Shown here: positions 1 through 64,000 of the stretch, piece after piece
How positions within the stretch are numbered: the first letter of the stretch is position 1
Layout of the letters: the number at the start of each line of letters is the position of its first letter
DNA from: a virus
Lineage: Duplodnaviria > Caudoviricetes
Length of the DNA: 64,000 nt
IMG/VR virus record: IMGVR_UViG_3300032216_000524
Span: 1 to 64,000 of that record
Reading direction: 5' to 3' (one strand)
The notes under the pieces: generated by a model
Databases searched by the model: none
Told to the model about the DNA's origin: nothing
The model's input: the letters and a program-made list of their open reading frames with translations, nothing else
Made by a program: the position numbers and the translations under genes

Positions 1-98
1 ACATCACCAGCTGTTACTGGATTCTTAGAAAGAATAAATTGTTCCAACTGAGACTTCTGTTTAAACAAGTTTGAAATTTTGGAAAGGATATTTTTCAT
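1..98 (-). CDS. small hypothetical protein, runs off the window edge (MKNILSKISNLFKQKSQLEQFILSKNPVTAGD...)
   Basis: Not in the ORF track; translated by hand. Its ATG at 96-98 overlaps the TGA of the preceding small ORF (ATGA coupling); open to position 1. Confidence 0.6.
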   Translation of the reverse strand, partial: MKNILSKISNLFKQKSQLEQFILSKNPVTAGD

Positions 99-196
99 CT
101 TTGAAAATACCTCTTCTTTAATTCCTCTGCTTGTCTAGCACGAGTTTCTTGGACAACTTCAATGAATGCAATAACAAATTTTTTGATGGCTTTCAT
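95..196 (-). CDS. 33-aa hypothetical protein (MKAIKKFVIAFIEVVQETRARQAEELKKRYFQR)
   Basis: Hand-translated; starts 2 nt after the hsp20 stop and its stop overlaps the next start, as in a translationally coupled chain. Confidence 0.55.
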   Translation of the reverse strand: MKAIKKFVIAFIEVVQETRARQAEELKKRYFQR

Positions 197-198
197 TA

Positions 199-693
199 TT
201 ATTCTCCTTCGTTCAGAAACTGCTTCTTACCTTTTACATTAACAGGAACTTTCTTTGGCTTCTGTTCTTCTGGAACTAAACGCTCCAAAGCGATCTTAAG
301 CATACCATTGAATAGTTCTGCATTCTTAACTTCGATATGATCATCGATAGCGAAGGCACGAGTGAAGGCACGAGTAGCAATACCTTTGAAGAGGAAGTTG
401 CTTTCTTCGATATCATCAGTAGATGAATCTACATTTCCCTTAACGATTAGTTTACCACCATCAATAGTGATATCCAATTCAGTTTCACCAAATCCAGCCA
501 CAGCCAATTCAATGGTGTAGTTGTTCTCATCATTCTTGCGAATGTTGTATGGTGGATAGTTGGGAATGTTTTTAGTGAGATCAGCATGCAATGATTGTAA
601 TTGTTTTGCTGATTCGTCAAAGCCGACAAAGAATTTGTCGAAGTCCTTAAAGCCTGGACCAAATAATGCGAGTTGTGGTAATGAATTACCCAT
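199..693 (-). CDS. hsp20: small heat-shock protein Hsp20 (IbpA-like alpha-crystallin domain)
   Basis: YPPYNI, IELAVAGF, FLFKGIATRAFTRAF and NGMLKIAL.R..PE motifs; AGGAG RBS; usual position after regA in aquatic T4-like phages. Confidence 0.95.
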   Translation of the reverse strand: MGNSLPQLALFGPGFKDFDKFFVGFDESAKQLQSLHADLTKNIPNYPPYNIRKNDENNYTIELAVAGFGETELDITIDGGKLIVKGNVDSSTDDIEESNFLFKGIATRAFTRAFAIDDHIEVKNAELFNGMLKIALERLVPEEQKPKKVPVNVKGKKQFLNEGE

Positions 694-700
694 AGTAGTT

Positions 701-750
701 CTCCTATTAAGCGAGTTTTAAAAATAACTCTACCCCAAAATGGGCATAGA
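701..750 (-). promoter_or_regulatory. ROSE-like RNA thermometer in the hsp20 5' UTR
   Basis: Minus strand reads CUCGCU-UAAU-AGGAG at 715-701, so the SD pairs with a UCGCU motif leaving a bulged G; a second hairpin CUCUA..CCC/GGG..UAGAG lies just upstream (about 728-750). Confidence 0.6.
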
Positions 751-837
751 GGTTTGCTGGTTACTGGTTCCAGCGACAGCTTATCGTACTGACAGCTTTA
801 CCAACGATTCGTAACTTAGTGGTCCTAAGGTGAATTC

Positions 838-1020
838 TTAAACAGCTGGTAATTCAGCAGGTACTTCTGCAGCCTTAGCAGCTTCTGCAGCAGCAACCTG
901 TGGTTCGCCCTGCGCTTTAATCTTTCCAATAACGGATACAACTTCTTCAAATGGGTGCTTACCCAATACACGAAGAATCATATTTGCTTCATCAACAGTC
1001 AATTCAAGTTTGATATTCAT
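838..1020 (-). CDS. hypothetical protein, 60 aa
   Basis: GGAG RBS, in operon between regA and hsp20, Ala/Glu-rich C-terminus. Confidence 0.75.
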   Translation of the reverse strand: MNIKLELTVDEANMILRVLGKHPFEEVVSVIGKIKAQGEPQVAAAEAAKAAEVPAELPAV

Positions 1021-1045
1021 TTATCTACTCCAAGTTTATGTAAAA

Positions 1046-1471
1046 TTATTTAGCGGTAATCTTCTTACCGATATTATATTTAGGAACTAATTCCCATTCT
1101 GCTTTCTCTTTGTACGCAACTACTTTAATCTGCGATAGAGAAACCTTTGGTTCTGCTTTAGTATTATCTACAATCTTAAGCAACCCCCAATCTTGCAACA
1201 ATCCAGCTACCGTGTTTCTGCGTTCAACATCGTTACCTGTAATGTTAGATTCTTTCCCATCCAAAGCGAATAACTCTTTGAAATGGACGATAAAATACCT
1301 ACCCTGTTTATGCAAGATATGGCAGGACTGATATAACTTTTGTTCTTTGCGAGAAGCAATACCGATGCGGGTCAATGTTTCACGGATTTTCAAGAAGTTA
1401 TCTGGCTCTGGTAAGACCACTTCCAACATAGAGTCGGGAGTCCAGTCATAATAAATCATTTCGACTGACAT
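1046..1471 (-). CDS. regA: translational repressor RegA
   Basis: DNFLKIRETLTRIGIASRK and LYQSCHILHKQGRYFIVHFKELFALDGK signature; follows gp62. Confidence 0.97.
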   Translation of the reverse strand: MSVEMIYYDWTPDSMLEVVLPEPDNFLKIRETLTRIGIASRKEQKLYQSCHILHKQGRYFIVHFKELFALDGKESNITGNDVERRNTVAGLLQDWGLLKIVDNTKAEPKVSLSQIKVVAYKEKAEWELVPKYNIGKKITAK

Positions 1472-1854
1472 TATTTTCCACCTTTATATAATTTTTGTTC
1501 TATCATCTTCAATTGTTCTGGTGTCAATATCCCCAGAACCTCTTTTGCTTTCTCAGTAGAGTATTTATAATACTCCATGACAAGCTGAAGCGATTTACTT
1601 TCGGTGTCTTTTTTATGCCACTTCGAGAATCGCTTTTTCCTAGTTATAGTATTTAGGAAAAAGTCATTTTGCCAGATCTTGGGGATCCCTGTATGCCTAT
1701 TCATCTCATTAGCATACATTACTGTATCCGCAAAATACGACAACCCCCTATTGATCATAAAAGGATTATAGTCCTTTTCGACTAGTGGGTCTTCTCGAAT
1801 TAAGTCTTTCTTAGTTAGATTTATTTCATTTAAAAAGTCAAAAGGATTAGCCAT
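1471..1854 (-). CDS. gp62: clamp loader small subunit
   Basis: YNPFMINRGLSYF.DT...ANEMN, RKKRFSKW, L.LVMEYYKYS..KA motifs; gp44-gp62-regA order. Confidence 0.93.
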   Translation of the reverse strand: MANPFDFLNEINLTKKDLIREDPLVEKDYNPFMINRGLSYFADTVMYANEMNRHTGIPKIWQNDFFLNTITRKKRFSKWHKKDTESKSLQLVMEYYKYSTEKAKEVLGILTPEQLKMIEQKLYKGGK

Positions 1855-2185
1855 TTTTCAACCCACTTCTGATAATATCTTCAGTGGATGCTGCAAACTT
1901 CTTGTTTGGAAACTTGGCCATCAATTCATCTTCTACTTCTTTACCAGTCCTTCCCTGCGCCATAAACTGCTTTGTCTGTAAGTCATAAACAAAAATCATA
2001 TCGTTATGTCTCTCCAAAGAAATACGAATTACATTCTCTGTAATTTCTTGTTGGAAGGCATACATAATATTGTTTAGTTTACGATCTACTTCTCTCTTGT
2101 GAACATAGAATCCATATACAGCACCTGCAGCAAATATCATCATTACAAATCCAACTGAAACGAGGTATCCTAAAAAGTCTTCCAT
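1847..2185 (-). CDS. hypothetical protein with N-terminal transmembrane helix
   Basis: Hydrophobic N-terminus (FLGYLVSVGFVMMIFAAGAVYGFYV); GAGG RBS; overlaps the gp62 start. Confidence 0.7.
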   Translation of the reverse strand: MEDFLGYLVSVGFVMMIFAAGAVYGFYVHKREVDRKLNNIMYAFQQEITENVIRISLERHNDMIFVYDLQTKQFMAQGRTGKEVEDELMAKFPNKKFAASTEDIIRSGLKNG

Positions 2186-2192
2186 GGCTACC

Positions 2193-3131
2193 TCACTTGA
2201 ACTTACATTGGATCATAATCTCTGTCATTGCAGCAACAGTATTCAATTCATGGTCAGCAACGAATGCTGCTTTGTATTGATAGTCGGCAAGAATTAAAAC
2301 GAGATGATGAACTGTTGACGCATCAAGGAAGTCAATCGCATTGTCATACAAATCTTTAAACAACTGAGTAGTTTCGATATCTGAATTCTTTGCCACCCAT
2401 TTACGAACCTCAGGGAATTTCTTTTCCTTAAGATAACCAACTAACTCACGGAAAGATTCTTGCGAAAGATTAACCAAAATTCCACTGTCGATCTTACCAG
2501 TAACTGAGTATCGCTGCAATTCATTTAAGATTCTACGATAGTCAGGGAAGTGTTTGGTTACTACTTCGGCAACAGCTTTTGGATCAAACTCAATACCCTC
2601 ATCCTTAAGAATACCTGCTGCTCGTTTAAAGAACTGTGCAGCAATTCCCTGCTTCTCCTTACCATCAATCTTAAACTCTACAACAGCACAACGACTGTGT
2701 AGTGGTTCAATGATTCGGTTTTTAAAGTTACAGGTAAAGATGAAACGGCAATTGTCAGCAAATTCTTCGATGAAACCACGGAGGGCTGGCTGAGTCGAAT
2801 TGGCATTTAGGTAATCCGCTTCGTCAAGGATAACGACTTTCTTAGAGTCGGTCAACGAAACAGTTGAAGCAAACGATTTGATCTTGGTGCGGAGAACATC
2901 GATACCTGATTCTTCCGAACCATTAATCAATAGATACTCTGCGCCAATCTCGTTACATAATGCTTTAGCAATAGTGGTCTTACCTACTCCTGCTGTTCCG
3001 CAGAACAAAAAGTTAGGCAACTGACCACTGGCAACAAACTCTTTGAATGTATTTCGTAATCCTTCAGGAAGGATACATTCATCGATAGTTTTAGGACGAT
3101 ACTTCTCAACCCAAAGAAACTGCTCACTCAT
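2193..3131 (-). CDS. gp44: clamp loader large subunit (RFC-like AAA+)
   Basis: LWVEKYRP, Walker A GTAGVGKTT, Walker B ILDEAD, SRC motif. Confidence 0.97.
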   Translation of the reverse strand: MSEQFLWVEKYRPKTIDECILPEGLRNTFKEFVASGQLPNFLFCGTAGVGKTTIAKALCNEIGAEYLLINGSEESGIDVLRTKIKSFASTVSLTDSKKVVILDEADYLNANSTQPALRGFIEEFADNCRFIFTCNFKNRIIEPLHSRCAVVEFKIDGKEKQGIAAQFFKRAAGILKDEGIEFDPKAVAEVVTKHFPDYRRILNELQRYSVTGKIDSGILVNLSQESFRELVGYLKEKKFPEVRKWVAKNSDIETTQLFKDLYDNAIDFLDASTVHHLVLILADYQYKAAFVADHELNTVAAMTEIMIQCKFK

Positions 3132-3207
3132 AATATAATTCTCTCAATGTTGACCAAATGGTAGAGGAGGACGATCATATTCCTCCTCTGGTACTACTTC
3201 ATAATAA

Positions 3208-3867
3208 TTATTCGAAGCTGGAATCTGATTCGACGGCAACAAAGTAGACAAGGTCTCCTGCTCCTGCGAATCGGGAGATTCGTTTGCTGGAGATGGACAC
3301 ATTATATTCTCCTGGAATCATTTTAAGGTTTTCGATCTTCAGATTGACCTTAAACTTCTTATCGGTTGCACCAAAGTCAACTTCATAGGTATTGGCAGTT
3401 GCATTCTTCTTGTCGCCTACAACACCAACAATCTTACTGCCATCACCAACGATAGACAAGTCTGGTGAACCAAGAACTGAAGCAGTTCTCATAATCAAAC
3501 CATAAGACTGGGTTGTGAATTTAAACTCAATGTCTGCGTCGGGAAATGTAATTTCCTTTTGAGGAGTGGTCAATACAGATGCTTCTGCTGCATAGAATTT
3601 AATACCACCACTAGTACCTTGCTTGATAGAAACAAACTTGTCAGTGAACTCTAACTCTGGGTCGTCGAATAATGACATCGCAGCAAGAAACTGATTCAAG
3701 TCATAGATACCAAAGTCATTTGGGAAAGACTCGGCAATGGTTGAGGAAGCCATAACACTCTTACCTGAAGAGATTGTGGCGATCTTACTGCCAGTCTTTA
3801 AAAGAAGATTGCTGTTGATGCCAGCAAAGTTCTTAAAAATATCTAGCGTTGGTTTACTTAGTTTCAT
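3208..3867 (-). CDS. gp45: sliding clamp (DNA polymerase processivity factor)
   Basis: MKLSK.TL...KNFAGINSNL, FGIYDLNQFL, LKIENLKMIPG.Y.V.IS motifs; upstream of gp44. Confidence 0.95.
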   Translation of the reverse strand: MKLSKPTLDIFKNFAGINSNLLLKTGSKIATISSGKSVMASSTIAESFPNDFGIYDLNQFLAAMSLFDDPELEFTDKFVSIKQGTSGGIKFYAAEASVLTTPQKEITFPDADIEFKFTTQSYGLIMRTASVLGSPDLSIVGDGSKIVGVVGDKKNATANTYEVDFGATDKKFKVNLKIENLKMIPGEYNVSISSKRISRFAGAGDLVYFVAVESDSSFE

Positions 3868-3909
3868 TTAGTGTTTCCTTTTCGATTAAACATAATAATA
3901 TGTATATAC

Positions 3910-3938
3910 ATTATACCATAAATGTGTGTGTTTGACAA
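3910..3938 (-). promoter_or_regulatory. sigma70-type early promoter upstream of gp45
   Basis: TTGTCA-17 bp-TATAAT on the minus strand. Confidence 0.75.
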
Positions 3939-3939
3939 A

Positions 3940-4275
3940 TTATTTTCCAACAGAATACTTTACATCGTGTTCATATAAAAACATTAGGCAACACATTGCA
4001 TGTGCCAAGTGGTTCTTGCCAGTCTCGGGATCGTTTTGCTCTCCCTCTTTCCATGCCCAAAGATGTCTTTGCATTGCGTCAAAATATCTTCGTTTTGAGT
4101 CTGGAACATTCTTCCAATTATCTGGTTCGTATTTCTCTGCACCAAATGTTAGAATTTCTACAGTCGCTTTTAATGCGAGTGGTGGCACCAAACCATATTG
4201 AAGTTTGTTTCCATCAAATTTTCGCCCACCAGTCGTAGCTGTTTGGGACTTTTTAATTTGTTCTTTAGTTGCCAT
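3940..4275 (-). CDS. dATP/dGTP diphosphohydrolase-like protein (DUF5664-type)
   Basis: GRKFDGNK.QYGLVPP, LTFGAEKY..DNW, RYFDAMQRHL.AW..GE..DPETG..HLAHA.CCL.FL pattern. Confidence 0.8.
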   Translation of the reverse strand: MATKEQIKKSQTATTGGRKFDGNKLQYGLVPPLALKATVEILTFGAEKYEPDNWKNVPDSKRRYFDAMQRHLWAWKEGEQNDPETGKNHLAHAMCCLMFLYEHDVKYSVGK

Positions 4276-4338
4276 TAAATCTCCATAATGAAAAATGAGT
4301 CAAGATACTCCGAAGAATATCTTGACTCAATGGCACGA

Positions 4339-4605
4339 TTAACTACGCTGTGCAGTAAAAGCGTCAGCACCGAGAACAGCAGCAGCGATTGCAACAATAC
4401 GCTTGCTTGGCTGACCAATACGATACTTAGTAGTCTTGCTACCATCACTCAACTTAGCAGCATTGCTGTAAACGCAGTAACCTTGCTCACGCAGGTTACG
4501 GATTGTGCTGGCTGGGTGAGCAATACCAAAAGACGCTTTGATTTGCTTTGCAGTAAACTGCTTACCAGATTGCAACTGGTTCAACAACATTTCTTGCTTT
4601 GACAT
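4339..4605 (-). CDS. small winged-helix/HTH DNA-binding protein
   Basis: LLNQLQSGKQFTAKQIKASFGIAHPASTIRNLREQGYCVY followed by a beta-hairpin (KTTKYRIG); GGAG RBS. Confidence 0.7.
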   Translation of the reverse strand: MSKQEMLLNQLQSGKQFTAKQIKASFGIAHPASTIRNLREQGYCVYSNAAKLSDGSKTTKYRIGQPSKRIVAIAAAVLGADAFTAQRS

Positions 4606-4680
4606 ATAATAAACTCCATAATAAAGCCATCAATAAAAAGAGGGGAATGGCGATGGCATATAACCAAACCCCTAAGCCGA

Positions 4681-5073
4681 TTAAACAGCGATGCCGTTGT
4701 CTCTCAATTCTTGGAGAAACTCTGCATCACTCTGTAATTCTACCACAACTGGGTCACTCTCGGCAATTATTTTTTCCAACTTTGTCTTATCGTTTGCAAC
4801 TTTTGCTTTCGTAGACTTAGCGTTAGGTGCAGGGAATTCATATACACCACGGGAGATTTTATTGGAAGCATACAACCAGTTTGGATAACCGATCTTCTCT
4901 CCTTTGTCTCCCTTGCGCTTTGTACGCATTTCGTTATATGCATGGGCGCAACCCTTCAGGGTTACTGTACCGCCATCTTTCAGGCTGGGATCGAATTCGA
5001 TCATTGCATCTACCCAACGCTTTTGTGCTTTCGTCAAATCATTATATTTCAACATAATCAATTTCCTTTTCAA
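4681..5073 (-). CDS. hypothetical protein sharing a motif with the N-terminus of the adjacent MoxR ATPase
   Basis: GYPNWLYASNKISRGVYEFP resembles KFPLWLMKTKIGRGLYAIP of 5080..6243; real start may be the ATG at 5055. Confidence 0.75.
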   Translation of the reverse strand: MKRKLIMLKYNDLTKAQKRWVDAMIEFDPSLKDGGTVTLKGCAHAYNEMRTKRKGDKGEKIGYPNWLYASNKISRGVYEFPAPNAKSTKAKVANDKTKLEKIIAESDPVVVELQSDAEFLQELRDNGIAV

Positions 5074-5079
5074 ATAATA

Positions 5080-6243
5080 TTAAATAACTTCAGTGGTTGT
5101 TACAACTTCTGGAGTAACATCGGGTTGAACTTCAACATCCAACTCTCCAGCGGATACCTTGTCAAACAAGTCAACAAAGGCAAGGCGAGTCGCATCATCA
5201 AATCGATTAGTACACAACTCGATTGCTTTCTTCTGATTCTTAAAGATCGAGAATGCTCGAACAATATGAACCAGACGACGAGTAGTGATTGTCTCATCGA
5301 CACCACCAGCGTCAAAGGTTCGGCGAATGGCTTCAGCCCACTTCACCAAATTACTTGCAAATTCCTCATCAAGACAATTATACGACTTCATAAGGTTGCA
5401 GACAATTTTATTTTCCACTTTTGCATCAGGGTATTCCTGATTGAAAGTTACTGCAAATCTTTCCAAGAATGCTTCGTTCAGGACATTGGTACCGATATAG
5501 CGACCATCGTCTGAACCCTTACCCTTAGTATTTGCAGTCGCAAACAGATTGAAACCTACAGCTGGGTATACCATTTCGTTCTTCAGTTTGAAGTAGAATG
5601 GCTTACCTTCGAGAATTGGTTGCAAACACAAGAGGGTGTTAGCACCACCAGCATCGATCTCGTCAAGCAGAAGGGGAATACCCAAACGCATTGCAATCAT
5701 TACTGGACCTTCAACGATCTCCACATTACCATCGACAAGAGTCTTAGAACCGATCAGCTGATCTTCGTCTGTCATCTTGTTCAGGTTTACACGGATTAAT
5801 GGTCGTTGCAGTTTGGCACAGATCTGTTCAATCGATGTGGACTTGCCATTCCCAGTTGGACCAGAGATGTAGGTCGGATAGAATTGCTTAGAAGAAACAA
5901 TTCGTTCTAAGTCTTTGTAGTTACCGAATGGTACATAGTTACCATCGAGTTTAGGAATGAGGGAATCCAAATTCGTATAATCCACAATCACACTTTCGGG
6001 TTGCTGTGGTGCAAGAGCAGTATTACCAGCCATCGGTGCAGTTACGCTACCTCCAGGAATTGCATACAGCCCACGACCAATTTTTGTTTTCATAAGCCAG
6101 AGGGGAAACTTCTCGGTCTTGAGTTTTGACATCACCTCAAGAATTTGAGTTCGGGATACTTGACCACTGGTCTTTGTATCGGGAAACATCTCAGTCAGTT
6201 TTGTTTCAAACTGATTAACAAACACATTATCTTTAGCCATCAT
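5080..6243 (-). CDS. MoxR-family AAA+ ATPase (phage CobS-like)
   Basis: Walker A GPTGNGKS, EDQLIG, Walker B LLLDEID, ATANTKGKGSDDGRY.GTNVLNEAFLERF and C-terminal ITTRRLVHI. Confidence 0.92.
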   Translation of the reverse strand: MMAKDNVFVNQFETKLTEMFPDTKTSGQVSRTQILEVMSKLKTEKFPLWLMKTKIGRGLYAIPGGSVTAPMAGNTALAPQQPESVIVDYTNLDSLIPKLDGNYVPFGNYKDLERIVSSKQFYPTYISGPTGNGKSTSIEQICAKLQRPLIRVNLNKMTDEDQLIGSKTLVDGNVEIVEGPVMIAMRLGIPLLLDEIDAGGANTLLCLQPILEGKPFYFKLKNEMVYPAVGFNLFATANTKGKGSDDGRYIGTNVLNEAFLERFAVTFNQEYPDAKVENKIVCNLMKSYNCLDEEFASNLVKWAEAIRRTFDAGGVDETITTRRLVHIVRAFSIFKNQKKAIELCTNRFDDATRLAFVDLFDKVSAGELDVEVQPDVTPEVVTTTEVI

Positions 6244-6267
6244 TCACTCCATTCATAATAAAAAATA

Positions 6268-6423
6268 TCAAACACCAAACGCCATGTCATGCTCAAACGC
6301 AGTAAGGCAACTTTCAACTTCTTCTCGGTTGAATAATCGTCCACCAATCACAACCAACTGATCCTGCAAACCATATTCGACTGCAAGGTTGATCAACTCA
6401 TTGTCTGTAAAAGAATCCCACAT
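6268..6423 (-). CDS. 51-aa hypothetical protein (MWDSFTDNELINLAVEYGLQDQLVVIGGRLFNREEVESCLTAFEHDMAFGV)
   Basis: Not in the ORF track; hand-translated; GAGG RBS; fills the gap between 6435..6716 and the ATPase. Confidence 0.65.
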   Translation of the reverse strand: MWDSFTDNELINLAVEYGLQDQLVVIGGRLFNREEVESCLTAFEHDMAFGV

Positions 6424-6434
6424 AATATATTACC

Positions 6435-6716
6435 TCACTCAAACTCATAAAATTTTACTGAAGGATCCAACTGTTTGAGTTGGCGAGCAACAGTAGTCAA
6501 TTCTTTGTATTTGGCTTGTACGACATTTCGTGGAAGTTCACCATCACAGGTCAAATTCTCAGGACTCAGGTCAGAGTCAATTTTGTCCGCCAAACGCTGA
6601 CGACCCTTTGAAGTTTGGATCTCGTACTGCTCACCTTTGAAGATGGCGTTCCACTGGTTGGCTTTTGCAATAAAGGCATTCAACTGTTTCATAACTAACT
6701 CCTTTTCATTCATCAT
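6435..6716 (-). CDS. hypothetical early protein, 93 aa
   Basis: First gene after the early promoter at 6723-6751. Confidence 0.75.
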   Translation of the reverse strand: MMNEKELVMKQLNAFIAKANQWNAIFKGEQYEIQTSKGRQRLADKIDSDLSPENLTCDGELPRNVVQAKYKELTTVARQLKQLDPSVKFYEFE

Positions 6717-6722
6717 AATATA

Positions 6723-6785
6723 ATTATACTACAGTTCGCAATTAAAGGCAAGCGATTCTTGCAAATAACCCTACAAAAAGTAGGG
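6723..6785 (-). promoter_or_regulatory. early promoter cassette, copy 1
   Basis: TTGCCT-17 bp-TATAAT; 25-bp block 6740-6764 identical to 9002-9026; upstream palindrome CCCTAC-N5-GTAGGG at 6769-6785. Confidence 0.8.
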
Positions 6786-6811
6786 CTATTTTCCCTCATA
6801 AAATCAACAAC

Positions 6812-8956
6812 TTAGGCAACTAAACCCACAAATCTGTTCAAAACCACCCTGCTGGACTTCTTAACATTGAGGAATTTACCGAATTGCTTGGCTATCGCCT
6901 TAGCGTTCATATCGGCTTTTACCTCGAGTTCTCCCTCTTCGATCCGTTGTTTTGATGCTGGCAACAGATACAATTCATCACGACCAGTATTGGTAAGTAA
7001 GGCATAGTCGTTCGAGCGGATATCCTTACGCAACTGTTCAACTGCGTAGAATTCTTGCGTACCATTTTGGTAGTCAGGAAGATTGTTCTTGACAAAGTTG
7101 CCGATATCACGACGACTATTCGAAACGATATGGAAGCCAACTGTTTTGATATTGTAACGATCTTTGATCACACGCAAGAAGGTGCGAGTCTGTTCATGTC
7201 CACGCTCAGTCAGAGGATATTCTTTTTTCGTAATTGGATCACGGAGATAGTTCTTAACCTTTATTGTTTTACCTTGAGAGTAAGTAAAGTGTCTAAGATT
7301 ATCATTGTTTCCAGATAAAGAATGACCCTCGCCATCGGTTAGGGTAACCAAAGACATCTTCTCAACATTGTTTGCTTTAATAAACTTACCGATGTAGTCG
7401 ATCAAAAACACCAATGATTCGTTCAGCGGAGTAGAGTGTAATCCGTAGTTACGATCGTAAGTCCATGGTGACTGAATCAACAAATCGATCATTCCATTAA
7501 ACTCACTGTTAGTCATCTTATTGTTAAACAACTCTAACAAATTAAATTGACTGTCGTGGAAACCCTTGGAACCTTCAATCGCCATCGACTGTTTTTCTTG
7601 CCAGCTGATATTTTCATATCCGCTAGAGAAGGCAAACACCTGATATGGAATTTGGATTCGCTGGCAGAACATCGCAAGGTTGATAACCTGCTTCACAGTA
7701 TCTTCCATAACATGCTGCATAGAACCAGACCAGTCCATCAAGAAAATCATACCATGGTTTTTGTCCTCAGGGATGATATCAAGTTTCTTGAACATGTCAT
7801 CTGTAAGAGTATAGGCATACAGTTTGCGCATGTCAAGGTCACCAGACTTCGCAGTCGTGATTCGTTTGTATTCGGTAGCACTCTTGCGCATTTCGAATTC
7901 TTTAACAAGGTAGTTCACCATACGCATAGACTCGGTTTTGAATTTCTCCAAACGATCTTTATGTTTTGTTTTGCGTTCATTCGCATAGTTCTGACCATAG
8001 TTTTTAGCAGAGATTGCGTATAAATTGTCAGAAGAAACTTTCAACTCACCAAGAATTCGTTTGAAGGGAATAATTGGGTTGCGTTTGCTAGCCAACTCAG
8101 GCATAAAGTTCTGTACGACTGTTTCAGTATCAGCCATCTCAGTCAATCGTTCACGGAATGCCTTTTCGGTTTTAGACTCAAGATCAATTTCTTCTTGTTC
8201 CTTAGTATCTTCAGCTGGAGCAGAACGAGATGTCTTTTGTGCCTTCAACTCTTTTTTAATTTCTTCGAGTTCTTCCTCAGGCATAAAATTATCGTTGTCG
8301 AAGTCATCTTCGTCATCCATAAAGTTATCAAACTCGGCATTGTCTTCATCTTCATCTTCGGTGTCTTCACCATTTTGAAGACGCATTTCTTCCATCTTCT
8401 TCTTTTGTTCTTCTCGTTCAGCTTTGGAGTGGTCAAAGATTTCACGAGCCAATTTGTATACATCTTCCATCGTATCACAACGATCTGCCCTACGAACCAA
8501 GTCCAACTCGGCAGGGGTAAATTTGGCACCACAGTTGATACCGACTTTGTAGAACAAATTGATACGATCGATCAATAGAACATCAGACAGGTCTTTCTCG
8601 GCAACACCAAAAAAGTCTTTCTCGTTTAGCTGACGATATCCTAGCAAAAATGCTTTGCGCAGTCCTGGATATTTGGCTTTGACTTTCTTTTCAATACGGA
8701 CATCTTCGATCACATTCATATAACCTTGCAACACACGGAAGTCTTCTTCTTCCATAAATTCGGTTGTGGTATACAGTGCGTGTCCTACTTCGTGACCAAT
8801 AAGCATCTCTTCGATTTCATTGGTCATATCTTTCCATTGCGGAAGCGTAAGTGTTCTGGTAATGCTCTCAAACGATGCCGTTGCTACATTGGCACGGATC
8901 ACATTCAGATTTTCATTGGCTAACAGGCGAGCCAGCAGGTCTTTAGAATTCATCAT
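6812..8956 (-). CDS. vWA-domain protein with N-terminal HExxH metallopeptidase-like domain (CobT-like partner of the MoxR ATPase)
   Basis: HEVGH then NVIEDVRIE; acidic linker; MIDAS-type FLMDWSGSM, TPLNE and LTDGEG motifs. Confidence 0.88.
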   Translation of the reverse strand: MMNSKDLLARLLANENLNVIRANVATASFESITRTLTLPQWKDMTNEIEEMLIGHEVGHALYTTTEFMEEEDFRVLQGYMNVIEDVRIEKKVKAKYPGLRKAFLLGYRQLNEKDFFGVAEKDLSDVLLIDRINLFYKVGINCGAKFTPAELDLVRRADRCDTMEDVYKLAREIFDHSKAEREEQKKKMEEMRLQNGEDTEDEDEDNAEFDNFMDDEDDFDNDNFMPEEELEEIKKELKAQKTSRSAPAEDTKEQEEIDLESKTEKAFRERLTEMADTETVVQNFMPELASKRNPIIPFKRILGELKVSSDNLYAISAKNYGQNYANERKTKHKDRLEKFKTESMRMVNYLVKEFEMRKSATEYKRITTAKSGDLDMRKLYAYTLTDDMFKKLDIIPEDKNHGMIFLMDWSGSMQHVMEDTVKQVINLAMFCQRIQIPYQVFAFSSGYENISWQEKQSMAIEGSKGFHDSQFNLLELFNNKMTNSEFNGMIDLLIQSPWTYDRNYGLHSTPLNESLVFLIDYIGKFIKANNVEKMSLVTLTDGEGHSLSGNNDNLRHFTYSQGKTIKVKNYLRDPITKKEYPLTERGHEQTRTFLRVIKDRYNIKTVGFHIVSNSRRDIGNFVKNNLPDYQNGTQEFYAVEQLRKDIRSNDYALLTNTGRDELYLLPASKQRIEEGELEVKADMNAKAIAKQFGKFLNVKKSSRVVLNRFVGLVA

Positions 8957-8984
8957 ATATTTACAATCTCCAGTCTATAGAAGA

Positions 8985-9069
8985 ATTATACACTATTTAT
9001 GAATTAAAGGCAAGCGATTCTTGCAACCTCCGAATCTCGGAGGGTTCTAATCCCCTACAGTCTGTAGGG
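8985..9069 (-). promoter_or_regulatory. early promoter cassette, copy 2, with two stem-loops
   Basis: TTGCCT-17 bp-TATAAT (9013-8985); hairpin CCTCCGA-atc-TCGGAGG; palindrome CCCTACA-gtc-TGTAGGG at 9053-9069. Confidence 0.8.
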
Positions 9070-10782
9070 TTATACTATAACTGAGAAATCATTGCGTTTT
9101 TCAAACTTGATCACGGATCTAAACTTATCAAACAACTGGTCTCCCTTGTGAGAAATAACGAATACATTTGCATGTTCTCCCAGCGTATTCATAAGATTCA
9201 AGAAATAATCTGTGCCGTTTACATCTAAAGACGAATCAAAAATCTCATCAAGCATTAGTAGGTTTGTATTGACAGAGTTCTTTAACTTGGCAATCTGACG
9301 CCAAGTAAAAAGGATAGCCAAGTCGATACGCATCTTTTCACCTTCAGAGAAACTAGCATAGGTAAACTCATCACGGAATCTTGACTTGATCGTTTCGTTG
9401 AACGACTCATCCAACTCAAAGTGGATATACGAATCCATCTGGTTTAAATACTGGTTGATCAATTTATTCATGACAGGAAGATACTCACGGATAATCGCAG
9501 TCTTAATACCAGTGTCCTTTAATAATGCGCCAGCAACATCATGTAGTTCTTTCTCAGTATCCAATTCACCTTTATGATTGATGTTGTTTAATGCTTCTTG
9601 AGCCAGTGACTTTAACTTTACTTTCTCTTCGTCGAGATTTGTTGTATCAGTTTTTGTGCCTTGGATTTCAACCTGCATTTCATTAATTTGTTTATTGAGT
9701 AAGGTGATCGTAGAGTTTCGTGAAGATAGTTCAATGTTTTTGTTGGTAATCTCTGATTGGATTTCAGTAATCTTAGATAGTTTCTCATTAAGATTGGTGA
9801 GGACTGTTTCGAGTTCACCGACTTTTCCATTTTGTTCCAACAGTTTATCATTAAGATCTTTGAGGATGCCCTCTTTGTATTCGTCTGCAATATCTTGCGA
9901 GCACGATGGACAAACAGCATGTTCACTAAAGAATTCTGTGTGGTGTTCACAAGTTTCGATTTTCTGAAGTAACTTGGATTTGATTGACTTTGCTTTCTCA
10001 ATGTCTTCAGATATCTTATCCTTATCCGAGATGCTTGCTTTAAGAGTACCGATCTCCGAAACGATAAGTTCGATCTCGCCCTCTGCCTGTAGAATTTCAG
10101 CATAGTTAGCAGAAATTTTTGCTGCGATACTTTCGATAGCACTCGTCTTTGCTTCAGTAATAGTCTTGATGATCGCTTGTTGGGCTTCGACTTTTTGTTT
10201 TGCCAAAGTAATGTCCGCTTCAACTCTGGCGATCTCATCTTTAGTGGCATTAGCCTTTTCCTTTAATAATGTATTCATTGTAGAGAAGATACGAATATCT
10301 AGAATGTCTTCAATAACTTCTCTTCTTTGCATAGAAGATAACTGCATAAAGGGGACAAAGGAAGCACTACCTAAGATAACAACTTGCGTGAATGTTTTAT
10401 AGTTTAGTCTTAGAATTTGTTGCTCAAGAATCTTTTGATAGTCTTTGACTGCAGCATCTTGATTAACCATCACACCATCAAGGTAGATCTCAAAGATGTT
10501 TGGTTTGATTCCACGAACAATTTTATATTCTTTTTGTCCGATACTGAATTCAATTTCAACCAACGAGTTTTTACCGTTGATGGAGTTGACCATTTGGTTC
10601 TTATTGATATTACGAAATGGTTTACCGAACAACCCGAAACATAAGGCATCTAGACAAGTAGATTTACCTTCACCATTCTTACCAATGATAAGCGTAGTAG
10701 TTGATTTGTTTAACAGTAAGGTATTCGGTTGGTTGCCAGTAGAGAGAAAATTCTTCCATGACAATTTTTTAAATACAATCAT
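9070..10782 (-). CDS. gp46: recombination endonuclease ATPase subunit (SbcC/Rad50-like)
   Basis: Walker A GKNGEGKST, CPSC zinc hook in a coiled coil, FSEGEKMRIDLA signature, LDEIFD, ISHK. Confidence 0.97.
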   Translation of the reverse strand: MIVFKKLSWKNFLSTGNQPNTLLLNKSTTTLIIGKNGEGKSTCLDALCFGLFGKPFRNINKNQMVNSINGKNSLVEIEFSIGQKEYKIVRGIKPNIFEIYLDGVMVNQDAAVKDYQKILEQQILRLNYKTFTQVVILGSASFVPFMQLSSMQRREVIEDILDIRIFSTMNTLLKEKANATKDEIARVEADITLAKQKVEAQQAIIKTITEAKTSAIESIAAKISANYAEILQAEGEIELIVSEIGTLKASISDKDKISEDIEKAKSIKSKLLQKIETCEHHTEFFSEHAVCPSCSQDIADEYKEGILKDLNDKLLEQNGKVGELETVLTNLNEKLSKITEIQSEITNKNIELSSRNSTITLLNKQINEMQVEIQGTKTDTTNLDEEKVKLKSLAQEALNNINHKGELDTEKELHDVAGALLKDTGIKTAIIREYLPVMNKLINQYLNQMDSYIHFELDESFNETIKSRFRDEFTYASFSEGEKMRIDLAILFTWRQIAKLKNSVNTNLLMLDEIFDSSLDVNGTDYFLNLMNTLGEHANVFVISHKGDQLFDKFRSVIKFEKRNDFSVIV

Positions 10783-11093
10783 TCACTCTTCCATTTCATA
10801 CCCATAGACTTATACATGAATCTCAGTATAAAATTGGGTTTCTTTTTAGAAATAACAGTAATAGGCATAGCATCTACATTAATAGTAAAAGATGGCGATC
10901 CAAGGTTATTGGAAATAGTAGTCCAAGTAGTACCAACATTACCAACCGACAATACCATACCACTAGTAACAGAATTTTTCCATCGTTCTTCTTGTAACTT
11001 TTTAGCATGTTCTTCACAAGGTTTGAAATCTAAATCAAGTGGAACCTGTTCCGTAAGTGGAAAAAAATATTGAATTTCAAGTTGCTGCATCAT
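10779..11093 (-). CDS. hypothetical protein between gp47 and gp46
   Basis: Overlaps both neighbours in coupled fashion; no recognised family. Confidence 0.6.
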   Translation of the reverse strand: MMQQLEIQYFFPLTEQVPLDLDFKPCEEHAKKLQEERWKNSVTSGMVLSVGNVGTTWTTISNNLGSPSFTINVDAMPITVISKKKPNFILRFMYKSMGMKWKSE

Positions 11094-12138
11094 CTAAGTT
11101 TATCGCTTCCGTATAAAGAGATTTCATAAAGGTCTTAACTTTTTCTTTGTCAGCGTCAGTGTTAATAGAATCGATATAGTTGGAGAGAACATTTAATGTG
11201 TCTTCTAAATTGATGTCAGTATCGATCTCACCTTCGGTATACTCAGAAAAGTCTTCAATAATTTTTACTTCATAAGGATTACTATTATATACCTTAGTGA
11301 TGAATTTATCAAACTTGTAAAGATCGTTTTTGTTTACAACGATTACCTTAACATATTTGTTTTTTAAATGTTCGTACTGCTCGAGGGACGGATCTGTGAG
11401 GGAGTCGTCGTACTCGACTCTTTCGAACATCGTATAAGGATTTCCGATGAACTCGAGTCGCCTTTCCTGTAAATCGAACAGGTGAAATCCTCTGGGATCG
11501 TTATAGTCTTGCCATGTAAGTTCGTATGGATTTCCCAAATAATAAATGTGACCATCGTCACTACGATGATGGTAGTGACCACTGAAAACCAAATCAAACC
11601 TTTTAAAAGTATCTTTAGAAAGACCTTCATGACTTTCCATTCCTCTATACATTGCGAATCCAGCAATTTCAAAATGCCCCATGCATATCTCAGCCTTGCT
11701 GGTGTTTATTGTTTGAATTGTTTCCTGAAAGTTATCAGGACAAATCCATGGCACGAAACAAATAGGAATGTCATGGACAAAAACATCTGCTGCTTTATGA
11801 ACCAAACTTATATTGGTATACTCTGCTAAAAGTAACTCTGGCGAATTTACTTCATTGGTATTCTTAAAATATGTATCGTGATTACCTGCAATCATCACTA
11901 CCTTGATATTTCGTTTTTCTAACTGATCGAAAAATATCTTTTTCGAACGATCGAGAGAATAGAAGTTTACATATTTGCGTCTATCAAAAGTATCACCAAG
12001 AACAAGAACAGTGTCTATGTCATTTGCATCAAGAGTAGGAAAGAAAGTGTTTGCATAGAATTGTTCGTAGAAGTCTAAAAATGCAACACTATCATTCCTA
12101 GCACCGAAATGCTGGTCTGTAATAATCGCTACTTTCAA
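11077..12138 (-). CDS. gp47: recombination endonuclease nuclease subunit (SbcD/Mre11-like)
   Basis: DQHFG, LGDTFD, GNHD, GHFE and SGHYH metallophosphoesterase motifs. Confidence 0.97.
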   Translation of the reverse strand: MKVAIITDQHFGARNDSVAFLDFYEQFYANTFFPTLDANDIDTVLVLGDTFDRRKYVNFYSLDRSKKIFFDQLEKRNIKVVMIAGNHDTYFKNTNEVNSPELLLAEYTNISLVHKAADVFVHDIPICFVPWICPDNFQETIQTINTSKAEICMGHFEIAGFAMYRGMESHEGLSKDTFKRFDLVFSGHYHHRSDDGHIYYLGNPYELTWQDYNDPRGFHLFDLQERRLEFIGNPYTMFERVEYDDSLTDPSLEQYEHLKNKYVKVIVVNKNDLYKFDKFITKVYNSNPYEVKIIEDFSEYTEGEIDTDINLEDTLNVLSNYIDSINTDADKEKVKTFMKSLYTEAINLDDAAT

Positions 12139-13301
12139 ATGAATCCAACCTTTCTTTCTTTAGGTTTATTTGTTTGCTGATTAAATACTTCAGCAATAGA
12201 GTAGGTGTCTTTGATTTCTGGTAGAGTTACTTTTAATTTATCAGCCAATGTTTTCGCATCATTGAAAGAAAGATTGTCGAAGGTAACAATGTCAAAACAT
12301 CTTCCTGGACGAGTCAATGCAGAATCAATATCACGAATACTTGGAAGATTGGTAGAGAAAATCATTTTCTTACCTTTGGTTGTAACCAAACCATCACCCA
12401 CATTCAAGAAACGATGCATCATTGTGTTGCCATCGCTACGAGGTTTCAAGAAAGCATCACTATCTTCAAGAATCATAATGTTGTCATCAGACTCGATAAA
12501 GCGAGCAAAGAAACCATCTTTATCAAGGATAGCTGAATCATAGGAAACAATCGCTGAAGAGTTTGTGTGTGCTAGTAGCCCACGAATGAAAGTAGTCTTA
12601 CCAGTTCCAGGTGGACCAATCAGCAAGAGAATGTTTGCTGACGATTGCATGTAACGATCATAATAATCTTCAAGAGTTTCATTTTTCAAAAAAGGGTACA
12701 TCTCATCGCAAGGTAAACGATCACGATTGAGCGGAACATTTACAGATTGTCCATCACCACCATATACCCATTCGATATGAGAAGTAACAACATCAAAGGT
12801 TGTTTCAACAATCTCAACATTATCTTCACAAAAATCAACATCACCAAAAGCACGAATGTTAGTTGTGTTACTGTTCACATCAAACTTAATAAGATTGTTT
12901 GATCCTGATTCAATAATGAAACCAGCAGAAGGAGAAGATTGAACGAACAGATATGTTGAAGATGGAAAAGCCAACTCTGCCCACTCTTGCCACTTTTCAC
13001 GATTACATAGTACCGATGTTTCACGAAACAATGTAGATTGATTTGCGTCAGAGCGACGCTTCATAATTTCAGATGTGATTAAATCATCTATATCTGAAAC
13101 ACCAAGGAAAATTTTATTATCTTCTTTCATAACTTCTTTCAAATTAAACATGTTATCCCAAGCATCCCAAGTATGTTTTCTCAGGAACTTCTTAATCTTT
13201 TTTCTGCGTCTTCCTATAGGTGGAAATCTACGATGTGACACAACAGTACTTTGCTTCAATTGTTTTAACCAATCATGAACTTCTCTATGAGATACAGACA
13301 T
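12135..13301 (-). CDS. classical-clade AAA ATPase (BCS1/FtsH-ATPase-like)
   Basis: Walker A GPPGTGKT, Walker B ILEDSD, second region of homology TNLPSIRDIDSALTRPGR. Confidence 0.85.
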   Translation of the reverse strand: MSVSHREVHDWLKQLKQSTVVSHRRFPPIGRRRKKIKKFLRKHTWDAWDNMFNLKEVMKEDNKIFLGVSDIDDLITSEIMKRRSDANQSTLFRETSVLCNREKWQEWAELAFPSSTYLFVQSSPSAGFIIESGSNNLIKFDVNSNTTNIRAFGDVDFCEDNVEIVETTFDVVTSHIEWVYGGDGQSVNVPLNRDRLPCDEMYPFLKNETLEDYYDRYMQSSANILLLIGPPGTGKTTFIRGLLAHTNSSAIVSYDSAILDKDGFFARFIESDDNIMILEDSDAFLKPRSDGNTMMHRFLNVGDGLVTTKGKKMIFSTNLPSIRDIDSALTRPGRCFDIVTFDNLSFNDAKTLADKLKVTLPEIKDTYSIAEVFNQQTNKPKERKVGFI

Positions 13302-13849
13302 TACTCACCTACAAAATCATCTAGGGTTTGTTGTTGTTTTTTCTTTTTCTTTTCTTTTTTACGCTCTATGAAATCATCAAAGTTATTGTTCTGTTGCATG
13401 TAGTCGATATAAGCATTTTGAAATTCACCAGTTTCATCTTGTTCCTGCAATTCAAACATTTCAAATGGCATGTCTTGAATCAATTTACCTTTGATGTATG
13501 TTTGTTTTTTTTCTTTGGCGATTCTACGCAGAAATGCGTAATAGATAATTTGCGTGAAGTATGCAAATGGATTACTGGATCGTTCAGGATCAAAGTTATC
13601 AATATATTGAAGACAGTTTTCAACACCATCTAAAATCATATCCTCACGGTAACTGTAATTAATAAAGTTGGCTTTGTAGGAAAGGTGTGTCCCAATTTTT
13701 AGTAGGCAGTCCCCAATGTAATGCGGTACTCTTGGCCAACCATTTTCTTTTTTTGATAACCCTGCTTCTTTTGCAGCGAGTACCAAAACTCGATACTCTT
13801 TCATTGCTGCCAAAAACTCAGCGTTGTTTATATAGTGTGCACCTGCCAT
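13301..13849 (-). CDS. gp55: late-transcription sigma factor
   Basis: HYINNAEFL, YIGDCLLKIGTHLSYKANFINYSYREDMILDGVENCLQY..NFDP.RS.NPFAYFTQIIYYAFLRRI.KEKKQ. Confidence 0.97.
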   Translation of the reverse strand: MAGAHYINNAEFLAAMKEYRVLVLAAKEAGLSKKENGWPRVPHYIGDCLLKIGTHLSYKANFINYSYREDMILDGVENCLQYIDNFDPERSSNPFAYFTQIIYYAFLRRIAKEKKQTYIKGKLIQDMPFEMFELQEQDETGEFQNAYIDYMQQNNNFDDFIERKKEKKKKKQQQTLDDFVGE

Positions 13850-13877
13850 AAAATACCTTTATCAATTAACTTCACTA

Positions 13878-13906
13878 AGTATACTTCACTAATCAGTATC
13901 CGACAA
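13878..13906 (-). promoter_or_regulatory. sigma70-type promoter upstream of gp55
   Basis: TTGTCG-17 bp-TATACT; a 10-bp direct repeat ACTTCACTAA flanks the -10 box. Confidence 0.65.
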
Positions 13907-13929
13907 CTTTATTTTCTTGGAAGATTTAG

Positions 13930-13958
13930 TTGTCTGCAATTTGCCGAAAGCGTATACT
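13930..13958 (+). promoter_or_regulatory. divergent sigma70-type promoter pointing antisense into the uvsW operon
   Basis: TTGTCT (13930-13935)-17 bp-TATACT (13953-13958) on the plus strand; no credible plus-strand gene follows. Confidence 0.45.
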
Positions 13959-13977
13959 CTCGATGTAGGGTTTGTAG

Positions 13978-14451
13978 TTAATGTATAGTTTCATTACCTT
14001 CAATAAAGACTTTGTCTTCTTTTCTCTCTTCTTCCTCTTCCCCTGCAATAGCCCTTAGATGATCTAAGACTTTATGAATGTCTTCCATACTGGAAACATC
14101 TGCAGCTTCTGGTGGAGGTTCATCGTCCCATTGTAACTGCGTTGGAGTATAGTTTAAAAGAACTCCTTCGTGATCACGAACTAAATGAATGTAGTGAGCA
14201 ATGGCTCTTTGTGCTAGTTGCGAATCAAAAACTACATGCTGTTTGTTTACATGCAGTATTGAATCTTCTGTAAATAAAGTATATGGTCCAGCTGTAACTT
14301 GTTCGGAAATACGACCATTGTGTGATCCAACAAGATGCGTTTTGACAAGCATTGGAAATTTTAATGTTATAAAGTTGGTGTCTTCAGATTCTTTAAGTGC
14401 CATCAATTGTTCACCAGTAACCAATTTAACATATACGAATTGTTCGTTCAT
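13978..14451 (-). CDS. hypothetical protein between uvsW and gp55, possibly Sm-like fold
   Basis: VYVKLVTGEQLMA..E N-terminus and beta-rich body; acidic C-terminus; fold is inference. Confidence 0.7.
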   Translation of the reverse strand: MNEQFVYVKLVTGEQLMALKESEDTNFITLKFPMLVKTHLVGSHNGRISEQVTAGPYTLFTEDSILHVNKQHVVFDSQLAQRAIAHYIHLVRDHEGVLLNYTPTQLQWDDEPPPEAADVSSMEDIHKVLDHLRAIAGEEEEERKEDKVFIEGNETIH

Positions 14452-15929
14452 AATTTTACCTCAACAATCTTGTAGTTAAATTTCTCTTCTGAGTAGGTTT
14501 TTAATCGTTCAGCAAAATGATGTAGCGTATGATTCTTCCAAGATTTCCAACTCAGGTCGTCTGCTAAGTCATATAGATTGCATTCAGTTTTACCATTCTT
14601 CAATCTCAATCCACGACCAATACTTTGCAGGTTACGAATCTTGGATTTACTTGGCGATGCAAAAACGACATTCTCGAGAGACGGTATGTTGATACCAGTG
14701 GAGAATGTACCAAAACTAGCAACAATAATAGCATCGCTTTCAGTTTCTGTAATTTTTCTAATTGCTTCTCGATCTTCAACTTCGGTTGCTCCAGAAACAA
14801 AGAACACCTTGCGTTTGTCGTGTGCTCTTTCACCAATCATTTTGTATAAACCTTTACCATGTTTATTTACAAACTGGAAAAGAACTAAGGTATTGCCTTC
14901 AGACTTCAAAGCAAGATTACAAATAAAGTTGTTTCGTTTTTCGTGCGAAACAATAAAGTCCATCTCGTCAGCGTATTGATTATTCTTTCGACCCTGACGA
15001 GTTATGTCGTCATACTTTAATAGTATGCATGTTATATTTAGTTTAGCCAGCGTTCCTGAGTCCATCAATTGTTTGGTTGTAGTAACCCTATGCGTTGGAC
15101 CAAAGATTCCCTCAAGAACTAACTTATGAATTTTCTTGTTATCAAGAGTTCCTGTAGTTCCGATACGATACTTAACATTGGATAGTTTACCCATGACAAG
15201 CGTAAGAGAGTTGGCTTTGAACTGATGGGCTTCATCTCCAAAGATAACATCAAACTGCGAGAACCACTGTTTGGGTTGTTTGTATACAGACTGCCATGTA
15301 GTAATTAAAACATCGGCAGAGATATCTTTAGTAAAACCGCTGTATAGTTTTTGAACATGTCTATTTACTTTCCAACCATTGCCAGAAGAATAATCTTCGA
15401 AGTCTGTATAGAGTTGTTCAACAAGAGATGTCGTTGGTACAATAATGATACACTTACGATTCTGTTCAAGATGCCAGCGCATTGTTGTATAAATGATAAA
15501 CGATTTACCTGATGCCGTTGGAGAAAGAAGAAGAACACGATTTTTATTCAATGCCTGCGTTACAGCTTCGACTTGATAATCTCTAATTTCGATTGGTTTA
15601 CCATGACCCATAGGATTGAGCCACTTGGCATATTCTTCTACCTGTTCAGTAGTAATATTGCTTGGGGGATTTATTGGAGTTGCAGTTTTGACATCATAGC
15701 CACGAGTTTCTGCAAAGTCGTAAACATACTGTAGCAAACCAACATAAAGAGTTTTACGAATGATGTCATACATTCGAACCTTACCATCCCAAAGTCTTGC
15801 CCTATATTGAGGGGTAAACCTTGCTCCTGGATATTCAAAGGTAAAAAAATCAGATAGTTCTTGTTCTACGGAAAGATCTGTAGAAAAGATTCTGAGATGT
15901 ACTTCATCAATTTGTTCAATTGTAATCAT
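14448..15929 (-). CDS. uvsW: SF2 DNA helicase UvsW
   Basis: RDYQ, SPTASGKS, GDEAH, GTTGT, FSTGINI, QSIGRGLR. Confidence 0.97.
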   Translation of the reverse strand: MITIEQIDEVHLRIFSTDLSVEQELSDFFTFEYPGARFTPQYRARLWDGKVRMYDIIRKTLYVGLLQYVYDFAETRGYDVKTATPINPPSNITTEQVEEYAKWLNPMGHGKPIEIRDYQVEAVTQALNKNRVLLLSPTASGKSFIIYTTMRWHLEQNRKCIIIVPTTSLVEQLYTDFEDYSSGNGWKVNRHVQKLYSGFTKDISADVLITTWQSVYKQPKQWFSQFDVIFGDEAHQFKANSLTLVMGKLSNVKYRIGTTGTLDNKKIHKLVLEGIFGPTHRVTTTKQLMDSGTLAKLNITCILLKYDDITRQGRKNNQYADEMDFIVSHEKRNNFICNLALKSEGNTLVLFQFVNKHGKGLYKMIGERAHDKRKVFFVSGATEVEDREAIRKITETESDAIIVASFGTFSTGINIPSLENVVFASPSKSKIRNLQSIGRGLRLKNGKTECNLYDLADDLSWKSWKNHTLHHFAERLKTYSEEKFNYKIVEVKL

Positions 15930-16363
15930 GCGCCACTAATAAACTTTTTCCATTCAATGGAATTGCGTATCTGCCAATCCCTTGCTTTGATTTGATTCAT
16001 AATAGATTCAAGGAACTCTACAATGTTTTGAATGTAGTTTGCTCTAATCTCTTGTTTATTTAGGGCATTGTCGCCAGACAGAAATTCATCCATCTCATTT
16101 TTGAGTGGTTTGATTCCTTGCCATTGTTCCCAACCTAGTTCGGTTAGTTCATCACGAGTTAGTTCGCCACGATAGTAACGAAACTTTTGCTGACGCAAAG
16201 TGTTGTAATCCGCTTTCATCTTAGCAAGTTGTAGCTTGTATCGGATGAGATGGTTTAAATATTTAGAATGGAGTTTTGCCGTGTTCACAGATTCTTGATC
16301 AAGATGGTTATCATCAATGATACAATCTTCACCCCACATAGTTTGCAATTCTTCTAAAGTCAT
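15926..16363 (-). CDS. uvsY: recombination mediator UvsY
   Basis: LHSKYL, KFRYYRG, EFLESIMNQIKARDWQIRNSIEW.KF motifs; adjacent to uvsW. Confidence 0.93.
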   Translation of the reverse strand: MTLEELQTMWGEDCIIDDNHLDQESVNTAKLHSKYLNHLIRYKLQLAKMKADYNTLRQQKFRYYRGELTRDELTELGWEQWQGIKPLKNEMDEFLSGDNALNKQEIRANYIQNIVEFLESIMNQIKARDWQIRNSIEWKKFISGA

Positions 16364-16387
16364 AATATCTCCAGTTGTATACCATTA

Positions 16388-16416
16388 AGTATACCTCAAA
16401 TCATAATTAAACGCAA
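16388..16416 (-). promoter_or_regulatory. sigma70-type early promoter upstream of uvsY
   Basis: TTGCGT-17 bp-TATACT; shares the extended TTGCnTTTAAT -35 with the promoters at 6751 and 9013. Confidence 0.7.
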
Positions 16417-16420
16417 CTAA

Positions 16421-16960
16421 TTATGCAGCGAATGTGTAGTACGAGAAACGGAAAGTTGCAGATCCAATAAGATAGTTTACATCTTGATTATTGGATTGGA
16501 AAGTTACAGTCTCTAACGCCACTGGGAATAGGTCGTTGAACTGTATAGTTTTTACTGGGGTATTTGTATTATTTAAAATTTGCAAAGTTGCAGTTGAATA
16601 ACTTTTTGCAAGTTCAGAAAGAACACCAATTTGGTTTGAACTAATAAAATCTACATACTGTGTATAGTTCTCAGGGAAACCCAACGCAACCAACCAGTTG
16701 TAGATTGCAATATAATTTTCCATATTCTCATCAATCATAAACTTTACCAGAAAAGTATCATATGTTAAATGATCACCTGGAAGTGGAATTGATCTAAATG
16801 GAGTAGCCAAAATAGGATCGCCAAGTGTCAGTCCTGGAATGCTTGCTTCCTGACAGAAGTATGTCAACTCAGGCAATTTGTCAATAGCAAATCTAAACCC
16901 ATTCGGTGAGAGTGGATTAATGTTTGATGGTACTGGGCAGGTAAGGATATTTGTGCTCAT
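16421..16960 (-). CDS. gp3: tail tube terminator / tail completion protein
   Basis: NPLSPNGFRF, YFCQ.ASIPG, F.V.F..DENMENY..IYNW, F.DLFP..L; follows gp23. Confidence 0.88.
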   Translation of the reverse strand: MSTNILTCPVPSNINPLSPNGFRFAIDKLPELTYFCQEASIPGLTLGDPILATPFRSIPLPGDHLTYDTFLVKFMIDENMENYIAIYNWLVALGFPENYTQYVDFISSNQIGVLSELAKSYSTATLQILNNTNTPVKTIQFNDLFPVALETVTFQSNNQDVNYLIGSATFRFSYYTFAA

Positions 16961-16962
16961 AG

Positions 16963-17193
16963 TTATTTGTTACATCCGCATCCACTAGGGCAATGTTTAA
17001 TTTCAAAATATTCAACCCAAACTCTTGAATGGGCGAACGACATCAAAAACCACATAAGGGTCATTTCATTTGTGTACGAACCACATATGACATTATTATT
17101 AAAAATACTAAAAACACCAAGTGCAAAAAACACTGGAGTCGGAAACAATAACAAACATTGTTTGATGTAGTGATATGTTAGTAATCTAGACAT
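16963..17193 (-). CDS. small membrane protein with Cys-rich C-terminus
   Basis: ORF track gives 17247, but that GTG/ATG lies upstream of the gp23 terminator; the ATG at 17193 follows a late promoter motif. Two hydrophobic segments, ends HCPSGCGCNK. Confidence 0.55.
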   Translation of the reverse strand: MSRLLTYHYIKQCLLLFPTPVFFALGVFSIFNNNVICGSYTNEMTLMWFLMSFAHSRVWVEYFEIKHCPSGCGCNK

Positions 17194-17198
17194 AATAT

Positions 17199-17205
17199 TA
17201 TTTAG
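17199..17205 (-). promoter_or_regulatory. late promoter motif CTAAATA
   Basis: Variant of the T4 gp55 promoter TATAAATA, just downstream of the gp23 terminator. Confidence 0.55.
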
Positions 17206-17208
17206 GAA

Positions 17209-17241
17209 TAAAAAAAGGGAGATCTCGAAAGACCTCCCTTT
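17209..17241 (-). terminator. rho-independent terminator after gp23
   Basis: GGGAGGTCT-TTCG-AGATCTCCC followed by a T run on the minus strand; an additional CGGCTT/AAGCCG hairpin at 17261-17283. Confidence 0.85.
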
Positions 17242-17292
17242 AAACACCGCTTCTTATTGTCGGCTTAATTCATAACCAAGCCGAAACTCGAA

Positions 17293-18600
17293 TTACATCA
17301 AGTTAGTTACTGCTACACGACGGTAGTAGTAGTTCACATTAGCTGTCAATGCACCATTGCTGTCGCTGTTATCCAACTGAACGAATGGGTTAGCGACCAT
17401 GCCGTAGCGAGTCTTGAAACCAATCTTAGGTTGGAAAGTAGATGGATCAACTGCACGAACCAATTGTAATGGAACATATGGGCAGTAGAACAAACCAGCG
17501 TCAAATGCAGAAGTACCTTTGTAGCCAACAGTAAAGAACTGGCTAGCAGATTGGTTAGCAGCAAATGGGTCAACATAAACTTTGTAACGACCATTCAATA
17601 CACCAGCAAAAGTAGTGCTTGCTTCGTCAACATTCAATGAAGTTGAAAGAGCTGGAGCGTAGTCCAAAACACCAGCCATAGCAAGAGCAGAAGCAACATC
17701 TGAAGAACAGATGATGAAGTTACCTTTACCACGACGAGTTTGTTGAGCAATAGCGTTAGCATCACGCTCGATTTGGAACAATAGACCTTTGAACTTTTCA
17801 ACAGACCAACGACCATTTGAGTCAGTGTCTAAGTCGAAAGTACCAGCAGTAGTAGTACCAACTTGAGCACCTGGCTTAGCAGTTACATAGATAGTACGGA
17901 GAACTTCACGGTTGATTTCAGCCAAAATTTCTGTAGACAGAATGTTTGACAATTCGCCTTCAGCGTCAAGACCATGAACTGATTTCAAGTCTTGTGCCAA
18001 TTCAACAGTGTATTCTGCTTTCAAAGCACGAGTCTTTGCAGTAACAGAAGTCTTCTCGATTGAGAAAGCCATTTCGTTGAAAGTAGAACCAGAACCTAAG
18101 TGCTCAGCAGCAGAAGTAGCTAAACCACGACCGATGTCATAAGAGCCAGAAACTGGGTTGTGACCAGCTGGGCTAGATTGATCGCCAGCGAAACCAGTAT
18201 CAGCTTCGTTGAACAATGCTTCTGTACCATCCTGAGTAGAGTAGCGTGACTTCATTGCGAAGATCAAACCAGTAGGTTGAGTCATTGGCTGTACACCGCA
18301 AACATCATAAGCGATCATTTGTGGAGCAGCACGACGAACCAAACTAATCAACACTGGATCGTAACCAGAAACAGTACCAGTAGCATCACCAGAACCACCT
18401 AAGGCGATACCAGATCCACCAGCGTTAGCTGCTGTAGTTTCGAACAATGCTTCTTGTTGCTTGCGACCTTCACGCTCTTGGTTTTCCAAGAGAACGGCAG
18501 TCACTTCTTTACGATAATGATCCTTAATTGGAGCAACTGAATCGTGCTCAAGGATCGGAGCCCACTTCTTAAGAAGGGCTTGGCGGTCTAAATTAGACAT
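17293..18600 (-). CDS. gp23: major capsid protein
   Basis: KWAPIL.H, TAVLLENQ, LVRRAAP, GVQPM.QPTGLIFAMKSRY, MAFSIEK.SVTAKTRALKAEYT.ELAQDLK..HGLDAE, YCPYVPL, GFKTRYG. Confidence 0.99.
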   Translation of the reverse strand: MSNLDRQALLKKWAPILEHDSVAPIKDHYRKEVTAVLLENQEREGRKQQEALFETTAANAGGSGIALGGSGDATGTVSGYDPVLISLVRRAAPQMIAYDVCGVQPMTQPTGLIFAMKSRYSTQDGTEALFNEADTGFAGDQSSPAGHNPVSGSYDIGRGLATSAAEHLGSGSTFNEMAFSIEKTSVTAKTRALKAEYTVELAQDLKSVHGLDAEGELSNILSTEILAEINREVLRTIYVTAKPGAQVGTTTAGTFDLDTDSNGRWSVEKFKGLLFQIERDANAIAQQTRRGKGNFIICSSDVASALAMAGVLDYAPALSTSLNVDEASTTFAGVLNGRYKVYVDPFAANQSASQFFTVGYKGTSAFDAGLFYCPYVPLQLVRAVDPSTFQPKIGFKTRYGMVANPFVQLDNSDSNGALTANVNYYYRRVAVTNLM

Positions 18601-18616
18601 GTTTTATTTCCTTTTA

Positions 18617-19651
18617 TTATTTGAGGTTATTGAGTGCAGATACATACTTCGCTACGGAAGGATCAATCTTTGCAGTCTCAGTTAGAGTTTCAATTGGTGT
18701 ATCGCTAACTACTGATTTAACTTCAGAGATAACTTTCTTTCCACCAAAATAATTTTCACGAATAGTCTGTAGTTTTACAGCAAATGTATCTAGATCTTCA
18801 TAAGATAATTCTTCTGCTAAAGAAGTAAACTTTTCTACTTCAGTATCAGTCAAACCATCAGAAGCTGTAGCGATAGCGTTAACACGCTTTTGTTCGTTTA
18901 CAGTTTTAGATAATGTTACATTTGTTTCTACTTGTTCATTGAGTTTTGCTTCCAATGCAGTAATCTGTTCTTGCATGTCGCCCAATACATCGAATTTCTC
19001 TTCAGGAACATCGATATAGTGTTCAGCAAACAAACCTTTCATACCTTCAATAAAGTTCTCCATGATTTCAGACTTCATACCAGACTCAAGGGCTAACTCA
19101 TTCTCTTGCACCCACTGCTCGACAATATAGCCGAGATATCCATCAACTTTTTCAACAAGACCCTCTTTGATACTTTCTACTTCTTCTGCTAATTTCTCAG
19201 CGTAAGATTCTTCTAAACGAGCAGTTTCTTCAGTAATGCGTAACATTACGGCTGCTTCGAAAATTGTTTCTGCTTTAGCACGGAAATCTTCTGAAAGTTC
19301 TTCTCCGTTCATAAGCGCATCAATATCTTCTTTCATACCGCTAAGGTGACTTGCTTCAGGAGCAGTTGCTTTAGCGTTAGCAGGATTTGATGCTTTAGCT
19401 GTAGCGTTAGCTGCAGCGTCTTGGCTCTTGACATTGTTACGAGCATTGTTTGGCTCATCGCCAGCAATAGTAGTAACACCATCAGTAGATACTTTAGCAA
19501 TGTTGCTTGCTTCGCCAGCAGCAGCATTAGCAGTAACCTTGTCGCTAGGACCAGATTGTGTACCCATTTCTTTAACTTCTTCATTAACTACGCCATTGGC
19601 TTTCGCTTTTGACTCAGCTAACATCTCTTTAATTTTTTGTTCGATTGACAT
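18617..19651 (-). CDS. gp22: prohead core scaffolding protein
   Basis: DIDALMNGEELSEDFRAKAETIFEAAV, VDGYLGYIVEQW, ENFIEGMKGLF.EHYIDVPEEK. Confidence 0.95.
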   Translation of the reverse strand: MSIEQKIKEMLAESKAKANGVVNEEVKEMGTQSGPSDKVTANAAAGEASNIAKVSTDGVTTIAGDEPNNARNNVKSQDAAANATAKASNPANAKATAPEASHLSGMKEDIDALMNGEELSEDFRAKAETIFEAAVMLRITEETARLEESYAEKLAEEVESIKEGLVEKVDGYLGYIVEQWVQENELALESGMKSEIMENFIEGMKGLFAEHYIDVPEEKFDVLGDMQEQITALEAKLNEQVETNVTLSKTVNEQKRVNAIATASDGLTDTEVEKFTSLAEELSYEDLDTFAVKLQTIRENYFGGKKVISEVKSVVSDTPIETLTETAKIDPSVAKYVSALNNLK

Positions 19652-19685
19652 CGTTATCTCCTAAACTGGATAAGTTCTATGTTAT

Positions 19686-19699
19686 TATTTATTATTTAT
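19686..19699 (-). promoter_or_regulatory. tandem late promoter motifs (ATAAATA x2) upstream of gp22-gp23
   Basis: Two adjacent copies in the gp21-gp22 intergenic gap. Confidence 0.65.
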
Positions 19700-20349
19700 C
19701 TGATTTTACTCAGGAATGTTTGGAAAGCACGAATCTTTGCTTCCTCTAACTGCTTAGAAGAAGCCTTTCTAATAAAAGACTTTGCTTCCTCGATATTCTT
19801 TTCCACAAACTTTCCATCAACGAATGCCCATTCTCTGTTTTCCATAATGCCTCTTACGAATGCATCTGGAGCAGATGGGTCGGCAACAATATCTGCTGCC
19901 GTAGACAACATAAAGTCATCTTGAACAATTTGAACACCCTCATTGTTAGTTTTGAGTGACCCCATTGCCCTACTAGACACGCCAAGATTTGCGCCACCAT
20001 CGAGTAGACCACGAGCGATCATTCCCATCGGAGTTTCTAAAATCTTTGCTTTACCTACATAGTTTTTGCCTTCTTTACGAAGATCAACGATCAAATGAGA
20101 CACACGATCCAAATTAATGGAAGGAGACTCTGGATGACCGAGTTCGCCATAGGCACGATTCATTTGCACATATTCTTTTAAGTAACGACCAACTTCTTTG
20201 TCCATTACATGTTCTTGATACATGCGATTATTGCGGTTTACCAATTCAGATTGAAGGAAGATGCCTTCAATAAAATAATTCTTCTTGCCACCGACTTTTT
20301 CTTCGATGACACAATTAGTTTGTTCTACAACTTCTTTAATTAGTTTCAT
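19696..20349 (-). CDS. gp21: prohead core protease
   Basis: IEGIFLQ, NRN.RMY, GELGHP, VSH, LGVSSRAMGSL, ADIVADPSAPDAFV.GIME. Confidence 0.97.
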   Translation of the reverse strand: MKLIKEVVEQTNCVIEEKVGGKKNYFIEGIFLQSELVNRNNRMYQEHVMDKEVGRYLKEYVQMNRAYGELGHPESPSINLDRVSHLIVDLRKEGKNYVGKAKILETPMGMIARGLLDGGANLGVSSRAMGSLKTNNEGVQIVQDDFMLSTAADIVADPSAPDAFVRGIMENREWAFVDGKFVEKNIEEAKSFIRKASSKQLEEAKIRAFQTFLSKIR

Positions 20350-20358
20350 GGCGTATCC

Positions 20359-20823
20359 TTATGCTTTATCTGGTGAACCGCTAGCAGTAGTAGAAGCACC
20401 AACACGAGTTACATCATCGTATGCACCATAAGTAGCAGGTTCAACTTTAGTATCCCAACCTTGGATTTTACGAAGAGTGATATATCCTGATACTGGCTTG
20501 CTTGATACTGATTGAGCAATAAGAATATCTTGATCGTTATTTGTGCCATCAGTAATACCATATTGAGTCAGATCTAATATTGGAGCATTTTCTGGAGCAC
20601 AAGCGATAATGTTTTTACCATTGCGAGAAACAATTACAGCAGAACCATCAACACCAGTAGAAATAAAACGAACGATATTTACTTTTGGATCATCGCTGTT
20701 TCTTGTTTGAGTACCTGCTCCTAAATCAGCAATAGTGATTGTAGCACTTTCGTTAGTAACAGTTTCGAAATGAATAATCGTTTCCTGATTAGTATTTCTT
20801 ACAGTTGTAAAATTCATTGCCAT
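20359..20823 (-). CDS. hypothetical head-region virion protein
   Basis: Within the head operon between gp67 and gp21; no recognised family. Confidence 0.7.
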   Translation of the reverse strand: MAMNFTTVRNTNQETIIHFETVTNESATITIADLGAGTQTRNSDDPKVNIVRFISTGVDGSAVIVSRNGKNIIACAPENAPILDLTQYGITDGTNNDQDILIAQSVSSKPVSGYITLRKIQGWDTKVEPATYGAYDDVTRVGASTTASGSPDKA

Positions 20824-20825
20824 CT

Positions 20826-21368
20826 TTATTCTCCGAGTTCTTTTATGATTCTAACGAAATGCTCTTTGCTTTCACGCATGTACTCAACGATTTCGTTTTT
20901 ATCTGCTAATACTTTATTTAGGAGTTCTTGCGTAGATTCATTTATTGCAACAATGGATCCGTCTTCAAGAACATACTGTAACTTTCCAGCAAATTCAGCA
21001 GTCTTTGATTCTTTGATGGCTGTAACAACTGGGTCAATAGTAAACACATTGGAAGAGGCAAGTTCGATGTATGATTCAATAAGGGTATCTGTAATCTTTT
21101 CGATATTATGATATTGTCTTATGTACTGTGCAACTTTTTCTTCTGGGATTGTCGTATCAATATTGTCTAATAATTCTATATTTTCAATATATTTTTTAGC
21201 GTATTCCCTTGCCTCTTCCAATGTGCTAACATTGGATTCAATGGACAAACCATTGATTGAAATCTTAAAGTCTTCCGATACAGCCACATCATGGCCATAT
21301 ACTAGGAACGACGCAGCTAAACCATTGTCATTCAATAGTTGTTTCTGGAATGACAAAAAAGATTTCAT
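20826..21368 (-). CDS. hypothetical head-region protein at the position of prohead core gp68
   Basis: Coupled to gp67 (overlapping stop/start); assignment by synteny only. Confidence 0.6.
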   Translation of the reverse strand: MKSFLSFQKQLLNDNGLAASFLVYGHDVAVSEDFKISINGLSIESNVSTLEEAREYAKKYIENIELLDNIDTTIPEEKVAQYIRQYHNIEKITDTLIESYIELASSNVFTIDPVVTAIKESKTAEFAGKLQYVLEDGSIVAINESTQELLNKVLADKNEIVEYMRESKEHFVRIIKELGE

Positions 21369-21577
21369 TATTCTTCTTCTGTAGAAATTTCTTCTGTTTC
21401 GACTTCAGGCTCTTCATCAGAAATTTCTTCCTGTGAAACAAACATACTTTGAGCCATGTCAGTGCGCATTGCATCTAATTTCTCAGATACTTTTGCAGCC
21501 ATAATAGAATTGAACGCATTGTCAATTCCTGTAGCTTCACCAGCTTGAATGGCGTCGATTAATTCACGAGTACTCAT
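21368..21577 (-). CDS. gp67: prohead core protein
   Basis: Short acidic protein directly after the portal gene. Confidence 0.7.
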   Translation of the reverse strand: MSTRELIDAIQAGEATGIDNAFNSIMAAKVSEKLDAMRTDMAQSMFVSQEEISDEEPEVETEEISTEEE

Positions 21578-23142
21578 TTACCTTCTCCTTGATCCTGATC
21601 TAAATAACCAGCTTTATCTAATTCATTATTTGTAGCAACCTGTTGGATGCCAGCCATTTGCCCTTGCATTTGGGCATTACTCAATTGGTAATCACCCTCT
21701 TTCTTAATTTGGGCTTCTTCAGCTTGAATCTGATCTTCAGACATACGAAGAACATTCTTCTTAACCCAATTCACAGAGTAAAACTTACCAATGTATGGTT
21801 CCATCTGAATCAATGCTTGGATACGATTGTTTAAAATCTCAGTATCCTTCAACTCAGCGAACGCATTATCTTTCATAAAGTCGTAGCGGATGCTTTGTTT
21901 AATCTCATCCCACTCGTCTTCACGAATAATACCTTTGGCGATCAATTGAATTTTTAAAGCATCGTTAAACAAATTGGTAAATCTTTTACGCAATCTGGCG
22001 ATATACTTTGTAAACTTTAATTCATCACGACTAATCTCAGAAGAACGACCTAGTGAAAATCCACTGTCAGACTTCAAACGACTTGTTGGCACATTTAATG
22101 CCTGATATAATTTTTCTTGGAAATATTGAATGTCTTGGATTTCACCAAGATTTTGACCACCTGGAAGTGTAGTAATTTCTGTTCCCTTACCACCTTCACG
22201 ACGAGGCATCCAAAAATCTTCAAGCATCGAAAGGAATTTACGATCATCACGGACTTCTCCAGTGTTGGCGTCGTAAACAACTTTATTACGATAACGATTC
22301 ATCAAATCATTAACATACTGTTCTGCTTTAACTTTTGGCAGATTACCCACATCAACATAAAATATTCTGCGTTCTGGTGCACGAGAGATGCGATAGATAA
22401 CAACAGCATCTTCGATCATCTTTAGTTGATTGACTGGTTTAATCGCTTTATGTAAATGAGATAACATCATACCAGTGTTATTATCAACCATTCCAGAACC
22501 GCAATATAATACAGAGTCTAGCGTTAGACGAATACCCTGTGTTGTATTTTCTGAAATTCCTTTGTCATTGTAGATATAGTATTCTTCGATACCAACTACA
22601 ACTTCAACACCTTTTTTATCTTTGTCTTTTTTGACATGTTTGATTTTACGAATCTTACGAGGATCAATTGGTCTTAACTCAACGATACCATTTCGTGGAT
22701 TCTTTTCATCAATCAAAATATGGAAGTACAATCTTCCATCGATATACCATGTGCGGAAAAGGTCGTGACCTTTATCCGAAAACTTTAACAGCTTTAAAAC
22801 ATTTTCGTATTCTTCTCGTATTCTTTTTTTAATACTGTCAGATACTTTAACATCGTCAGCTACAATCTTAACTGCTTCGTGGTCTTCTTCAACCACTAAC
22901 GATTCATTTACAATATCTTCAATTGCACTATCGCAATCTGGATACTGAGAAACTTCACGATACCTACGAATCAAATCATTTTCGTTCTTAACAACACCTT
23001 CCATGTCAACGACTAGAGAGTAGTACGCTCCAGCGTTGACGGAAGTTGTTACAGTAGAACCATCATCAGGTTGAGGAGCTACCACTGAAGGTAGATCCTT
23101 TTCCTGTTTACGCTTTATTTCAAAACCGAATAATTCAGCCAT
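21574..23142 (-). CDS. gp20: portal protein
   Basis: MAELFGFEI, LIRRYRE, WYIDGR, LHKAIKPVNQLKMIEDA.VIYRISRAPERRIFYVDVGNLPK.KAEQY, EDFWMPRREGGKGTEITTLPGGQNLG. Confidence 0.99.
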   Translation of the reverse strand: MAELFGFEIKRKQEKDLPSVVAPQPDDGSTVTTSVNAGAYYSLVVDMEGVVKNENDLIRRYREVSQYPDCDSAIEDIVNESLVVEEDHEAVKIVADDVKVSDSIKKRIREEYENVLKLLKFSDKGHDLFRTWYIDGRLYFHILIDEKNPRNGIVELRPIDPRKIRKIKHVKKDKDKKGVEVVVGIEEYYIYNDKGISENTTQGIRLTLDSVLYCGSGMVDNNTGMMLSHLHKAIKPVNQLKMIEDAVVIYRISRAPERRIFYVDVGNLPKVKAEQYVNDLMNRYRNKVVYDANTGEVRDDRKFLSMLEDFWMPRREGGKGTEITTLPGGQNLGEIQDIQYFQEKLYQALNVPTSRLKSDSGFSLGRSSEISRDELKFTKYIARLRKRFTNLFNDALKIQLIAKGIIREDEWDEIKQSIRYDFMKDNAFAELKDTEILNNRIQALIQMEPYIGKFYSVNWVKKNVLRMSEDQIQAEEAQIKKEGDYQLSNAQMQGQMAGIQQVATNNELDKAGYLDQDQGEGK

Positions 23143-23164
23143 TATATAACCTCAAGTTTAAAAC

Positions 23165-23184
23165 CTAATTCCCGAAGGAATTAG
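23165..23184 (-). terminator. stem-loop terminator after gp19
   Basis: CTAATTCC-TTCG-GGAATTAG (UUCG tetraloop) overlapping the gp19 stop, followed by GTTTT. Confidence 0.7.
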
Positions 23185-23777
23185 ATTGGGAGAGGGAACG
23201 AACCTACTGGAGTATTGATAGTGGTACTAATACCAAAACCAGAACCACCAGATGAAGTATCAGAAACCCAGTAATTGTATTGGAATGTCACATCGAATGT
23301 TTCGACTTGGTTTGTTGTTTCAAAATCTAATGCAATTGCACTAATGTTAATCGGATAAGCATCAACGAATTGATACGATTTAACTGTTGCACCATTACGA
23401 TCTAACTGATTGCAAGACATTTGAACTTGATAGTCAGTTGGGTTTACACGACCCAAAGTAGTAGCATTGTTTTGAATGCCATTAGACCATTGTTCAAACG
23501 CATTACGAATATTAAAGTTAGTATCGTTATAGATTGTTACTGACCAATTTTCAAAAGTTCTTTCTCCAGCAACACTGACCTGACGACCACGGTATTGAAG
23601 AGGAATATTTTCGATAGTTGATGCAGGTAAAGTAGTTGCTTTGCAAAGGAATTGACCTTGCAAACCAGCAATGCCAGCTAAAGTTACGAATGATGGGAAC
23701 GCTAAATCAACACGGAATTGATTAGGACGAGCACCACCACCGATCAGTTGGGCTTTAAAATCAGCAATATTTGCCAT
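23181..23777 (-). CDS. gp19: tail tube protein
   Basis: GGGARPNQFRV, FLCKAT.LPAST, GRQVSVAGERTFENW.VTIYND, F..RNAFEQW, FDVTFQYNYW. Confidence 0.97.
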   Translation of the reverse strand: MANIADFKAQLIGGGARPNQFRVDLAFPSFVTLAGIAGLQGQFLCKATTLPASTIENIPLQYRGRQVSVAGERTFENWSVTIYNDTNFNIRNAFEQWSNGIQNNATTLGRVNPTDYQVQMSCNQLDRNGATVKSYQFVDAYPINISAIALDFETTNQVETFDVTFQYNYWVSDTSSGGSGFGISTTINTPVGSFPLPI

Positions 23778-23796
23778 TTGTTATCTCCTTTATCTC

Positions 23797-23803
23797 TATT
23801 TAG
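23797..23803 (-). promoter_or_regulatory. late promoter motif CTAAATA upstream of gp19
   Basis: In the gp18-gp19 gap, upstream of the AAGGAG RBS. Confidence 0.6.
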
Positions 23804-23806
23804 GCA

Positions 23807-26011
23807 TTAACCACCGATCTCTGTGAAGTTCGCAGAAGAGCGAGCAGCAACAAAGTTCAGAGTAATGTAGTTGATAGAGCGATTTGGCTTAATGAAGATA
23901 TCAGCAACGAACTGGTTAGCGTCAATGACTGCACCAGTATTATTGGTGTCATCACACTTAACACGGAAGTCTACGATACCACGACGACCTTGAACATCAC
24001 GGAGGAATGGCTCGACTAAGTTCTTGAACTGAGCACGAGTGAAACCATCGTTAAATTCAAACAACTGGAATTTAGCAGCAGTTGCAATTGCTTTCTCAAG
24101 AACGATAAACAAGCGACGGACATTGATACGATCGAATGCGCTTGGTTTAGTTTGCATTGTCTTATCACCGTAAAGGATAATACCTTGTCCTGGGAAAGAA
24201 ACAACTGGATTAATACCAGCTTTGTAAAGAGCATCTCTAGACGCTTGGTCTGGATTGTGCGCCAACTTAACAACATTCTTGATAGTACCACGATTGTAAC
24301 CACCTGGACTGAACCAAGGATCATTAGTGTGGTCAGTACGAGCACACAAACCAGCAGTATCAGCGTTCAATGGAACCCAACGATATTTGTCGTTGTAACG
24401 ATCGTATTGATATTTGTAACCAGAATCCATAACAGCGTAGCTGTGGATAGTATTCATAGCGTTACGATATGCAACGATTTTGTCAGTAGCATCAGAAGTA
24501 TTGCCAATGATTGGATCACCAGATGAAACATCTTGCGGAGAAACAAAAGCAACGCAATCAGCACGACCTTGTGCAAGATCAGCAATAATTGAAGCAGTAG
24601 AAGCAGTAGCCTTACCAGCAAAAATCAAACTGATATCATACAACTCTGCATTAGAGAATAATGCATAAGCGTTTTGTTGTTGACCAGCAGTCATTGTGAA
24701 ATCGTCTACACCACCAACAAGATCAAAATCAGCTGCAGAAACTAGACTAGTAAAATTGTTTTCAATAGCACTAGTACCCCAGTCATCGTGACCACTGAGC
24801 GGTTTGTCCATCCACCAAATGTATGCAGAATTTGTATTCAATACATTTTTATAGTAGTTGTTTGTTCCGTCTTGTTTGCGAGCATCAGATGCTTTAGAAA
24901 CGAAAGCAAATTTCTCTAGTACGGATCCTGGGACATTAGTCCAAGCACCAGTGCGGTCAACGATCAAAATATGCATTTCGTCATTTGAACCACCAACACT
25001 AGCAGCAAAAGTTGAAGTTCCTGGAGCAGAATCAAAATATGATTTGTATGCCCAAGTGTCGTATGTATCAGCATCAGCGTAATATACAGTAAGTGAATTA
25101 CCTAAAGATCCTGGATATTTTGCAGCGAATTCGCCAACAACACCTTCACCATCTGCAAAACTTTGCAAATAGTCTTCAGAGTTTTTAATTTTTACGCCAC
25201 CAGCTAAATTGACAGTACCAACAGCAGTAGCAGTAACGCCAGATAACGGAGCAGCAATACTAATTGAAGGCATTTCGTCGTAACCAGTACCAGCAACAGT
25301 AATAGTAATACCAGTAATGGTAGAACCACCAACAGTAACTGCACCAGCAGTAGCTGCAGCACCAGTATGTGTACCAGTGATAGTAACAGTTGGAGCAGCT
25401 TTATAACCAGATCCTGGAGTGTCAATTACAATAGCAGTAATAGTACCTGATCCATCAATAGTAGCGTGAGCGGTAGCAGTAGTACCTGAACCACCTGGAG
25501 CTGAAATTGTTACAGCTACACCACCATAACCACCAACAGAATAACCTAATCCACCAGTAGCAACAGCGATAGCAGAAATAACTCCACCAGATAATGTTAC
25601 AGTAGCTTCAGCTTGAGTACCACCAGATACATTTGGAGCACCGATAGTTACATTTGGAGCAGCAGCAGTTGAGGAATAACCTGAACCTGCATTAGAGATG
25701 GATAATGTTGCTAATCCACCAGTTTGTGTTGCAACAGCATTTAAACCATTTGTTGAATCAGTACGAACTAACAATAGATTGTTAGCATACGATAAAAAGT
25801 TTGCTGCTGATAAGAAAGATTGGAAGTTGGAATCGTTAGGTTTTCCGAATTGTTGAACCAAAACATTTTCCGAAGAAATTGTAATTGGTTGCATAACTGG
25901 ACCCCAAGCAAAAGCTCCCGCAAATGCCCCAACAGAAGAACTAACTGCTGGAACGATTGACGAAAAGTCTTTTTCTACGACTGCAACACCTGGACTAAGT
26001 TGAAAAGGCAT
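23807..26011 (-). CDS. gp18: tail sheath protein with inserted Ig-like repeats
   Basis: MPFQLSPGVAVVEKD, GAFAWGP, AKYPG.LGN, PWFSPGG.NRG, FDRINVRRLF, FE.ND..TR, IKPNRSINYI.LNFVA. Confidence 0.98.
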   Translation of the reverse strand: MPFQLSPGVAVVEKDFSSIVPAVSSSVGAFAGAFAWGPVMQPITISSENVLVQQFGKPNDSNFQSFLSAANFLSYANNLLLVRTDSTNGLNAVATQTGGLATLSISNAGSGYSSTAAAPNVTIGAPNVSGGTQAEATVTLSGGVISAIAVATGGLGYSVGGYGGVAVTISAPGGSGTTATAHATIDGSGTITAIVIDTPGSGYKAAPTVTITGTHTGAAATAGAVTVGGSTITGITITVAGTGYDEMPSISIAAPLSGVTATAVGTVNLAGGVKIKNSEDYLQSFADGEGVVGEFAAKYPGSLGNSLTVYYADADTYDTWAYKSYFDSAPGTSTFAASVGGSNDEMHILIVDRTGAWTNVPGSVLEKFAFVSKASDARKQDGTNNYYKNVLNTNSAYIWWMDKPLSGHDDWGTSAIENNFTSLVSAADFDLVGGVDDFTMTAGQQQNAYALFSNAELYDISLIFAGKATASTASIIADLAQGRADCVAFVSPQDVSSGDPIIGNTSDATDKIVAYRNAMNTIHSYAVMDSGYKYQYDRYNDKYRWVPLNADTAGLCARTDHTNDPWFSPGGYNRGTIKNVVKLAHNPDQASRDALYKAGINPVVSFPGQGIILYGDKTMQTKPSAFDRINVRRLFIVLEKAIATAAKFQLFEFNDGFTRAQFKNLVEPFLRDVQGRRGIVDFRVKCDDTNNTGAVIDANQFVADIFIKPNRSINYITLNFVAARSSANFTEIGG

Positions 26012-26072
26012 TGTAATTCTCCTTGTTACATTTACATGTTATTTGTTTGTGCCATCTAAGCATTCACTATAT

Positions 26073-26079
26073 TATTTAG
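26073..26079 (-). promoter_or_regulatory. late promoter motif CTAAATA upstream of gp18
   Basis: In the gp17-gp18 gap. Confidence 0.6.
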
Positions 26080-26092
26080 TTTTTTCCACTTT

Positions 26093-27730
26093 TTAGAAAT
26101 TATGAAGGACTGGTTCTTCCGAACTTTGTCCATCAGCTATAAACCCAAATGGCGTTAATTCATCCTCAATCGCTTTAATACGAGTCCTATAAATTAGGTC
26201 TCTGAGATTGATATCATTTAAATCTTTAAAATACGGCTGAGTAGTCAGCCACCCAAATAGAACCAAAGTCATTACTAAGTCGTCATTGTACCCATCATCA
26301 GCAGCATACGAACCTCTGTATTCTATGAAAGTTGTAATTTCTGAAATAATATCTGCGTCTGGGATCAATAACTTTTGTTCTTCGATCAGAGTTTTCAGAT
26401 TCATACAACCAATTCGTTTCACCTTTCTGTCAGTGACCACACCCAGCTGGGCACGACCTCCACCAAAACCTCCAGAAACTGTTTGTCCCTGAGTGTTTCT
26501 ATTTACAAAAAGAAGATTATCATATTCCAACTCGTGGTGTAGAATATTAGCAACCTGCTCTCCTATATTTATCTCTATTAAAATGTAGGCATTATTGTAT
26601 TCCTTAGCCACTTTATAGATGAAGTTGGGATACAATAGAGCAGAAACATCATTTTTTCTAAACTTCGCCACAATTTTATATGGCGCAGTTGTAATATCGA
26701 TCACCGTAAAAGCAGAATAATCTTGTTCAATACCAGAAGCCACATCAGCTACAAGAACATAGGAGTGTGGTGGTTTAAAAATCTTCTTGCCTGTTTCAGG
26801 ATCAATTTTATTTGTGTCTTCTTCGTAAACTGGCTCTTCAAAAACATCCAACCCATCTTTAGAATATATTGGATAGGAAGGTGACATCATTCCAATTACA
26901 TCGGCATTGATGAGCGTAAGAGCAGAACCTAAAAATTTACAAAGAACCTCTTGATTAAATTTAAGGTCACCAAGAATACCTTTTTGTTCGTCAGCCCACT
27001 CTTTAGTTCTTCCTGGAATTTCCCAGTAAGGAATAAAACAATTTACAAAACCATTGCGACCATTCTCGGCATCGTTCCAGAACTTCCAAAAGTGATTATA
27101 TCCTAATGGAGTTGAACTCAAAAGAATTTTTGTAGTTTCACCTGCAGAAATAGTAGGATAAACAGAAGTAAAAAATTGGTCAGCAACAGTGTTGGGAATA
27201 ATTGCTGCTTCGTCAACATATAATAGATTAACAGACTTACCACGAATACCAGAAGTAGAAGTAGCAGAAGTAAATACTTTAGATCCATTTTCTAACTCAA
27301 CATCCCCTTTGTTCCAAGACTTAACACCTTGCTGAAGCCATATCGGCAAACCTTCATACATAACTTGATAACGAGCAAGAACCTCTCGAGCAGCAGTGGC
27401 TTTGTTAGCAAGAATAGCAACTGTTTTGGCTTCTTGAAATAGTGTATACCAAAGAATATATGCAGCAGAAGAAGTTGTTTTACCTTGCTGACGACCTTCC
27501 ATAAGAATCACTTTACGATTCTCGTGGATAATTTTTAATTTTTTCTTTTGACAATCATACAATTTAAACAACTGTAAACCATGGTCAAGCGTGACAATTT
27601 GACAATAGGTTTCAATAAAGTAAATATAGTCAGACCTACACTTAACGATTTCTTGTATCTGTTCCTGAGTAAACTGAACTGAAACGCCAATTGCTTTTAA
27701 ATTCGGATTTGCATTATATATTTGTGCCAT
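26093..27730 (-). CDS. gp17: terminase large subunit
   Basis: YNANPNLK, GRQQGKTT, LYVDEAA, LSSTPLGYNHF, RNaseH-like ADVASG..QDYSAF, DDLVMTLVLF.W; uninterrupted. Confidence 0.98.
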   Translation of the reverse strand: MAQIYNANPNLKAIGVSVQFTQEQIQEIVKCRSDYIYFIETYCQIVTLDHGLQLFKLYDCQKKKLKIIHENRKVILMEGRQQGKTTSSAAYILWYTLFQEAKTVAILANKATAAREVLARYQVMYEGLPIWLQQGVKSWNKGDVELENGSKVFTSATSTSGIRGKSVNLLYVDEAAIIPNTVADQFFTSVYPTISAGETTKILLSSTPLGYNHFWKFWNDAENGRNGFVNCFIPYWEIPGRTKEWADEQKGILGDLKFNQEVLCKFLGSALTLINADVIGMMSPSYPIYSKDGLDVFEEPVYEEDTNKIDPETGKKIFKPPHSYVLVADVASGIEQDYSAFTVIDITTAPYKIVAKFRKNDVSALLYPNFIYKVAKEYNNAYILIEINIGEQVANILHHELEYDNLLFVNRNTQGQTVSGGFGGGRAQLGVVTDRKVKRIGCMNLKTLIEEQKLLIPDADIISEITTFIEYRGSYAADDGYNDDLVMTLVLFGWLTTQPYFKDLNDINLRDLIYRTRIKAIEDELTPFGFIADGQSSEEPVLHNF

Positions 27731-27731
27731 G

Positions 27732-28466
27732 TTATGGTGTATCGTTCCAACTATCTAATATATCGCCATTAGCAAAATCGCCTTCAGCTGTGTATTTTGT
27801 TCCAAAGTCTGTTCCAGTAGCATTTACAAATATTGTGCTGATTGGACCAGAAGCAGAAATTGGACCAAAGAAATTCATCTTAAGAGTAAAAGTGATTGTA
27901 TAGATTACCATTCGTCTTTCTTGAAAGTCCCCATCATAGTTATCTTCAACAGATACACTATTCATAATGATTGGTATATCTAAATCAACACTCATTCTTG
28001 GAATGGCTTTGATTGTAAGGGTAAACTCTGGAGTAAAGAATGGTAAAATTTGTTCTACAATTTGTAATGCGTCTTCTTGAGTCTTAGTTAAAACATACAA
28101 AGAAACATCAATGTTATATGGTACTGGAGAATATTGAGTTTTTAAATTTGGTTGCGCTGGATCGCTATTATCGTAACAAGATATTTTTGCCATACGATTT
28201 GTTTTACGAGAAGCGTCATAGGACATACCAGTAATTTCAAAAGACATTCTTGGTAGTACAGCGTAAACATGTTTCTCTAAACCTGGATCCTGCTCAACAC
28301 GAACTAACCATTTTTCTTTTGGTGCATATGTTAATGGGATTACCAATTCTTGGCCAATAGTTCCATCATTTTTTTCTCTTTGAATTTTGATGTTACTAAA
28401 CATTGAACCAAAGGCAACAATAACCTTACGAGTTAATCCGTGATAAAATGGAGGTATGTTAAGCAT
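27732..28466 (-). CDS. gp15: tail sheath stabiliser / completion protein
   Basis: FYHGLTRK..VAFG.MF.NI, PLTYAPKEKW, LPRMSFE, PVPYN, QIVEQILPFF.P, YT.TFTLK. Confidence 0.95.
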   Translation of the reverse strand: MLNIPPFYHGLTRKVIVAFGSMFSNIKIQREKNDGTIGQELVIPLTYAPKEKWLVRVEQDPGLEKHVYAVLPRMSFEITGMSYDASRKTNRMAKISCYDNSDPAQPNLKTQYSPVPYNIDVSLYVLTKTQEDALQIVEQILPFFTPEFTLTIKAIPRMSVDLDIPIIMNSVSVEDNYDGDFQERRMVIYTITFTLKMNFFGPISASGPISTIFVNATGTDFGTKYTAEGDFANGDILDSWNDTP

Positions 28467-29380
28467 TACTGAATATCTCCAAACGGATTATTAACATTAA
28501 ATACTAACTCTGTAGCTTCTGCTTTGAACTTAACATTGTCGCCGAATGATTGAGGTAAATCTGGATCTGCTTCGATCGTGCAGTAGCCAGTTGCTTGATC
28601 TCCAAAATCTGGAGCAGCAATTTGTAATATTGGCGCAGTATCATATCCTGTTCCAACATCTGTAATAGTTAATTTAGTAACTTCACCATCAGAAATTGTA
28701 GCAACAACTTTAGCAGGTTTCCATGCAGCAGTACCATTACCACCAGTCAATATAACTTCTGGTGCGCTAGTATAACCAGAACCACCATATTCTAAGAATA
28801 CATGGGTAACTGCGCCAGTCGCATTTCGTGCAAAGTCTGTATCGTATGATTTAAGAGTTTCGAAAACATCGATATCTTTGAATCCAGTATCGATATGCTC
28901 GGAAGCATACTGGAATAGTTCAACTTGTAGTTTGTAAACATACAATTTACCCAACTGATAGAATGGGTCTTGGTGTTGAACGAATTTGATTTCAAACAAA
29001 CCTTTAGTCAAAGGGAAGTAAAGTAAATCACCCTCACATGGTCTATTTGGTAATTGTGTAGTTCCGAAACGACCAACTAATTGATCCCATCTACGACGAG
29101 CAACAGTAAGAGTTGCTGACTGTTCCATCATTAACCCAAATTTATTAATGAACGCACCCTGTCCCTCAAACCCATCTACGGAGTCGAGATACATTTCAAT
29201 ACCGAATGCCTGCTTAAATTCAGACAAACGATCTTCACCCAAGATGTTATCTTTGGCTACGAGAGTTCTTGGAATATAATAAAAGTCTTGTCCATAAATT
29301 TGCATGGACTCAATTATAATATCTTCCAATAGGTATTGTTCGTTGCCAGTACCTTGAGAAAAGTAAACATTTCTTGCCAC
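28466..29380 (-). CDS. gp14: neck protein with inserted Ig-like module
   Basis: EQYLLED.IIES.QIYG, YYIPR, GFEGQG.FINKFGL, RP.EGDLLYFPL, FEIKFV, PFYQLGK.YVYKL..ELF.Y..E, NPFG. Confidence 0.95.
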   Translation of the reverse strand: MARNVYFSQGTGNEQYLLEDIIIESMQIYGQDFYYIPRTLVAKDNILGEDRLSEFKQAFGIEMYLDSVDGFEGQGAFINKFGLMMEQSATLTVARRRWDQLVGRFGTTQLPNRPCEGDLLYFPLTKGLFEIKFVQHQDPFYQLGKLYVYKLQVELFQYASEHIDTGFKDIDVFETLKSYDTDFARNATGAVTHVFLEYGGSGYTSAPEVILTGGNGTAAWKPAKVVATISDGEVTKLTITDVGTGYDTAPILQIAAPDFGDQATGYCTIEADPDLPQSFGDNVKFKAEATELVFNVNNPFGDIQ

Positions 29381-29383
29381 AAT

Positions 29384-30397
29384 TTATCCTAAGAAAAAGT
29401 CTAGTGGTGCTGCTTTATTTTGAATTTCGTCTTCCAATTCTTTAATTTCGGAAATTGCTTCCTGATACAACTTATCACCATCTAGTGTAACACCCCCAGG
29501 AAGCTGCAATCCGCTAAACTTTTTAAGGTTAGTACCCCACTGTCTTTTGATCAGTGCGGTTGTATATCTTTTGAGCCATGGCTCATTCCAAACACGACTA
29601 AACTCGTTTGGATCTAAAGCACGATATGCTTCAATAACTATGTAGTTTCCTACTTCAACTTTGTTTGCAGTTTTCCAATCCATATCGATATACAATCTAT
29701 TTTCTAAACGATTGAAACGATAGATAGGTTTACCATTCAACACCAAATCTAGTGTTGCCAAATGTTGCATAACAGTTGTATAGTAAATCAACGAGGTACT
29801 AGACAAATCATAAAGGTCATTTAAACGCAATTGATACTGCAAGTCAAAAATAGATTTTGAAGAGGAAGTGCCTTGATATAAATTTAGTACACGAGAAACG
29901 CCATATACAGCATCAGCCACTGGGATCCAACCATTGTCTATATCACCAGCAGTAAAGAAATCATCAGCAGAAGAAACAGTTGCTGTTGGACCTTCTGCTC
30001 CACCAAACATTATAAGAGTTTCACCTTGTATAAAAGCAGCTGGACCAACTGGATTTACAGCCAAATGGGGTAACTTAATTAAACCAGCAACCTGCAGTAC
30101 GCTTGGATCTGTTGTTGGATAAACTCTTGCCATTGTACCAGAAGTTTCTCCCTGAACAACCATACCATAAGTAAAATCTAATCCATTAGTTTCTACAATT
30201 TTTAATTGTGAAGCAGTAACCTGATGTTTCAAATAGAATTTTTCGATACCATCATAGTGGTATAATCTAAAAATATCTAATGATTCGTCAATACGATCTT
30301 CAATCTGATCATCGTCTACATTTATCTCGAGTACAGGTGCACCAAGATTGCGTAAACAATAATTTTTAAAATCTATTCTGCTTGCTGGAATCGCCAT
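29384..30397 (-). CDS. gp13: neck protein with inserted domain
   Basis: YCLRNLGAPVLEINVDDDQIEDRIDESL, IKRQWGTNLKKF.G.QLPGGVTLDG..LY.EA..E. Confidence 0.95.
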   Translation of the reverse strand: MAIPASRIDFKNYCLRNLGAPVLEINVDDDQIEDRIDESLDIFRLYHYDGIEKFYLKHQVTASQLKIVETNGLDFTYGMVVQGETSGTMARVYPTTDPSVLQVAGLIKLPHLAVNPVGPAAFIQGETLIMFGGAEGPTATVSSADDFFTAGDIDNGWIPVADAVYGVSRVLNLYQGTSSSKSIFDLQYQLRLNDLYDLSSTSLIYYTTVMQHLATLDLVLNGKPIYRFNRLENRLYIDMDWKTANKVEVGNYIVIEAYRALDPNEFSRVWNEPWLKRYTTALIKRQWGTNLKKFSGLQLPGGVTLDGDKLYQEAISEIKELEDEIQNKAAPLDFFLG

Positions 30398-30398
30398 C

Positions 30399-33300
30399 TT
30401 AGTTTCCTAACTTTGCTTTTAATTCGTCGATTTGTTTTTGCTGGTCTTTGATAGACTCAATCAAGTAAGCAATCAACTTAGTATATTGGATACCAGAAGT
30501 ATTTCCTTCTTGATCGTACTCGATAACTTCAGGAATAATTGGAGCAACCTGTTCAGCGATAAGACCAGCTTGTTTTCCAGTTCCGTGAATTGCATCGATC
30601 CAATCGAAGTTTACACCATTCAACTGAAGAACAGAACCCAAAGCATTGTTCAACGGAGTGATGTTTGTCTTGAATCTTTCTGAAGAAGTTTCAGTCAACG
30701 CAACAGTAGAAAGTGTACCAGTCGAAGCATTGAATGTTAATTTACTACTTGATATTTTTGCAGTTGTCAATGATCCAGAAGACGAAGTCGACATTGTTGG
30801 ATATAAAGTGGTAGTGCTAGTATCATCAGACAGTGTAGCACCTGCTGCTGCCCAAGAAAGAGTTCCTGAACCATTCGTTACAAGAGCGTATCCACTAGTA
30901 CCATCTGCTGAAGGTAGAGTATATGTTGCAGTACCTGCTGCAGCTGGAGCAACGAATTTGACAGAACCAGAAGAAGAACCTTTAAGAGCCAAAGTTCCGT
31001 TCAAGTTTGTAGTTGCACCAGATGCTGCACCAATGTTTAATGTAGTAGCAGCACCTGCAAAGTTGACTGTAGTTGCAGTAGTATTCACAAGAGCAAAAGT
31101 ACTACTATCAGTAATTAACGATGTGGTGATTGTTGGGCTAGTTCCGAATACTAATGAACCAGAACCAGTTTCATCAGAGATAATACCAGCCAATTCTGAA
31201 GAAGAGGTTGCAGCGAATACAGAAAGTTTATTGCTTGTAGTAGCAAGAGTCGCAGATGCGTCTGGTAATGTAAATGTCTTTTCTGATGTTGTTGGACCAG
31301 TAAACTTAGTAAATCCGTTACCAGTACCACCATAAGTAGAAGCAATGACTTGAGTCAAAGCTGCAGAACCATCAAAGTTATTACCGTAGATAGAACGAGC
31401 AGTAGTAAGAGTTGCAGCTGAACCATCGATACTAGTAATACCAGTCAATGACTGTGAAGCAGAAGATCTATTGATAGCAATTGAAGTTGTACCAAGATAG
31501 AATGTTTGATTGTTTAACGCAACAGTACCAGTTGTGCTTGGTAGAGTAATTGTAGTTGAATCAGTACCAGCAAGAGTGATTGTATTATTAACAGTGAATG
31601 TTTTACCATCAGCAACAGCAAGAGTTGAACCAGTTGCTGGCGCAGTGATTGCCATTTTGTTAATAGATGTAGCAGAAGCAACCCCAAGAGATGGAGTTGT
31701 TAGTGATGGGCTAGTTCCGAATACAAATGCGCCAGTACCAGTTGCGCCAGTAGAAGTTACACCTTCAATAGTTGGGTGTCCAGTAATTGTTGGAGAAGCA
31801 TCAAATACAAACTTACCAGTACCAGTTGCACCAGTAGAAGTAACACCTTCAATAGTTGGGTGACCAGTAATTGTTGGGCTGGCGCTAAGAACCATGCTAC
31901 CAGTACCAGTAACAGAGTTAGAAAGAGTTACACCACCATAAGTTAATGCAGCAGAGAATGTTCCGTTGGTTGCTGTAAGAGCGCCCATTTTAACTGCATC
32001 ATATGTTGCACCAGTAAAACTTTGAGTAGTTCCAGCAACTGGATTATTAGTTGGAGCACTATAAAATTTCCAAGTAGCATCGGTATGATCTTTTAATAGA
32101 CCAGTATATAGCGTAGTTCCAGCTGGTTTGTATTCACCAATTAAACCGATATCGTGTATATTTCCAGTAGCACCAGCATTAACATAAATTGCAGAATCTG
32201 CACCAGAAACTGTTGCAATAGAACCAGTACTTTGTGTTCCAGTAACATATAAGTTACCTGCAACATAAAGATCTTTACCGACATTAATTGCAGAACCAGA
32301 AGAAGTGGCACCAATATTCATTGTGGTAGCACCACCACCAATATTTAATGTTGTGGCATTGGTATTGAATAATGTTGCAGTAGTTGAAGTAGTGGTGATG
32401 TCACCACCATTAACTGCGAGATCACCAGTGTTAGTTTGGTTACCTGTAACTTGCAGCGTTCCACCAACAGAAGCATTACTTGAAAGAGTAGCAACACCAG
32501 TCACACCCAGTGTGCCAGACATTGTAACACCTTCGGCACCATCGGTAGTAATTACTTTAAGGATACCAGTTTTTCCTGTAGCATCTAAAGATAAAGCAGA
32601 AGATACATTATCTTTCAATAACCATGTTTGTGCTGCGCCAGAGAATATATCTCCAGTATTCATATACAAAGCATAATTATTTAAAGCAGAACCAGAAGCG
32701 TCAGCATATAAGCCAACATTCAAACCACTAGCATGTGTATCTGTGGCTAGACCACGAACACCTACAGCAGAACCAGTATCGCTAGTTGAGAAAACAATAC
32801 CTTTACCAATTACACCTGCAGATTTTGTTGAACCTTTTGAAGTACCAGCACCATAAACACCAACACCCCATTGAGTAGAATCAGATCCAGAAGCAACACC
32901 CTCACCAACAACACCAACGATATATGGCTCAGTGTTACTTGTAGTTCCATTTGAAGAAATAAGTTTAGAATTTGGATAATCGCTTAATGACGCATCACTA
33001 CCAACTAAAATAGTAGTAGCAGTTGCAGCACCGAGTACTGGAGTAATTAAAGTTGGAGAATTATCGAATACAAATCTACCAGTACCAGTTGCACCAGTAA
33101 CAGTAACTCCTTCGATAGTCGCATGACCAGTAATTGTTGGATTACCGATTGAAGGAGAAGCATCAAATACAAACTTACCAGTACCAGTTGCACCAGTAGA
33201 AGTAACACCTTCTGCAGTGATATGGCCAGTAACAGATAATGTTCCATCTAATGTAGCATTACCGTGAACACGAAGTTGTTTTGCAATACCAACACCACCA

Positions 33301-35081
33301 TCAACAATCAATGCACCATTTGTGTATGCAGTTGATTCTGTTGTTTGTAATAGGTGTGCTGTAGTAGTAGTTAATGTTGCAGTATTTGTATTGTCATTGT
33401 AGAAGTATAAAGTATTATCGCCAGCGCCAACAGTTGCTTCAGCGAGAATATATGTTTTCTGATCAACAGACTTAACGCCACCCAATGAACCCCAAGAGGC
33501 AGCAGCATAACCTTCAAAAGTTGAAAGGTCAGTATTATAACGAACCTGACCAGTTACTCCAGTTGGTCGTTGAGCAGTTGTGCCGACAGGTAATTGAACA
33601 GACTTAACGCTATTGAATACTGTCTGAGCATTATTAACAGTTAATGTTCCAGTTGCAGCACCGATGCTGATAGTAGTACCAGCACCAAAAGCATTAACAG
33701 TTGTTGCAGTTGTATTGATTACATTAAATGTAGTTTGGTTGGTAGTTAAATCACCACCTTTAATCTGAACATCACCATTAACAGTTAAGTCATATCCAAC
33801 TGTTGTAGTTCCTGAAGATGTAGAACCGATGTTAGTTGTAGTTGAAGCACCACCAACATTAAGAGTAGTTGCAGTAGTGTTCAGTAAATTGAATGTAGTT
33901 TGGTTGGTAGTTAAATCACCACCTTTAACCTGAACATCACCATCAACTGTTAAATCGTGTTTAACATTAGCATCATAGCCGATAGTTGTAGTACCAGAAG
34001 ATGTAGAACCGATCGCAGTTGTAGTTGCTGAGTCACCAATAGTGATTGAAGTTTGACCATCAGCCAATACTTTAGTCGCTTCAAGAACTTTAGTATTTGC
34101 AATTTTAAATTGTTTACCAGAAGCGATATTCCAATGTTCGCTTGAAGTCCAATTAGAGTTTGAACTATCCCAGATAATTGTTTTATCTGTATCACCCTTA
34201 AGAGTAATACCACCACCATTCGCAGTAGTATCAGTAGGTGTAGCTACAGAACCTAATTCAATATTTTTATCATCAATTGTGATAGTTGTTGAGTTTACAG
34301 TAGTTGTTGTTCCATTTACTGTAAGGTTACCAGTAATAACTGTATTACCAGTTACAGCTAAGTCAGAACCAACATAAAGTTTTTTGGCAATACCAACACC
34401 ACCAGCAACTCTCAACACACCAGTAGTAGTTGAAGATGCATCAGTAGTACCAGTAATATAGAACGAAGCCATTCCATCGATAGCAGTATATGTGCTACCC
34501 AATGTCATTGCAGTTGTGCCGATTGTAAATCCAGGATTTACCCAGTCAGGTGCAGTTGATGCTCCAGTTGAACGAAGCACATAACCAGTGGCTCCTGGGG
34601 CGATAAATCCAGTAGTATTAGCATCAGCCTGATACATCAAATAACCAGCAGAACCACCAGCAATGTTAGTAGCAGTAGTTGCGGTAGTAGCAGTACCAGT
34701 AGAAAGAGCAGAAGCATTAACCCAAGTTGGTCCAGAAGTTCCACCAGATGTTAAAACCTGTCCAGAACTACCAGCAAGAGATAAACCAAAAGAAGAACCT
34801 TGAGAGTAAACAATAGCACCCGCAACACCAGTAAGAGCAGCACCAGTACCACCGTATCCTAAACCAATCGCATTACCGTTCCATACAGTATTGGAACCCA
34901 TTGTTTTATTGGTAAAGGTTTGGGTAGCTGTTAGAGTTGGAACCTGTCTACCACCGACAGTAGTACCATCGTGGATTCGAATTGTCCATTGTTCGGTATC
35001 TACCGTGAATTCACCCTGCGCTCCTGTGAACGCATTATTTTGTGAGGTAGTTCCTCGTCTAAACTGTACTTGGGTTGCCAT
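30399..35081 (-). CDS. long tail fibre / adhesin, 1560 aa, with Mtd-like N-terminal domain and C-terminal intramolecular chaperone (peptidase S74-like)
   Basis: MATQVQFRRGTT..N..FTGA.GE.TVDT....IRIHDG.T.GG N-terminus; Thr/Gly-rich repeats; SSERFKTNI..L, GLIAEQV..IIPEV, IQYTKL.AYLIESIK.QQ.QI. Confidence 0.85.
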   Translation of the reverse strand: MATQVQFRRGTTSQNNAFTGAQGEFTVDTEQWTIRIHDGTTVGGRQVPTLTATQTFTNKTMGSNTVWNGNAIGLGYGGTGAALTGVAGAIVYSQGSSFGLSLAGSSGQVLTSGGTSGPTWVNASALSTGTATTATTATNIAGGSAGYLMYQADANTTGFIAPGATGYVLRSTGASTAPDWVNPGFTIGTTAMTLGSTYTAIDGMASFYITGTTDASSTTTGVLRVAGGVGIAKKLYVGSDLAVTGNTVITGNLTVNGTTTTVNSTTITIDDKNIELGSVATPTDTTANGGGITLKGDTDKTIIWDSSNSNWTSSEHWNIASGKQFKIANTKVLEATKVLADGQTSITIGDSATTTAIGSTSSGTTTIGYDANVKHDLTVDGDVQVKGGDLTTNQTTFNLLNTTATTLNVGGASTTTNIGSTSSGTTTVGYDLTVNGDVQIKGGDLTTNQTTFNVINTTATTVNAFGAGTTISIGAATGTLTVNNAQTVFNSVKSVQLPVGTTAQRPTGVTGQVRYNTDLSTFEGYAAASWGSLGGVKSVDQKTYILAEATVGAGDNTLYFYNDNTNTATLTTTTAHLLQTTESTAYTNGALIVDGGVGIAKQLRVHGNATLDGTLSVTGHITAEGVTSTGATGTGKFVFDASPSIGNPTITGHATIEGVTVTGATGTGRFVFDNSPTLITPVLGAATATTILVGSDASLSDYPNSKLISSNGTTSNTEPYIVGVVGEGVASGSDSTQWGVGVYGAGTSKGSTKSAGVIGKGIVFSTSDTGSAVGVRGLATDTHASGLNVGLYADASGSALNNYALYMNTGDIFSGAAQTWLLKDNVSSALSLDATGKTGILKVITTDGAEGVTMSGTLGVTGVATLSSNASVGGTLQVTGNQTNTGDLAVNGGDITTTSTTATLFNTNATTLNIGGGATTMNIGATSSGSAINVGKDLYVAGNLYVTGTQSTGSIATVSGADSAIYVNAGATGNIHDIGLIGEYKPAGTTLYTGLLKDHTDATWKFYSAPTNNPVAGTTQSFTGATYDAVKMGALTATNGTFSAALTYGGVTLSNSVTGTGSMVLSASPTITGHPTIEGVTSTGATGTGKFVFDASPTITGHPTIEGVTSTGATGTGAFVFGTSPSLTTPSLGVASATSINKMAITAPATGSTLAVADGKTFTVNNTITLAGTDSTTITLPSTTGTVALNNQTFYLGTTSIAINRSSASQSLTGITSIDGSAATLTTARSIYGNNFDGSAALTQVIASTYGGTGNGFTKFTGPTTSEKTFTLPDASATLATTSNKLSVFAATSSSELAGIISDETGSGSLVFGTSPTITTSLITDSSTFALVNTTATTVNFAGAATTLNIGAASGATTNLNGTLALKGSSSGSVKFVAPAAAGTATYTLPSADGTSGYALVTNGSGTLSWAAAGATLSDDTSTTTLYPTMSTSSSGSLTTAKISSSKLTFNASTGTLSTVALTETSSERFKTNITPLNNALGSVLQLNGVNFDWIDAIHGTGKQAGLIAEQVAPIIPEVIEYDQEGNTSGIQYTKLIAYLIESIKDQQKQIDELKAKLGN
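31792..31850. repeat. 59-bp exact direct repeat, copy 1
   Basis: GGAGAAGCATCAAATACAAACTTACCAGTACCAGTTGCACCAGTAGAAGTAACACCTTC; encodes EGVTSTGATGTGKFVFDASP. Confidence 0.9.
33154..33212. repeat. 59-bp exact direct repeat, copy 2
   Basis: Identical to 31792-31850 on base-by-base comparison. Confidence 0.9.
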
Positions 35082-35104
35082 TTAAAAGTTCCTCTAATTT
35101 TGTA

Positions 35105-35111
35105 TATTTAT
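35105..35111 (-). promoter_or_regulatory. late promoter motif ATAAATA upstream of the 1560-aa fibre
   Basis: Overlaps the TAA stop of 35108..38284. Confidence 0.5.
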
Positions 35112-38100
35112 GCCTGTGCTTCTGACCAGAATAAGTTAATGTTTACAGCAGCTGCAGTACCATCAACAACATTAATAGTACCTGCCATAGTATAATGGCG
35201 TGAGCAGTTGTAGTATAAGATATCTGGAGCGTCAGTAGGTACTGTCCAGGTAATTGTTCCGACAGCAGCTCCATTATTAGTTACTCCATCATTGTATGCA
35301 TCACCAGTACCAGTTGATTGTACTGTTTTAATATAAAATGGATGTCCAAGAGCATTCATGTCAAATGTATATGTCTGTCCTCGAACAACAGTAATTGTTG
35401 GGTTTCCATAACCATTTAAACTATACTTACCATATCTTTCAATAACCTCGTAAGATGTAACACCAATAGGTAGTGGTTTAACAACGATTGATAAAGTATC
35501 TGGACCATCAGGGAAATTACCATAACCACCAATAGCAGAGTTAGATAATTCTTTAAGGTTTGATAAATCAATCTCAGAGAATCCGTCTGGTTGTCCTAGC
35601 GTGGAGAAAATTTGTTCTCCTGGTTCTGCTGCATATGGTAATCCATTTGAAACTTGAGCGAACGATGGTTGAGATCCCAACATTACTGTGTTTACAGAAT
35701 CCCAATTTAAATCTGTTGCGGAATCAATATTTCCTGGATTCAAAATACCATATACCTGAACAGATTGGTTAGATTGAACTTGTAATTTTTGAAGCAATAA
35801 TTGTGAACGATTAACTAAGTCTCGATCTCCAAGATTGCCAGAAATCGAATTTGATACAGCTGGCGCCAATCTTAGTGAGAACACTGTACGAGAATCGCCA
35901 ACAGGAATAATTTGACTCAAAGCCGAGTATGAGAAGTAGTATCCACGATCTTGATCAAAACCACCATCCATAATATAAGAAGAACCCCAGTGGTTTAATG
36001 TTGGAGATGCAGTGCAACTAATTAGTAATACAGAATTGTGTCCATTACCATAAGAATGGGCTACTGCTGAACCACCAGTAAATGATTTATTTGTTCCACC
36101 TAAGAATAATTGGAATGTTGCCCCACGAGTACAGTTTAACAATTCATTTGTTGACATATCCACACCAGTGAATTTTATACATTCATTTTGAATAAGAACG
36201 ACACCACCATTTACTGGAAAACGAGATACATCCTTAAGAGGAATTGTTGTAGCAGAATCGCTAATTGAGTCGGCCAATTCTCCGTTCACGGATTCATTGA
36301 TGGTTTGATAACGAACCGCAGAGTTCCCAGAACGCATGTAGGCTTCATCATTCACATTGTTCTGTTTCATACGGTGAGCAAGAATCATATTGCCATCTGG
36401 TCCACGACACATAAAGTCAATGAAACCAGCACCATACCACGAGAACGAAATTCCCATCATTTGCATTTTGTTCAGGTTAATATTATAACCAGAGATACCA
36501 GTTCCATCCAGCGAATCAATATTAAACTCTGACTGAGGAACACGATAATCAATAATTGTTGATAATTTAATACCCGAAGATCCATGGACACCACGATAAG
36601 CTGGATTGATTGTCATGGAGTTATCATCAGTGATAGACCCAACCATGTATGTCATACCACGAATAACAATTCTGTCACCAACTTTTAATTGTTGAGTAAA
36701 TCGACCAGATGTTGCTGTGACAGCTTGAGATCCTGGATTTACAGTACAGAAACCAGAAATTTGATATGTTGAAGAACGCTTAATAACTGCTAGTTCTTTA
36801 CCATCAAATTCCCAAAACAATCCGTTCTGATCATCAAACGCACCCATTCGAACGGATGCTCCATGCCAATATTTTAAAGTAACACGAGGTAAATTTGTAA
36901 TTACTGCACTGGTACTTCCTAATGAAGTTGAAGCAACAAGAGTGAAAGTGTTTTCACTAAGAATTGTATTAACGCCATATGTTCCATTATAACCCTCAGT
37001 AACAACACCAGCAATTTCGATAACAGCACCAACTTGTAGTCCATGATCTAATTCTGTTGTAACTGTAATGAGAGATCCTGGAGCAGTTGCTGAAGCAGAA
37101 ATTTGATCAAGATTCATAACAGGGTTAAACAAAACACCTGATGTCCAAAGAATACCTTTACCAGATTGGTAACGCATGTATTTTTTAGTTTGACGAGAAA
37201 CTGATGCTCCATGAGACGGAAGGAAGTTACCCAATTGAACACCACCATCAAAAGGGCGATGTAAAACAAATGCATCAGAACGAGTATGCAATACAATATT
37301 GATATTACTGTTGGCAACTACTCCACCAACACGAGCAGTAAATGTAAATGTATTTTGAGATGGAACTGTTTCTGCAAAGAAATTACCAGTTAGCAAACCG
37401 TAATTTCCACCACTTCCCGTACTCACACCAACCAAAGGAGCACCTGGAACTAAACCATGGTTTGCTGAACAGGTTATTGTAATTCTAGAAGGGTTTGCTT
37501 CATCTGAAACTGCAGTATATACGGGTATCTGAGAGCCAGCATAAAAACCTCCACGACGACCATAAGCAGATCCACCGTATAAAGACAACCCACTGGTTCC
37601 AACAATACCTTTAGCATAGTAGGTAAAAGTATTATCGTCTGGAACTGTGGCGATAACGAAAGCACCTTCAGCACGAGCGTAATTTGGTGTTCCTGTTAAA
37701 CCATAAATGATAACAGGATCTGCCACGGATAATCCATGAGGCGCAGAAGTTGTGACTGTAATCGTTGACGGAGATGAACCATCAGTTGTAATATTAGACA
37801 AAAATAAGTCAAGACCTGGTTTTTCATAAATTCCAGGAATGTTACGAATCTCTGTATAGTTCTGCCACTTAGTTGGTTGTAATCCATATTCAAAGTCAGC
37901 GTCAATTAGTGACTGTGGATTAGCAACACGCATACGCTCAATAGCGTCTACACCAAAAGCGTAGGGGCGAACAATATTACCAGTTTGTTTTGGAGCATCT
38001 GTATAAATCGCAATAGCGTCAGATGATGACATATCAGATGTATCATAGTTAAATGTTACAGTAGTAACACCAACCTGCTCACTAAAGAATCCAGCATCTT

Positions 38101-38284
38101 CGGCTGGATCATAAACAACAGTACCGCCACGAGTTGGATCGCCAATCGCATAAATGTTATTTTGCGAAGTTTTGTTTGCAATAATCAATAACTGTGTTGC
38201 ATTGCATTTCCCAGGAAACTTTACATATCCTGCGTTCGCAACATCTGGTACAAATATATACTTTTCAACTAATTGGCGAGCCAT
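35108..38284 (-). CDS. virion structural protein, 1058 aa, with C-terminal cupredoxin-like domain
   Basis: Repeated ITVTT...HGL..G modules typical of T4-like baseplate/fibre proteins; C-terminal PTITVVRGQTYTF...GHPF...YYNCSRHYTMAG.I.V. Confidence 0.75.
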   Translation of the reverse strand: MARQLVEKYIFVPDVANAGYVKFPGKCNATQLLIIANKTSQNNIYAIGDPTRGGTVVYDPAEDAGFFSEQVGVTTVTFNYDTSDMSSSDAIAIYTDAPKQTGNIVRPYAFGVDAIERMRVANPQSLIDADFEYGLQPTKWQNYTEIRNIPGIYEKPGLDLFLSNITTDGSSPSTITVTTSAPHGLSVADPVIIYGLTGTPNYARAEGAFVIATVPDDNTFTYYAKGIVGTSGLSLYGGSAYGRRGGFYAGSQIPVYTAVSDEANPSRITITCSANHGLVPGAPLVGVSTGSGGNYGLLTGNFFAETVPSQNTFTFTARVGGVVANSNINIVLHTRSDAFVLHRPFDGGVQLGNFLPSHGASVSRQTKKYMRYQSGKGILWTSGVLFNPVMNLDQISASATAPGSLITVTTELDHGLQVGAVIEIAGVVTEGYNGTYGVNTILSENTFTLVASTSLGSTSAVITNLPRVTLKYWHGASVRMGAFDDQNGLFWEFDGKELAVIKRSSTYQISGFCTVNPGSQAVTATSGRFTQQLKVGDRIVIRGMTYMVGSITDDNSMTINPAYRGVHGSSGIKLSTIIDYRVPQSEFNIDSLDGTGISGYNINLNKMQMMGISFSWYGAGFIDFMCRGPDGNMILAHRMKQNNVNDEAYMRSGNSAVRYQTINESVNGELADSISDSATTIPLKDVSRFPVNGGVVLIQNECIKFTGVDMSTNELLNCTRGATFQLFLGGTNKSFTGGSAVAHSYGNGHNSVLLISCTASPTLNHWGSSYIMDGGFDQDRGYYFSYSALSQIIPVGDSRTVFSLRLAPAVSNSISGNLGDRDLVNRSQLLLQKLQVQSNQSVQVYGILNPGNIDSATDLNWDSVNTVMLGSQPSFAQVSNGLPYAAEPGEQIFSTLGQPDGFSEIDLSNLKELSNSAIGGYGNFPDGPDTLSIVVKPLPIGVTSYEVIERYGKYSLNGYGNPTITVVRGQTYTFDMNALGHPFYIKTVQSTGTGDAYNDGVTNNGAAVGTITWTVPTDAPDILYYNCSRHYTMAGTINVVDGTAAAVNINLFWSEAQA

Positions 38285-38293
38285 TTTATTCCT

Positions 38294-38923
38294 TTAGAAT
38301 CCAAAAATAATCGAGTAGCCGATGTAGTCAGCTTTAACCGATTGGTCAATATTTTTCAACGATACGATACCGTCTAATTGTAGACGACCCAAATCGTAAA
38401 TCAATCCAGTAATATCAGTAATGAATCCAAGGTCTTCATCACCTACAAGAAAATCGTCCCAAACATATCCAAGATCCGTTTGTGCGTTGGTAGCAAAAAC
38501 CGCAGAAGCAACCTGTGCAGTAGAGTCTGCGTTAATCCAGATAGATCCAGTATACGCTAAAACTTGGTTTGCTGTTGGCGAACTGATAACAACATCAGTT
38601 AAAGAATCTAATGTTGAAACATCTTTAGTTACCCATTGAACACCGCTGCTGGTAGAAGCCAAGACTTGACCAGATGTACCAACATTACCATCTTTGTCTT
38701 TTAATGGACCAGAGATAGAGGGAGATGCTAGGGTTTTGTTTGAGAGGGTTTGAGTGCCGTTTAGTGTAGCGACTGATACGATTGATTCAGTACCAGAAAC
38801 GGACTTCTTGAAGAACAGGTTTCCATCGTATGTGTTTAATGCCAACTCACCTAACTGTATGTCAGTGGTTGCAGGTACTTTGGATGCGACTGCTGATCGC
38901 TTGAGTTTGACTGTGTTACTCAT
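38294..38923 (-). CDS. fibre-associated protein, 209 aa
   Basis: MSNTVKLKRS....KVP...D..LGELALNTYDG.LFFK N-terminal fibre anchor, also seen at the start of 40989..44891; acidic DLG repeats. Confidence 0.75.
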   Translation of the reverse strand: MSNTVKLKRSAVASKVPATTDIQLGELALNTYDGNLFFKKSVSGTESIVSVATLNGTQTLSNKTLASPSISGPLKDKDGNVGTSGQVLASTSSGVQWVTKDVSTLDSLTDVVISSPTANQVLAYTGSIWINADSTAQVASAVFATNAQTDLGYVWDDFLVGDEDLGFITDITGLIYDLGRLQLDGIVSLKNIDQSVKADYIGYSIIFGF

Positions 38924-38950
38924 TATAACCTATTCTATGTAGAACAAATA

Positions 38951-38997
38951 CTCAGTATATACTGAGAAGAGATGGATTTAATCCACCTCTTATTTAG
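38951..38997 (-). promoter_or_regulatory. late promoter CTAAATA followed by a structured leader
   Basis: Motif at 38991-38997; hairpin AGAG.TGGAT/ATCCA.CTCT at 38968-38990; perfect 16-bp palindrome CTCAGTATATACTGAG at 38951-38966. Confidence 0.55.
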
Positions 38998-39016
38998 CAT
39001 TATTTAATACGAGCAA

Positions 39017-39649
39017 TTAAGGTGTGTAATTACCGATCCAAGCAGAACCATTAACACTATACCAGAATTTTTGATTCACATTGTCAATCAAAAGATCAAC
39101 AATGGTGCCATTTGTTTGGAAAGTTGGACCATTGGGATTTACCAGTGTAGCATTATCATAATACACTTCACCCTGATCGTAAACTGAAACCGCACTAGCA
39201 TCTTGACCAAGATAGAAATCTAAATTAGGTTCAGTTGCCACACCAACAGCCATCCATACAGCAACACCTGGATAACTGGTCATTAGGAAACTAAACATTA
39301 CTTTATCGTTAGGAGCAACAGTCGGAAGCAATAACACTGAAGCAGTGGTATCATTTGCGCCATTTGCTGTAACAGTCCATGTATTGTTTTGAAATGCATT
39401 GCTACCAATAGAACCAATTGATGGTTCGTTTATAAAGGTATATCCAGTTGGCACATTATATTCTGCTGTAGTTTGAGCAACCCATTGACCAGCAATAACT
39501 CCATGATACACATTTAAAGCAGCACTAATAGTTACGCCAGCACCAAGCATTGAAAAGGAAATACCTGGAGTTGTTGGGCTACCACGAGAGCCAGATGCTG
39601 GATGTTGGAAACCTGCGATTAGTGTTCCTGGACCGAATTTAATTGTCAT
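39017..39649 (-). CDS. hypothetical beta-rich virion accessory protein, possibly lectin/SPRY-like
   Basis: MTIKFGPG.LI.G N-terminal motif; aromatic beta-rich body (VDLLIDNVNQKFWYSVNGSAW); fold is inference. Confidence 0.65.
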   Translation of the reverse strand: MTIKFGPGTLIAGFQHPASGSRGSPTTPGISFSMLGAGVTISAALNVYHGVIAGQWVAQTTAEYNVPTGYTFINEPSIGSIGSNAFQNNTWTVTANGANDTTASVLLLPTVAPNDKVMFSFLMTSYPGVAVWMAVGVATEPNLDFYLGQDASAVSVYDQGEVYYDNATLVNPNGPTFQTNGTIVDLLIDNVNQKFWYSVNGSAWIGNYTP

Positions 39650-39661
39650 TGTTTTCTCTCT

Positions 39662-40435
39662 TTATACTGCCCAAATATTAGTAAAATCAACACCGCCAAA
39701 ATTGATGATTACATTTGTTTGATCATCAAAATTTCCTGTATATTGTATACTGATAGTATCATTAATGACATCGCTACCAGTATCATTCTTAGCATACCAA
39801 ACCTCGCAAGTTTGAAAGAGACCAGCTTCACCATTTCCTGCATCGTTGTAATATGACTTAGAAGATTTTTTAGTCCATGTTAAACCAGAAGATGAAGTAA
39901 CTGAAACGATATTTCCATTAGAGTAGTCATGTCCTTCAACACCCATACATAAAACACCAAACTCAGTATTGTTTAAATTGTAACTAGAAAGAGATGATAT
40001 GGAATTAGAATCAGTGCCGAATGAATGATATGAACCAACTACAACAGGAGGAACTATACCAATTCCATTTAATACATGAATAACTGATACTGATCTACCG
40101 TTCAGATTATTGTTTATGGTAGAAGTTGCATTTGTAACTGCCGATGGATTTTCAAGCGTAGATGCCCAAATATATTCCCACCAATTTGCGCCATTGTTTT
40201 GCGCAACTTCTTGTCCTGTCCAACCATTGATATATCCATCAGTTGAACCAGCACTATTATCTGAAGTAACAAAAGCAATAGAAGTTGAATACGCAGGAGC
40301 AGACCATGTTATTGAAGGTAAACCAGCCCCACCATCATTATAACCATCAGTGACTGCATAATATGTTGGAGGAGTTCCGTACTGAGGAATCCCAGATGGT
40401 GCGCCTACCTGAAAACCAGAAATCTTAATAGTCAT
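39662..40435 (-). CDS. hypothetical beta-rich virion accessory protein
   Basis: MTIKISGFQVG N-terminal motif; Ser/Asn/Gly-rich. Confidence 0.65.
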   Translation of the reverse strand: MTIKISGFQVGAPSGIPQYGTPPTYYAVTDGYNDGGAGLPSITWSAPAYSTSIAFVTSDNSAGSTDGYINGWTGQEVAQNNGANWWEYIWASTLENPSAVTNATSTINNNLNGRSVSVIHVLNGIGIVPPVVVGSYHSFGTDSNSISSLSSYNLNNTEFGVLCMGVEGHDYSNGNIVSVTSSSGLTWTKKSSKSYYNDAGNGEAGLFQTCEVWYAKNDTGSDVINDTISIQYTGNFDDQTNVIINFGGVDFTNIWAV

Positions 40436-40545
40436 TATTTGTTCTCACTTTGTTTTTGTTCAACTTTTTCTTTGAACTCTTGAATCTTTTCCTGATTCGC
40501 AGCAATATGCTCTTGCATTTTTTGTTTGATTTCTTCTTGCGTCAT
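40435..40545 (-). CDS. 36-aa charged helical peptide (MTQEEIKQKMQEHIAANQEKIQEFKEKVEQKQSENK)
   Basis: Not in the ORF track; hand-translated; fills the gap exactly and its TAA overlaps the next ATG (TAATG). Confidence 0.6.
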   Translation of the reverse strand: MTQEEIKQKMQEHIAANQEKIQEFKEKVEQKQSENK

Positions 40546-40546
40546 T

Positions 40547-40978
40547 TTAACCCCAATCGACTAATGTTAGTGCAGTGAATGGCCAATTCCAGTTTCCTTC
40601 GTATACGCTATATTCGCTAAATGCTAAACTACCGAGTGGAAGAAATATTGAATATTCCCAACCATCTGTTGGGAATAAAACAAACGCTGTGTTTGGAGAA
40701 TGATCGGTACTACCAGATCCCCAGTTACCTTCGAATAAAATATAACTTGTTGGCGGACCAGAAAGATTGTTTATATAATCTAACTGTTCTGCATTTAACT
40801 GTAATAAAATTTCTGAAGAACTCCCAGACTGCACAAAACCATTAATAGTTAAAACGCTTGGATCAATAAAATCAATAACTTGATCTTGATGGAAAATCAT
40901 AATGGATGGCGCAGCTTTTAAAGTTACGCCACCATTTACTGTTGTGCCACCATTAATTGTGATTCCAGAAATAGACAT
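40547..40978 (-). CDS. hypothetical virion accessory protein
   Basis: MSISGITINGG..VNGG N-terminal motif; AGGA RBS. Confidence 0.65.
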   Translation of the reverse strand: MSISGITINGGTTVNGGVTLKAAPSIMIFHQDQVIDFIDPSVLTINGFVQSGSSSEILLQLNAEQLDYINNLSGPPTSYILFEGNWGSGSTDHSPNTAFVLFPTDGWEYSIFLPLGSLAFSEYSVYEGNWNWPFTALTLVDWG

Positions 40979-40988
40979 TATTTAATCC

Positions 40989-43900
40989 TTAGTATGTACC
41001 ACCATCAATATCGAAACCAGATAAAACACTAGTATCTGCGCCAGCACCAGTTAAATTCCCACCAACATAAATTTTCTTGGCAACAGACAAACCACCTGAC
41101 ATTACAACAGAGCCAGTTCCCAATGGACCAGCTTCAGTAGTGTCAGTGAATGTTACTAGGTTGTTAGCTGCAAGAGTTGTAAATGCACCAGCAGCACGAG
41201 TAGTAGAACCAATTGGTGTATTATCAACAGTACCACCAGAGATAGTTAGGTCATTCGCAACATAAGTATCTGCGATCGCAGTACCTTGCCAAATACCAGT
41301 AGTGATAGTGCCAAGAGTTGTGATAGTATTTTGACCAACATAAGTTGAAGCAATATCAACAGTATGAGTATTAACAGTAATGCGATCAGTAGTTCCACCA
41401 ACTGTTAATACACCATTAGCATATGTTAAACCATCACCAGCGAGAGATGATTTTAACTGTAACGCATCATCAGAAATCTCGATACCACCAGTTGTATTAT
41501 TAACATTAACTGCTAAAGTATAACCAGACTTAACTAAACCATCACCAGCAATTAGAGTACCAGAGGATGAGAACAATGTCCAGTCGATAGCAGTAACACC
41601 AACATCAACAACCTTAGTTGTTACAACGAAACCAGCATTTAAGTTTACAGAACCATCTTCAACGAAAGTAAATGCACCTGAAGTAACTTCAGTATTTTGA
41701 TCGAAGTCAGTTGCACGAGTCCATGCACCAGAATCATTAGCAATATAGATACCATTTTCAGAAGCAGTATCTTGATTTTTAACAAGGATACGATCGCCAG
41801 TAACAGTTGTCTTAGTGTCAATTGTTTTAACACCAGTCAATGCAATGTCAACAGTAGTTGCTAAACGAACTGATTGTTTAACATCAAGACCTGAACGAGC
41901 AGCATCAACATAGTATTTGGTAGCTGCGTCAGTATCATCAGTTGGTTCTGCAACATTTTTAATTTGAGCATTAGAAGCAGAAACATAACCAGCGCCAATT
42001 GGTTCTAAGATAACATTAGCATCAGTACCAGCATTGGTTGCTGTAATTACTGCACCATCAATCTCAATATTTGTAGCGTTATATGTAACTTCTTTAGTAT
42101 CAGAGTTGTAGATTACAAACTGTGAACCAGCATTTACATTTCTGATTGGATCAATGAATAAACCAGCTTCATCTGGATTAATACCAGTACCATCGCCAGT
42201 GGCAGTTGCTTGAATAACGATAGAGTTATTGTGTTGGCTATATTCAGCAGCATGAGAACCGATTGCGATAGCATTAGTACCTTGACTGGTAGTATCGAAT
42301 ACACCTTGACCAGCATGGTGACCGATGGCAACAGCATAATCACCTTGACCATAACGACCAGCTAAACGACCGATAGCAACTGCTTTCTGTCCTTGGTATT
42401 GATCACCAGCCCAGCGACCGATGGCGATAGCGGAGAAATTTTGATTAGTATTACCAGCATCTTCACCGATGGCGATAGCAGTTAATTGTTGATTTAAGTA
42501 ACCAGCATTATTACCGATAGCAACCGCATTTTGTTGTTGACTAGTATTACCAGCATTAACACCGATAGCAACTGCATTAGTACCTTGTGAAGTATTACCA
42601 GATCCAGCACCGATAGCAACTGCGCTACTTTGTTGATTTGATTCACCAGCCTGAGCACCAATAGCAACTGCGTAGCTACCTTGATTTAAATAACCTGCAC
42701 CACCAACTGAAGAGTTTGGTGAAGAACCGATAGCGATAGCATCAGAACCTTGACCAGAATTACCAGCACGATTACCCATGGCAATCGCATTGTTACCTTG
42801 GTTAGTTGTACCAGCACGAGCACCGATAGAAATAGTATCCCAAGATTGACCATCTTGAGTAGTTGGTTGATAACCGATAGAAATTCTTTGCGAATAACCA
42901 GTTGCATCAACACCATTACCTAACAGGATAGAGTTGCTAGAACCATCAGAAAGAATAGCACCATGTGGTAACTCTAATGTTCCACCATTGGTATTAGTAA
43001 ATGACCAACGAGCATTATTATTTGCAAAAAGAGTAATTGCATTGTTGAAGTTGTTAATATACAACTCACCATCGAATCCCATCTCGGCAACTTTATCGCC
43101 AGAGATATTGTTGGAGTCATACCATTGGAAACCAACATCAGGTAATGTCAACCAACCAGCACCAGTGAATACTGCGTTTTTCTCAGTGCCATTAGAAGCA
43201 GCAAGGATAACATCACCAGTAGCGTCATTGGTTTCAACAACACCTGGAATTACTAAGTGACCATCAGAGTTTCTGAAAGTAACTTCGCCAGAATCGTTCT
43301 TTAATACGATGTCATTGTTATCGGTGCGTAGATAAATCTTACCATTGTTCCTTGCATAAAGAGCAATATCATTTGCGCTATCGTAGTAACCAGCATCTGG
43401 TCCACCAATGTCGATATATGATTCACCATTGTCGTAGTTACCAAGAGTTAAACCACCATCAGATCCGTTCCAAATATTGAATCTGTCTGAATTATCCCAG
43501 TTACTAAAGTGTAATAATGCATTAAGATTTCCGCTTGGTTTTAAAACAAATGCATTATTATTTTCTGCCCAAAATTGAGCATCGCTTACACCAGAATCCG
43601 CAGTATTAATATCTGGGAAACCAATTTTACCGTCTAAAGCAAATTTCCAGTATTGAGCAACTGAACTACCAGTCCACTGGGCATTCTTAATCCACACACC
43701 ATCATATTGTGCATCAACTTGGCTGTAACGAGAAACATCGTAGTCATGCCATCTTAAAGATGAACGACCAGCATTTGCATCACCAGCACTATTTGAAGAC
43801 TGGATTAAGAATCCTTGACCTTGAGTTACTGGAGTTGCACGAATTGCATTATTTGGATAACCCCATGTGTCGAACTTGATAGCATCGGTGCCACCATTCC

Positions 43901-44891
43901 AAGCAAGTTGAGCAGCGACACCTTCATTAGAATTACCACCAGAACCAAACAATAAAGTATCAGCATTTAATGTGGCAGATGTTGTACCAGATAATTTGAG
44001 GATCTCTTCATTATTGGTATAAAGAGAAAGGATGCCATCAGAAACGCTGAACATACCAGTATCATAACCAGTATCATCAGCAAAACTATAACCAGTAGTA
44101 CCAGTGCCAGTAGGATTACCATTGGCAGCGAGATATGCGCTAGAACTAACTTCATCGATACCGTAAAGATTACCACCAACAAACAAGTTACCTTGGATAG
44201 ATGCACCACCAGCAACTTTCAACGCACCAGTTGTGCCATCAGAAGTAGTTGCAGTTGTGGTTTTGATATCAATTCCATCACCATTTACAGTAACAACATT
44301 AGTTGAGTCGGAATAGAATTTGATATCACCAGTATTTAATGCAGTTACATATGTGTTTTGGTCAATTGAACGAACACCACCGAGTGATGACCAGTTTGTT
44401 CCATCGTAACCTTCAAAAGAAGTATTAGTTGTATTGAAACGAATAGCACCAGAAACATTAGGTGCTTGCTGTAGTGAAGTTCCTTTTGGAATTACTAAAG
44501 CGTTTGTTCCAGAGATAGTAACATAACCATCACCATCAGGTGTTAGAACAATGTTACCATCAGTATTTGTTGAACTGATTGTGTTACCATTAAAGTCTAG
44601 ATTATCAACTTTAAGGTTATTGATTCTATTATCACTATCTGTAATAATAGCAGAATTTGCAGTTAGAGTACCAGGAGTATGATCTAATTTGTCAGTGAAA
44701 TATTTACCACCGATAACGATATGGTTTGCTGCATTACCTGCAGTCTCTACACCCATACCAATGTATAAACGATCGCCACTACCTGCAAACTCTCCAGTCG
44801 CTTCTTTATTTGAATACGCTAATTCGCCAGTACCCAGTGTCGCTGGATTACCAGAGTTATTACTGCGTTTAATTCGGATGATTGATGCCAT
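40989..44891 (-). CDS. tail fibre / adhesin, 1300 aa, with YadA-like head repeats
   Basis: N-terminal IRIKRS..GELAY anchor; about 13 16-residue A.AIG..AG repeats (about 42215-42900); IKNVAEPTDDTDAATKYYVD neck motif; ends GFDIDGGTY. Confidence 0.85.
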   Translation of the reverse strand: MASIIRIKRSNNSGNPATLGTGELAYSNKEATGEFAGSGDRLYIGMGVETAGNAANHIVIGGKYFTDKLDHTPGTLTANSAIITDSDNRINNLKVDNLDFNGNTISSTNTDGNIVLTPDGDGYVTISGTNALVIPKGTSLQQAPNVSGAIRFNTTNTSFEGYDGTNWSSLGGVRSIDQNTYVTALNTGDIKFYSDSTNVVTVNGDGIDIKTTTATTSDGTTGALKVAGGASIQGNLFVGGNLYGIDEVSSSAYLAANGNPTGTGTTGYSFADDTGYDTGMFSVSDGILSLYTNNEEILKLSGTTSATLNADTLLFGSGGNSNEGVAAQLAWNGGTDAIKFDTWGYPNNAIRATPVTQGQGFLIQSSNSAGDANAGRSSLRWHDYDVSRYSQVDAQYDGVWIKNAQWTGSSVAQYWKFALDGKIGFPDINTADSGVSDAQFWAENNNAFVLKPSGNLNALLHFSNWDNSDRFNIWNGSDGGLTLGNYDNGESYIDIGGPDAGYYDSANDIALYARNNGKIYLRTDNNDIVLKNDSGEVTFRNSDGHLVIPGVVETNDATGDVILAASNGTEKNAVFTGAGWLTLPDVGFQWYDSNNISGDKVAEMGFDGELYINNFNNAITLFANNNARWSFTNTNGGTLELPHGAILSDGSSNSILLGNGVDATGYSQRISIGYQPTTQDGQSWDTISIGARAGTTNQGNNAIAMGNRAGNSGQGSDAIAIGSSPNSSVGGAGYLNQGSYAVAIGAQAGESNQQSSAVAIGAGSGNTSQGTNAVAIGVNAGNTSQQQNAVAIGNNAGYLNQQLTAIAIGEDAGNTNQNFSAIAIGRWAGDQYQGQKAVAIGRLAGRYGQGDYAVAIGHHAGQGVFDTTSQGTNAIAIGSHAAEYSQHNNSIVIQATATGDGTGINPDEAGLFIDPIRNVNAGSQFVIYNSDTKEVTYNATNIEIDGAVITATNAGTDANVILEPIGAGYVSASNAQIKNVAEPTDDTDAATKYYVDAARSGLDVKQSVRLATTVDIALTGVKTIDTKTTVTGDRILVKNQDTASENGIYIANDSGAWTRATDFDQNTEVTSGAFTFVEDGSVNLNAGFVVTTKVVDVGVTAIDWTLFSSSGTLIAGDGLVKSGYTLAVNVNNTTGGIEISDDALQLKSSLAGDGLTYANGVLTVGGTTDRITVNTHTVDIASTYVGQNTITTLGTITTGIWQGTAIADTYVANDLTISGGTVDNTPIGSTTRAAGAFTTLAANNLVTFTDTTEAGPLGTGSVVMSGGLSVAKKIYVGGNLTGAGADTSVLSGFDIDGGTY

Positions 44892-44906
44892 TTTTATTCT
44901 TCTCCG

Positions 44907-45176
44907 TTAAAATTCCCCACCTTCCATAATCTGTAAATCCAGATTACGAGTGGCAGTCCATTTACTTGTTATTGTTTTGTATACTAATACCGAACCATTT
45001 TCTTTGCCTGAAGCATCAACATCATCTAAATTGCCAAGCGGAACCTGTCCTCCTGGAATACCTTGTGGTCCTCGTTGTCCACGAATACCAACTGAGGGTA
45101 CTGTAGGAATAGAAGGAACATCAATAGATGCATTAATGTTTGGGTTCGATAAAACTGTTGCTGTTATATCTGCCAT
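44907..45176 (-). CDS. small fibre-associated protein with short collagen-like stretch
   Basis: GIRGQRGPQGIPGG; L..L.DVD...KENGSVLVY; ends EGGEF. Confidence 0.7.
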   Translation of the reverse strand: MADITATVLSNPNINASIDVPSIPTVPSVGIRGQRGPQGIPGGQVPLGNLDDVDASGKENGSVLVYKTITSKWTATRNLDLQIMEGGEF

Positions 45177-45182
45177 AGTAGT

Positions 45183-45524
45183 TTAAGTCTTTGTGATTTC
45201 TGGCGTTAAAATAACAAGACCTTCCAATGCACGAATTTTTGCAAATTCTGGCGATGGAGAGGTCAACTCAATATCGTACAAGTATCTACCTGCCTGAATA
45301 TTAGTGGTGTCGCTAGGATCAAGTTTTAACAAAACTTGCCCAGCTGGTGCATCGTATATAGATGCTGTAAAATTTACTGCTGAAGAGGATTGATATGATT
45401 TGCGGAATTGGGATTTGACGGTGAAACCTTCCAAATCCATTGGTGTTCCATCCTGATTTGTGAGCGAAATGATGCTACTAAATGTAGTTCCTTGATCGAC
45501 CACTAAATTCGAAATTGTTGCCAT
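45183..45524 (-). CDS. small virion protein, BppU-like Ig fold
   Basis: NL.VDQGTTF, P.DL.GFT.KSQ.RK, G.V.L.L....T..I..GRY.YDIE, R.LEG....TPE.T pattern common in T4-like virion modules. Confidence 0.7.
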   Translation of the reverse strand: MATISNLVVDQGTTFSSIISLTNQDGTPMDLEGFTVKSQFRKSYQSSSAVNFTASIYDAPAGQVLLKLDPSDTTNIQAGRYLYDIELTSPSPEFAKIRALEGLVILTPEITKT

Positions 45525-45547
45525 TAAAAGTCTCCAGCTTTATATCT

Positions 45548-45578
45548 TATTTATAATTCCGAAGACTGCGTGTTGCAA
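45548..45578 (-). promoter_or_regulatory. consensus late promoter TATAAATA, overlapped by a possible sigma70 promoter
   Basis: TATAAATA at 45548-45555; TTGCAA-17 bp-TATAAA uses the same -10 box. Confidence 0.65.
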
Positions 45579-45580
45579 GT

Positions 45581-47248
45581 TTATGTCACTACGACAACAT
45601 AAATTCCGTTCCACCACTCATTCGAATTTTCTTGAGAATTCAAAATTTTCTTACTATACAACACTGATTTACCTGATTCAGCTATACCAGCATCTGCACC
45701 ATCTACCACTCCATCCCAGTTGGCGTCATCAAACACCAAAACAGCTTCTTTCGCCAAAGATTTACTGTAGTATTTTACAGCTTCCTTTGTAGCTTCAAAG
45801 TCGTGTGGACCATCGTAGAAGAAGATATCAATATCAGACAGTTTACTCGTATCTACAGAAAACAGATCGCAGTCATAAACGAATATTTTACTGTCTTTTT
45901 TATATCTTTTTACATTAGAAACAAAGGTATCTTTTGCATTTTCTGGTACAGATATATCATCTCTGGCTGGTTGAATCTGCTCTTTCCAGTTATCAACACA
46001 GTACAATTCTTTAGCATTACCTTCTAAGAAAGCTGCAGCAGTCGAACCAATAAACGAACCAATCTCTAAAACTTTAGAGTCTTTAATGGTAAGATTTTTC
46101 AGTAGAGTCTGAACTCTTGGTGAAGTCAACCCCTCAATATCAATATCGGTAGTAGCAATCCCAGAATCAAGAACAGCTTTAACTACATGCTTAACTACAT
46201 CTGAGTTATGTATTGGAGATTTTTTATCATAAATCTTATCGCAGTACTGACATTCCCAGCAGTCAAACTTACAGTTCTTAATCTTTTGGCGCCAGATAGT
46301 AATCGGCTTTTCAACCAGATTGTTATCGTTAATGTAATCGTTGAACCCATCAAAAAGGATTGGTTCATTTGCAGCCCACTTTTCTATAATAGCAAAAGTT
46401 TCCCACAACCGAGTTGCAGACTCACGACCATGCATTTTAAATACATCAATACCAAGATCAAAAAACTCTTCCCAATCTTCTTTCCATGGAGGAAAATCTG
46501 CAGTCTTTAAACTAACCGCAGGATCTTCGTTATCCCACTTTGGGCAACTAACCCTACTAATTGGATCATTAAAGTACTGTGGTTGTTCACCATCTCGAGT
46601 ATTATTGTAGTGGAAGTGTTCAACCATCATCGGACACTTACCCAAACAACCTTCATTGGCTAGAAGACTATATGTCATTTCGATGCCAAGATTTTTCTTA
46701 ATCCAGTCTTTTGCTTCCTTTAATCGTAGTAGGGTATCCCTATCACGCATTAAATCTCTATCCAAATTAACATAACGGAATCCTGCTTTTGCAAGATTTA
46801 CAATTTCTGAAGCAGAAGAAACATCTCTTAGAATTGTATTCTTAATATACAGTTCTGGATACCTTGCTTGAATCTGCCCAGTGGCTACCCAATGTGTATG
46901 CGGTAGCGTCACACAACGAACTCCAGCATCATACAGTGGCTGAAAATTCTTAATAAACAAATCCAAATTCTGCTGAGTTGGTGCAACCTCTATATTATTA
47001 AAGGTAGCACTAACTGAAACTCCTGTCGCAGTCTGAATATACAAAGCAGCTTCGATCGCTTGCAATTTATCTTCTGCGATTGGAATAACATCACCCATAG
47101 CGTCTTGCCTAAATGGAGCAATCCGACTGGTAAAATAAATGTCGTAGATGTAATCTTTATACTTTTCTACGAACTGAACAAACTTTTGAAATTCCTCTGC
47201 GCTTAATTTTGGGTTAAGCGGAATGCTGAATATTTTTTGGTTTCTCAT
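45581..47248 (-). CDS. fusion of a U32-like (Fe-S) domain and a class I SAM methyltransferase (Methyltransf_24-like)
   Basis: N-half: NEGCLGKCP, VSCPKW, DVFKMHGR (cf. U32 KIEGR), CKFDCWECQYC. C-half: VLEIGSFIGS, CVDNW, IFFYDGPH, VLVFDDANW.GV. Confidence 0.75.
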   Translation of the reverse strand: MRNQKIFSIPLNPKLSAEEFQKFVQFVEKYKDYIYDIYFTSRIAPFRQDAMGDVIPIAEDKLQAIEAALYIQTATGVSVSATFNNIEVAPTQQNLDLFIKNFQPLYDAGVRCVTLPHTHWVATGQIQARYPELYIKNTILRDVSSASEIVNLAKAGFRYVNLDRDLMRDRDTLLRLKEAKDWIKKNLGIEMTYSLLANEGCLGKCPMMVEHFHYNNTRDGEQPQYFNDPISRVSCPKWDNEDPAVSLKTADFPPWKEDWEEFFDLGIDVFKMHGRESATRLWETFAIIEKWAANEPILFDGFNDYINDNNLVEKPITIWRQKIKNCKFDCWECQYCDKIYDKKSPIHNSDVVKHVVKAVLDSGIATTDIDIEGLTSPRVQTLLKNLTIKDSKVLEIGSFIGSTAAAFLEGNAKELYCVDNWKEQIQPARDDISVPENAKDTFVSNVKRYKKDSKIFVYDCDLFSVDTSKLSDIDIFFYDGPHDFEATKEAVKYYSKSLAKEAVLVFDDANWDGVVDGADAGIAESGKSVLYSKKILNSQENSNEWWNGIYVVVVT

Positions 47249-48251
47249 TATAAAATTTAATTACACTCTCGGTTGGTTGATTTTCTTTACTCGCACCAAT
47301 CGTACAACCCAAACAAATTCCATTACAACGAACTTTATAATGTAAACAGTTCAGGCACTCTGATGGAGTTCCATACTCGTTATATTTATCGACATATTGT
47401 CGATTCAATTCTGCTTTAATTTCTTCAACATTTTCATAGTCAAATAATTTCTTTAATTTAGTTTCTTCTTTAGTTGGATAACAACGAATCATTGTTCCGT
47501 CTGGAAACATGTCAGTTGGATACCATCCACAAGTACTAGATTCTGGTTTTACATTTGTAGTAAAACTTCTGGGACTATTCCAAAGACAAGGAGGAACCTG
47601 ACAATCAAAATACACAGTAAAATTATTCAACTCAGCTAGGTGAGTAATTTTATCAATTACCATACCTAACTTTTTATTGTTTATTACATAACTACCTGTA
47701 AGATCAATACCCAATCTAACGCAAGCAACTTTACCCTGTAGTTCTTTTACTAACCACAGCAAATAATTGTAAGTAGTTTCATAATCTTTAGATAGAGTAT
47801 AAGCCAAAAAGAATTTGGCATCTTTTCTTCTATCTATACCATACTTTTCTTTTACCAAGTCGTACAGAGTGTTGTAGTTTTTCTTAAACAACTTCATTCT
47901 GTTATGCTGGTCTAATTCCATCGCATTCGGAAGAAACCAGTTAAAGTGTTGTATATTGTCTACAATGTAATCAAGAGTTTCTTGCCCAAAAAGAAAGTTA
48001 CTAATAAGATCTACTTTAAGATCTCGTTTAATAACTTCATTAATGATACCTTGGAAATTACTATGCTGTGTTGGTTCTCCACCAAGAATTTTAACTTGGC
48101 CATCATACTTGTGGTGGTTTACATGGTCAAGAGCCTTGGAGAAGGTTTCAATGGACATTTCACCGAGAGCATCCTCTTTACGAGCAGACTCATCGGTGAA
48201 ACAGAAGGTACAATTCTTGGCACAACTGCCAGTAATCACATAGTTAATCAT
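47214..48251 (-). CDS. radical SAM enzyme with C-terminal SPASM/twitch domain
   Basis: CAKNCTFC (CxxxCxxC), LGGEPT, C-terminal CGWY..D.FPDG..IRCYP and CLNC.....CNGICLGC. Confidence 0.9.
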   Translation of the reverse strand: MINYVITGSCAKNCTFCFTDESARKEDALGEMSIETFSKALDHVNHHKYDGQVKILGGEPTQHSNFQGIINEVIKRDLKVDLISNFLFGQETLDYIVDNIQHFNWFLPNAMELDQHNRMKLFKKNYNTLYDLVKEKYGIDRRKDAKFFLAYTLSKDYETTYNYLLWLVKELQGKVACVRLGIDLTGSYVINNKKLGMVIDKITHLAELNNFTVYFDCQVPPCLWNSPRSFTTNVKPESSTCGWYPTDMFPDGTMIRCYPTKEETKLKKLFDYENVEEIKAELNRQYVDKYNEYGTPSECLNCLHYKVRCNGICLGCTIGASKENQPTESVIKFYNEKPKNIQHSA

Positions 48252-48266
48252 ATAGAAAAGATTTTA

Positions 48267-48989
48267 TTACAAATCTATTTTTGGTGGTGGTACATCAATA
48301 TCGTGAATATGCTTATAAGGATAAGCAGAGTAACCTAATCTGTTGTTTGCCAAAAGGTGTAACTCATAGAGCGATTCACACTCTTTGATTTCTTTCTGAA
48401 CAGTTTTTTGACGAACCAACAAATCAGCAATGGATGTTTCATATTCTTCGATTTTTGCAAGAACAATATCCGCCATCGCAGAAACAGTAATACCTCTAAC
48501 CTCAGCAAGCTGAGTCAAAATTGGAGCAGAAGCTGAAGAATCAGCTTTAACTGCTAATGCTTCTTGGCGTTGGGCTGGGAACAATTCTTTTTCAGCTTTT
48601 GGAACTCTGCTAGTAATTTGATCAAATTGATAATTGTAGTATGTTTTGATTTCTTTGTTCAATACTATTCTTAGCAAATCCATTGCAGCAGATTTATCAG
48701 ACTCAGTCAATGTATATGGAACTTTTTCAACATCAAGATCCATAGACTCTGCTGGAAACAATTCTTCAAATTGTCCAACACGCTTAACATTAATTGTATC
48801 TTTATAAGCCCAAGCAAATTTACAACCATCAGCCAACTCTTTTGTAATAACAGTTGCGTCTAATGTATCAAAATCTACATATGGTCTTGCTTCTTCAGCA
48901 ATGAATGAAACAGTGTATGATAAGCAGGTTCCTCTTCTTAGTTCCCCTAGTACTGGAACATTTGGAATTGGTTTATACAGGATATACAT
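48267..48989 (-). CDS. hypothetical protein with a tail-fibre-assembly/chaperone-like C-terminal segment
   Basis: EKELFPAQRQEA......A.APIL.QLAE.RGITV..MA..VLAK resembles motifs in fibre-assembly proteins; N-terminal part unrecognised. Confidence 0.6.
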   Translation of the reverse strand: MYILYKPIPNVPVLGELRRGTCLSYTVSFIAEEARPYVDFDTLDATVITKELADGCKFAWAYKDTINVKRVGQFEELFPAESMDLDVEKVPYTLTESDKSAAMDLLRIVLNKEIKTYYNYQFDQITSRVPKAEKELFPAQRQEALAVKADSSASAPILTQLAEVRGITVSAMADIVLAKIEEYETSIADLLVRQKTVQKEIKECESLYELHLLANNRLGYSAYPYKHIHDIDVPPPKIDL

Positions 48990-49748
48990 TTATAGAATCT
49001 CCAATGGCATTTCTAATTTTCTTGCATCTTGCAGGGTAGATGCATCTAACCCTAATTGTTTCTGAACTTCTTTTCGAATTACTTGCTGTTGATTTTCCAG
49101 TTTTAAAGAGAAGTCGTTTGCAATGGCAAACACATGCGACTGAGTATCAACATCAAGGTTGCAAATGGCTTCCATATTACCAGAACCAATACGACCCATG
49201 GACAACATATCCATAGACGCTTGTTTAGCCAAACGCAAAGTCCAATACTGTTTGTGGTACAATTCTTCTTCAGGAGTACCAAACACAGCAGTCAGTGGGC
49301 GACCATCTTGAGTTTTACCTTCAGGACTTTCCAACAAAGTTTCAACCATTTTTAGCAGATAATCTCGCTCTTTGTAAGCATCTTTCAACATAACTTCTGT
49401 CTTCAAAAGATCTATTTGTTTCTTTTGAATCTCATGTTCAATCAGTGCTTTTTGCGCTGGAGAAAATGTTTGTTCCAAATTCTCTTGCTCAATTGCAATT
49501 TCTAATTCAACTTTTTTCTTACTGTATAAAGTAAAAGAAATAACTTCCTCTCTTGAGGATATCTCCAATAACCATTGGCGCAATTTGCCAAATGGTGTAA
49601 TTTCTTGATTGCCAACAAAATGTTCCAATTTAAAGAAAGGTGTTTCCCAGTTTTTGTTCAAGGAAAATGCAACCAAATCTTGTGAGGAAGCAGGTAAATA
49701 ACTCACATCAGTTAGTGTAGGTCTTTTCAGTTCAACGAGTGCGTTCAT
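48990..49748 (-). CDS. hypothetical coiled-coil-rich protein, 252 aa
   Basis: GGAG RBS; first gene after the late motif at 49787; helical, no recognised family. Confidence 0.75.
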   Translation of the reverse strand: MNALVELKRPTLTDVSYLPASSQDLVAFSLNKNWETPFFKLEHFVGNQEITPFGKLRQWLLEISSREEVISFTLYSKKKVELEIAIEQENLEQTFSPAQKALIEHEIQKKQIDLLKTEVMLKDAYKERDYLLKMVETLLESPEGKTQDGRPLTAVFGTPEEELYHKQYWTLRLAKQASMDMLSMGRIGSGNMEAICNLDVDTQSHVFAIANDFSLKLENQQQVIRKEVQKQLGLDASTLQDARKLEMPLEIL

Positions 49749-49786
49749 TGTTTCTCCATAGTTTTAATAAAAGATAATAACATATC

Positions 49787-49793
49787 TATTTAG
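49787..49793 (-). promoter_or_regulatory. late promoter motif CTAAATA heading the rSAM/U32-MTase block
   Basis: Overlaps the TAA stop of 49790..51832, about 40 bp upstream of the next start. Confidence 0.5.
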
Positions 49794-51832
49794 TCTCTCC
49801 ATCCAGTGGTTCCAGAGGAAGCGCCAGAAACTCCTTTTCTTTGAGTTCCTGTATTTGCTACACTAGAAATATCTACAGCATAAATCAATCTCATAGAATC
49901 GACAAGCTGCCCACCACCAGTGGAATTATACATTCCAACATACCATCCACGATCTTGACCCATTATATAGTTTTGCTCTGCGCTATTAACTGGTTTACTA
50001 ATAGTATATTGAGCATCAGTAGACCAAATAGTTTTTGTCCAACCAGTGCTTCCTGGTGTTCCACTTGCAGTACCACCATACATTCTATCCAGTTTACTAG
50101 ATAAAACTTTATCTTGTGGAGATCCACACATTGGTGATGAAGCAGTCCAAGAAGCCACAGTATCTGTAGAGTATACAAATTTTTGGGTTATAACTGTAAC
50201 ACCATCCCATGCAGAAGAACTTGCACCAGACATTGCTGCATATAATTCAGTTGATCCAGTAATAGCGTTAGAGTACTGAGATGTATTTGCTAAAGTAGCT
50301 GATATGTTTGCCCATGTATCTGTTGCAATTGGCATTTTTTGAATTTTATCAGCATTGGTCCCAGTAGTTCCACCACCACAATAAATTGAAGTTTGATTTC
50401 CATCATTACCAGCCCAAACTGCCATAGCACCACCAGAATATGCATGGTCATTAGAGTTTGATGCAGTTTCTGTTCTCATGTTTAACTTTTGAGTTTTAGT
50501 ACCGACGATATTCGCCCCACCACCACTAGTACAACCAGTAGTATACTGATGATCTGGTCCACAAGCACCACTATGGTAGTTATGTGAAGATGGTAGTACA
50601 TCTCCAAGATCAACAGTAATTTCGCTGGCCATTATTAATCTATTAACATTCTTCCAAGGAGTGCCAGATTTATAACCACCAATACTGTAACCAGTAGTCA
50701 AAATCTGACGATAGAAATAAGGAGTTGTAACAGTTAAACTATATTGATTCTCAGAAGAAGAATTACCTAAACTATCTTTAGCAGTAATACCAAAGTTAAA
50801 AGTCTGCGAAGCTGCTTGCCTTGCACCAATATTAAATGATCCAGAAAGAACACCAGAAGATGAATTTAATGTAACACCTTTTGGTAGTGAACCAGAGGTA
50901 ACAACATAACTTAAAGTTACACTGGATGGATTGCTTGCAGAAATCGTAGCAATGTTTGTATAATTTGAGTTAGTGTTTAATGTAGTAGAGCCAGTTGTAA
51001 TTGGAACAATATAATCTAGTGTACCCAACGAACCAGCACTAGGTGATGTAATTGCTGGAGAAGTTGCGTTAGTAACAGTCAGCGTAAAATCTTTAGAAGC
51101 AGTTCTGCTAGAGTTATCTGTTGCTTTGATTGTTAGATTATATACTGCAGTGCTGGTGCCAGTCAGTGTTATTGATCCAGTAATAGCGCCAGTTGAAGAG
51201 TTAATTGATAAACCAGAAGGTAAACCATATCCAGAACCACCACCACCAGAAACAGCGTTTGAACTATATGTTATAGTACCACCTGGAGAAGCTGCAGCAA
51301 CAGAGGTTGAAATAGTTCCTTCAGTTACTGTACCAAGACTCGTGGCTGTAGAAAATACTGGACCACCAACCACTTGAATTGGATATGCAAAAGTAGAAGA
51401 TTGACCATATTCGTTTGTAACAACAATGTTTGAATATGTACCAGTAGTTAAGTTACCAGTGCCAGTTGTAACTGTAAGAACCTCAGGACTAGTAAAAGTA
51501 ACAGTTGCGCTACCGATAGAAGTGCTATCGAATTTTACAGTAGAACCTGTTGTAAAATTAAATCCATTGATCTGAAAAACTGCACTGGAAGATGGATTGA
51601 TTTGTTTGGTTGAACTGGTTTGATCAATGAACCCAGAAACTGGAGTTACACCAGTAACAGTATGATTGATCGGAGAAAGAATATGCCAACCACCAGTAGC
51701 ATAACCTTCATATAAACCACTACCTGTGTTATATCGAATTTGGGCTGCAGTAGGAGATCCAGGTCTAGTTCCACTGTATGGTAACTTGATAAACCCAGTA
51801 TCGTTAATAGTTGTATTTTTTAAAGTTGCCAT
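49790..51832 (-). CDS. adhesin-like virion protein, paralog 3 of 3
   Basis: MATLKNT.I.DTG anchor, IPT/TIG-like and Ig/cadherin-like domains (LP.GL.INSSTG.I.G), YRQILTTGY junction, divergent repeat-rich C-terminus. Confidence 0.8.
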   Translation of the reverse strand: MATLKNTTINDTGFIKLPYSGTRPGSPTAAQIRYNTGSGLYEGYATGGWHILSPINHTVTGVTPVSGFIDQTSSTKQINPSSSAVFQINGFNFTTGSTVKFDSTSIGSATVTFTSPEVLTVTTGTGNLTTGTYSNIVVTNEYGQSSTFAYPIQVVGGPVFSTATSLGTVTEGTISTSVAAASPGGTITYSSNAVSGGGGSGYGLPSGLSINSSTGAITGSITLTGTSTAVYNLTIKATDNSSRTASKDFTLTVTNATSPAITSPSAGSLGTLDYIVPITTGSTTLNTNSNYTNIATISASNPSSVTLSYVVTSGSLPKGVTLNSSSGVLSGSFNIGARQAASQTFNFGITAKDSLGNSSSENQYSLTVTTPYFYRQILTTGYSIGGYKSGTPWKNVNRLIMASEITVDLGDVLPSSHNYHSGACGPDHQYTTGCTSGGGANIVGTKTQKLNMRTETASNSNDHAYSGGAMAVWAGNDGNQTSIYCGGGTTGTNADKIQKMPIATDTWANISATLANTSQYSNAITGSTELYAAMSGASSSAWDGVTVITQKFVYSTDTVASWTASSPMCGSPQDKVLSSKLDRMYGGTASGTPGSTGWTKTIWSTDAQYTISKPVNSAEQNYIMGQDRGWYVGMYNSTGGGQLVDSMRLIYAVDISSVANTGTQRKGVSGASSGTTGWRD

Positions 51833-51836
51833 TTAA

Positions 51837-53858
51837 TTAATCTCTCCAGCCTGTAGTAGCTGATGATGCTCCAGAAGTACCTTTATGGCTCATTCCAGTA
51901 TTTGCTGATGATCCAGTATCTGTTGGGAAATCGAATCTGGTTGAGTTGTTGTTTTGTGCGCCATCGTGAGTACCAATCATCCAACCTCTATATTGACCAT
52001 TAAGATAATTTTCTTCACCACAGATAGCTCCATATCCTTTAGGCATAGTCCACTGAGCAGCAGTAGCCCAGTTAGTTTTTCTAAAAGTATCACCACCAGT
52101 TTGTTCTTGAGAACCATAAGTGCCAGCATTACCACCATATATATTTCCTAACTTAGATGCTAGGAATTTTTGTTGGTCAGAGGAAGAAATAGTTGCACCA
52201 TATGATCCTATTGTATCAGTAGCATAATATAATCTAGTCGTTTGAGCAGTAAGACCAGGACGAGCAGTACTACCTTGTAGGATACCGCTAGTCTCATCAG
52301 AGCCAGCTATAGCACTATAAAAATTACCAGAAGTAACAGTTGCGCTGAGAATAGATTGTACATCAGTAGCATAAGTATATTTTTCAATATTCCCGCTGTT
52401 GGTTCCAGAAAACCCACCAAGAACATATGCAGCTAATTGCCATCCATCATTACCTGATAATACTGCTGCTTGTCCTCTGCTTCCCTGCGATGTTGCAGTA
52501 CCCATAGTATTTACTTCAGTTCTCATATTAAAGATTTGAGTTAATGTACCATAAGAGTCATGGGCTTGGTTTGAGTTACAGCCAAATGTATATAATTTAT
52601 CCTGAGAGCAAGTTCCACCATGATAGTTTACAGCGTAAGTTAATCTATCTCCAAGATCAACAGTCAACTCCATAGTCATGTTTAATCTATTTGCATTTTT
52701 CCATGGTGAACCAGATTTATATCCACCGACTACATATCCAGTAGTTAAAATTTGACGATACAAATAAGGTGTAGCAAGAGTTAGAGAATATTGATTTTCA
52801 GTTGAAGCGTTGTTATTTACATCAACAGCAGTTACACCGAAGTTAAACACCTGTGATGCAGGTTGTTTATTACCGATAGAAAAAGAACCTTTTAATACAC
52901 CACTACTGGAATCTAGTGTAATTCCAGTTGGTAAAGATCCAGAAGTTATTCTATAATAAACAGTAGCACTGGCTGGGTCTGTCGCAGTAAAAGTTGCAAT
53001 AGTTGTAGAAGAAGTACCAGTACCAGAAACTGGAGTTTGATATGTAAACGAACCGACTGATCCAGCTGAAGGAGCTGTGATTGTTGGGTTGCCAGAGTCA
53101 GTTACTATTAATGTAAAATCTTTAGAAGCAGTTCTGCTAGAATTATCTGTTGCTTTGATAGTAAGATTATATGTAGTTGTACCATTAACAATCAAAGAAC
53201 CTGTAATTGATCCAGAAGAACTAATTGATAATCCAGTTGGAATTCCGTAACCAGAGCCACCATTACCTGATACAGCATTAGAAGAATATGTTACTGTTCC
53301 ACCAGGAGAAGTTGCTGCGACTGAAGTGGAAATAGTACCTTCGGTAAATGTTCCGATATTTGTTGCTGTTGAGAATTGTGGACCGCCAACAACAGTAACT
53401 GGATAAGAGAATGATGCAGACTGACCCGATTGTCCATTCTTAACTACAACATTAGAATACGACCCAGCAGTCGGTGCAAAAGAAGTTCCAGTTGTTACGG
53501 TAATTTGTTTTGGACTATTTACAACAACTCCGCTTGTAATTTGAGTTGAGTCTAAAAATACTGTAGCATCAGTGGTAAAGTTAAAACCAGTGATAGTAAA
53601 TACACCAGAGATTCCTGGATTGATTTGTAAACCAGTACCAGTAATATATGTTAAACCAGAAACAAGAGTTACACCAGTAACAGTATGATTGAATGGAGAA
53701 AGAGTGTGCCATCCGCTGGCTGCATAACCTTCGAATACATTTTTCTCGTTATTATATCGTAGTTCGCTAACCTCACCAGCAACTCGTTGAGATGTGTTAC
53801 CAACAGCTACCTTAAGATAACCTGTATCATTAATTACCGTATTTTTTAAAGTTGCCAT
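51837..53858 (-). CDS. adhesin-like virion protein, paralog 2 of 3
   Basis: Same architecture as the two neighbours. Confidence 0.8.
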   Translation of the reverse strand: MATLKNTVINDTGYLKVAVGNTSQRVAGEVSELRYNNEKNVFEGYAASGWHTLSPFNHTVTGVTLVSGLTYITGTGLQINPGISGVFTITGFNFTTDATVFLDSTQITSGVVVNSPKQITVTTGTSFAPTAGSYSNVVVKNGQSGQSASFSYPVTVVGGPQFSTATNIGTFTEGTISTSVAATSPGGTVTYSSNAVSGNGGSGYGIPTGLSISSSGSITGSLIVNGTTTYNLTIKATDNSSRTASKDFTLIVTDSGNPTITAPSAGSVGSFTYQTPVSGTGTSSTTIATFTATDPASATVYYRITSGSLPTGITLDSSSGVLKGSFSIGNKQPASQVFNFGVTAVDVNNNASTENQYSLTLATPYLYRQILTTGYVVGGYKSGSPWKNANRLNMTMELTVDLGDRLTYAVNYHGGTCSQDKLYTFGCNSNQAHDSYGTLTQIFNMRTEVNTMGTATSQGSRGQAAVLSGNDGWQLAAYVLGGFSGTNSGNIEKYTYATDVQSILSATVTSGNFYSAIAGSDETSGILQGSTARPGLTAQTTRLYYATDTIGSYGATISSSDQQKFLASKLGNIYGGNAGTYGSQEQTGGDTFRKTNWATAAQWTMPKGYGAICGEENYLNGQYRGWMIGTHDGAQNNNSTRFDFPTDTGSSANTGMSHKGTSGASSATTGWRD

Positions 53859-53860
53859 TT

Positions 53861-55933
53861 TTAGTCTCTTTGTCCACCAGTACCAGAAGAAGAACCAGAA
53901 GTTCCCTTTCTGAATGTTGCGTCTGCCGACATACTGCCGTAGTCAATTGCGAATATAATTCGATAAGATCTATTGTTTTGAGCACCATCGTAAATACCAA
54001 TCGCCCAACCACGATCCTGACCCGTTACAAAAATTTCCTCACCAGATGCGCCAGTACCAGTAGCATTTGTGGCACCAGTATAACCTCTGGAGATAGTAAA
54101 TTGTTCTTGTGTAGCAAATATGGTTTTTGTCATGTTACCATTATCTGATACAGTTTGATCGCCATCTCCGTAACCAGTTCCAGTCCCAGCATAAACAAAC
54201 CCATATTTTGTACTCAGCGATTTCATTTGGGTACTAGTATTTAGAGCAACTCCATAAGTTGAAACTGCATCAGTAGAAAATGTCATTTTCTTTGTGGCAG
54301 CAGTTGCTGAAACATCACCAAGATTCCACAATCCGTATAATTCATCAGATGCAGTAATTGCTTCGCCAGCAGAACTAATACCAAGAATATTACCTAAGTT
54401 AGACATAGTTTCAGTAGAATATGTATACTTCTCAACTGAATCTCCGTTAGCTCCAGTAAATCCAGAAGCAAGATATCCTGCTAATTGATATCCGTCATTA
54501 CCACCAGTAGCGCCAGATCTTGATCTTGTATAAACAGTAGTTCCGTTCGTAGTACCTAACTCAGTTCTCATATTGAATACCTGAATTACATTGCCTGGGG
54601 TAGCACTCCCACTTGATTGTGAATTATATACATAATGTCTATCTTTGCTGGAAGAACCAGTTTTATAGTTATGAGCGTAAGTTAATTTATCCCCAAGGTC
54701 AACAGTAACTTCAGTCATCATTGCTAATCTATTAACATTCCTCCACGGAGAACTATTTTTATATCCACCAGTAACATAACCAGTAGTTAAAATCTGACGA
54801 TATGGATACGCTGTATTAACAATTAAGCTGTATTGATTCTCCAAAGACGCATTGTTGTTTGCATCAACAGCAGTTACACCAAAGTTATAAGTTCTTGATG
54901 CTGGTTGCATATTTCCATAAACAACAGTACCAGCCAAAACACCAGTAGTTGAATTTAATCTAATGCCATCAGGTAAAGACCCAGAAGACAATCTGTAGTA
55001 AACAGTTGCGCTAGCAGGATCAGTAGCAGTAAAAGTTGTAATTGTTTGCGATGAGGCAAATGCGTTTGCAGCAGTATTTGATGAAGCAGTTGAAGAATAA
55101 GCAGGATCATATCCACTCAAAAGAGTTCCTAACGAACCAGCTGCTGGAGAGGTAATTACTGGAATACCAGAGTCACTAACAGTCAGCGTAAAATCTTTAG
55201 AAGCAGTTCTTGATGAGTTATCTGTTGCTTTAATTGTTAGATTGTAAGTAGTTGTACCATTAACAACTAACGAACCTGTAATTGCACCAGTTGATGAATT
55301 GATCGACAATCCAGTAGGTAAACCATATCCAGAACCACCATTACCTGATACAGCGTTTGAACTATATGTTATAGTACCACCTGGAGATGTTGCAGCAACA
55401 GAAACTGAAATAGTTCCCTCAGTTACTGTACCCAAGTTAGTAGCAGTACTAAATTGTGGTCCACCAGCAACGATTACTGGATATGCATAGGTAACAGATT
55501 GTCCATAACCATTAGTTACTACAATGTTTGAGTATGTACCAGCAGATGGTCCAAAGGAAGTTCCAGTTGTAACTGTTATAGTGGTTGGATTTGTAATAGC
55601 AACACCACTAGAAATAGCAGTGGAATCTAACTTTACAGTTGTTGCTGAATCAAAGTTAAATCCGTTAATTGTGAATACACCAGAGATTCCTGAATTGATT
55701 TGTAAGCCAGTACCAACAAGATATGTAACACCTGAACCTGGAGTTACGCTGGTTACTGATAAGTTCATTGGTGACAATACATGCCAACCAGTTGAAGCAT
55801 AACCCTCAAAAATATTTAATTGAGAATTGTATCGTGTTTCTCCAACACCACCTGCAACTCGTTGTGAACTATCACCAGAAGGTAATTGTAGATACCCTGT
55901 GTCATCAATTTTTGTATTCTTTAAAATAGCCAT
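53861..55933 (-). CDS. adhesin-like virion protein, paralog 1 of 3
   Basis: Same architecture; MAILKNTKIDDTGYLQLPSG N-terminus. Confidence 0.8.
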   Translation of the reverse strand: MAILKNTKIDDTGYLQLPSGDSSQRVAGGVGETRYNSQLNIFEGYASTGWHVLSPMNLSVTSVTPGSGVTYLVGTGLQINSGISGVFTINGFNFDSATTVKLDSTAISSGVAITNPTTITVTTGTSFGPSAGTYSNIVVTNGYGQSVTYAYPVIVAGGPQFSTATNLGTVTEGTISVSVAATSPGGTITYSSNAVSGNGGSGYGLPTGLSINSSTGAITGSLVVNGTTTYNLTIKATDNSSRTASKDFTLTVSDSGIPVITSPAAGSLGTLLSGYDPAYSSTASSNTAANAFASSQTITTFTATDPASATVYYRLSSGSLPDGIRLNSTTGVLAGTVVYGNMQPASRTYNFGVTAVDANNNASLENQYSLIVNTAYPYRQILTTGYVTGGYKNSSPWRNVNRLAMMTEVTVDLGDKLTYAHNYKTGSSSKDRHYVYNSQSSGSATPGNVIQVFNMRTELGTTNGTTVYTRSRSGATGGNDGYQLAGYLASGFTGANGDSVEKYTYSTETMSNLGNILGISSAGEAITASDELYGLWNLGDVSATAATKKMTFSTDAVSTYGVALNTSTQMKSLSTKYGFVYAGTGTGYGDGDQTVSDNGNMTKTIFATQEQFTISRGYTGATNATGTGASGEEIFVTGQDRGWAIGIYDGAQNNRSYRIIFAIDYGSMSADATFRKGTSGSSSGTGGQRD

Positions 55934-56463
55934 TTTCTAATGCCTTTTTTCTTTTCTTCTTTTGGCGGAGAATTACCTTTTAGAATTTCAATTTCTTGCT
56001 TTAATTCTTTAACAGCTTCAATCAGGTAGGCAGTTAATTTTGTATAGTTGATACCCTCTGGATCACCATTGGCGTCTTTTGCAACTACATTCGGTAAGAT
56101 TTTATTTACTTCTTCAGCAATCAAACCAGCTTCATTTTTAGAAGATTTGTCTTTACGATCATATGTAACACCAGTCAGCTGCAACATAGAATCTAGTGCA
56201 CCAGTAATTGGTTGAATGTTTTCTTTTACTTTGTATGTTGAGTTTTCAACAAGAGAAGTTACAGTAATAGTACCAGCTGAAAAGTTTCCAGAGGCATCTC
56301 GTTTTACACCTTTGTTTACTGTATTTGCGGAAGTTAAGTCGGTAATTTCCAACTTACTATCATTTAGATTAATAAAGTTTGCATCGATTTCTACGCTGGA
56401 AAGCGGAGATCCTTTGGCTAAGCCACCAGTAGGATTTGTTATTCTTGTTACGATCGTTGTCAT
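55921..56463 (-). CDS. mini-fibre: fibre anchor plus S74-like chaperone domain
   Basis: KGSPLSSVEIDANFINLN anchor; KENI.PI..AL...LQL.GV.YD.K, GLIAEEV..ILP.VV, INYTKLTAYLIEAVKEL..EI. Confidence 0.8.
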   Translation of the reverse strand: MTTIVTRITNPTGGLAKGSPLSSVEIDANFINLNDSKLEITDLTSANTVNKGVKRDASGNFSAGTITVTSLVENSTYKVKENIQPITGALDSMLQLTGVTYDRKDKSSKNEAGLIAEEVNKILPNVVAKDANGDPEGINYTKLTAYLIEAVKELKQEIEILKGNSPPKEEKKKGIRKWLF

Positions 56464-56482
56464 TATTGTTCCTGTGCTTTCC

Positions 56483-56489
56483 TATTTAT
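56483..56489 (-). promoter_or_regulatory. late promoter motif ATAAATA
   Basis: In the gap upstream of 55921..56463 and the three paralogs. Confidence 0.55.
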
Positions 56490-56504
56490 GCAGTTAGACA
56501 TTCG

Positions 56505-58217
56505 TTAGTAACCTATTGCAAACCAGTAAATACCGTAATTTCTGTTACCTATTACAGTTGAACCACTCATCACATGGATACTTGTTGTACTAACTGAAGC
56601 AATAACAGCAAAGTTGTCTGCAAAACCAGCAGTTTCAGTAGTAAGTATAGTAGCAGTTGCATTTAAACATGCGTTAGGAAATGTAGTTGGTAATTGAATG
56701 AATCCAAAATCATATTCCATTAAACGATTCGCAACTGCAATAGTACCCCATTGCATAATCATTCCACCAGGAAGAATTTGATAACCATTACTGGTAAGAC
56801 TATTGCTAAATCCTAAAGTACTTGCAGTTGGAATTGTAGGTTTATTTGAAAGATCATTATATGAACCACTGAATAAAGTTGGTTTGTTTAATAAATCATT
56901 ATATGATCCAGTGGTAGCAACTGTTGCTCCTGGAATTGTAGGTTTATTAGAAAGATCATTATATGAACCACTGAAAAAAGTTGGTTTATTAATAAGATCG
57001 TTATATGAACCAGTTGCAGAAACAGTTGATAATGTTGGTCTATTTACCAAGTCATTATATGATCCAGTAGTAGCAACAGTAGCTGCTGGAATTGTAGGTT
57101 TATTAGAAAGATCGTTATATGAACCGCTAGTAGCAACTGTTGCTAACGATGGTTTGTTCTTAATAAAATCTGCTTGGACATTATTAGTTTGAGTCCAGTT
57201 AGATTGAACCTGACCAGCAATAACTGGTTTATTTGAAAGATCAGCATAAGAACCGCTAGTAGCAACAGTGGCTAAACCAGAAACGGCAATTGTTGGGTTT
57301 CCAGAAACACCATCACCATTAGTAACAGTAATATTTGTGCCACCAGTAATAGTTCTAGTGGCTGCAGTTCCAGCACCAGTTCTAACATGCAATCCGTTTG
57401 TTGTTAATCCAGCAAGAGCAGTAAGATCTGAATCATATGGTTGAATGTCTGTACCAACATTAATACCAAAAGCAGTTTTAAAAGCAGACGCAGAAGCAGT
57501 AGAAAGTAGTGATCTACCAAACTCTGTTAAATCAGCTAATCCAGCAGTACCTGAATCTATAAAATAAGCAATTTTATTTGTTGCTGGAGTAACCCCAGAA
57601 AGAACAGTTAGTGTATTATTAAATGGTTGAACATCAGAACCGATACCCAGTCCAAGACTTGATCTTGCCTGTTGCGCTGAAGTACCACCAGTACCGCCTG
57701 AAGAGATCGCTAACGCAGAAGCAAGTCCGCTGATAGTACCACCTGTAATACTTACAGCAGTAGAGTTTTGCGTTGCAAGAGTTCCAATACCTAAATTAGT
57801 TCTGGCGTTTTCGGCACTAGTACCACCAGTACCACCATTGGCAACAGCAACCACACCTGTTACATTTAATGCAGTTCCGCTGACATTACCAGTAACATTA
57901 CCAGTTAAATCACCAGAAAAATTTGAGATTACTAAAGTTGCGTGGGCAGTTTCAAAGAAAATATCTCCATTAGCGTCTCGACCAAGAAGAGAGGATGGAA
58001 CATTAGGTATTGAACCAACTAATCCGTGAACTGAATCAGCATCTAAACCAGAACCTGCCCCATCAACTGTTTTTAATTTATTGAGAACATCTGTTGCAGT
58101 ATATGTGGCTGAAGCCAATTTAGTCTGAACTTCCGTGTTCAGATTATTAAAGTTGTCATCAACTTCCTGATTTGATAATGGACTGCCTTTGACAGTTCGT
58201 AGCGTAATTGATGCCAT
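56505..58217 (-). CDS. tail fibre, 570 aa, with tandem GSYNDL.NKP repeats and a C-terminal tip domain
   Basis: KGSPLSNQEVDDNFNNLN anchor, GSGLDAD, GGTG repeats; C-terminal GYQILPGGMIMQWG...P..FPNAC.....YWFAIGY tip. Confidence 0.85.
   Translation of the reverse strand: MASITLRTVKGSPLSNQEVDDNFNNLNTEVQTKLASATYTATDVLNKLKTVDGAGSGLDADSVHGLVGSIPNVPSSLLGRDANGDIFFETAHATLVISNFSGDLTGNVTGNVSGTALNVTGVVAVANGGTGGTSAENARTNLGIGTLATQNSTAVSITGGTISGLASALAISSGGTGGTSAQQARSSLGLGIGSDVQPFNNTLTVLSGVTPATNKIAYFIDSGTAGLADLTEFGRSLLSTASASAFKTAFGINVGTDIQPYDSDLTALAGLTTNGLHVRTGAGTAATRTITGGTNITVTNGDGVSGNPTIAVSGLATVATSGSYADLSNKPVIAGQVQSNWTQTNNVQADFIKNKPSLATVATSGSYNDLSNKPTIPAATVATTGSYNDLVNRPTLSTVSATGSYNDLINKPTFFSGSYNDLSNKPTIPGATVATTGSYNDLLNKPTLFSGSYNDLSNKPTIPTASTLGFSNSLTSNGYQILPGGMIMQWGTIAVANRLMEYDFGFIQLPTTFPNACLNATATILTTETAGFADNFAVIASVSTTSIHVMSGSTVIGNRNYGIYWFAIGY
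56820..57285. repeat. in-frame imperfect tandem repeats (7 copies of GSYxDLxNK/RP)
   Basis: Recurring AGATCnTTATATGAACC / TCATTATATGATCC units within the 570-aa fibre. Confidence 0.85.
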
Positions 58218-58459
58218 TAATCTTCCTTAGATTTTATCAACAGTTGCAGCATTTGTTTTATCTCGTTCATATCCTGTTTTAAGATATTTATATCCTCTGT
58301 GTTACGCTCTGCTTGTGTTTTTCTTGCAAGAGCAATATCACGATTCTTTACATAATTTTCATATTCAGAATAGTTATTGTTTATAATTGCACCAGAAGAA
58401 ACCTCTCTAACTAAAGAGGGATTTCCTTCAACTTGTAAGTAGTTACTCATTATGTACAA
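58217..58459 (-). CDS. hypothetical 80-aa virion-associated protein
   Basis: VEGNPSLVRE..SGAIIN.N..EY followed by a coiled coil; coupled to both neighbours. Confidence 0.75.
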   Translation of the reverse strand: MYIMSNYLQVEGNPSLVREVSSGAIINNNYSEYENYVKNRDIALARKTQAERNTEDINILKQDMNEIKQMLQLLIKSKED

Positions 58460-61400
58460 GCAATGATTCTTAAATCTTTAACTTTTGTTATTTCAGATCC
58501 ATTAGAAGAAGTAAATACCAATTTAACTGTAAAGGCATCAAATGCTCCCAAATTATTTTTAGTAAAGTTTACTTCACTAAATGTTTCATTACCGAATTGA
58601 ACTTTTGGTAATAACGAATCTGGTGGTAACAATGTATAGTTTATAGAATCATAAGAATCTTTAAAACCAACTGGAGATACTTTATAGTAAACAGAAACAT
58701 TTGAATTTGTTGGCGAAACTACAGACATAATAACTTTCAGCGTATTTGCTGGAGTTGATAGGTTTGTTTTCTGAGTTACATATTTACTAATTGTAGAACT
58801 ACCAATTGGAGAAATTTCACTGATAAAAGTATTACCTTGAGTGATTGTTATCGTATCACCAGCAGATTTACTAGTAAACGAAACAGGAGTAACAACATTA
58901 CCTGTTTCAGTTCCAAGAGTTATTGAAGTTCCATCTGTTGCTATTGCAGTAATTACATATGATCCATTATTTCCAGCAGCAGGACTAGTAGCACCACTAA
59001 TAGTTAAATAACGACCAACTTTTGCTGTTAAAAAGATGCCTTTGGTATTTGAATCTGAAGTAGTGATTGTAGCACCACTAAATCCAACTGTGTTGTTTGA
59101 AGTTAAGAAAGCATTATCATCAATACCAGATTGATTAGTGTAAGAATAATCGGGTTTATTAACTTTATTTGCAATAGCAATCAATCCAACACGAGTGGTG
59201 TCAATAACTGGCGACAATGCATCATTAGTTGAACTAATTAGACATAACATAGATGCTGATTTATTGCCTGCAAGATAATAATCTTCATTTTGTTTTGATG
59301 CAACTATTCTTGCAGTTGGGAAATCGTTATTGTCACCCAGTGTTATACCATTCCAGTCTGTGTCTCTAGAATATGGAGCTTCAGATCCATCGATCGATGT
59401 TCCACTTGTAGTTTTAACTGAGAATAAAGATGAAGTTTCAGAAAAAGTTTGAATTTGTGCAGTAGGTTGTAGAGTGTTATACGCAATCTGCCCATTCGCT
59501 TGAACAGTAGCACCACCAGTATAACCATATTGGGTTGCTGGAGTTGTTGTATTAATTATATAATTATCATGATCAACAACGACTGCAACAGTTTGTATTT
59601 TATATACTTCAGTGGCAGGTATTCCATTTACAGAAGGAACAATTCTAAATCCAGTATTTGTAGCTAATGTAATCGCAGCATTAGAAACTAATGTCAATGC
59701 AATATTACTTCCACTAGAAACAGAAGATACAACACCAACATATCTTGGAATTGTTTCATTAGTATAGATAACATCACCTTTACCAACAGTTAAATTTCCA
59801 ATTTCTGTTTGGAATGCTGTTGAGTGTCCAGTAACTGTTGCTAATCCAGTTGAACAAGTGATTGTTCCAGTGGCAACTATTCCATGAACCATCGTATCAT
59901 CAGTATTGCTTATTGTAACAAGACTGGTTGGAGACAAACCATGGTTTCTTTGATAAATTTTAATTTTTGCAGAATTGGTATTAGTTTCAATAGAATTTGG
60001 GTCTAGTGTAGTTGTTGGTAACTGATCATTTACAAATTCAACATTACCTTGAACTGAAGTATCAAATTTCGCTCTGTAGATCGTAAACATTAAATCTTCA
60101 TTTTGATCTGCAGACCATGTAGATCCGTTTTGTGATTTAAACAAAACACCAGCATATGGCTGTTGAGAAATAGTTCTAGAAGATCCTGGAATTTGATCGC
60201 CCATACGAGCAACCCATGCATTGTATCCATTAGAATCAGAAGCAACAACCAAGGCATATGAAGTTGCGTCTTTTACATAAACAGGAGATGGGAATGTGAA
60301 TCTTGTTGGTGTATCATAAGAGGGAACTTGTGATCCATCTGGTAATGTTACTTTATTTGTAGAAATACTTACCTGTTCTGGATTGAGAGCAACTCGAGAA
60401 AACGGAAGAATATTAATACCTGGATACCCATTAACAACTTCACGGATTTCAATATGAACAGGAACTTTTGTATCTTTTGTAGCAAAGAATAAATCAACAC
60501 CTGTTAAAAATGCACCTCCTGGACTACTTACCATAAAGGTTTCAGCTAGCGGATCCCACCAACCAGTATCTGAAATAATACGCTCTGATGTTTGAGTGAT
60601 TGTTCTTGTGTCAGAAACTTGGTTCGGAACTAAAATTCCGTTACGAACAGCATTATATGTTGCTTGTTTAACCTGAAGGATTCCTTGTGCATAGTATGTA
60701 GCAGAACCTTTTGTAGATGGCACAGAATTGGCTGCAGAATCAGTTAAGGTAAGAGTTCTCTGCCCACAACGGAATCGAATAGAATCACTATTCGGTATCA
60801 AGAACAAGAATTGCGCTTTGCCATTAACATCAGTTACTAACGAGTCACCTTCACCTTTAACTGTCGGTGCGGTAACAATAGTTCCAACATTATTACTAAT
60901 ACTACCAGTAATAGTCTCAGTAGCTTGGAATGTTCCTTTAATATTAACTACATAAACATTTCTAGTTACAATTACATTAGAGTCATTTGATATGTTTTCA
61001 GTTCCAACAACAACAGCTGTTGCACCAGAAGTTGCACCAGTGATAACATCACCAGTATTTAAACATAGTTGAGAGTCACCATTTATTAATCGTGCTGCAC
61101 CAACTACATCACTACCAACAGATCGATCAGTATTAAATTGTGCAGTTCCAGTAAATGTTATTTTTGTTGCTGGGGTGCAATAAGTTGTAATATCTTGACT
61201 GTCAAACGCAGCATAAAGTTGAGTTAGTGGTTTCATTCCAGTTGTTTGAACAAGAATATGTCTTGAACGGATATATGGAATAACTGCAGTTGATAGAATT
61301 TTATCATCAACAAATTGAGTATCTATTCTTGCAACAACTTGAGTATTTACTCCAGTTCTTGATTGGCCAATTTGAGTAGCAAATGTTTGACTTGTAATTT

Positions 61401-64000
61401 GTCTAGCATTACCAGATCCAAGATTACCAAATTTTGCTTGCATTTCGTTTTGATCTAAATACACATCACCTTGACGAGATGCCCAGTTACTACCAAAAGT
61501 ATATCTAATAGCACCAGTCAACGCTTGTGTGCCAGTCCATTGAGTCTGCCAAGCATTCCAAACTGTTCCAAGCACTCCAGCTTTTTCAGCTAAAGAAGCA
61601 ATAGTATTAAAATCACCTTCGACATTATTAATAATATCAGGGCGACGCTCGACCTCAAACCAATTATCTGAAGGAGGGTTTAAATTTACCTGCCCTAAGA
61701 ATGTAAAGATAGCAAATGGATTAATGTTTTCTAAACGAGATCCATATGGCTGAGAAATCAATACAGGATTATCAATAATTGGTAAAGTGATCAAACCACC
61801 AGTATTTTTATAATTTGCTAAAGCACGATCAGAATTAGTTGCAACTTTTTCAATTAAATTTACATTTTGCATCGTGTAAAAGGGGCGCAAAATATTATTT
61901 TCCATATCAATTGAACAGAAATAATCTACATTATTAACATCACCAACAGAATGTCCACTAAAATTATCAACAATAAACCCATTTTTAAATCTGTTCAATC
62001 CAGTTGCAGAATCAATAATAGCAGTAGCTTGAGTTTGTTGTTCAAGTAATGACAAAGATGTATAATATTCTAAAGTATTAATTCTTTGTTCTAACTTACC
62101 AATATCACGCATTGTATAGCGTTTGTTTTCATTTTTAGTAGTTCTTACATTTGAAGAAGCAGTTCCGAATGTATATGGTTCTAACTCTAATTTGTAGAGT
62201 AACATTCCCTGATTTGGATCAGAAGGATCAGCAGGATTTGATCCTGGATTTCCAGCAATTTGATAAAAATTACCCTTTCGATCTATAGCAATTTTATCAG
62301 TTCTACCAAGATAGTAACTAATATCAGCTTCGAGATCTATACCTCTTTTTGGGACAAGAGAGCATTGTCCAGAGTTTGTTGCATTAACAAAAGTCGTTCC
62401 ATTATCATCAATTCTTGGTCTAAAATCAATAAGATCACGAAGAGGGATTCCATTAAATGAAGGAATCATTTTATAATCGATACTACGATAAGAATCTACT
62501 GTAAAATAATCTCCATTGCCATGCGTGAAGTATTCGAATACAATTTGAACAGGCGCATTTGGTGCAGTATAAGATGGTTTTAAGATTAATTTAGAAAGAC
62601 CATAATAGGAAATGGTTTGCCCATTATCAAAATTATAACGATCTGAAATGTCAATAGAATAATTATTGTTTGGAGCAGCAAAAGTTCCAGTATCCATAAA
62701 TACGCTAATAATTCTAAAAACATCAGGTACACCTAGAGATAAAACTGAAGCAGTTGCAGTAGCCTGAGTTGTAAATGTTACGGTTGTAGCATCAGAAAGA
62801 GTTTTTGATTTTCTTGTTAAACTTGATCCTGTTTTTACAACACCACCGATAACACTAAACGATCTAGCTGCATATGTATCAGATAAAGTAAATACAGTTG
62901 ATGTACTATTTACAGAAATGCTACCAGAAGAAAGTGGAATAGTTTTACCTGTTGTATTATCAACTACTTGATAATTATCAGATTGAGCTGCTGAAATCAT
63001 ATTTCCGCTAGTAGCAGAAATATTTAAAGTACAAGTACCACCAGATCCTGCGGATGATGTTGCACTAAATTTCTCGTATGCTGTATAATTAATTCTGTTT
63101 GTTCCGTCTGAACCAGTTACAGATTTGGTAGCATAATATGGAAGTGGAAATAATAGCGATTCATTTTGTGGTTCAAAAATCTGAATAGCAACTTTACCGA
63201 TTGTTGTTCCAGTTACTGTAATTGCAGTATCAACTGTAATGGATGTTTGACTATTAATCGCAGTTACTCTACGATATGGTCCTGTGAATCCATTAAAGTA
63301 CACATAATCACCAACAGCCAAATCTGTTTGGAATGAAGTTCCAGCACCAGTAATGGTTTGAGAAGTGCTAGTAACGCTACCAGTAATTGGTCTAATACCA
63401 GGAATATTATTCCAAATTGGAATAATATCTGAAGTGAAATCGTAACTAAGACCACCAGCAGAATTATTAAAATAAACAGCTTTTACATTAGTTGAAAAAT
63501 TATAACCTTGTGACATTTTAATGTCGAATAATCCAAGTTTATAGTACGCAGATTGAGTGCCGATAGTTCCACTATCCCATTCAATAAAACGAACACGAGC
63601 AGTACCGACTAGATTACCATTATGAGTACCACGACCATCTTTCTGAGCAGTTGCTGCACTAATTGTAACAGCACCATTTGCAACTAAGGTTAAGTGGGTA
63701 TTATCTGTAATAGTTGCAACAGTACCAGCATAAATTCCCGAAGAGTTATAGATATTTTGCCCAACAATCAACTCAGTAGTAAAAACAGTACTTGTTCCAG
63801 TAACAGCAGTTGTTCCAGTACCAACAGTAAGAGTGCCTGTCAACGCAGTAGTCGCTTGCATTGTATATTGATCATACAAAGACACAATACCAAAAGAATC
63901 AACTGGAGGTAGCCCATTGATTGCATTTACTAAAATATAGTTACCAACAGTTTGTGGAACTAAAGCACCAACTACTTGAACTTGGTGATTTGAATTTCTG
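58450..64000 (-). CDS. large DUF4815/VrlC-like virion structural protein, 5'-truncated by the window edge
   Basis: NKRYTMRDIGKLEQRI..LEYYTSLSLLE, RFKNGFIVDNF.GH, ENINPFAIFTF.G...L.P..D.W, DPLAETF, LFKSQNGSTW...Q.EDL.F; the frame stays open from 63885 to the window end (checked by hand). Confidence 0.85.
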   Translation of the reverse strand, partial: RNSNHQVQVVGALVPQTVGNYILVNAINGLPPVDSFGIVSLYDQYTMQATTALTGTLTVGTGTTAVTGTSTVFTTELIVGQNIYNSSGIYAGTVATITDNTHLTLVANGAVTISAATAQKDGRGTHNGNLVGTARVRFIEWDSGTIGTQSAYYKLGLFDIKMSQGYNFSTNVKAVYFNNSAGGLSYDFTSDIIPIWNNIPGIRPITGSVTSTSQTITGAGTSFQTDLAVGDYVYFNGFTGPYRRVTAINSQTSITVDTAITVTGTTIGKVAIQIFEPQNESLLFPLPYYATKSVTGSDGTNRINYTAYEKFSATSSAGSGGTCTLNISATSGNMISAAQSDNYQVVDNTTGKTIPLSSGSISVNSTSTVFTLSDTYAARSFSVIGGVVKTGSSLTRKSKTLSDATTVTFTTQATATASVLSLGVPDVFRIISVFMDTGTFAAPNNNYSIDISDRYNFDNGQTISYYGLSKLILKPSYTAPNAPVQIVFEYFTHGNGDYFTVDSYRSIDYKMIPSFNGIPLRDLIDFRPRIDDNGTTFVNATNSGQCSLVPKRGIDLEADISYYLGRTDKIAIDRKGNFYQIAGNPGSNPADPSDPNQGMLLYKLELEPYTFGTASSNVRTTKNENKRYTMRDIGKLEQRINTLEYYTSLSLLEQQTQATAIIDSATGLNRFKNGFIVDNFSGHSVGDVNNVDYFCSIDMENNILRPFYTMQNVNLIEKVATNSDRALANYKNTGGLITLPIIDNPVLISQPYGSRLENINPFAIFTFLGQVNLNPPSDNWFEVERRPDIINNVEGDFNTIASLAEKAGVLGTVWNAWQTQWTGTQALTGAIRYTFGSNWASRQGDVYLDQNEMQAKFGNLGSGNARQITSQTFATQIGQSRTGVNTQVVARIDTQFVDDKILSTAVIPYIRSRHILVQTTGMKPLTQLYAAFDSQDITTYCTPATKITFTGTAQFNTDRSVGSDVVGAARLINGDSQLCLNTGDVITGATSGATAVVVGTENISNDSNVIVTRNVYVVNIKGTFQATETITGSISNNVGTIVTAPTVKGEGDSLVTDVNGKAQFLFLIPNSDSIRFRCGQRTLTLTDSAANSVPSTKGSATYYAQGILQVKQATYNAVRNGILVPNQVSDTRTITQTSERIISDTGWWDPLAETFMVSSPGGAFLTGVDLFFATKDTKVPVHIEIREVVNGYPGINILPFSRVALNPEQVSISTNKVTLPDGSQVPSYDTPTRFTFPSPVYVKDATSYALVVASDSNGYNAWVARMGDQIPGSSRTISQQPYAGVLFKSQNGSTWSADQNEDLMFTIYRAKFDTSVQGNVEFVNDQLPTTTLDPNSIETNTNSAKIKIYQRNHGLSPTSLVTISNTDDTMVHGIVATGTITCSTGLATVTGHSTAFQTEIGNLTVGKGDVIYTNETIPRYVGVVSSVSSGSNIALTLVSNAAITLATNTGFRIVPSVNGIPATEVYKIQTVAVVVDHDNYIINTTTPATQYGYTGGATVQANGQIAYNTLQPTAQIQTFSETSSLFSVKTTSGTSIDGSEAPYSRDTDWNGITLGDNNDFPTARIVASKQNEDYYLAGNKSASMLCLISSTNDALSPVIDTTRVGLIAIANKVNKPDYSYTNQSGIDDNAFLTSNNTVGFSGATITTSDSNTKGIFLTAKVGRYLTISGATSPAAGNNGSYVITAIATDGTSITLGTETGNVVTPVSFTSKSAGDTITITQGNTFISEISPIGSSTISKYVTQKTNLSTPANTLKVIMSVVSPTNSNVSVYYKVSPVGFKDSYDSINYTLLPPDSLLPKVQFGNETFSEVNFTKNNLGAFDAFTVKLVFTSSNGSEITKVKDLRIIACT

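Follow-up and report, generated by a model that had tools for sequence, protein, structure and literature searches.

A probably late-expressed cassette of radical SAM and U32-like/methyltransferase genes in the fibre module of a marine T4-like phage, with adjacent tip proteins as its candidate target

What might be modified by a radical SAM enzyme and a U32-like/methyltransferase fusion that are encoded among the tail fibre genes of a T4-like phage? The window analysed here (64,000 nt) belongs to a 76-kb T4-like (cyanomyovirus-like) contig, and four cassette genes lie within its structural module. An ORF check of the contig recovered all four where they had been placed by the original prediction, all on the minus strand: p252 (252 aa, phrog_1409; 48990..49748), p240 (240 aa, PHROGs match to phrog_1604; 48267..48989), a radical SAM enzyme whose tail is Cys-rich and of SPASM type (47214..48251) and a 555-aa protein, the U32-like/methyltransferase fusion (45581..47248). 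They are packed as tightly as predicted, with gaps of 0 and 15 nt and an overlap of 35 nt between the radical SAM and 555-aa ORFs. PHROGs matches also agree with the predicted structural, fibre-like flanks. Upstream on the same strand are three paralogs, each with a He_PIG Ig-like stalk and a phrog_1417 head: paralog 1 (690 aa; 53861..55933; tail end ...SSGTGGQRD), paralog 2 (673 aa; 51837..53858; ...SSATTGWRD) and paralog 3 (680 aa; 49790..51832; ...SSGTTGWRD). A 113-aa protein downstream (45183..45524, minus strand) matches phrog_1084 / phrog_3304 'L-shaped tail fiber protein assembly' and is given as context, with no cassette membership implied. An unrelated prophage also has the C-terminal domain of p240 in its fibre region. 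Our preferred answer, offered tentatively and at somewhat below an even chance, is that the four genes form a late tailoring cassette of the marine T4-like fibre module, whose predicted chemistry would most likely be directed at the paralog tails.

Late timing, which had been claimed from promoter motifs, is borne out by published transcription data, in which the P-HM2 homologues PHM2_098-101 are all classed 'Late' (PMC5082946 supplement). The motifs themselves only weakly suggest late promoters. A CTAAATA motif (49787..49793, minus strand) overlaps the paralog stop codon 38 nt ahead of the p252 start and may be a late-promoter variant, and the word TATAAATA (45548..45555, minus strand) lies between the 555-aa gene and the next gene. 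CTAAATA is present in 15 copies against 15 expected, that is, with no overall enrichment; the coding strand carries 13 of the 15, and short gaps directly upstream of sheath, tube and other late genes contain copies. TATAAATA has 3 copies in the window versus 5.6 expected, making it rarer than chance.

The 555-aa protein divides into a U32-fold TIM barrel (N340; 46214..47248, minus strand) and a class I methyltransferase domain (45581..46213, minus strand). The U32-like assignment stands on fold, but falls short of the Pfam threshold and of the oxidase Cys motif. The N-terminal 345 aa have a predicted fold (pLDDT 93.3) for which two programs gave the U32 structure 5D88 as the top PDB match (Foldseek E 1.7e-7, TM 0.72 by target; VIA-align Z 16.8, rmsd 3.1 over 227 residues, next TIM barrel 13.0), and ESM Atlas look-alikes of N340 are named U32. 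PF01136 (Peptidase_U32) matched neither the 555-aa protein nor the six frames of the whole contig, and it matched 2 of 64 homologues, at 1.4e-9. Seven Cys are invariant in the 64 homologues (C201-x3-C205-x29-C235 and C326-x3-C330-x2-C333-x2-C336); the motif CX6CX15CX3C, whose four Cys bind a 4Fe-4S cluster in the U32 oxidases UbiU/V, TrhP and RlhA (PMC11574389), is absent from N340. The methyltransferase call was confirmed (Methyltransf_24, 39.8 bits versus 26.3, residues 394-508). The single PDB sequence match of its profile, YrrM/TrmR (5ZW3, E 2e-4), is weak, at 24 bits over 87 residues, and Foldseek returned class I methyltransferases spread across RNA, protein and small-molecule enzymes. 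JGI labels homologues 'O-methyltransferase YrrM'.

Coupling of a U32-fold Fe-S protein to a YrrM-type O-methyltransferase implies ring hydroxylation followed by O-methylation, an order of events that had been proposed earlier and that is strengthened by YrrM/TrmR being the only solved sequence relative of the methyltransferase domain. The cassette probably modifies an aromatic ring chemically; by analogy with TrhP and TrmR, the core enzyme would most likely carry out an O2-independent hydroxylation of an aromatic or heteroaromatic ring, followed by O-methylation. In UbiU/V, TrhP and RlhA, ring hydroxylation is independent of O2 and depends on prephenate. The same analogy raises an alternative that we consider improbable, namely that the U32-like/MT fusion modifies nucleic-acid bases, converting pyrimidines of tRNA, rRNA or phage DNA first to the 5-hydroxy and next to the 5-methoxy form, with the radical SAM enzyme adding another nucleoside modification. 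yrrMNO of B. subtilis, with mo5U34 as its product, is the sole pairing of U32 and O-methyltransferase to have been characterised, and both the one PDB match and the JGI name of the methyltransferase point to YrrM. Late expression would be compatible with DNA modification, as for Mom of phage Mu, a DNA modification that is a late function. Known U32 enzymes target U or C in RNA, and the substrates of those characterised are all RNA bases or quinones, never proteins (PMC11574389), a record that also weighs against protein tails as the target here. However, N340 departs from these enzymes in its Cys motif and Pfam score, the YrrM match is weak with fold matches scattered over substrate classes, no tRNA genes were found in the window, and the module is always surrounded by fibre genes, together with p252 and p240, rather than placed in modules for replication or nucleotide metabolism.

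The radical SAM identity of the neighbouring enzyme was upheld (PF04055, 42.8 bits versus a cut-off of 29.5). At least 90% of 30 homologues retain the Cys of its cluster motif, C10-x3-C14-x2-C17, and GGEP at 57-60, the SAM-binding GGE motif, is invariant among them. Because the cluster motif begins at residue 10, the enzyme has no N-terminal domain; an RRE/PqqD-like recognition domain is absent. The SPASM part of the call is suggested by the Cys pattern, but not by Pfam, as PF13186 gave no match on the protein at E 0.01. Nine further Cys are invariant or nearly so in the 30 homologues, and the C-terminal pattern C241-x10-G-x4-C257 ... C299-x2-C302-x6-C309-x3-C313-x2-C316 comes near the reference motif CX9-15GX4C ... 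CX2CX5CX3C ... C, with one spacing of 6 rather than 5. A full-length hhalign match (95% probability) was obtained to a bacterial enzyme that itself matches PF13186; other sequence matches are confined to the generic N-terminal core. No small ORF that could encode a RiPP-type precursor lies between the genes, here or in 80 radical-SAM loci; like the missing recognition domain, this counts against the tailoring reading.

The conserved unit consists of tip paralogs, p252, p240 and the U32-like/methyltransferase protein, and it was found on 160 viral contigs and in ~120 cultured cyanophages. The order paralogs-p252-p240-rSAM-N340 is kept in 80/80 radical-SAM loci (component counts 79, 79, 75, 80 and 78, respectively), and 80 more loci, with a fused N340-MT and without the radical SAM gene, have the same order where the upstream flank is covered. 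Among 50,697 phage records, N340-MT and p252 are each present in 126, and their taxon tallies are identical; the paralog head was counted in 121 and p240 in 115. The predicted linkage to the adjacent paralogs is upheld: head, p252, p240 and U32-like/MT share almost the same set of ~120 cultured phage records and occur in all 160 of the viral loci examined. All phage lineages examined have p252 together with the U32-like protein; in the independent lineage of Ralstonia phage RP12, a p252-like gene adjoins N340, and two small ORFs with GGFHWR-COOH ends lie 4-7 kb upstream. The core of the proposed system would thus comprise one to three fibre-tip paralogs, p252 and p240 as putative non-enzymatic partners, and a virus-type U32-fold Fe-S protein joined to a YrrM/TrmR-like methyltransferase.

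The fixed four-gene block of the original prediction does not survive this comparison, as the radical SAM gene is a lineage-specific accessory that is missing from 80/160 viral loci and found in none of the 50,697 cultured phage records. It could be unrelated cargo in a permissive slot, acting on a target of its own and functionally independent of its neighbours. Besides the patchy distribution, such a reading gains from the small size of the family (91 protein clusters versus >2000 for N340) and from other lineages filling the same slot with unrelated oxygenases or halogenase-like genes. We nevertheless find it quite unlikely, given the translational coupling through the 35-nt overlap with the next gene, its retention at one position in two clades with radical SAM proteins that are only ~45% identical, a different radical SAM/SPASM enzyme adjoining N340 homologues in bacteria, and a Trp-bearing paralog tail wherever this gene occurs beside a readable paralog (see below). 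Under the tailoring reading, the slot would be one in which lineages swap ring-directed enzymes: radical SAM/SPASM here, and a flavin Trp halogenase or 2OG-Fe(II) oxygenases in relatives.

In those relatives, a Trp halogenase (PF04820, E 5e-98) and 2OG oxygenases adjoin N340-MT. RP12 and many viral loci have a DUF401/CitMHS-like permease adjoining N340 or the cassette enzymes, and some viral loci have an outer-membrane-barrel-like ORF beside the enzymes, a context that suggests a small-molecule target. The enzymes could then produce or alter, inside the infected cell, a small aromatic metabolite of amino-acid origin (such as a hydroxylated, methoxylated, halogenated or cross-linked indole type) that would be moved by the permease and outer-membrane protein, the fibre linkage being co-inheritance in a hypervariable region. 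Cyanophage dioxygenase-halogenase arrays, together with bacterial neighbourhoods of halogenases and TonB receptors, have been read as secondary-metabolite/siderophore-like synthesis (Iyer et al. 2010; PMC2938197). On Campylobacterales contigs, an N340 plus radical SAM/SPASM pair is encoded next to nusA and a miaB-like gene, and neither fibre genes nor p252 or p240 were found near it, which speaks against a fibre target; one bacterial contig (L087) carries two U32 paralogs. We hold the metabolite explanation to be a minority possibility. The permease, halogenase and oxygenase are all absent from the 76 kb of the window phage, no NRPS, PKS or ligase was found as scaffold builder in the window or the loci read, the module co-occurs almost perfectly with the paralog head, p252 and p240, and expression is late, alongside structural genes. 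Overall, the original prediction stands in its domains, fibre location, late timing and paralog linkage, but not in its fixed block, and one of the outcomes that it had named as refuting it has come about, as homologous U32-like plus radical SAM/SPASM pairs occur on bacterial contigs without fibre genes.

For the tailoring reading, the most likely target would be the conserved tail at the C-terminus of the adjacent paralogs, ...PKGxxGxSS[GA]xxxWR[D]-COOH. A Trp is present in the last 4 residues of a paralog in 73/73 radical-SAM loci with a readable paralog, in 33/39 halogenase loci (Phe or His replaces it in the other 6) and in 2/24 loci with neither enzyme. When clustered at 70% identity, these become 5 enzyme-positive clusters with Trp and 4 enzyme-negative clusters without it. 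The accessory-enzyme state switches only 2-3 times on the N340 tree, equal to 1-2 independent contrasts, and the tail association is therefore not statistically established. Quite different tails are found in the P-SSM4, Syn33, P-HM2, L128 and L149 types, and the retention of N340-MT in all of these rules out dependence of the core enzyme on the WR tail. The accessory radical SAM enzyme may cross-link or oxidise at or beside the tail Trp; a W-x-x three-residue cyclophane cannot be general, because 32 tails in relatives stop directly at ...CGWR. The flavin brominase SrpI modifies the C-terminal Trp of peptides and proteins (PMC10286304). A wider proposal, which we regard as doubtful, is that marine T4-like phages tailor the exposed C-terminal tail of receptor-binding tip proteins with a U32-type hydroxylase/O-methyltransferase core and swappable Trp-directed enzymes (radical SAM cross-linker, halogenase, dioxygenases). 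If true, host-recognition chemistry would diversify through enzyme exchange rather than fibre sequence, and the tails would be the first protein substrate of any U32-fold enzyme.

The cassette is widely conserved but unstudied. Its closest relatives are cyanophage T4-GC 351-354 (for example P-SSM4 032-035, P-HM2 098-101, Syn33 042-045), which are the same cassette minus the radical SAM gene: a 'sericin-like' paralog, p240-like and p252-like proteins and a U32-like/MT fusion of ~45% identity, likewise upstream of gp13 and all annotated as hypothetical. They differ from the window in a swapped p240/p252 order and in their paralog tails. With TrhP1/TrhP2 (YrrN/YrrO, U32) and TrmR (YrrM) of Bacillus subtilis, and TrhP and RlhA of E. 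coli, the cassette has in common a U32-fold Fe-S protein and a YrrM-type O-methyltransferase. In contrast to that system, N340 scores under the Pfam U32 threshold, carries CX3C...C and a C-terminal CX3CX2CX2C instead of CX6CX15CX3C, is fused to its methyltransferase and is always accompanied by p252 in phage fibre modules; nothing points to an RNA substrate. UbiU/UbiV, O2-independent ubiquinone hydroxylases with the accessory protein UbiT, share the U32 fold, a Cys-implied Fe-S dependence and the theme of a non-enzymatic partner, whereas the phages have no second U32 paralog or quinone context, and p252 is unrelated to UbiT. In common with the cyanophage and bacterial dioxygenase/Trp-halogenase neighbourhoods of Iyer et al. 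2010, relatives of the cassette carry a Trp halogenase and several 2OG oxygenases beside the core, and the window has neither; the RiPP brominase SrpI shows that halogenases of this type are able to modify a peptide or protein at its C-terminal Trp. The core of U32-like/MT, p252 and p240 is not described in Iyer et al. 2010 or the SrpI papers. SPASM maturases (anSME, the Lys-Trp cross-linkers StrB/SuiB, DarE and the three-residue cyclophane synthases) differ in that the enzyme here matches them only over the N-terminal core, leaves Pfam SPASM unmatched and has no short precursor peptide. They share with it the radical SAM core and a Cys-rich C-terminal region, here a candidate auxiliary-cluster region, anSME is also alike in size and in the absence of an N-terminal recognition domain, and the conserved Trp of the candidate target tail would fit Trp-directed SPASM chemistry.

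The 64-kb window comes from a viral contig of 76 kb, carries all of its large genes on the minus strand, and has no near-identical DNA among 50,697 cultured phage records; the closest cultured-phage protein relatives are those of marine cyanomyoviruses, at ~45% identity. The enzyme block lies between a region at 17-30 kb that PHROG matches mark as a structural module of T4 type (major head protein, scaffold, portal, tube, sheath, terminase and neck proteins) and a fibre/baseplate-like region, with giant fibre-like and baseplate-like proteins across 30-64 kb. The four tightly packed ORFs of the original prediction are all present as described, the first three separated by 0 and 15 nt and the last two overlapping by 35 nt: a 252-aa protein (p252, 48990-49748), a 240-aa protein (p240, 48267-48989), a radical SAM protein (47214-48251) and a 555-aa protein (45581-47248) that fuses a U32-like part (N340) to a methyltransferase (MT), all on the minus strand. 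Three adjacent paralogous fibre-tip proteins lie upstream of p252 (49790-55933, minus strand). The 1300-aa downstream protein (40989-44891) has a phrog_15769 part at its N terminus and a region matching head-decoration/fibre families (phrog_2647, phrog_11518), and a homologue also comes after the cassette in a related locus, L151.

Late expression, as originally claimed, agrees with published data for Prochlorococcus phage P-HM2, in which every one of the homologues PHM2_098-101 falls in the Late class, whether infection took place in the light or in the dark (PMC5082946, supplement file 3). These data are stronger timing evidence than promoter words: neither word is enriched in window 1-64000 (TATAAATA, the T4 late-promoter word, 3 copies versus 5.6 expected; CTAAATA, 15 versus 15 expected), but CTAAATA shows strand bias, with 13 of 15 copies on the coding strand and several in short gaps directly before sheath, tube and other late genes, likewise at 49787. 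CTAAATA may thus be the late-promoter form of this phage.

The 345-aa protein is identified by its sequence as a radical SAM enzyme, scoring 42.8 bits against PF04055 (cut-off 29.5) and conserving C10-x3-C14-x2-C17 and GGEP. The SPASM half of the earlier call is less direct: nine further conserved cysteines form a near-SPASM pattern, and a full-length hhalign alignment (95% probability) links the protein to a bacterial enzyme with a SPASM match of its own, while Pfam SPASM does not match the phage protein. Matches to named families are confined to the first ~90 residues and fall far below family cut-offs, ruling out viperin, MoaA, NrdG, QueE and similar identities; the assignment stays at the level of the superfamily. 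Because the cluster motif begins at residue 10, there is no N-terminal recognition domain. A tblastn search of cultured phages found no homologues.

The 555-aa protein has a Methyltransf_24 domain at its C-terminal side, and the profile of this domain had one match among PDB sequences, YrrM/TrmR (5ZW3/5ZW4, E 2e-4). This relationship leaves some room for a nucleic-acid base as the target, a reading that we consider improbable and against which stands the lack of tRNA genes in the window. N340 (the N-terminal 345 residues) is not matched by Pfam U32, a model without a hit in the six frames of the whole contig; PF01136 was reached by 2 of 64 homologues, at 1.4e-9. The MT domain dominated Foldseek matches of a two-domain model, and N340 was therefore folded alone with 64 homologues (pLDDT 93.3). 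Its best solved match was the U32 structure 5D88 (Foldseek, E 1.7e-7), also top in an independent all-against-representatives search (Z 16.8, rmsd 3.1, 227 residues; next TIM barrel 13.0), and its look-alikes in the ESM Atlas carry U32 names. Seven cysteines are invariant in the 64 homologues, C201-x3-C205-x29-C235 and C326-x3-C330-x2-C333-x2-C336. This pattern differs from the CX6CX15CX3C motif of characterised U32 oxidases (PMC11574389), which rules out N340 as a canonical U32 oxidase. The U32-like assignment therefore stands at the level of fold, and N340 is a diverged offshoot of the U32 fold, found mostly in viruses, that has a metal-site pattern of its own. The invariant CX3CX2CX2C (46214-46270; residues 326-336) comes after the TIM barrel and includes the CX3CX2C spacing of radical SAM type; the ESM Atlas search with N340 also lists a radical SAM protein (TM 0.76). 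A second cluster or a SAM-cleaving site are candidate roles for this motif.

p252 and p240 have no relatives in Pfam, NCBIfam or PDB, and p252 has only helical, sub-threshold look-alikes in the ESM Atlas. PDB sequence searches with p252, p240, the paralog heads, the radical SAM enzyme and the 555-aa protein returned nothing specific. A Helicobacter canis prophage (L096, BK070053.1) has the C-terminal domain of p240 in its fibre region: a 219-aa protein there (5701-6360), flanked by two large proteins, resembles the C-terminal half of p240. This recurrence is consistent with a putative fibre-associated role for p240, but does not establish a chaperone. A retron-type reverse transcriptase is encoded a few genes downstream in the same prophage, an arrangement that may be a diversity-generating element acting on a fibre.

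A scan of viral contigs with the single radical SAM protein gave nothing, and an alignment-based scan was required; this recovered 140 contigs with the gene, of which 80 were kept. Their gene order is paralogs, p252, p240, radical SAM and N340, with paralogs in 79/80, p252 in 79/80, p240 in 75/80, radical SAM in 80/80 and N340 in 78/80. In this clade two neighbouring ORFs encode N340 and the methyltransferase separately; next come an ORF of ~285 aa that weakly matches an outer-membrane barrel and a gene for a DUF401/CitMHS-like permease. In one subgroup a 2OG-Fe(II) oxygenase gene precedes the radical SAM gene. Scanning again, this time with the fused protein as query, gave 297 loci, and the 80 kept show the order paralogs, p252, p240 and N340-MT wherever the upstream flank is present, and no radical SAM gene (0/80). 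Among cultured-phage records, 126 have the fusion and 126 have p252, with taxon tallies that agree exactly; 121 have the paralog head and 115 have p240, a few of the latter being unrelated prophages. Linkage to the paralogs is seen in cultured phages and in viral contigs. p252-like, N340 and DUF401 permease genes are also consecutive in Ralstonia jumbo phage RP12. Synteny and co-occurrence counts therefore define a cassette core of paralog(s), p252, p240 and U32-like/MT, with p252 and N340 as the tightest pair. The radical SAM enzyme, with 91 protein clusters versus >2000 for N340, is a lineage-specific addition to this core.

Other lineages carry other accessory enzymes. A flavin-dependent Trp halogenase (~503 aa; PF04820, E 5e-98) follows N340-MT in 46 of the 80 kept fused-type loci, and flavin Trp halogenase genes lie beside the fusion at 12265-13776 in locus L102 and 8815-10011 in L100. 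A second, shorter halogenase-like gene occupies the slot ahead of N340-MT in L100. Several 2OG-Fe(II) oxygenases occur in or around this slot, often flanking halogenases, and three separate the p252-like gene from the fusion in S-ShM2. Elsewhere a DUF401 permease is immediately downstream of the fusion, and phage DUF401/CitMHS-like permeases directly follow the enzyme genes in L034 (10736-12594) and equivalents and in RP12 (L083, 10016-11056); in some loci an ORF that weakly matches an outer-membrane-barrel family (Phenol_MetA_deg) stands before the permease. Because permeases adjoin the module, and because cyanophage dioxygenase/halogenase arrays have been read as secondary-metabolite pathways (PMC2938197), a small aromatic metabolite keeps a place as the target, if a rather unlikely one. 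The accessory content of the window phage is the radical SAM gene only, with no halogenase, oxygenase or permease found across its 76 kb.

The paralogs share a conserved C-terminal tail, which is a candidate substrate. The three window tails end in SSGTGGQRD, SSATTGWRD and SSGTTGWRD, and those of the radical SAM clade in SSGHCGWR plus zero or one residue. Loci that lack the radical SAM gene also commonly carry the general pattern PKGxxGxSS[GA]xxx[W]R[D], which rules the pattern out as a strict marker of the enzyme; Trp alone co-varies. With a locus counted as positive when one or more of its paralogs have Trp among the final four residues, the positives are 73/73 radical SAM loci, 33/39 halogenase loci (Phe or His in the remaining six) and 2/24 loci with neither enzyme. 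After grouping at 70% identity, Trp is present in five clusters that have an enzyme and absent from four that have none. The enzyme state switches only two or three times on the N340 tree, which yields one or two independent contrasts, too few for a valid significance value, so the association of tail Trp with accessory enzymes is a lead, not a result. That the radical SAM gene is unrelated cargo seems to us very unlikely. A W-x-x cyclophane motif as its target is ruled out, since many tails end at WR. RP12 offers a hint of separate support for a tail target: two paralogous ~110-aa ORFs (2103-2438, unannotated in the record, and 4142-4465) end in GGFHWR-COOH, each after a ~560-aa protein and 4-7 kb upstream of the p252-like/N340/DUF401 genes. 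Neither these ORFs nor RP12 ORF147 are related to the paralog heads. A flavin halogenase that modifies the C-terminal Trp of peptides and proteins, SrpI, has been described (PMC10286304, PMC10858898). N340-MT is retained in lineages with quite different tails (P-SSM4, Syn33, P-HM2, and L128 and L149 types), so the core enzyme cannot depend on the WR tail.

N340 homologues with ~40% identity are also found on three Campylobacterales MAG contigs (L087, 8-3013; L088, 4586-6544; L090, 59-5679), although such genes are rare in that order (2/201 genomes searched). A 383-aa radical SAM/SPASM enzyme adjoins N340 on L087, between two N340 copies and with nusA and a miaB-like gene adjacent, and on L090, next to a TPR protein, a 300-aa Cys-motif partner and a DUF6445 protein. 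L088 has the 300-aa partner fused to N340 and no radical SAM enzyme on the contig. Fibre genes, p252 and p240 are absent from all three contigs, the 300-aa partner is unrelated to p252 or p240, and the DUF6445 protein has no BLAST similarity to the 2OG oxygenase of phage locus L005. These genes form an uncharacterised bacterial system. The original prediction counted homologous blocks found apart from fibre genes as evidence against it, and for the enzyme pair L087 and L090 provide that evidence.

We tentatively favour, at somewhat less than even odds, a late fibre-module tailoring cassette. The U32-like/YrrM-like core enzyme would hydroxylate and then O-methylate a ring, and the accessory enzyme, here the radical SAM/SPASM protein, would work on the tail, with its Trp, of the neighbouring tip paralogs. 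The observation behind the original proposal of virion-protein tailoring is confirmed and its interpretation partly supported, with the bacterial enzyme pairs lacking fibre genes counting against it. A fibre-tip target, if true, would mean enzymatic post-translational tailoring of a virion receptor-binding protein, extending U32 chemistry to proteins and giving viral halogenases a natural function; a metabolite or nucleic-acid target would mean a new auxiliary pathway of ocean phages. The core (p252 plus U32-like/MT) is abundant, with >2000 protein clusters in aquatic metagenomes and ~120 cultured cyanophage genomes, and the question is directly testable because cultured phages (P-HM2, Syn33, S-RIM2) carry it. 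In cultured cyanomyoviruses (P-SSM4, Syn33, S-ShM2, P-HM2 and others), the cassette corresponds to T4-GC 351-354, upstream of gp13 and labelled 'hypothetical' since 2005-2010; compared with the window, these cassettes are without the radical SAM gene and have the order of p240 and p252 swapped.
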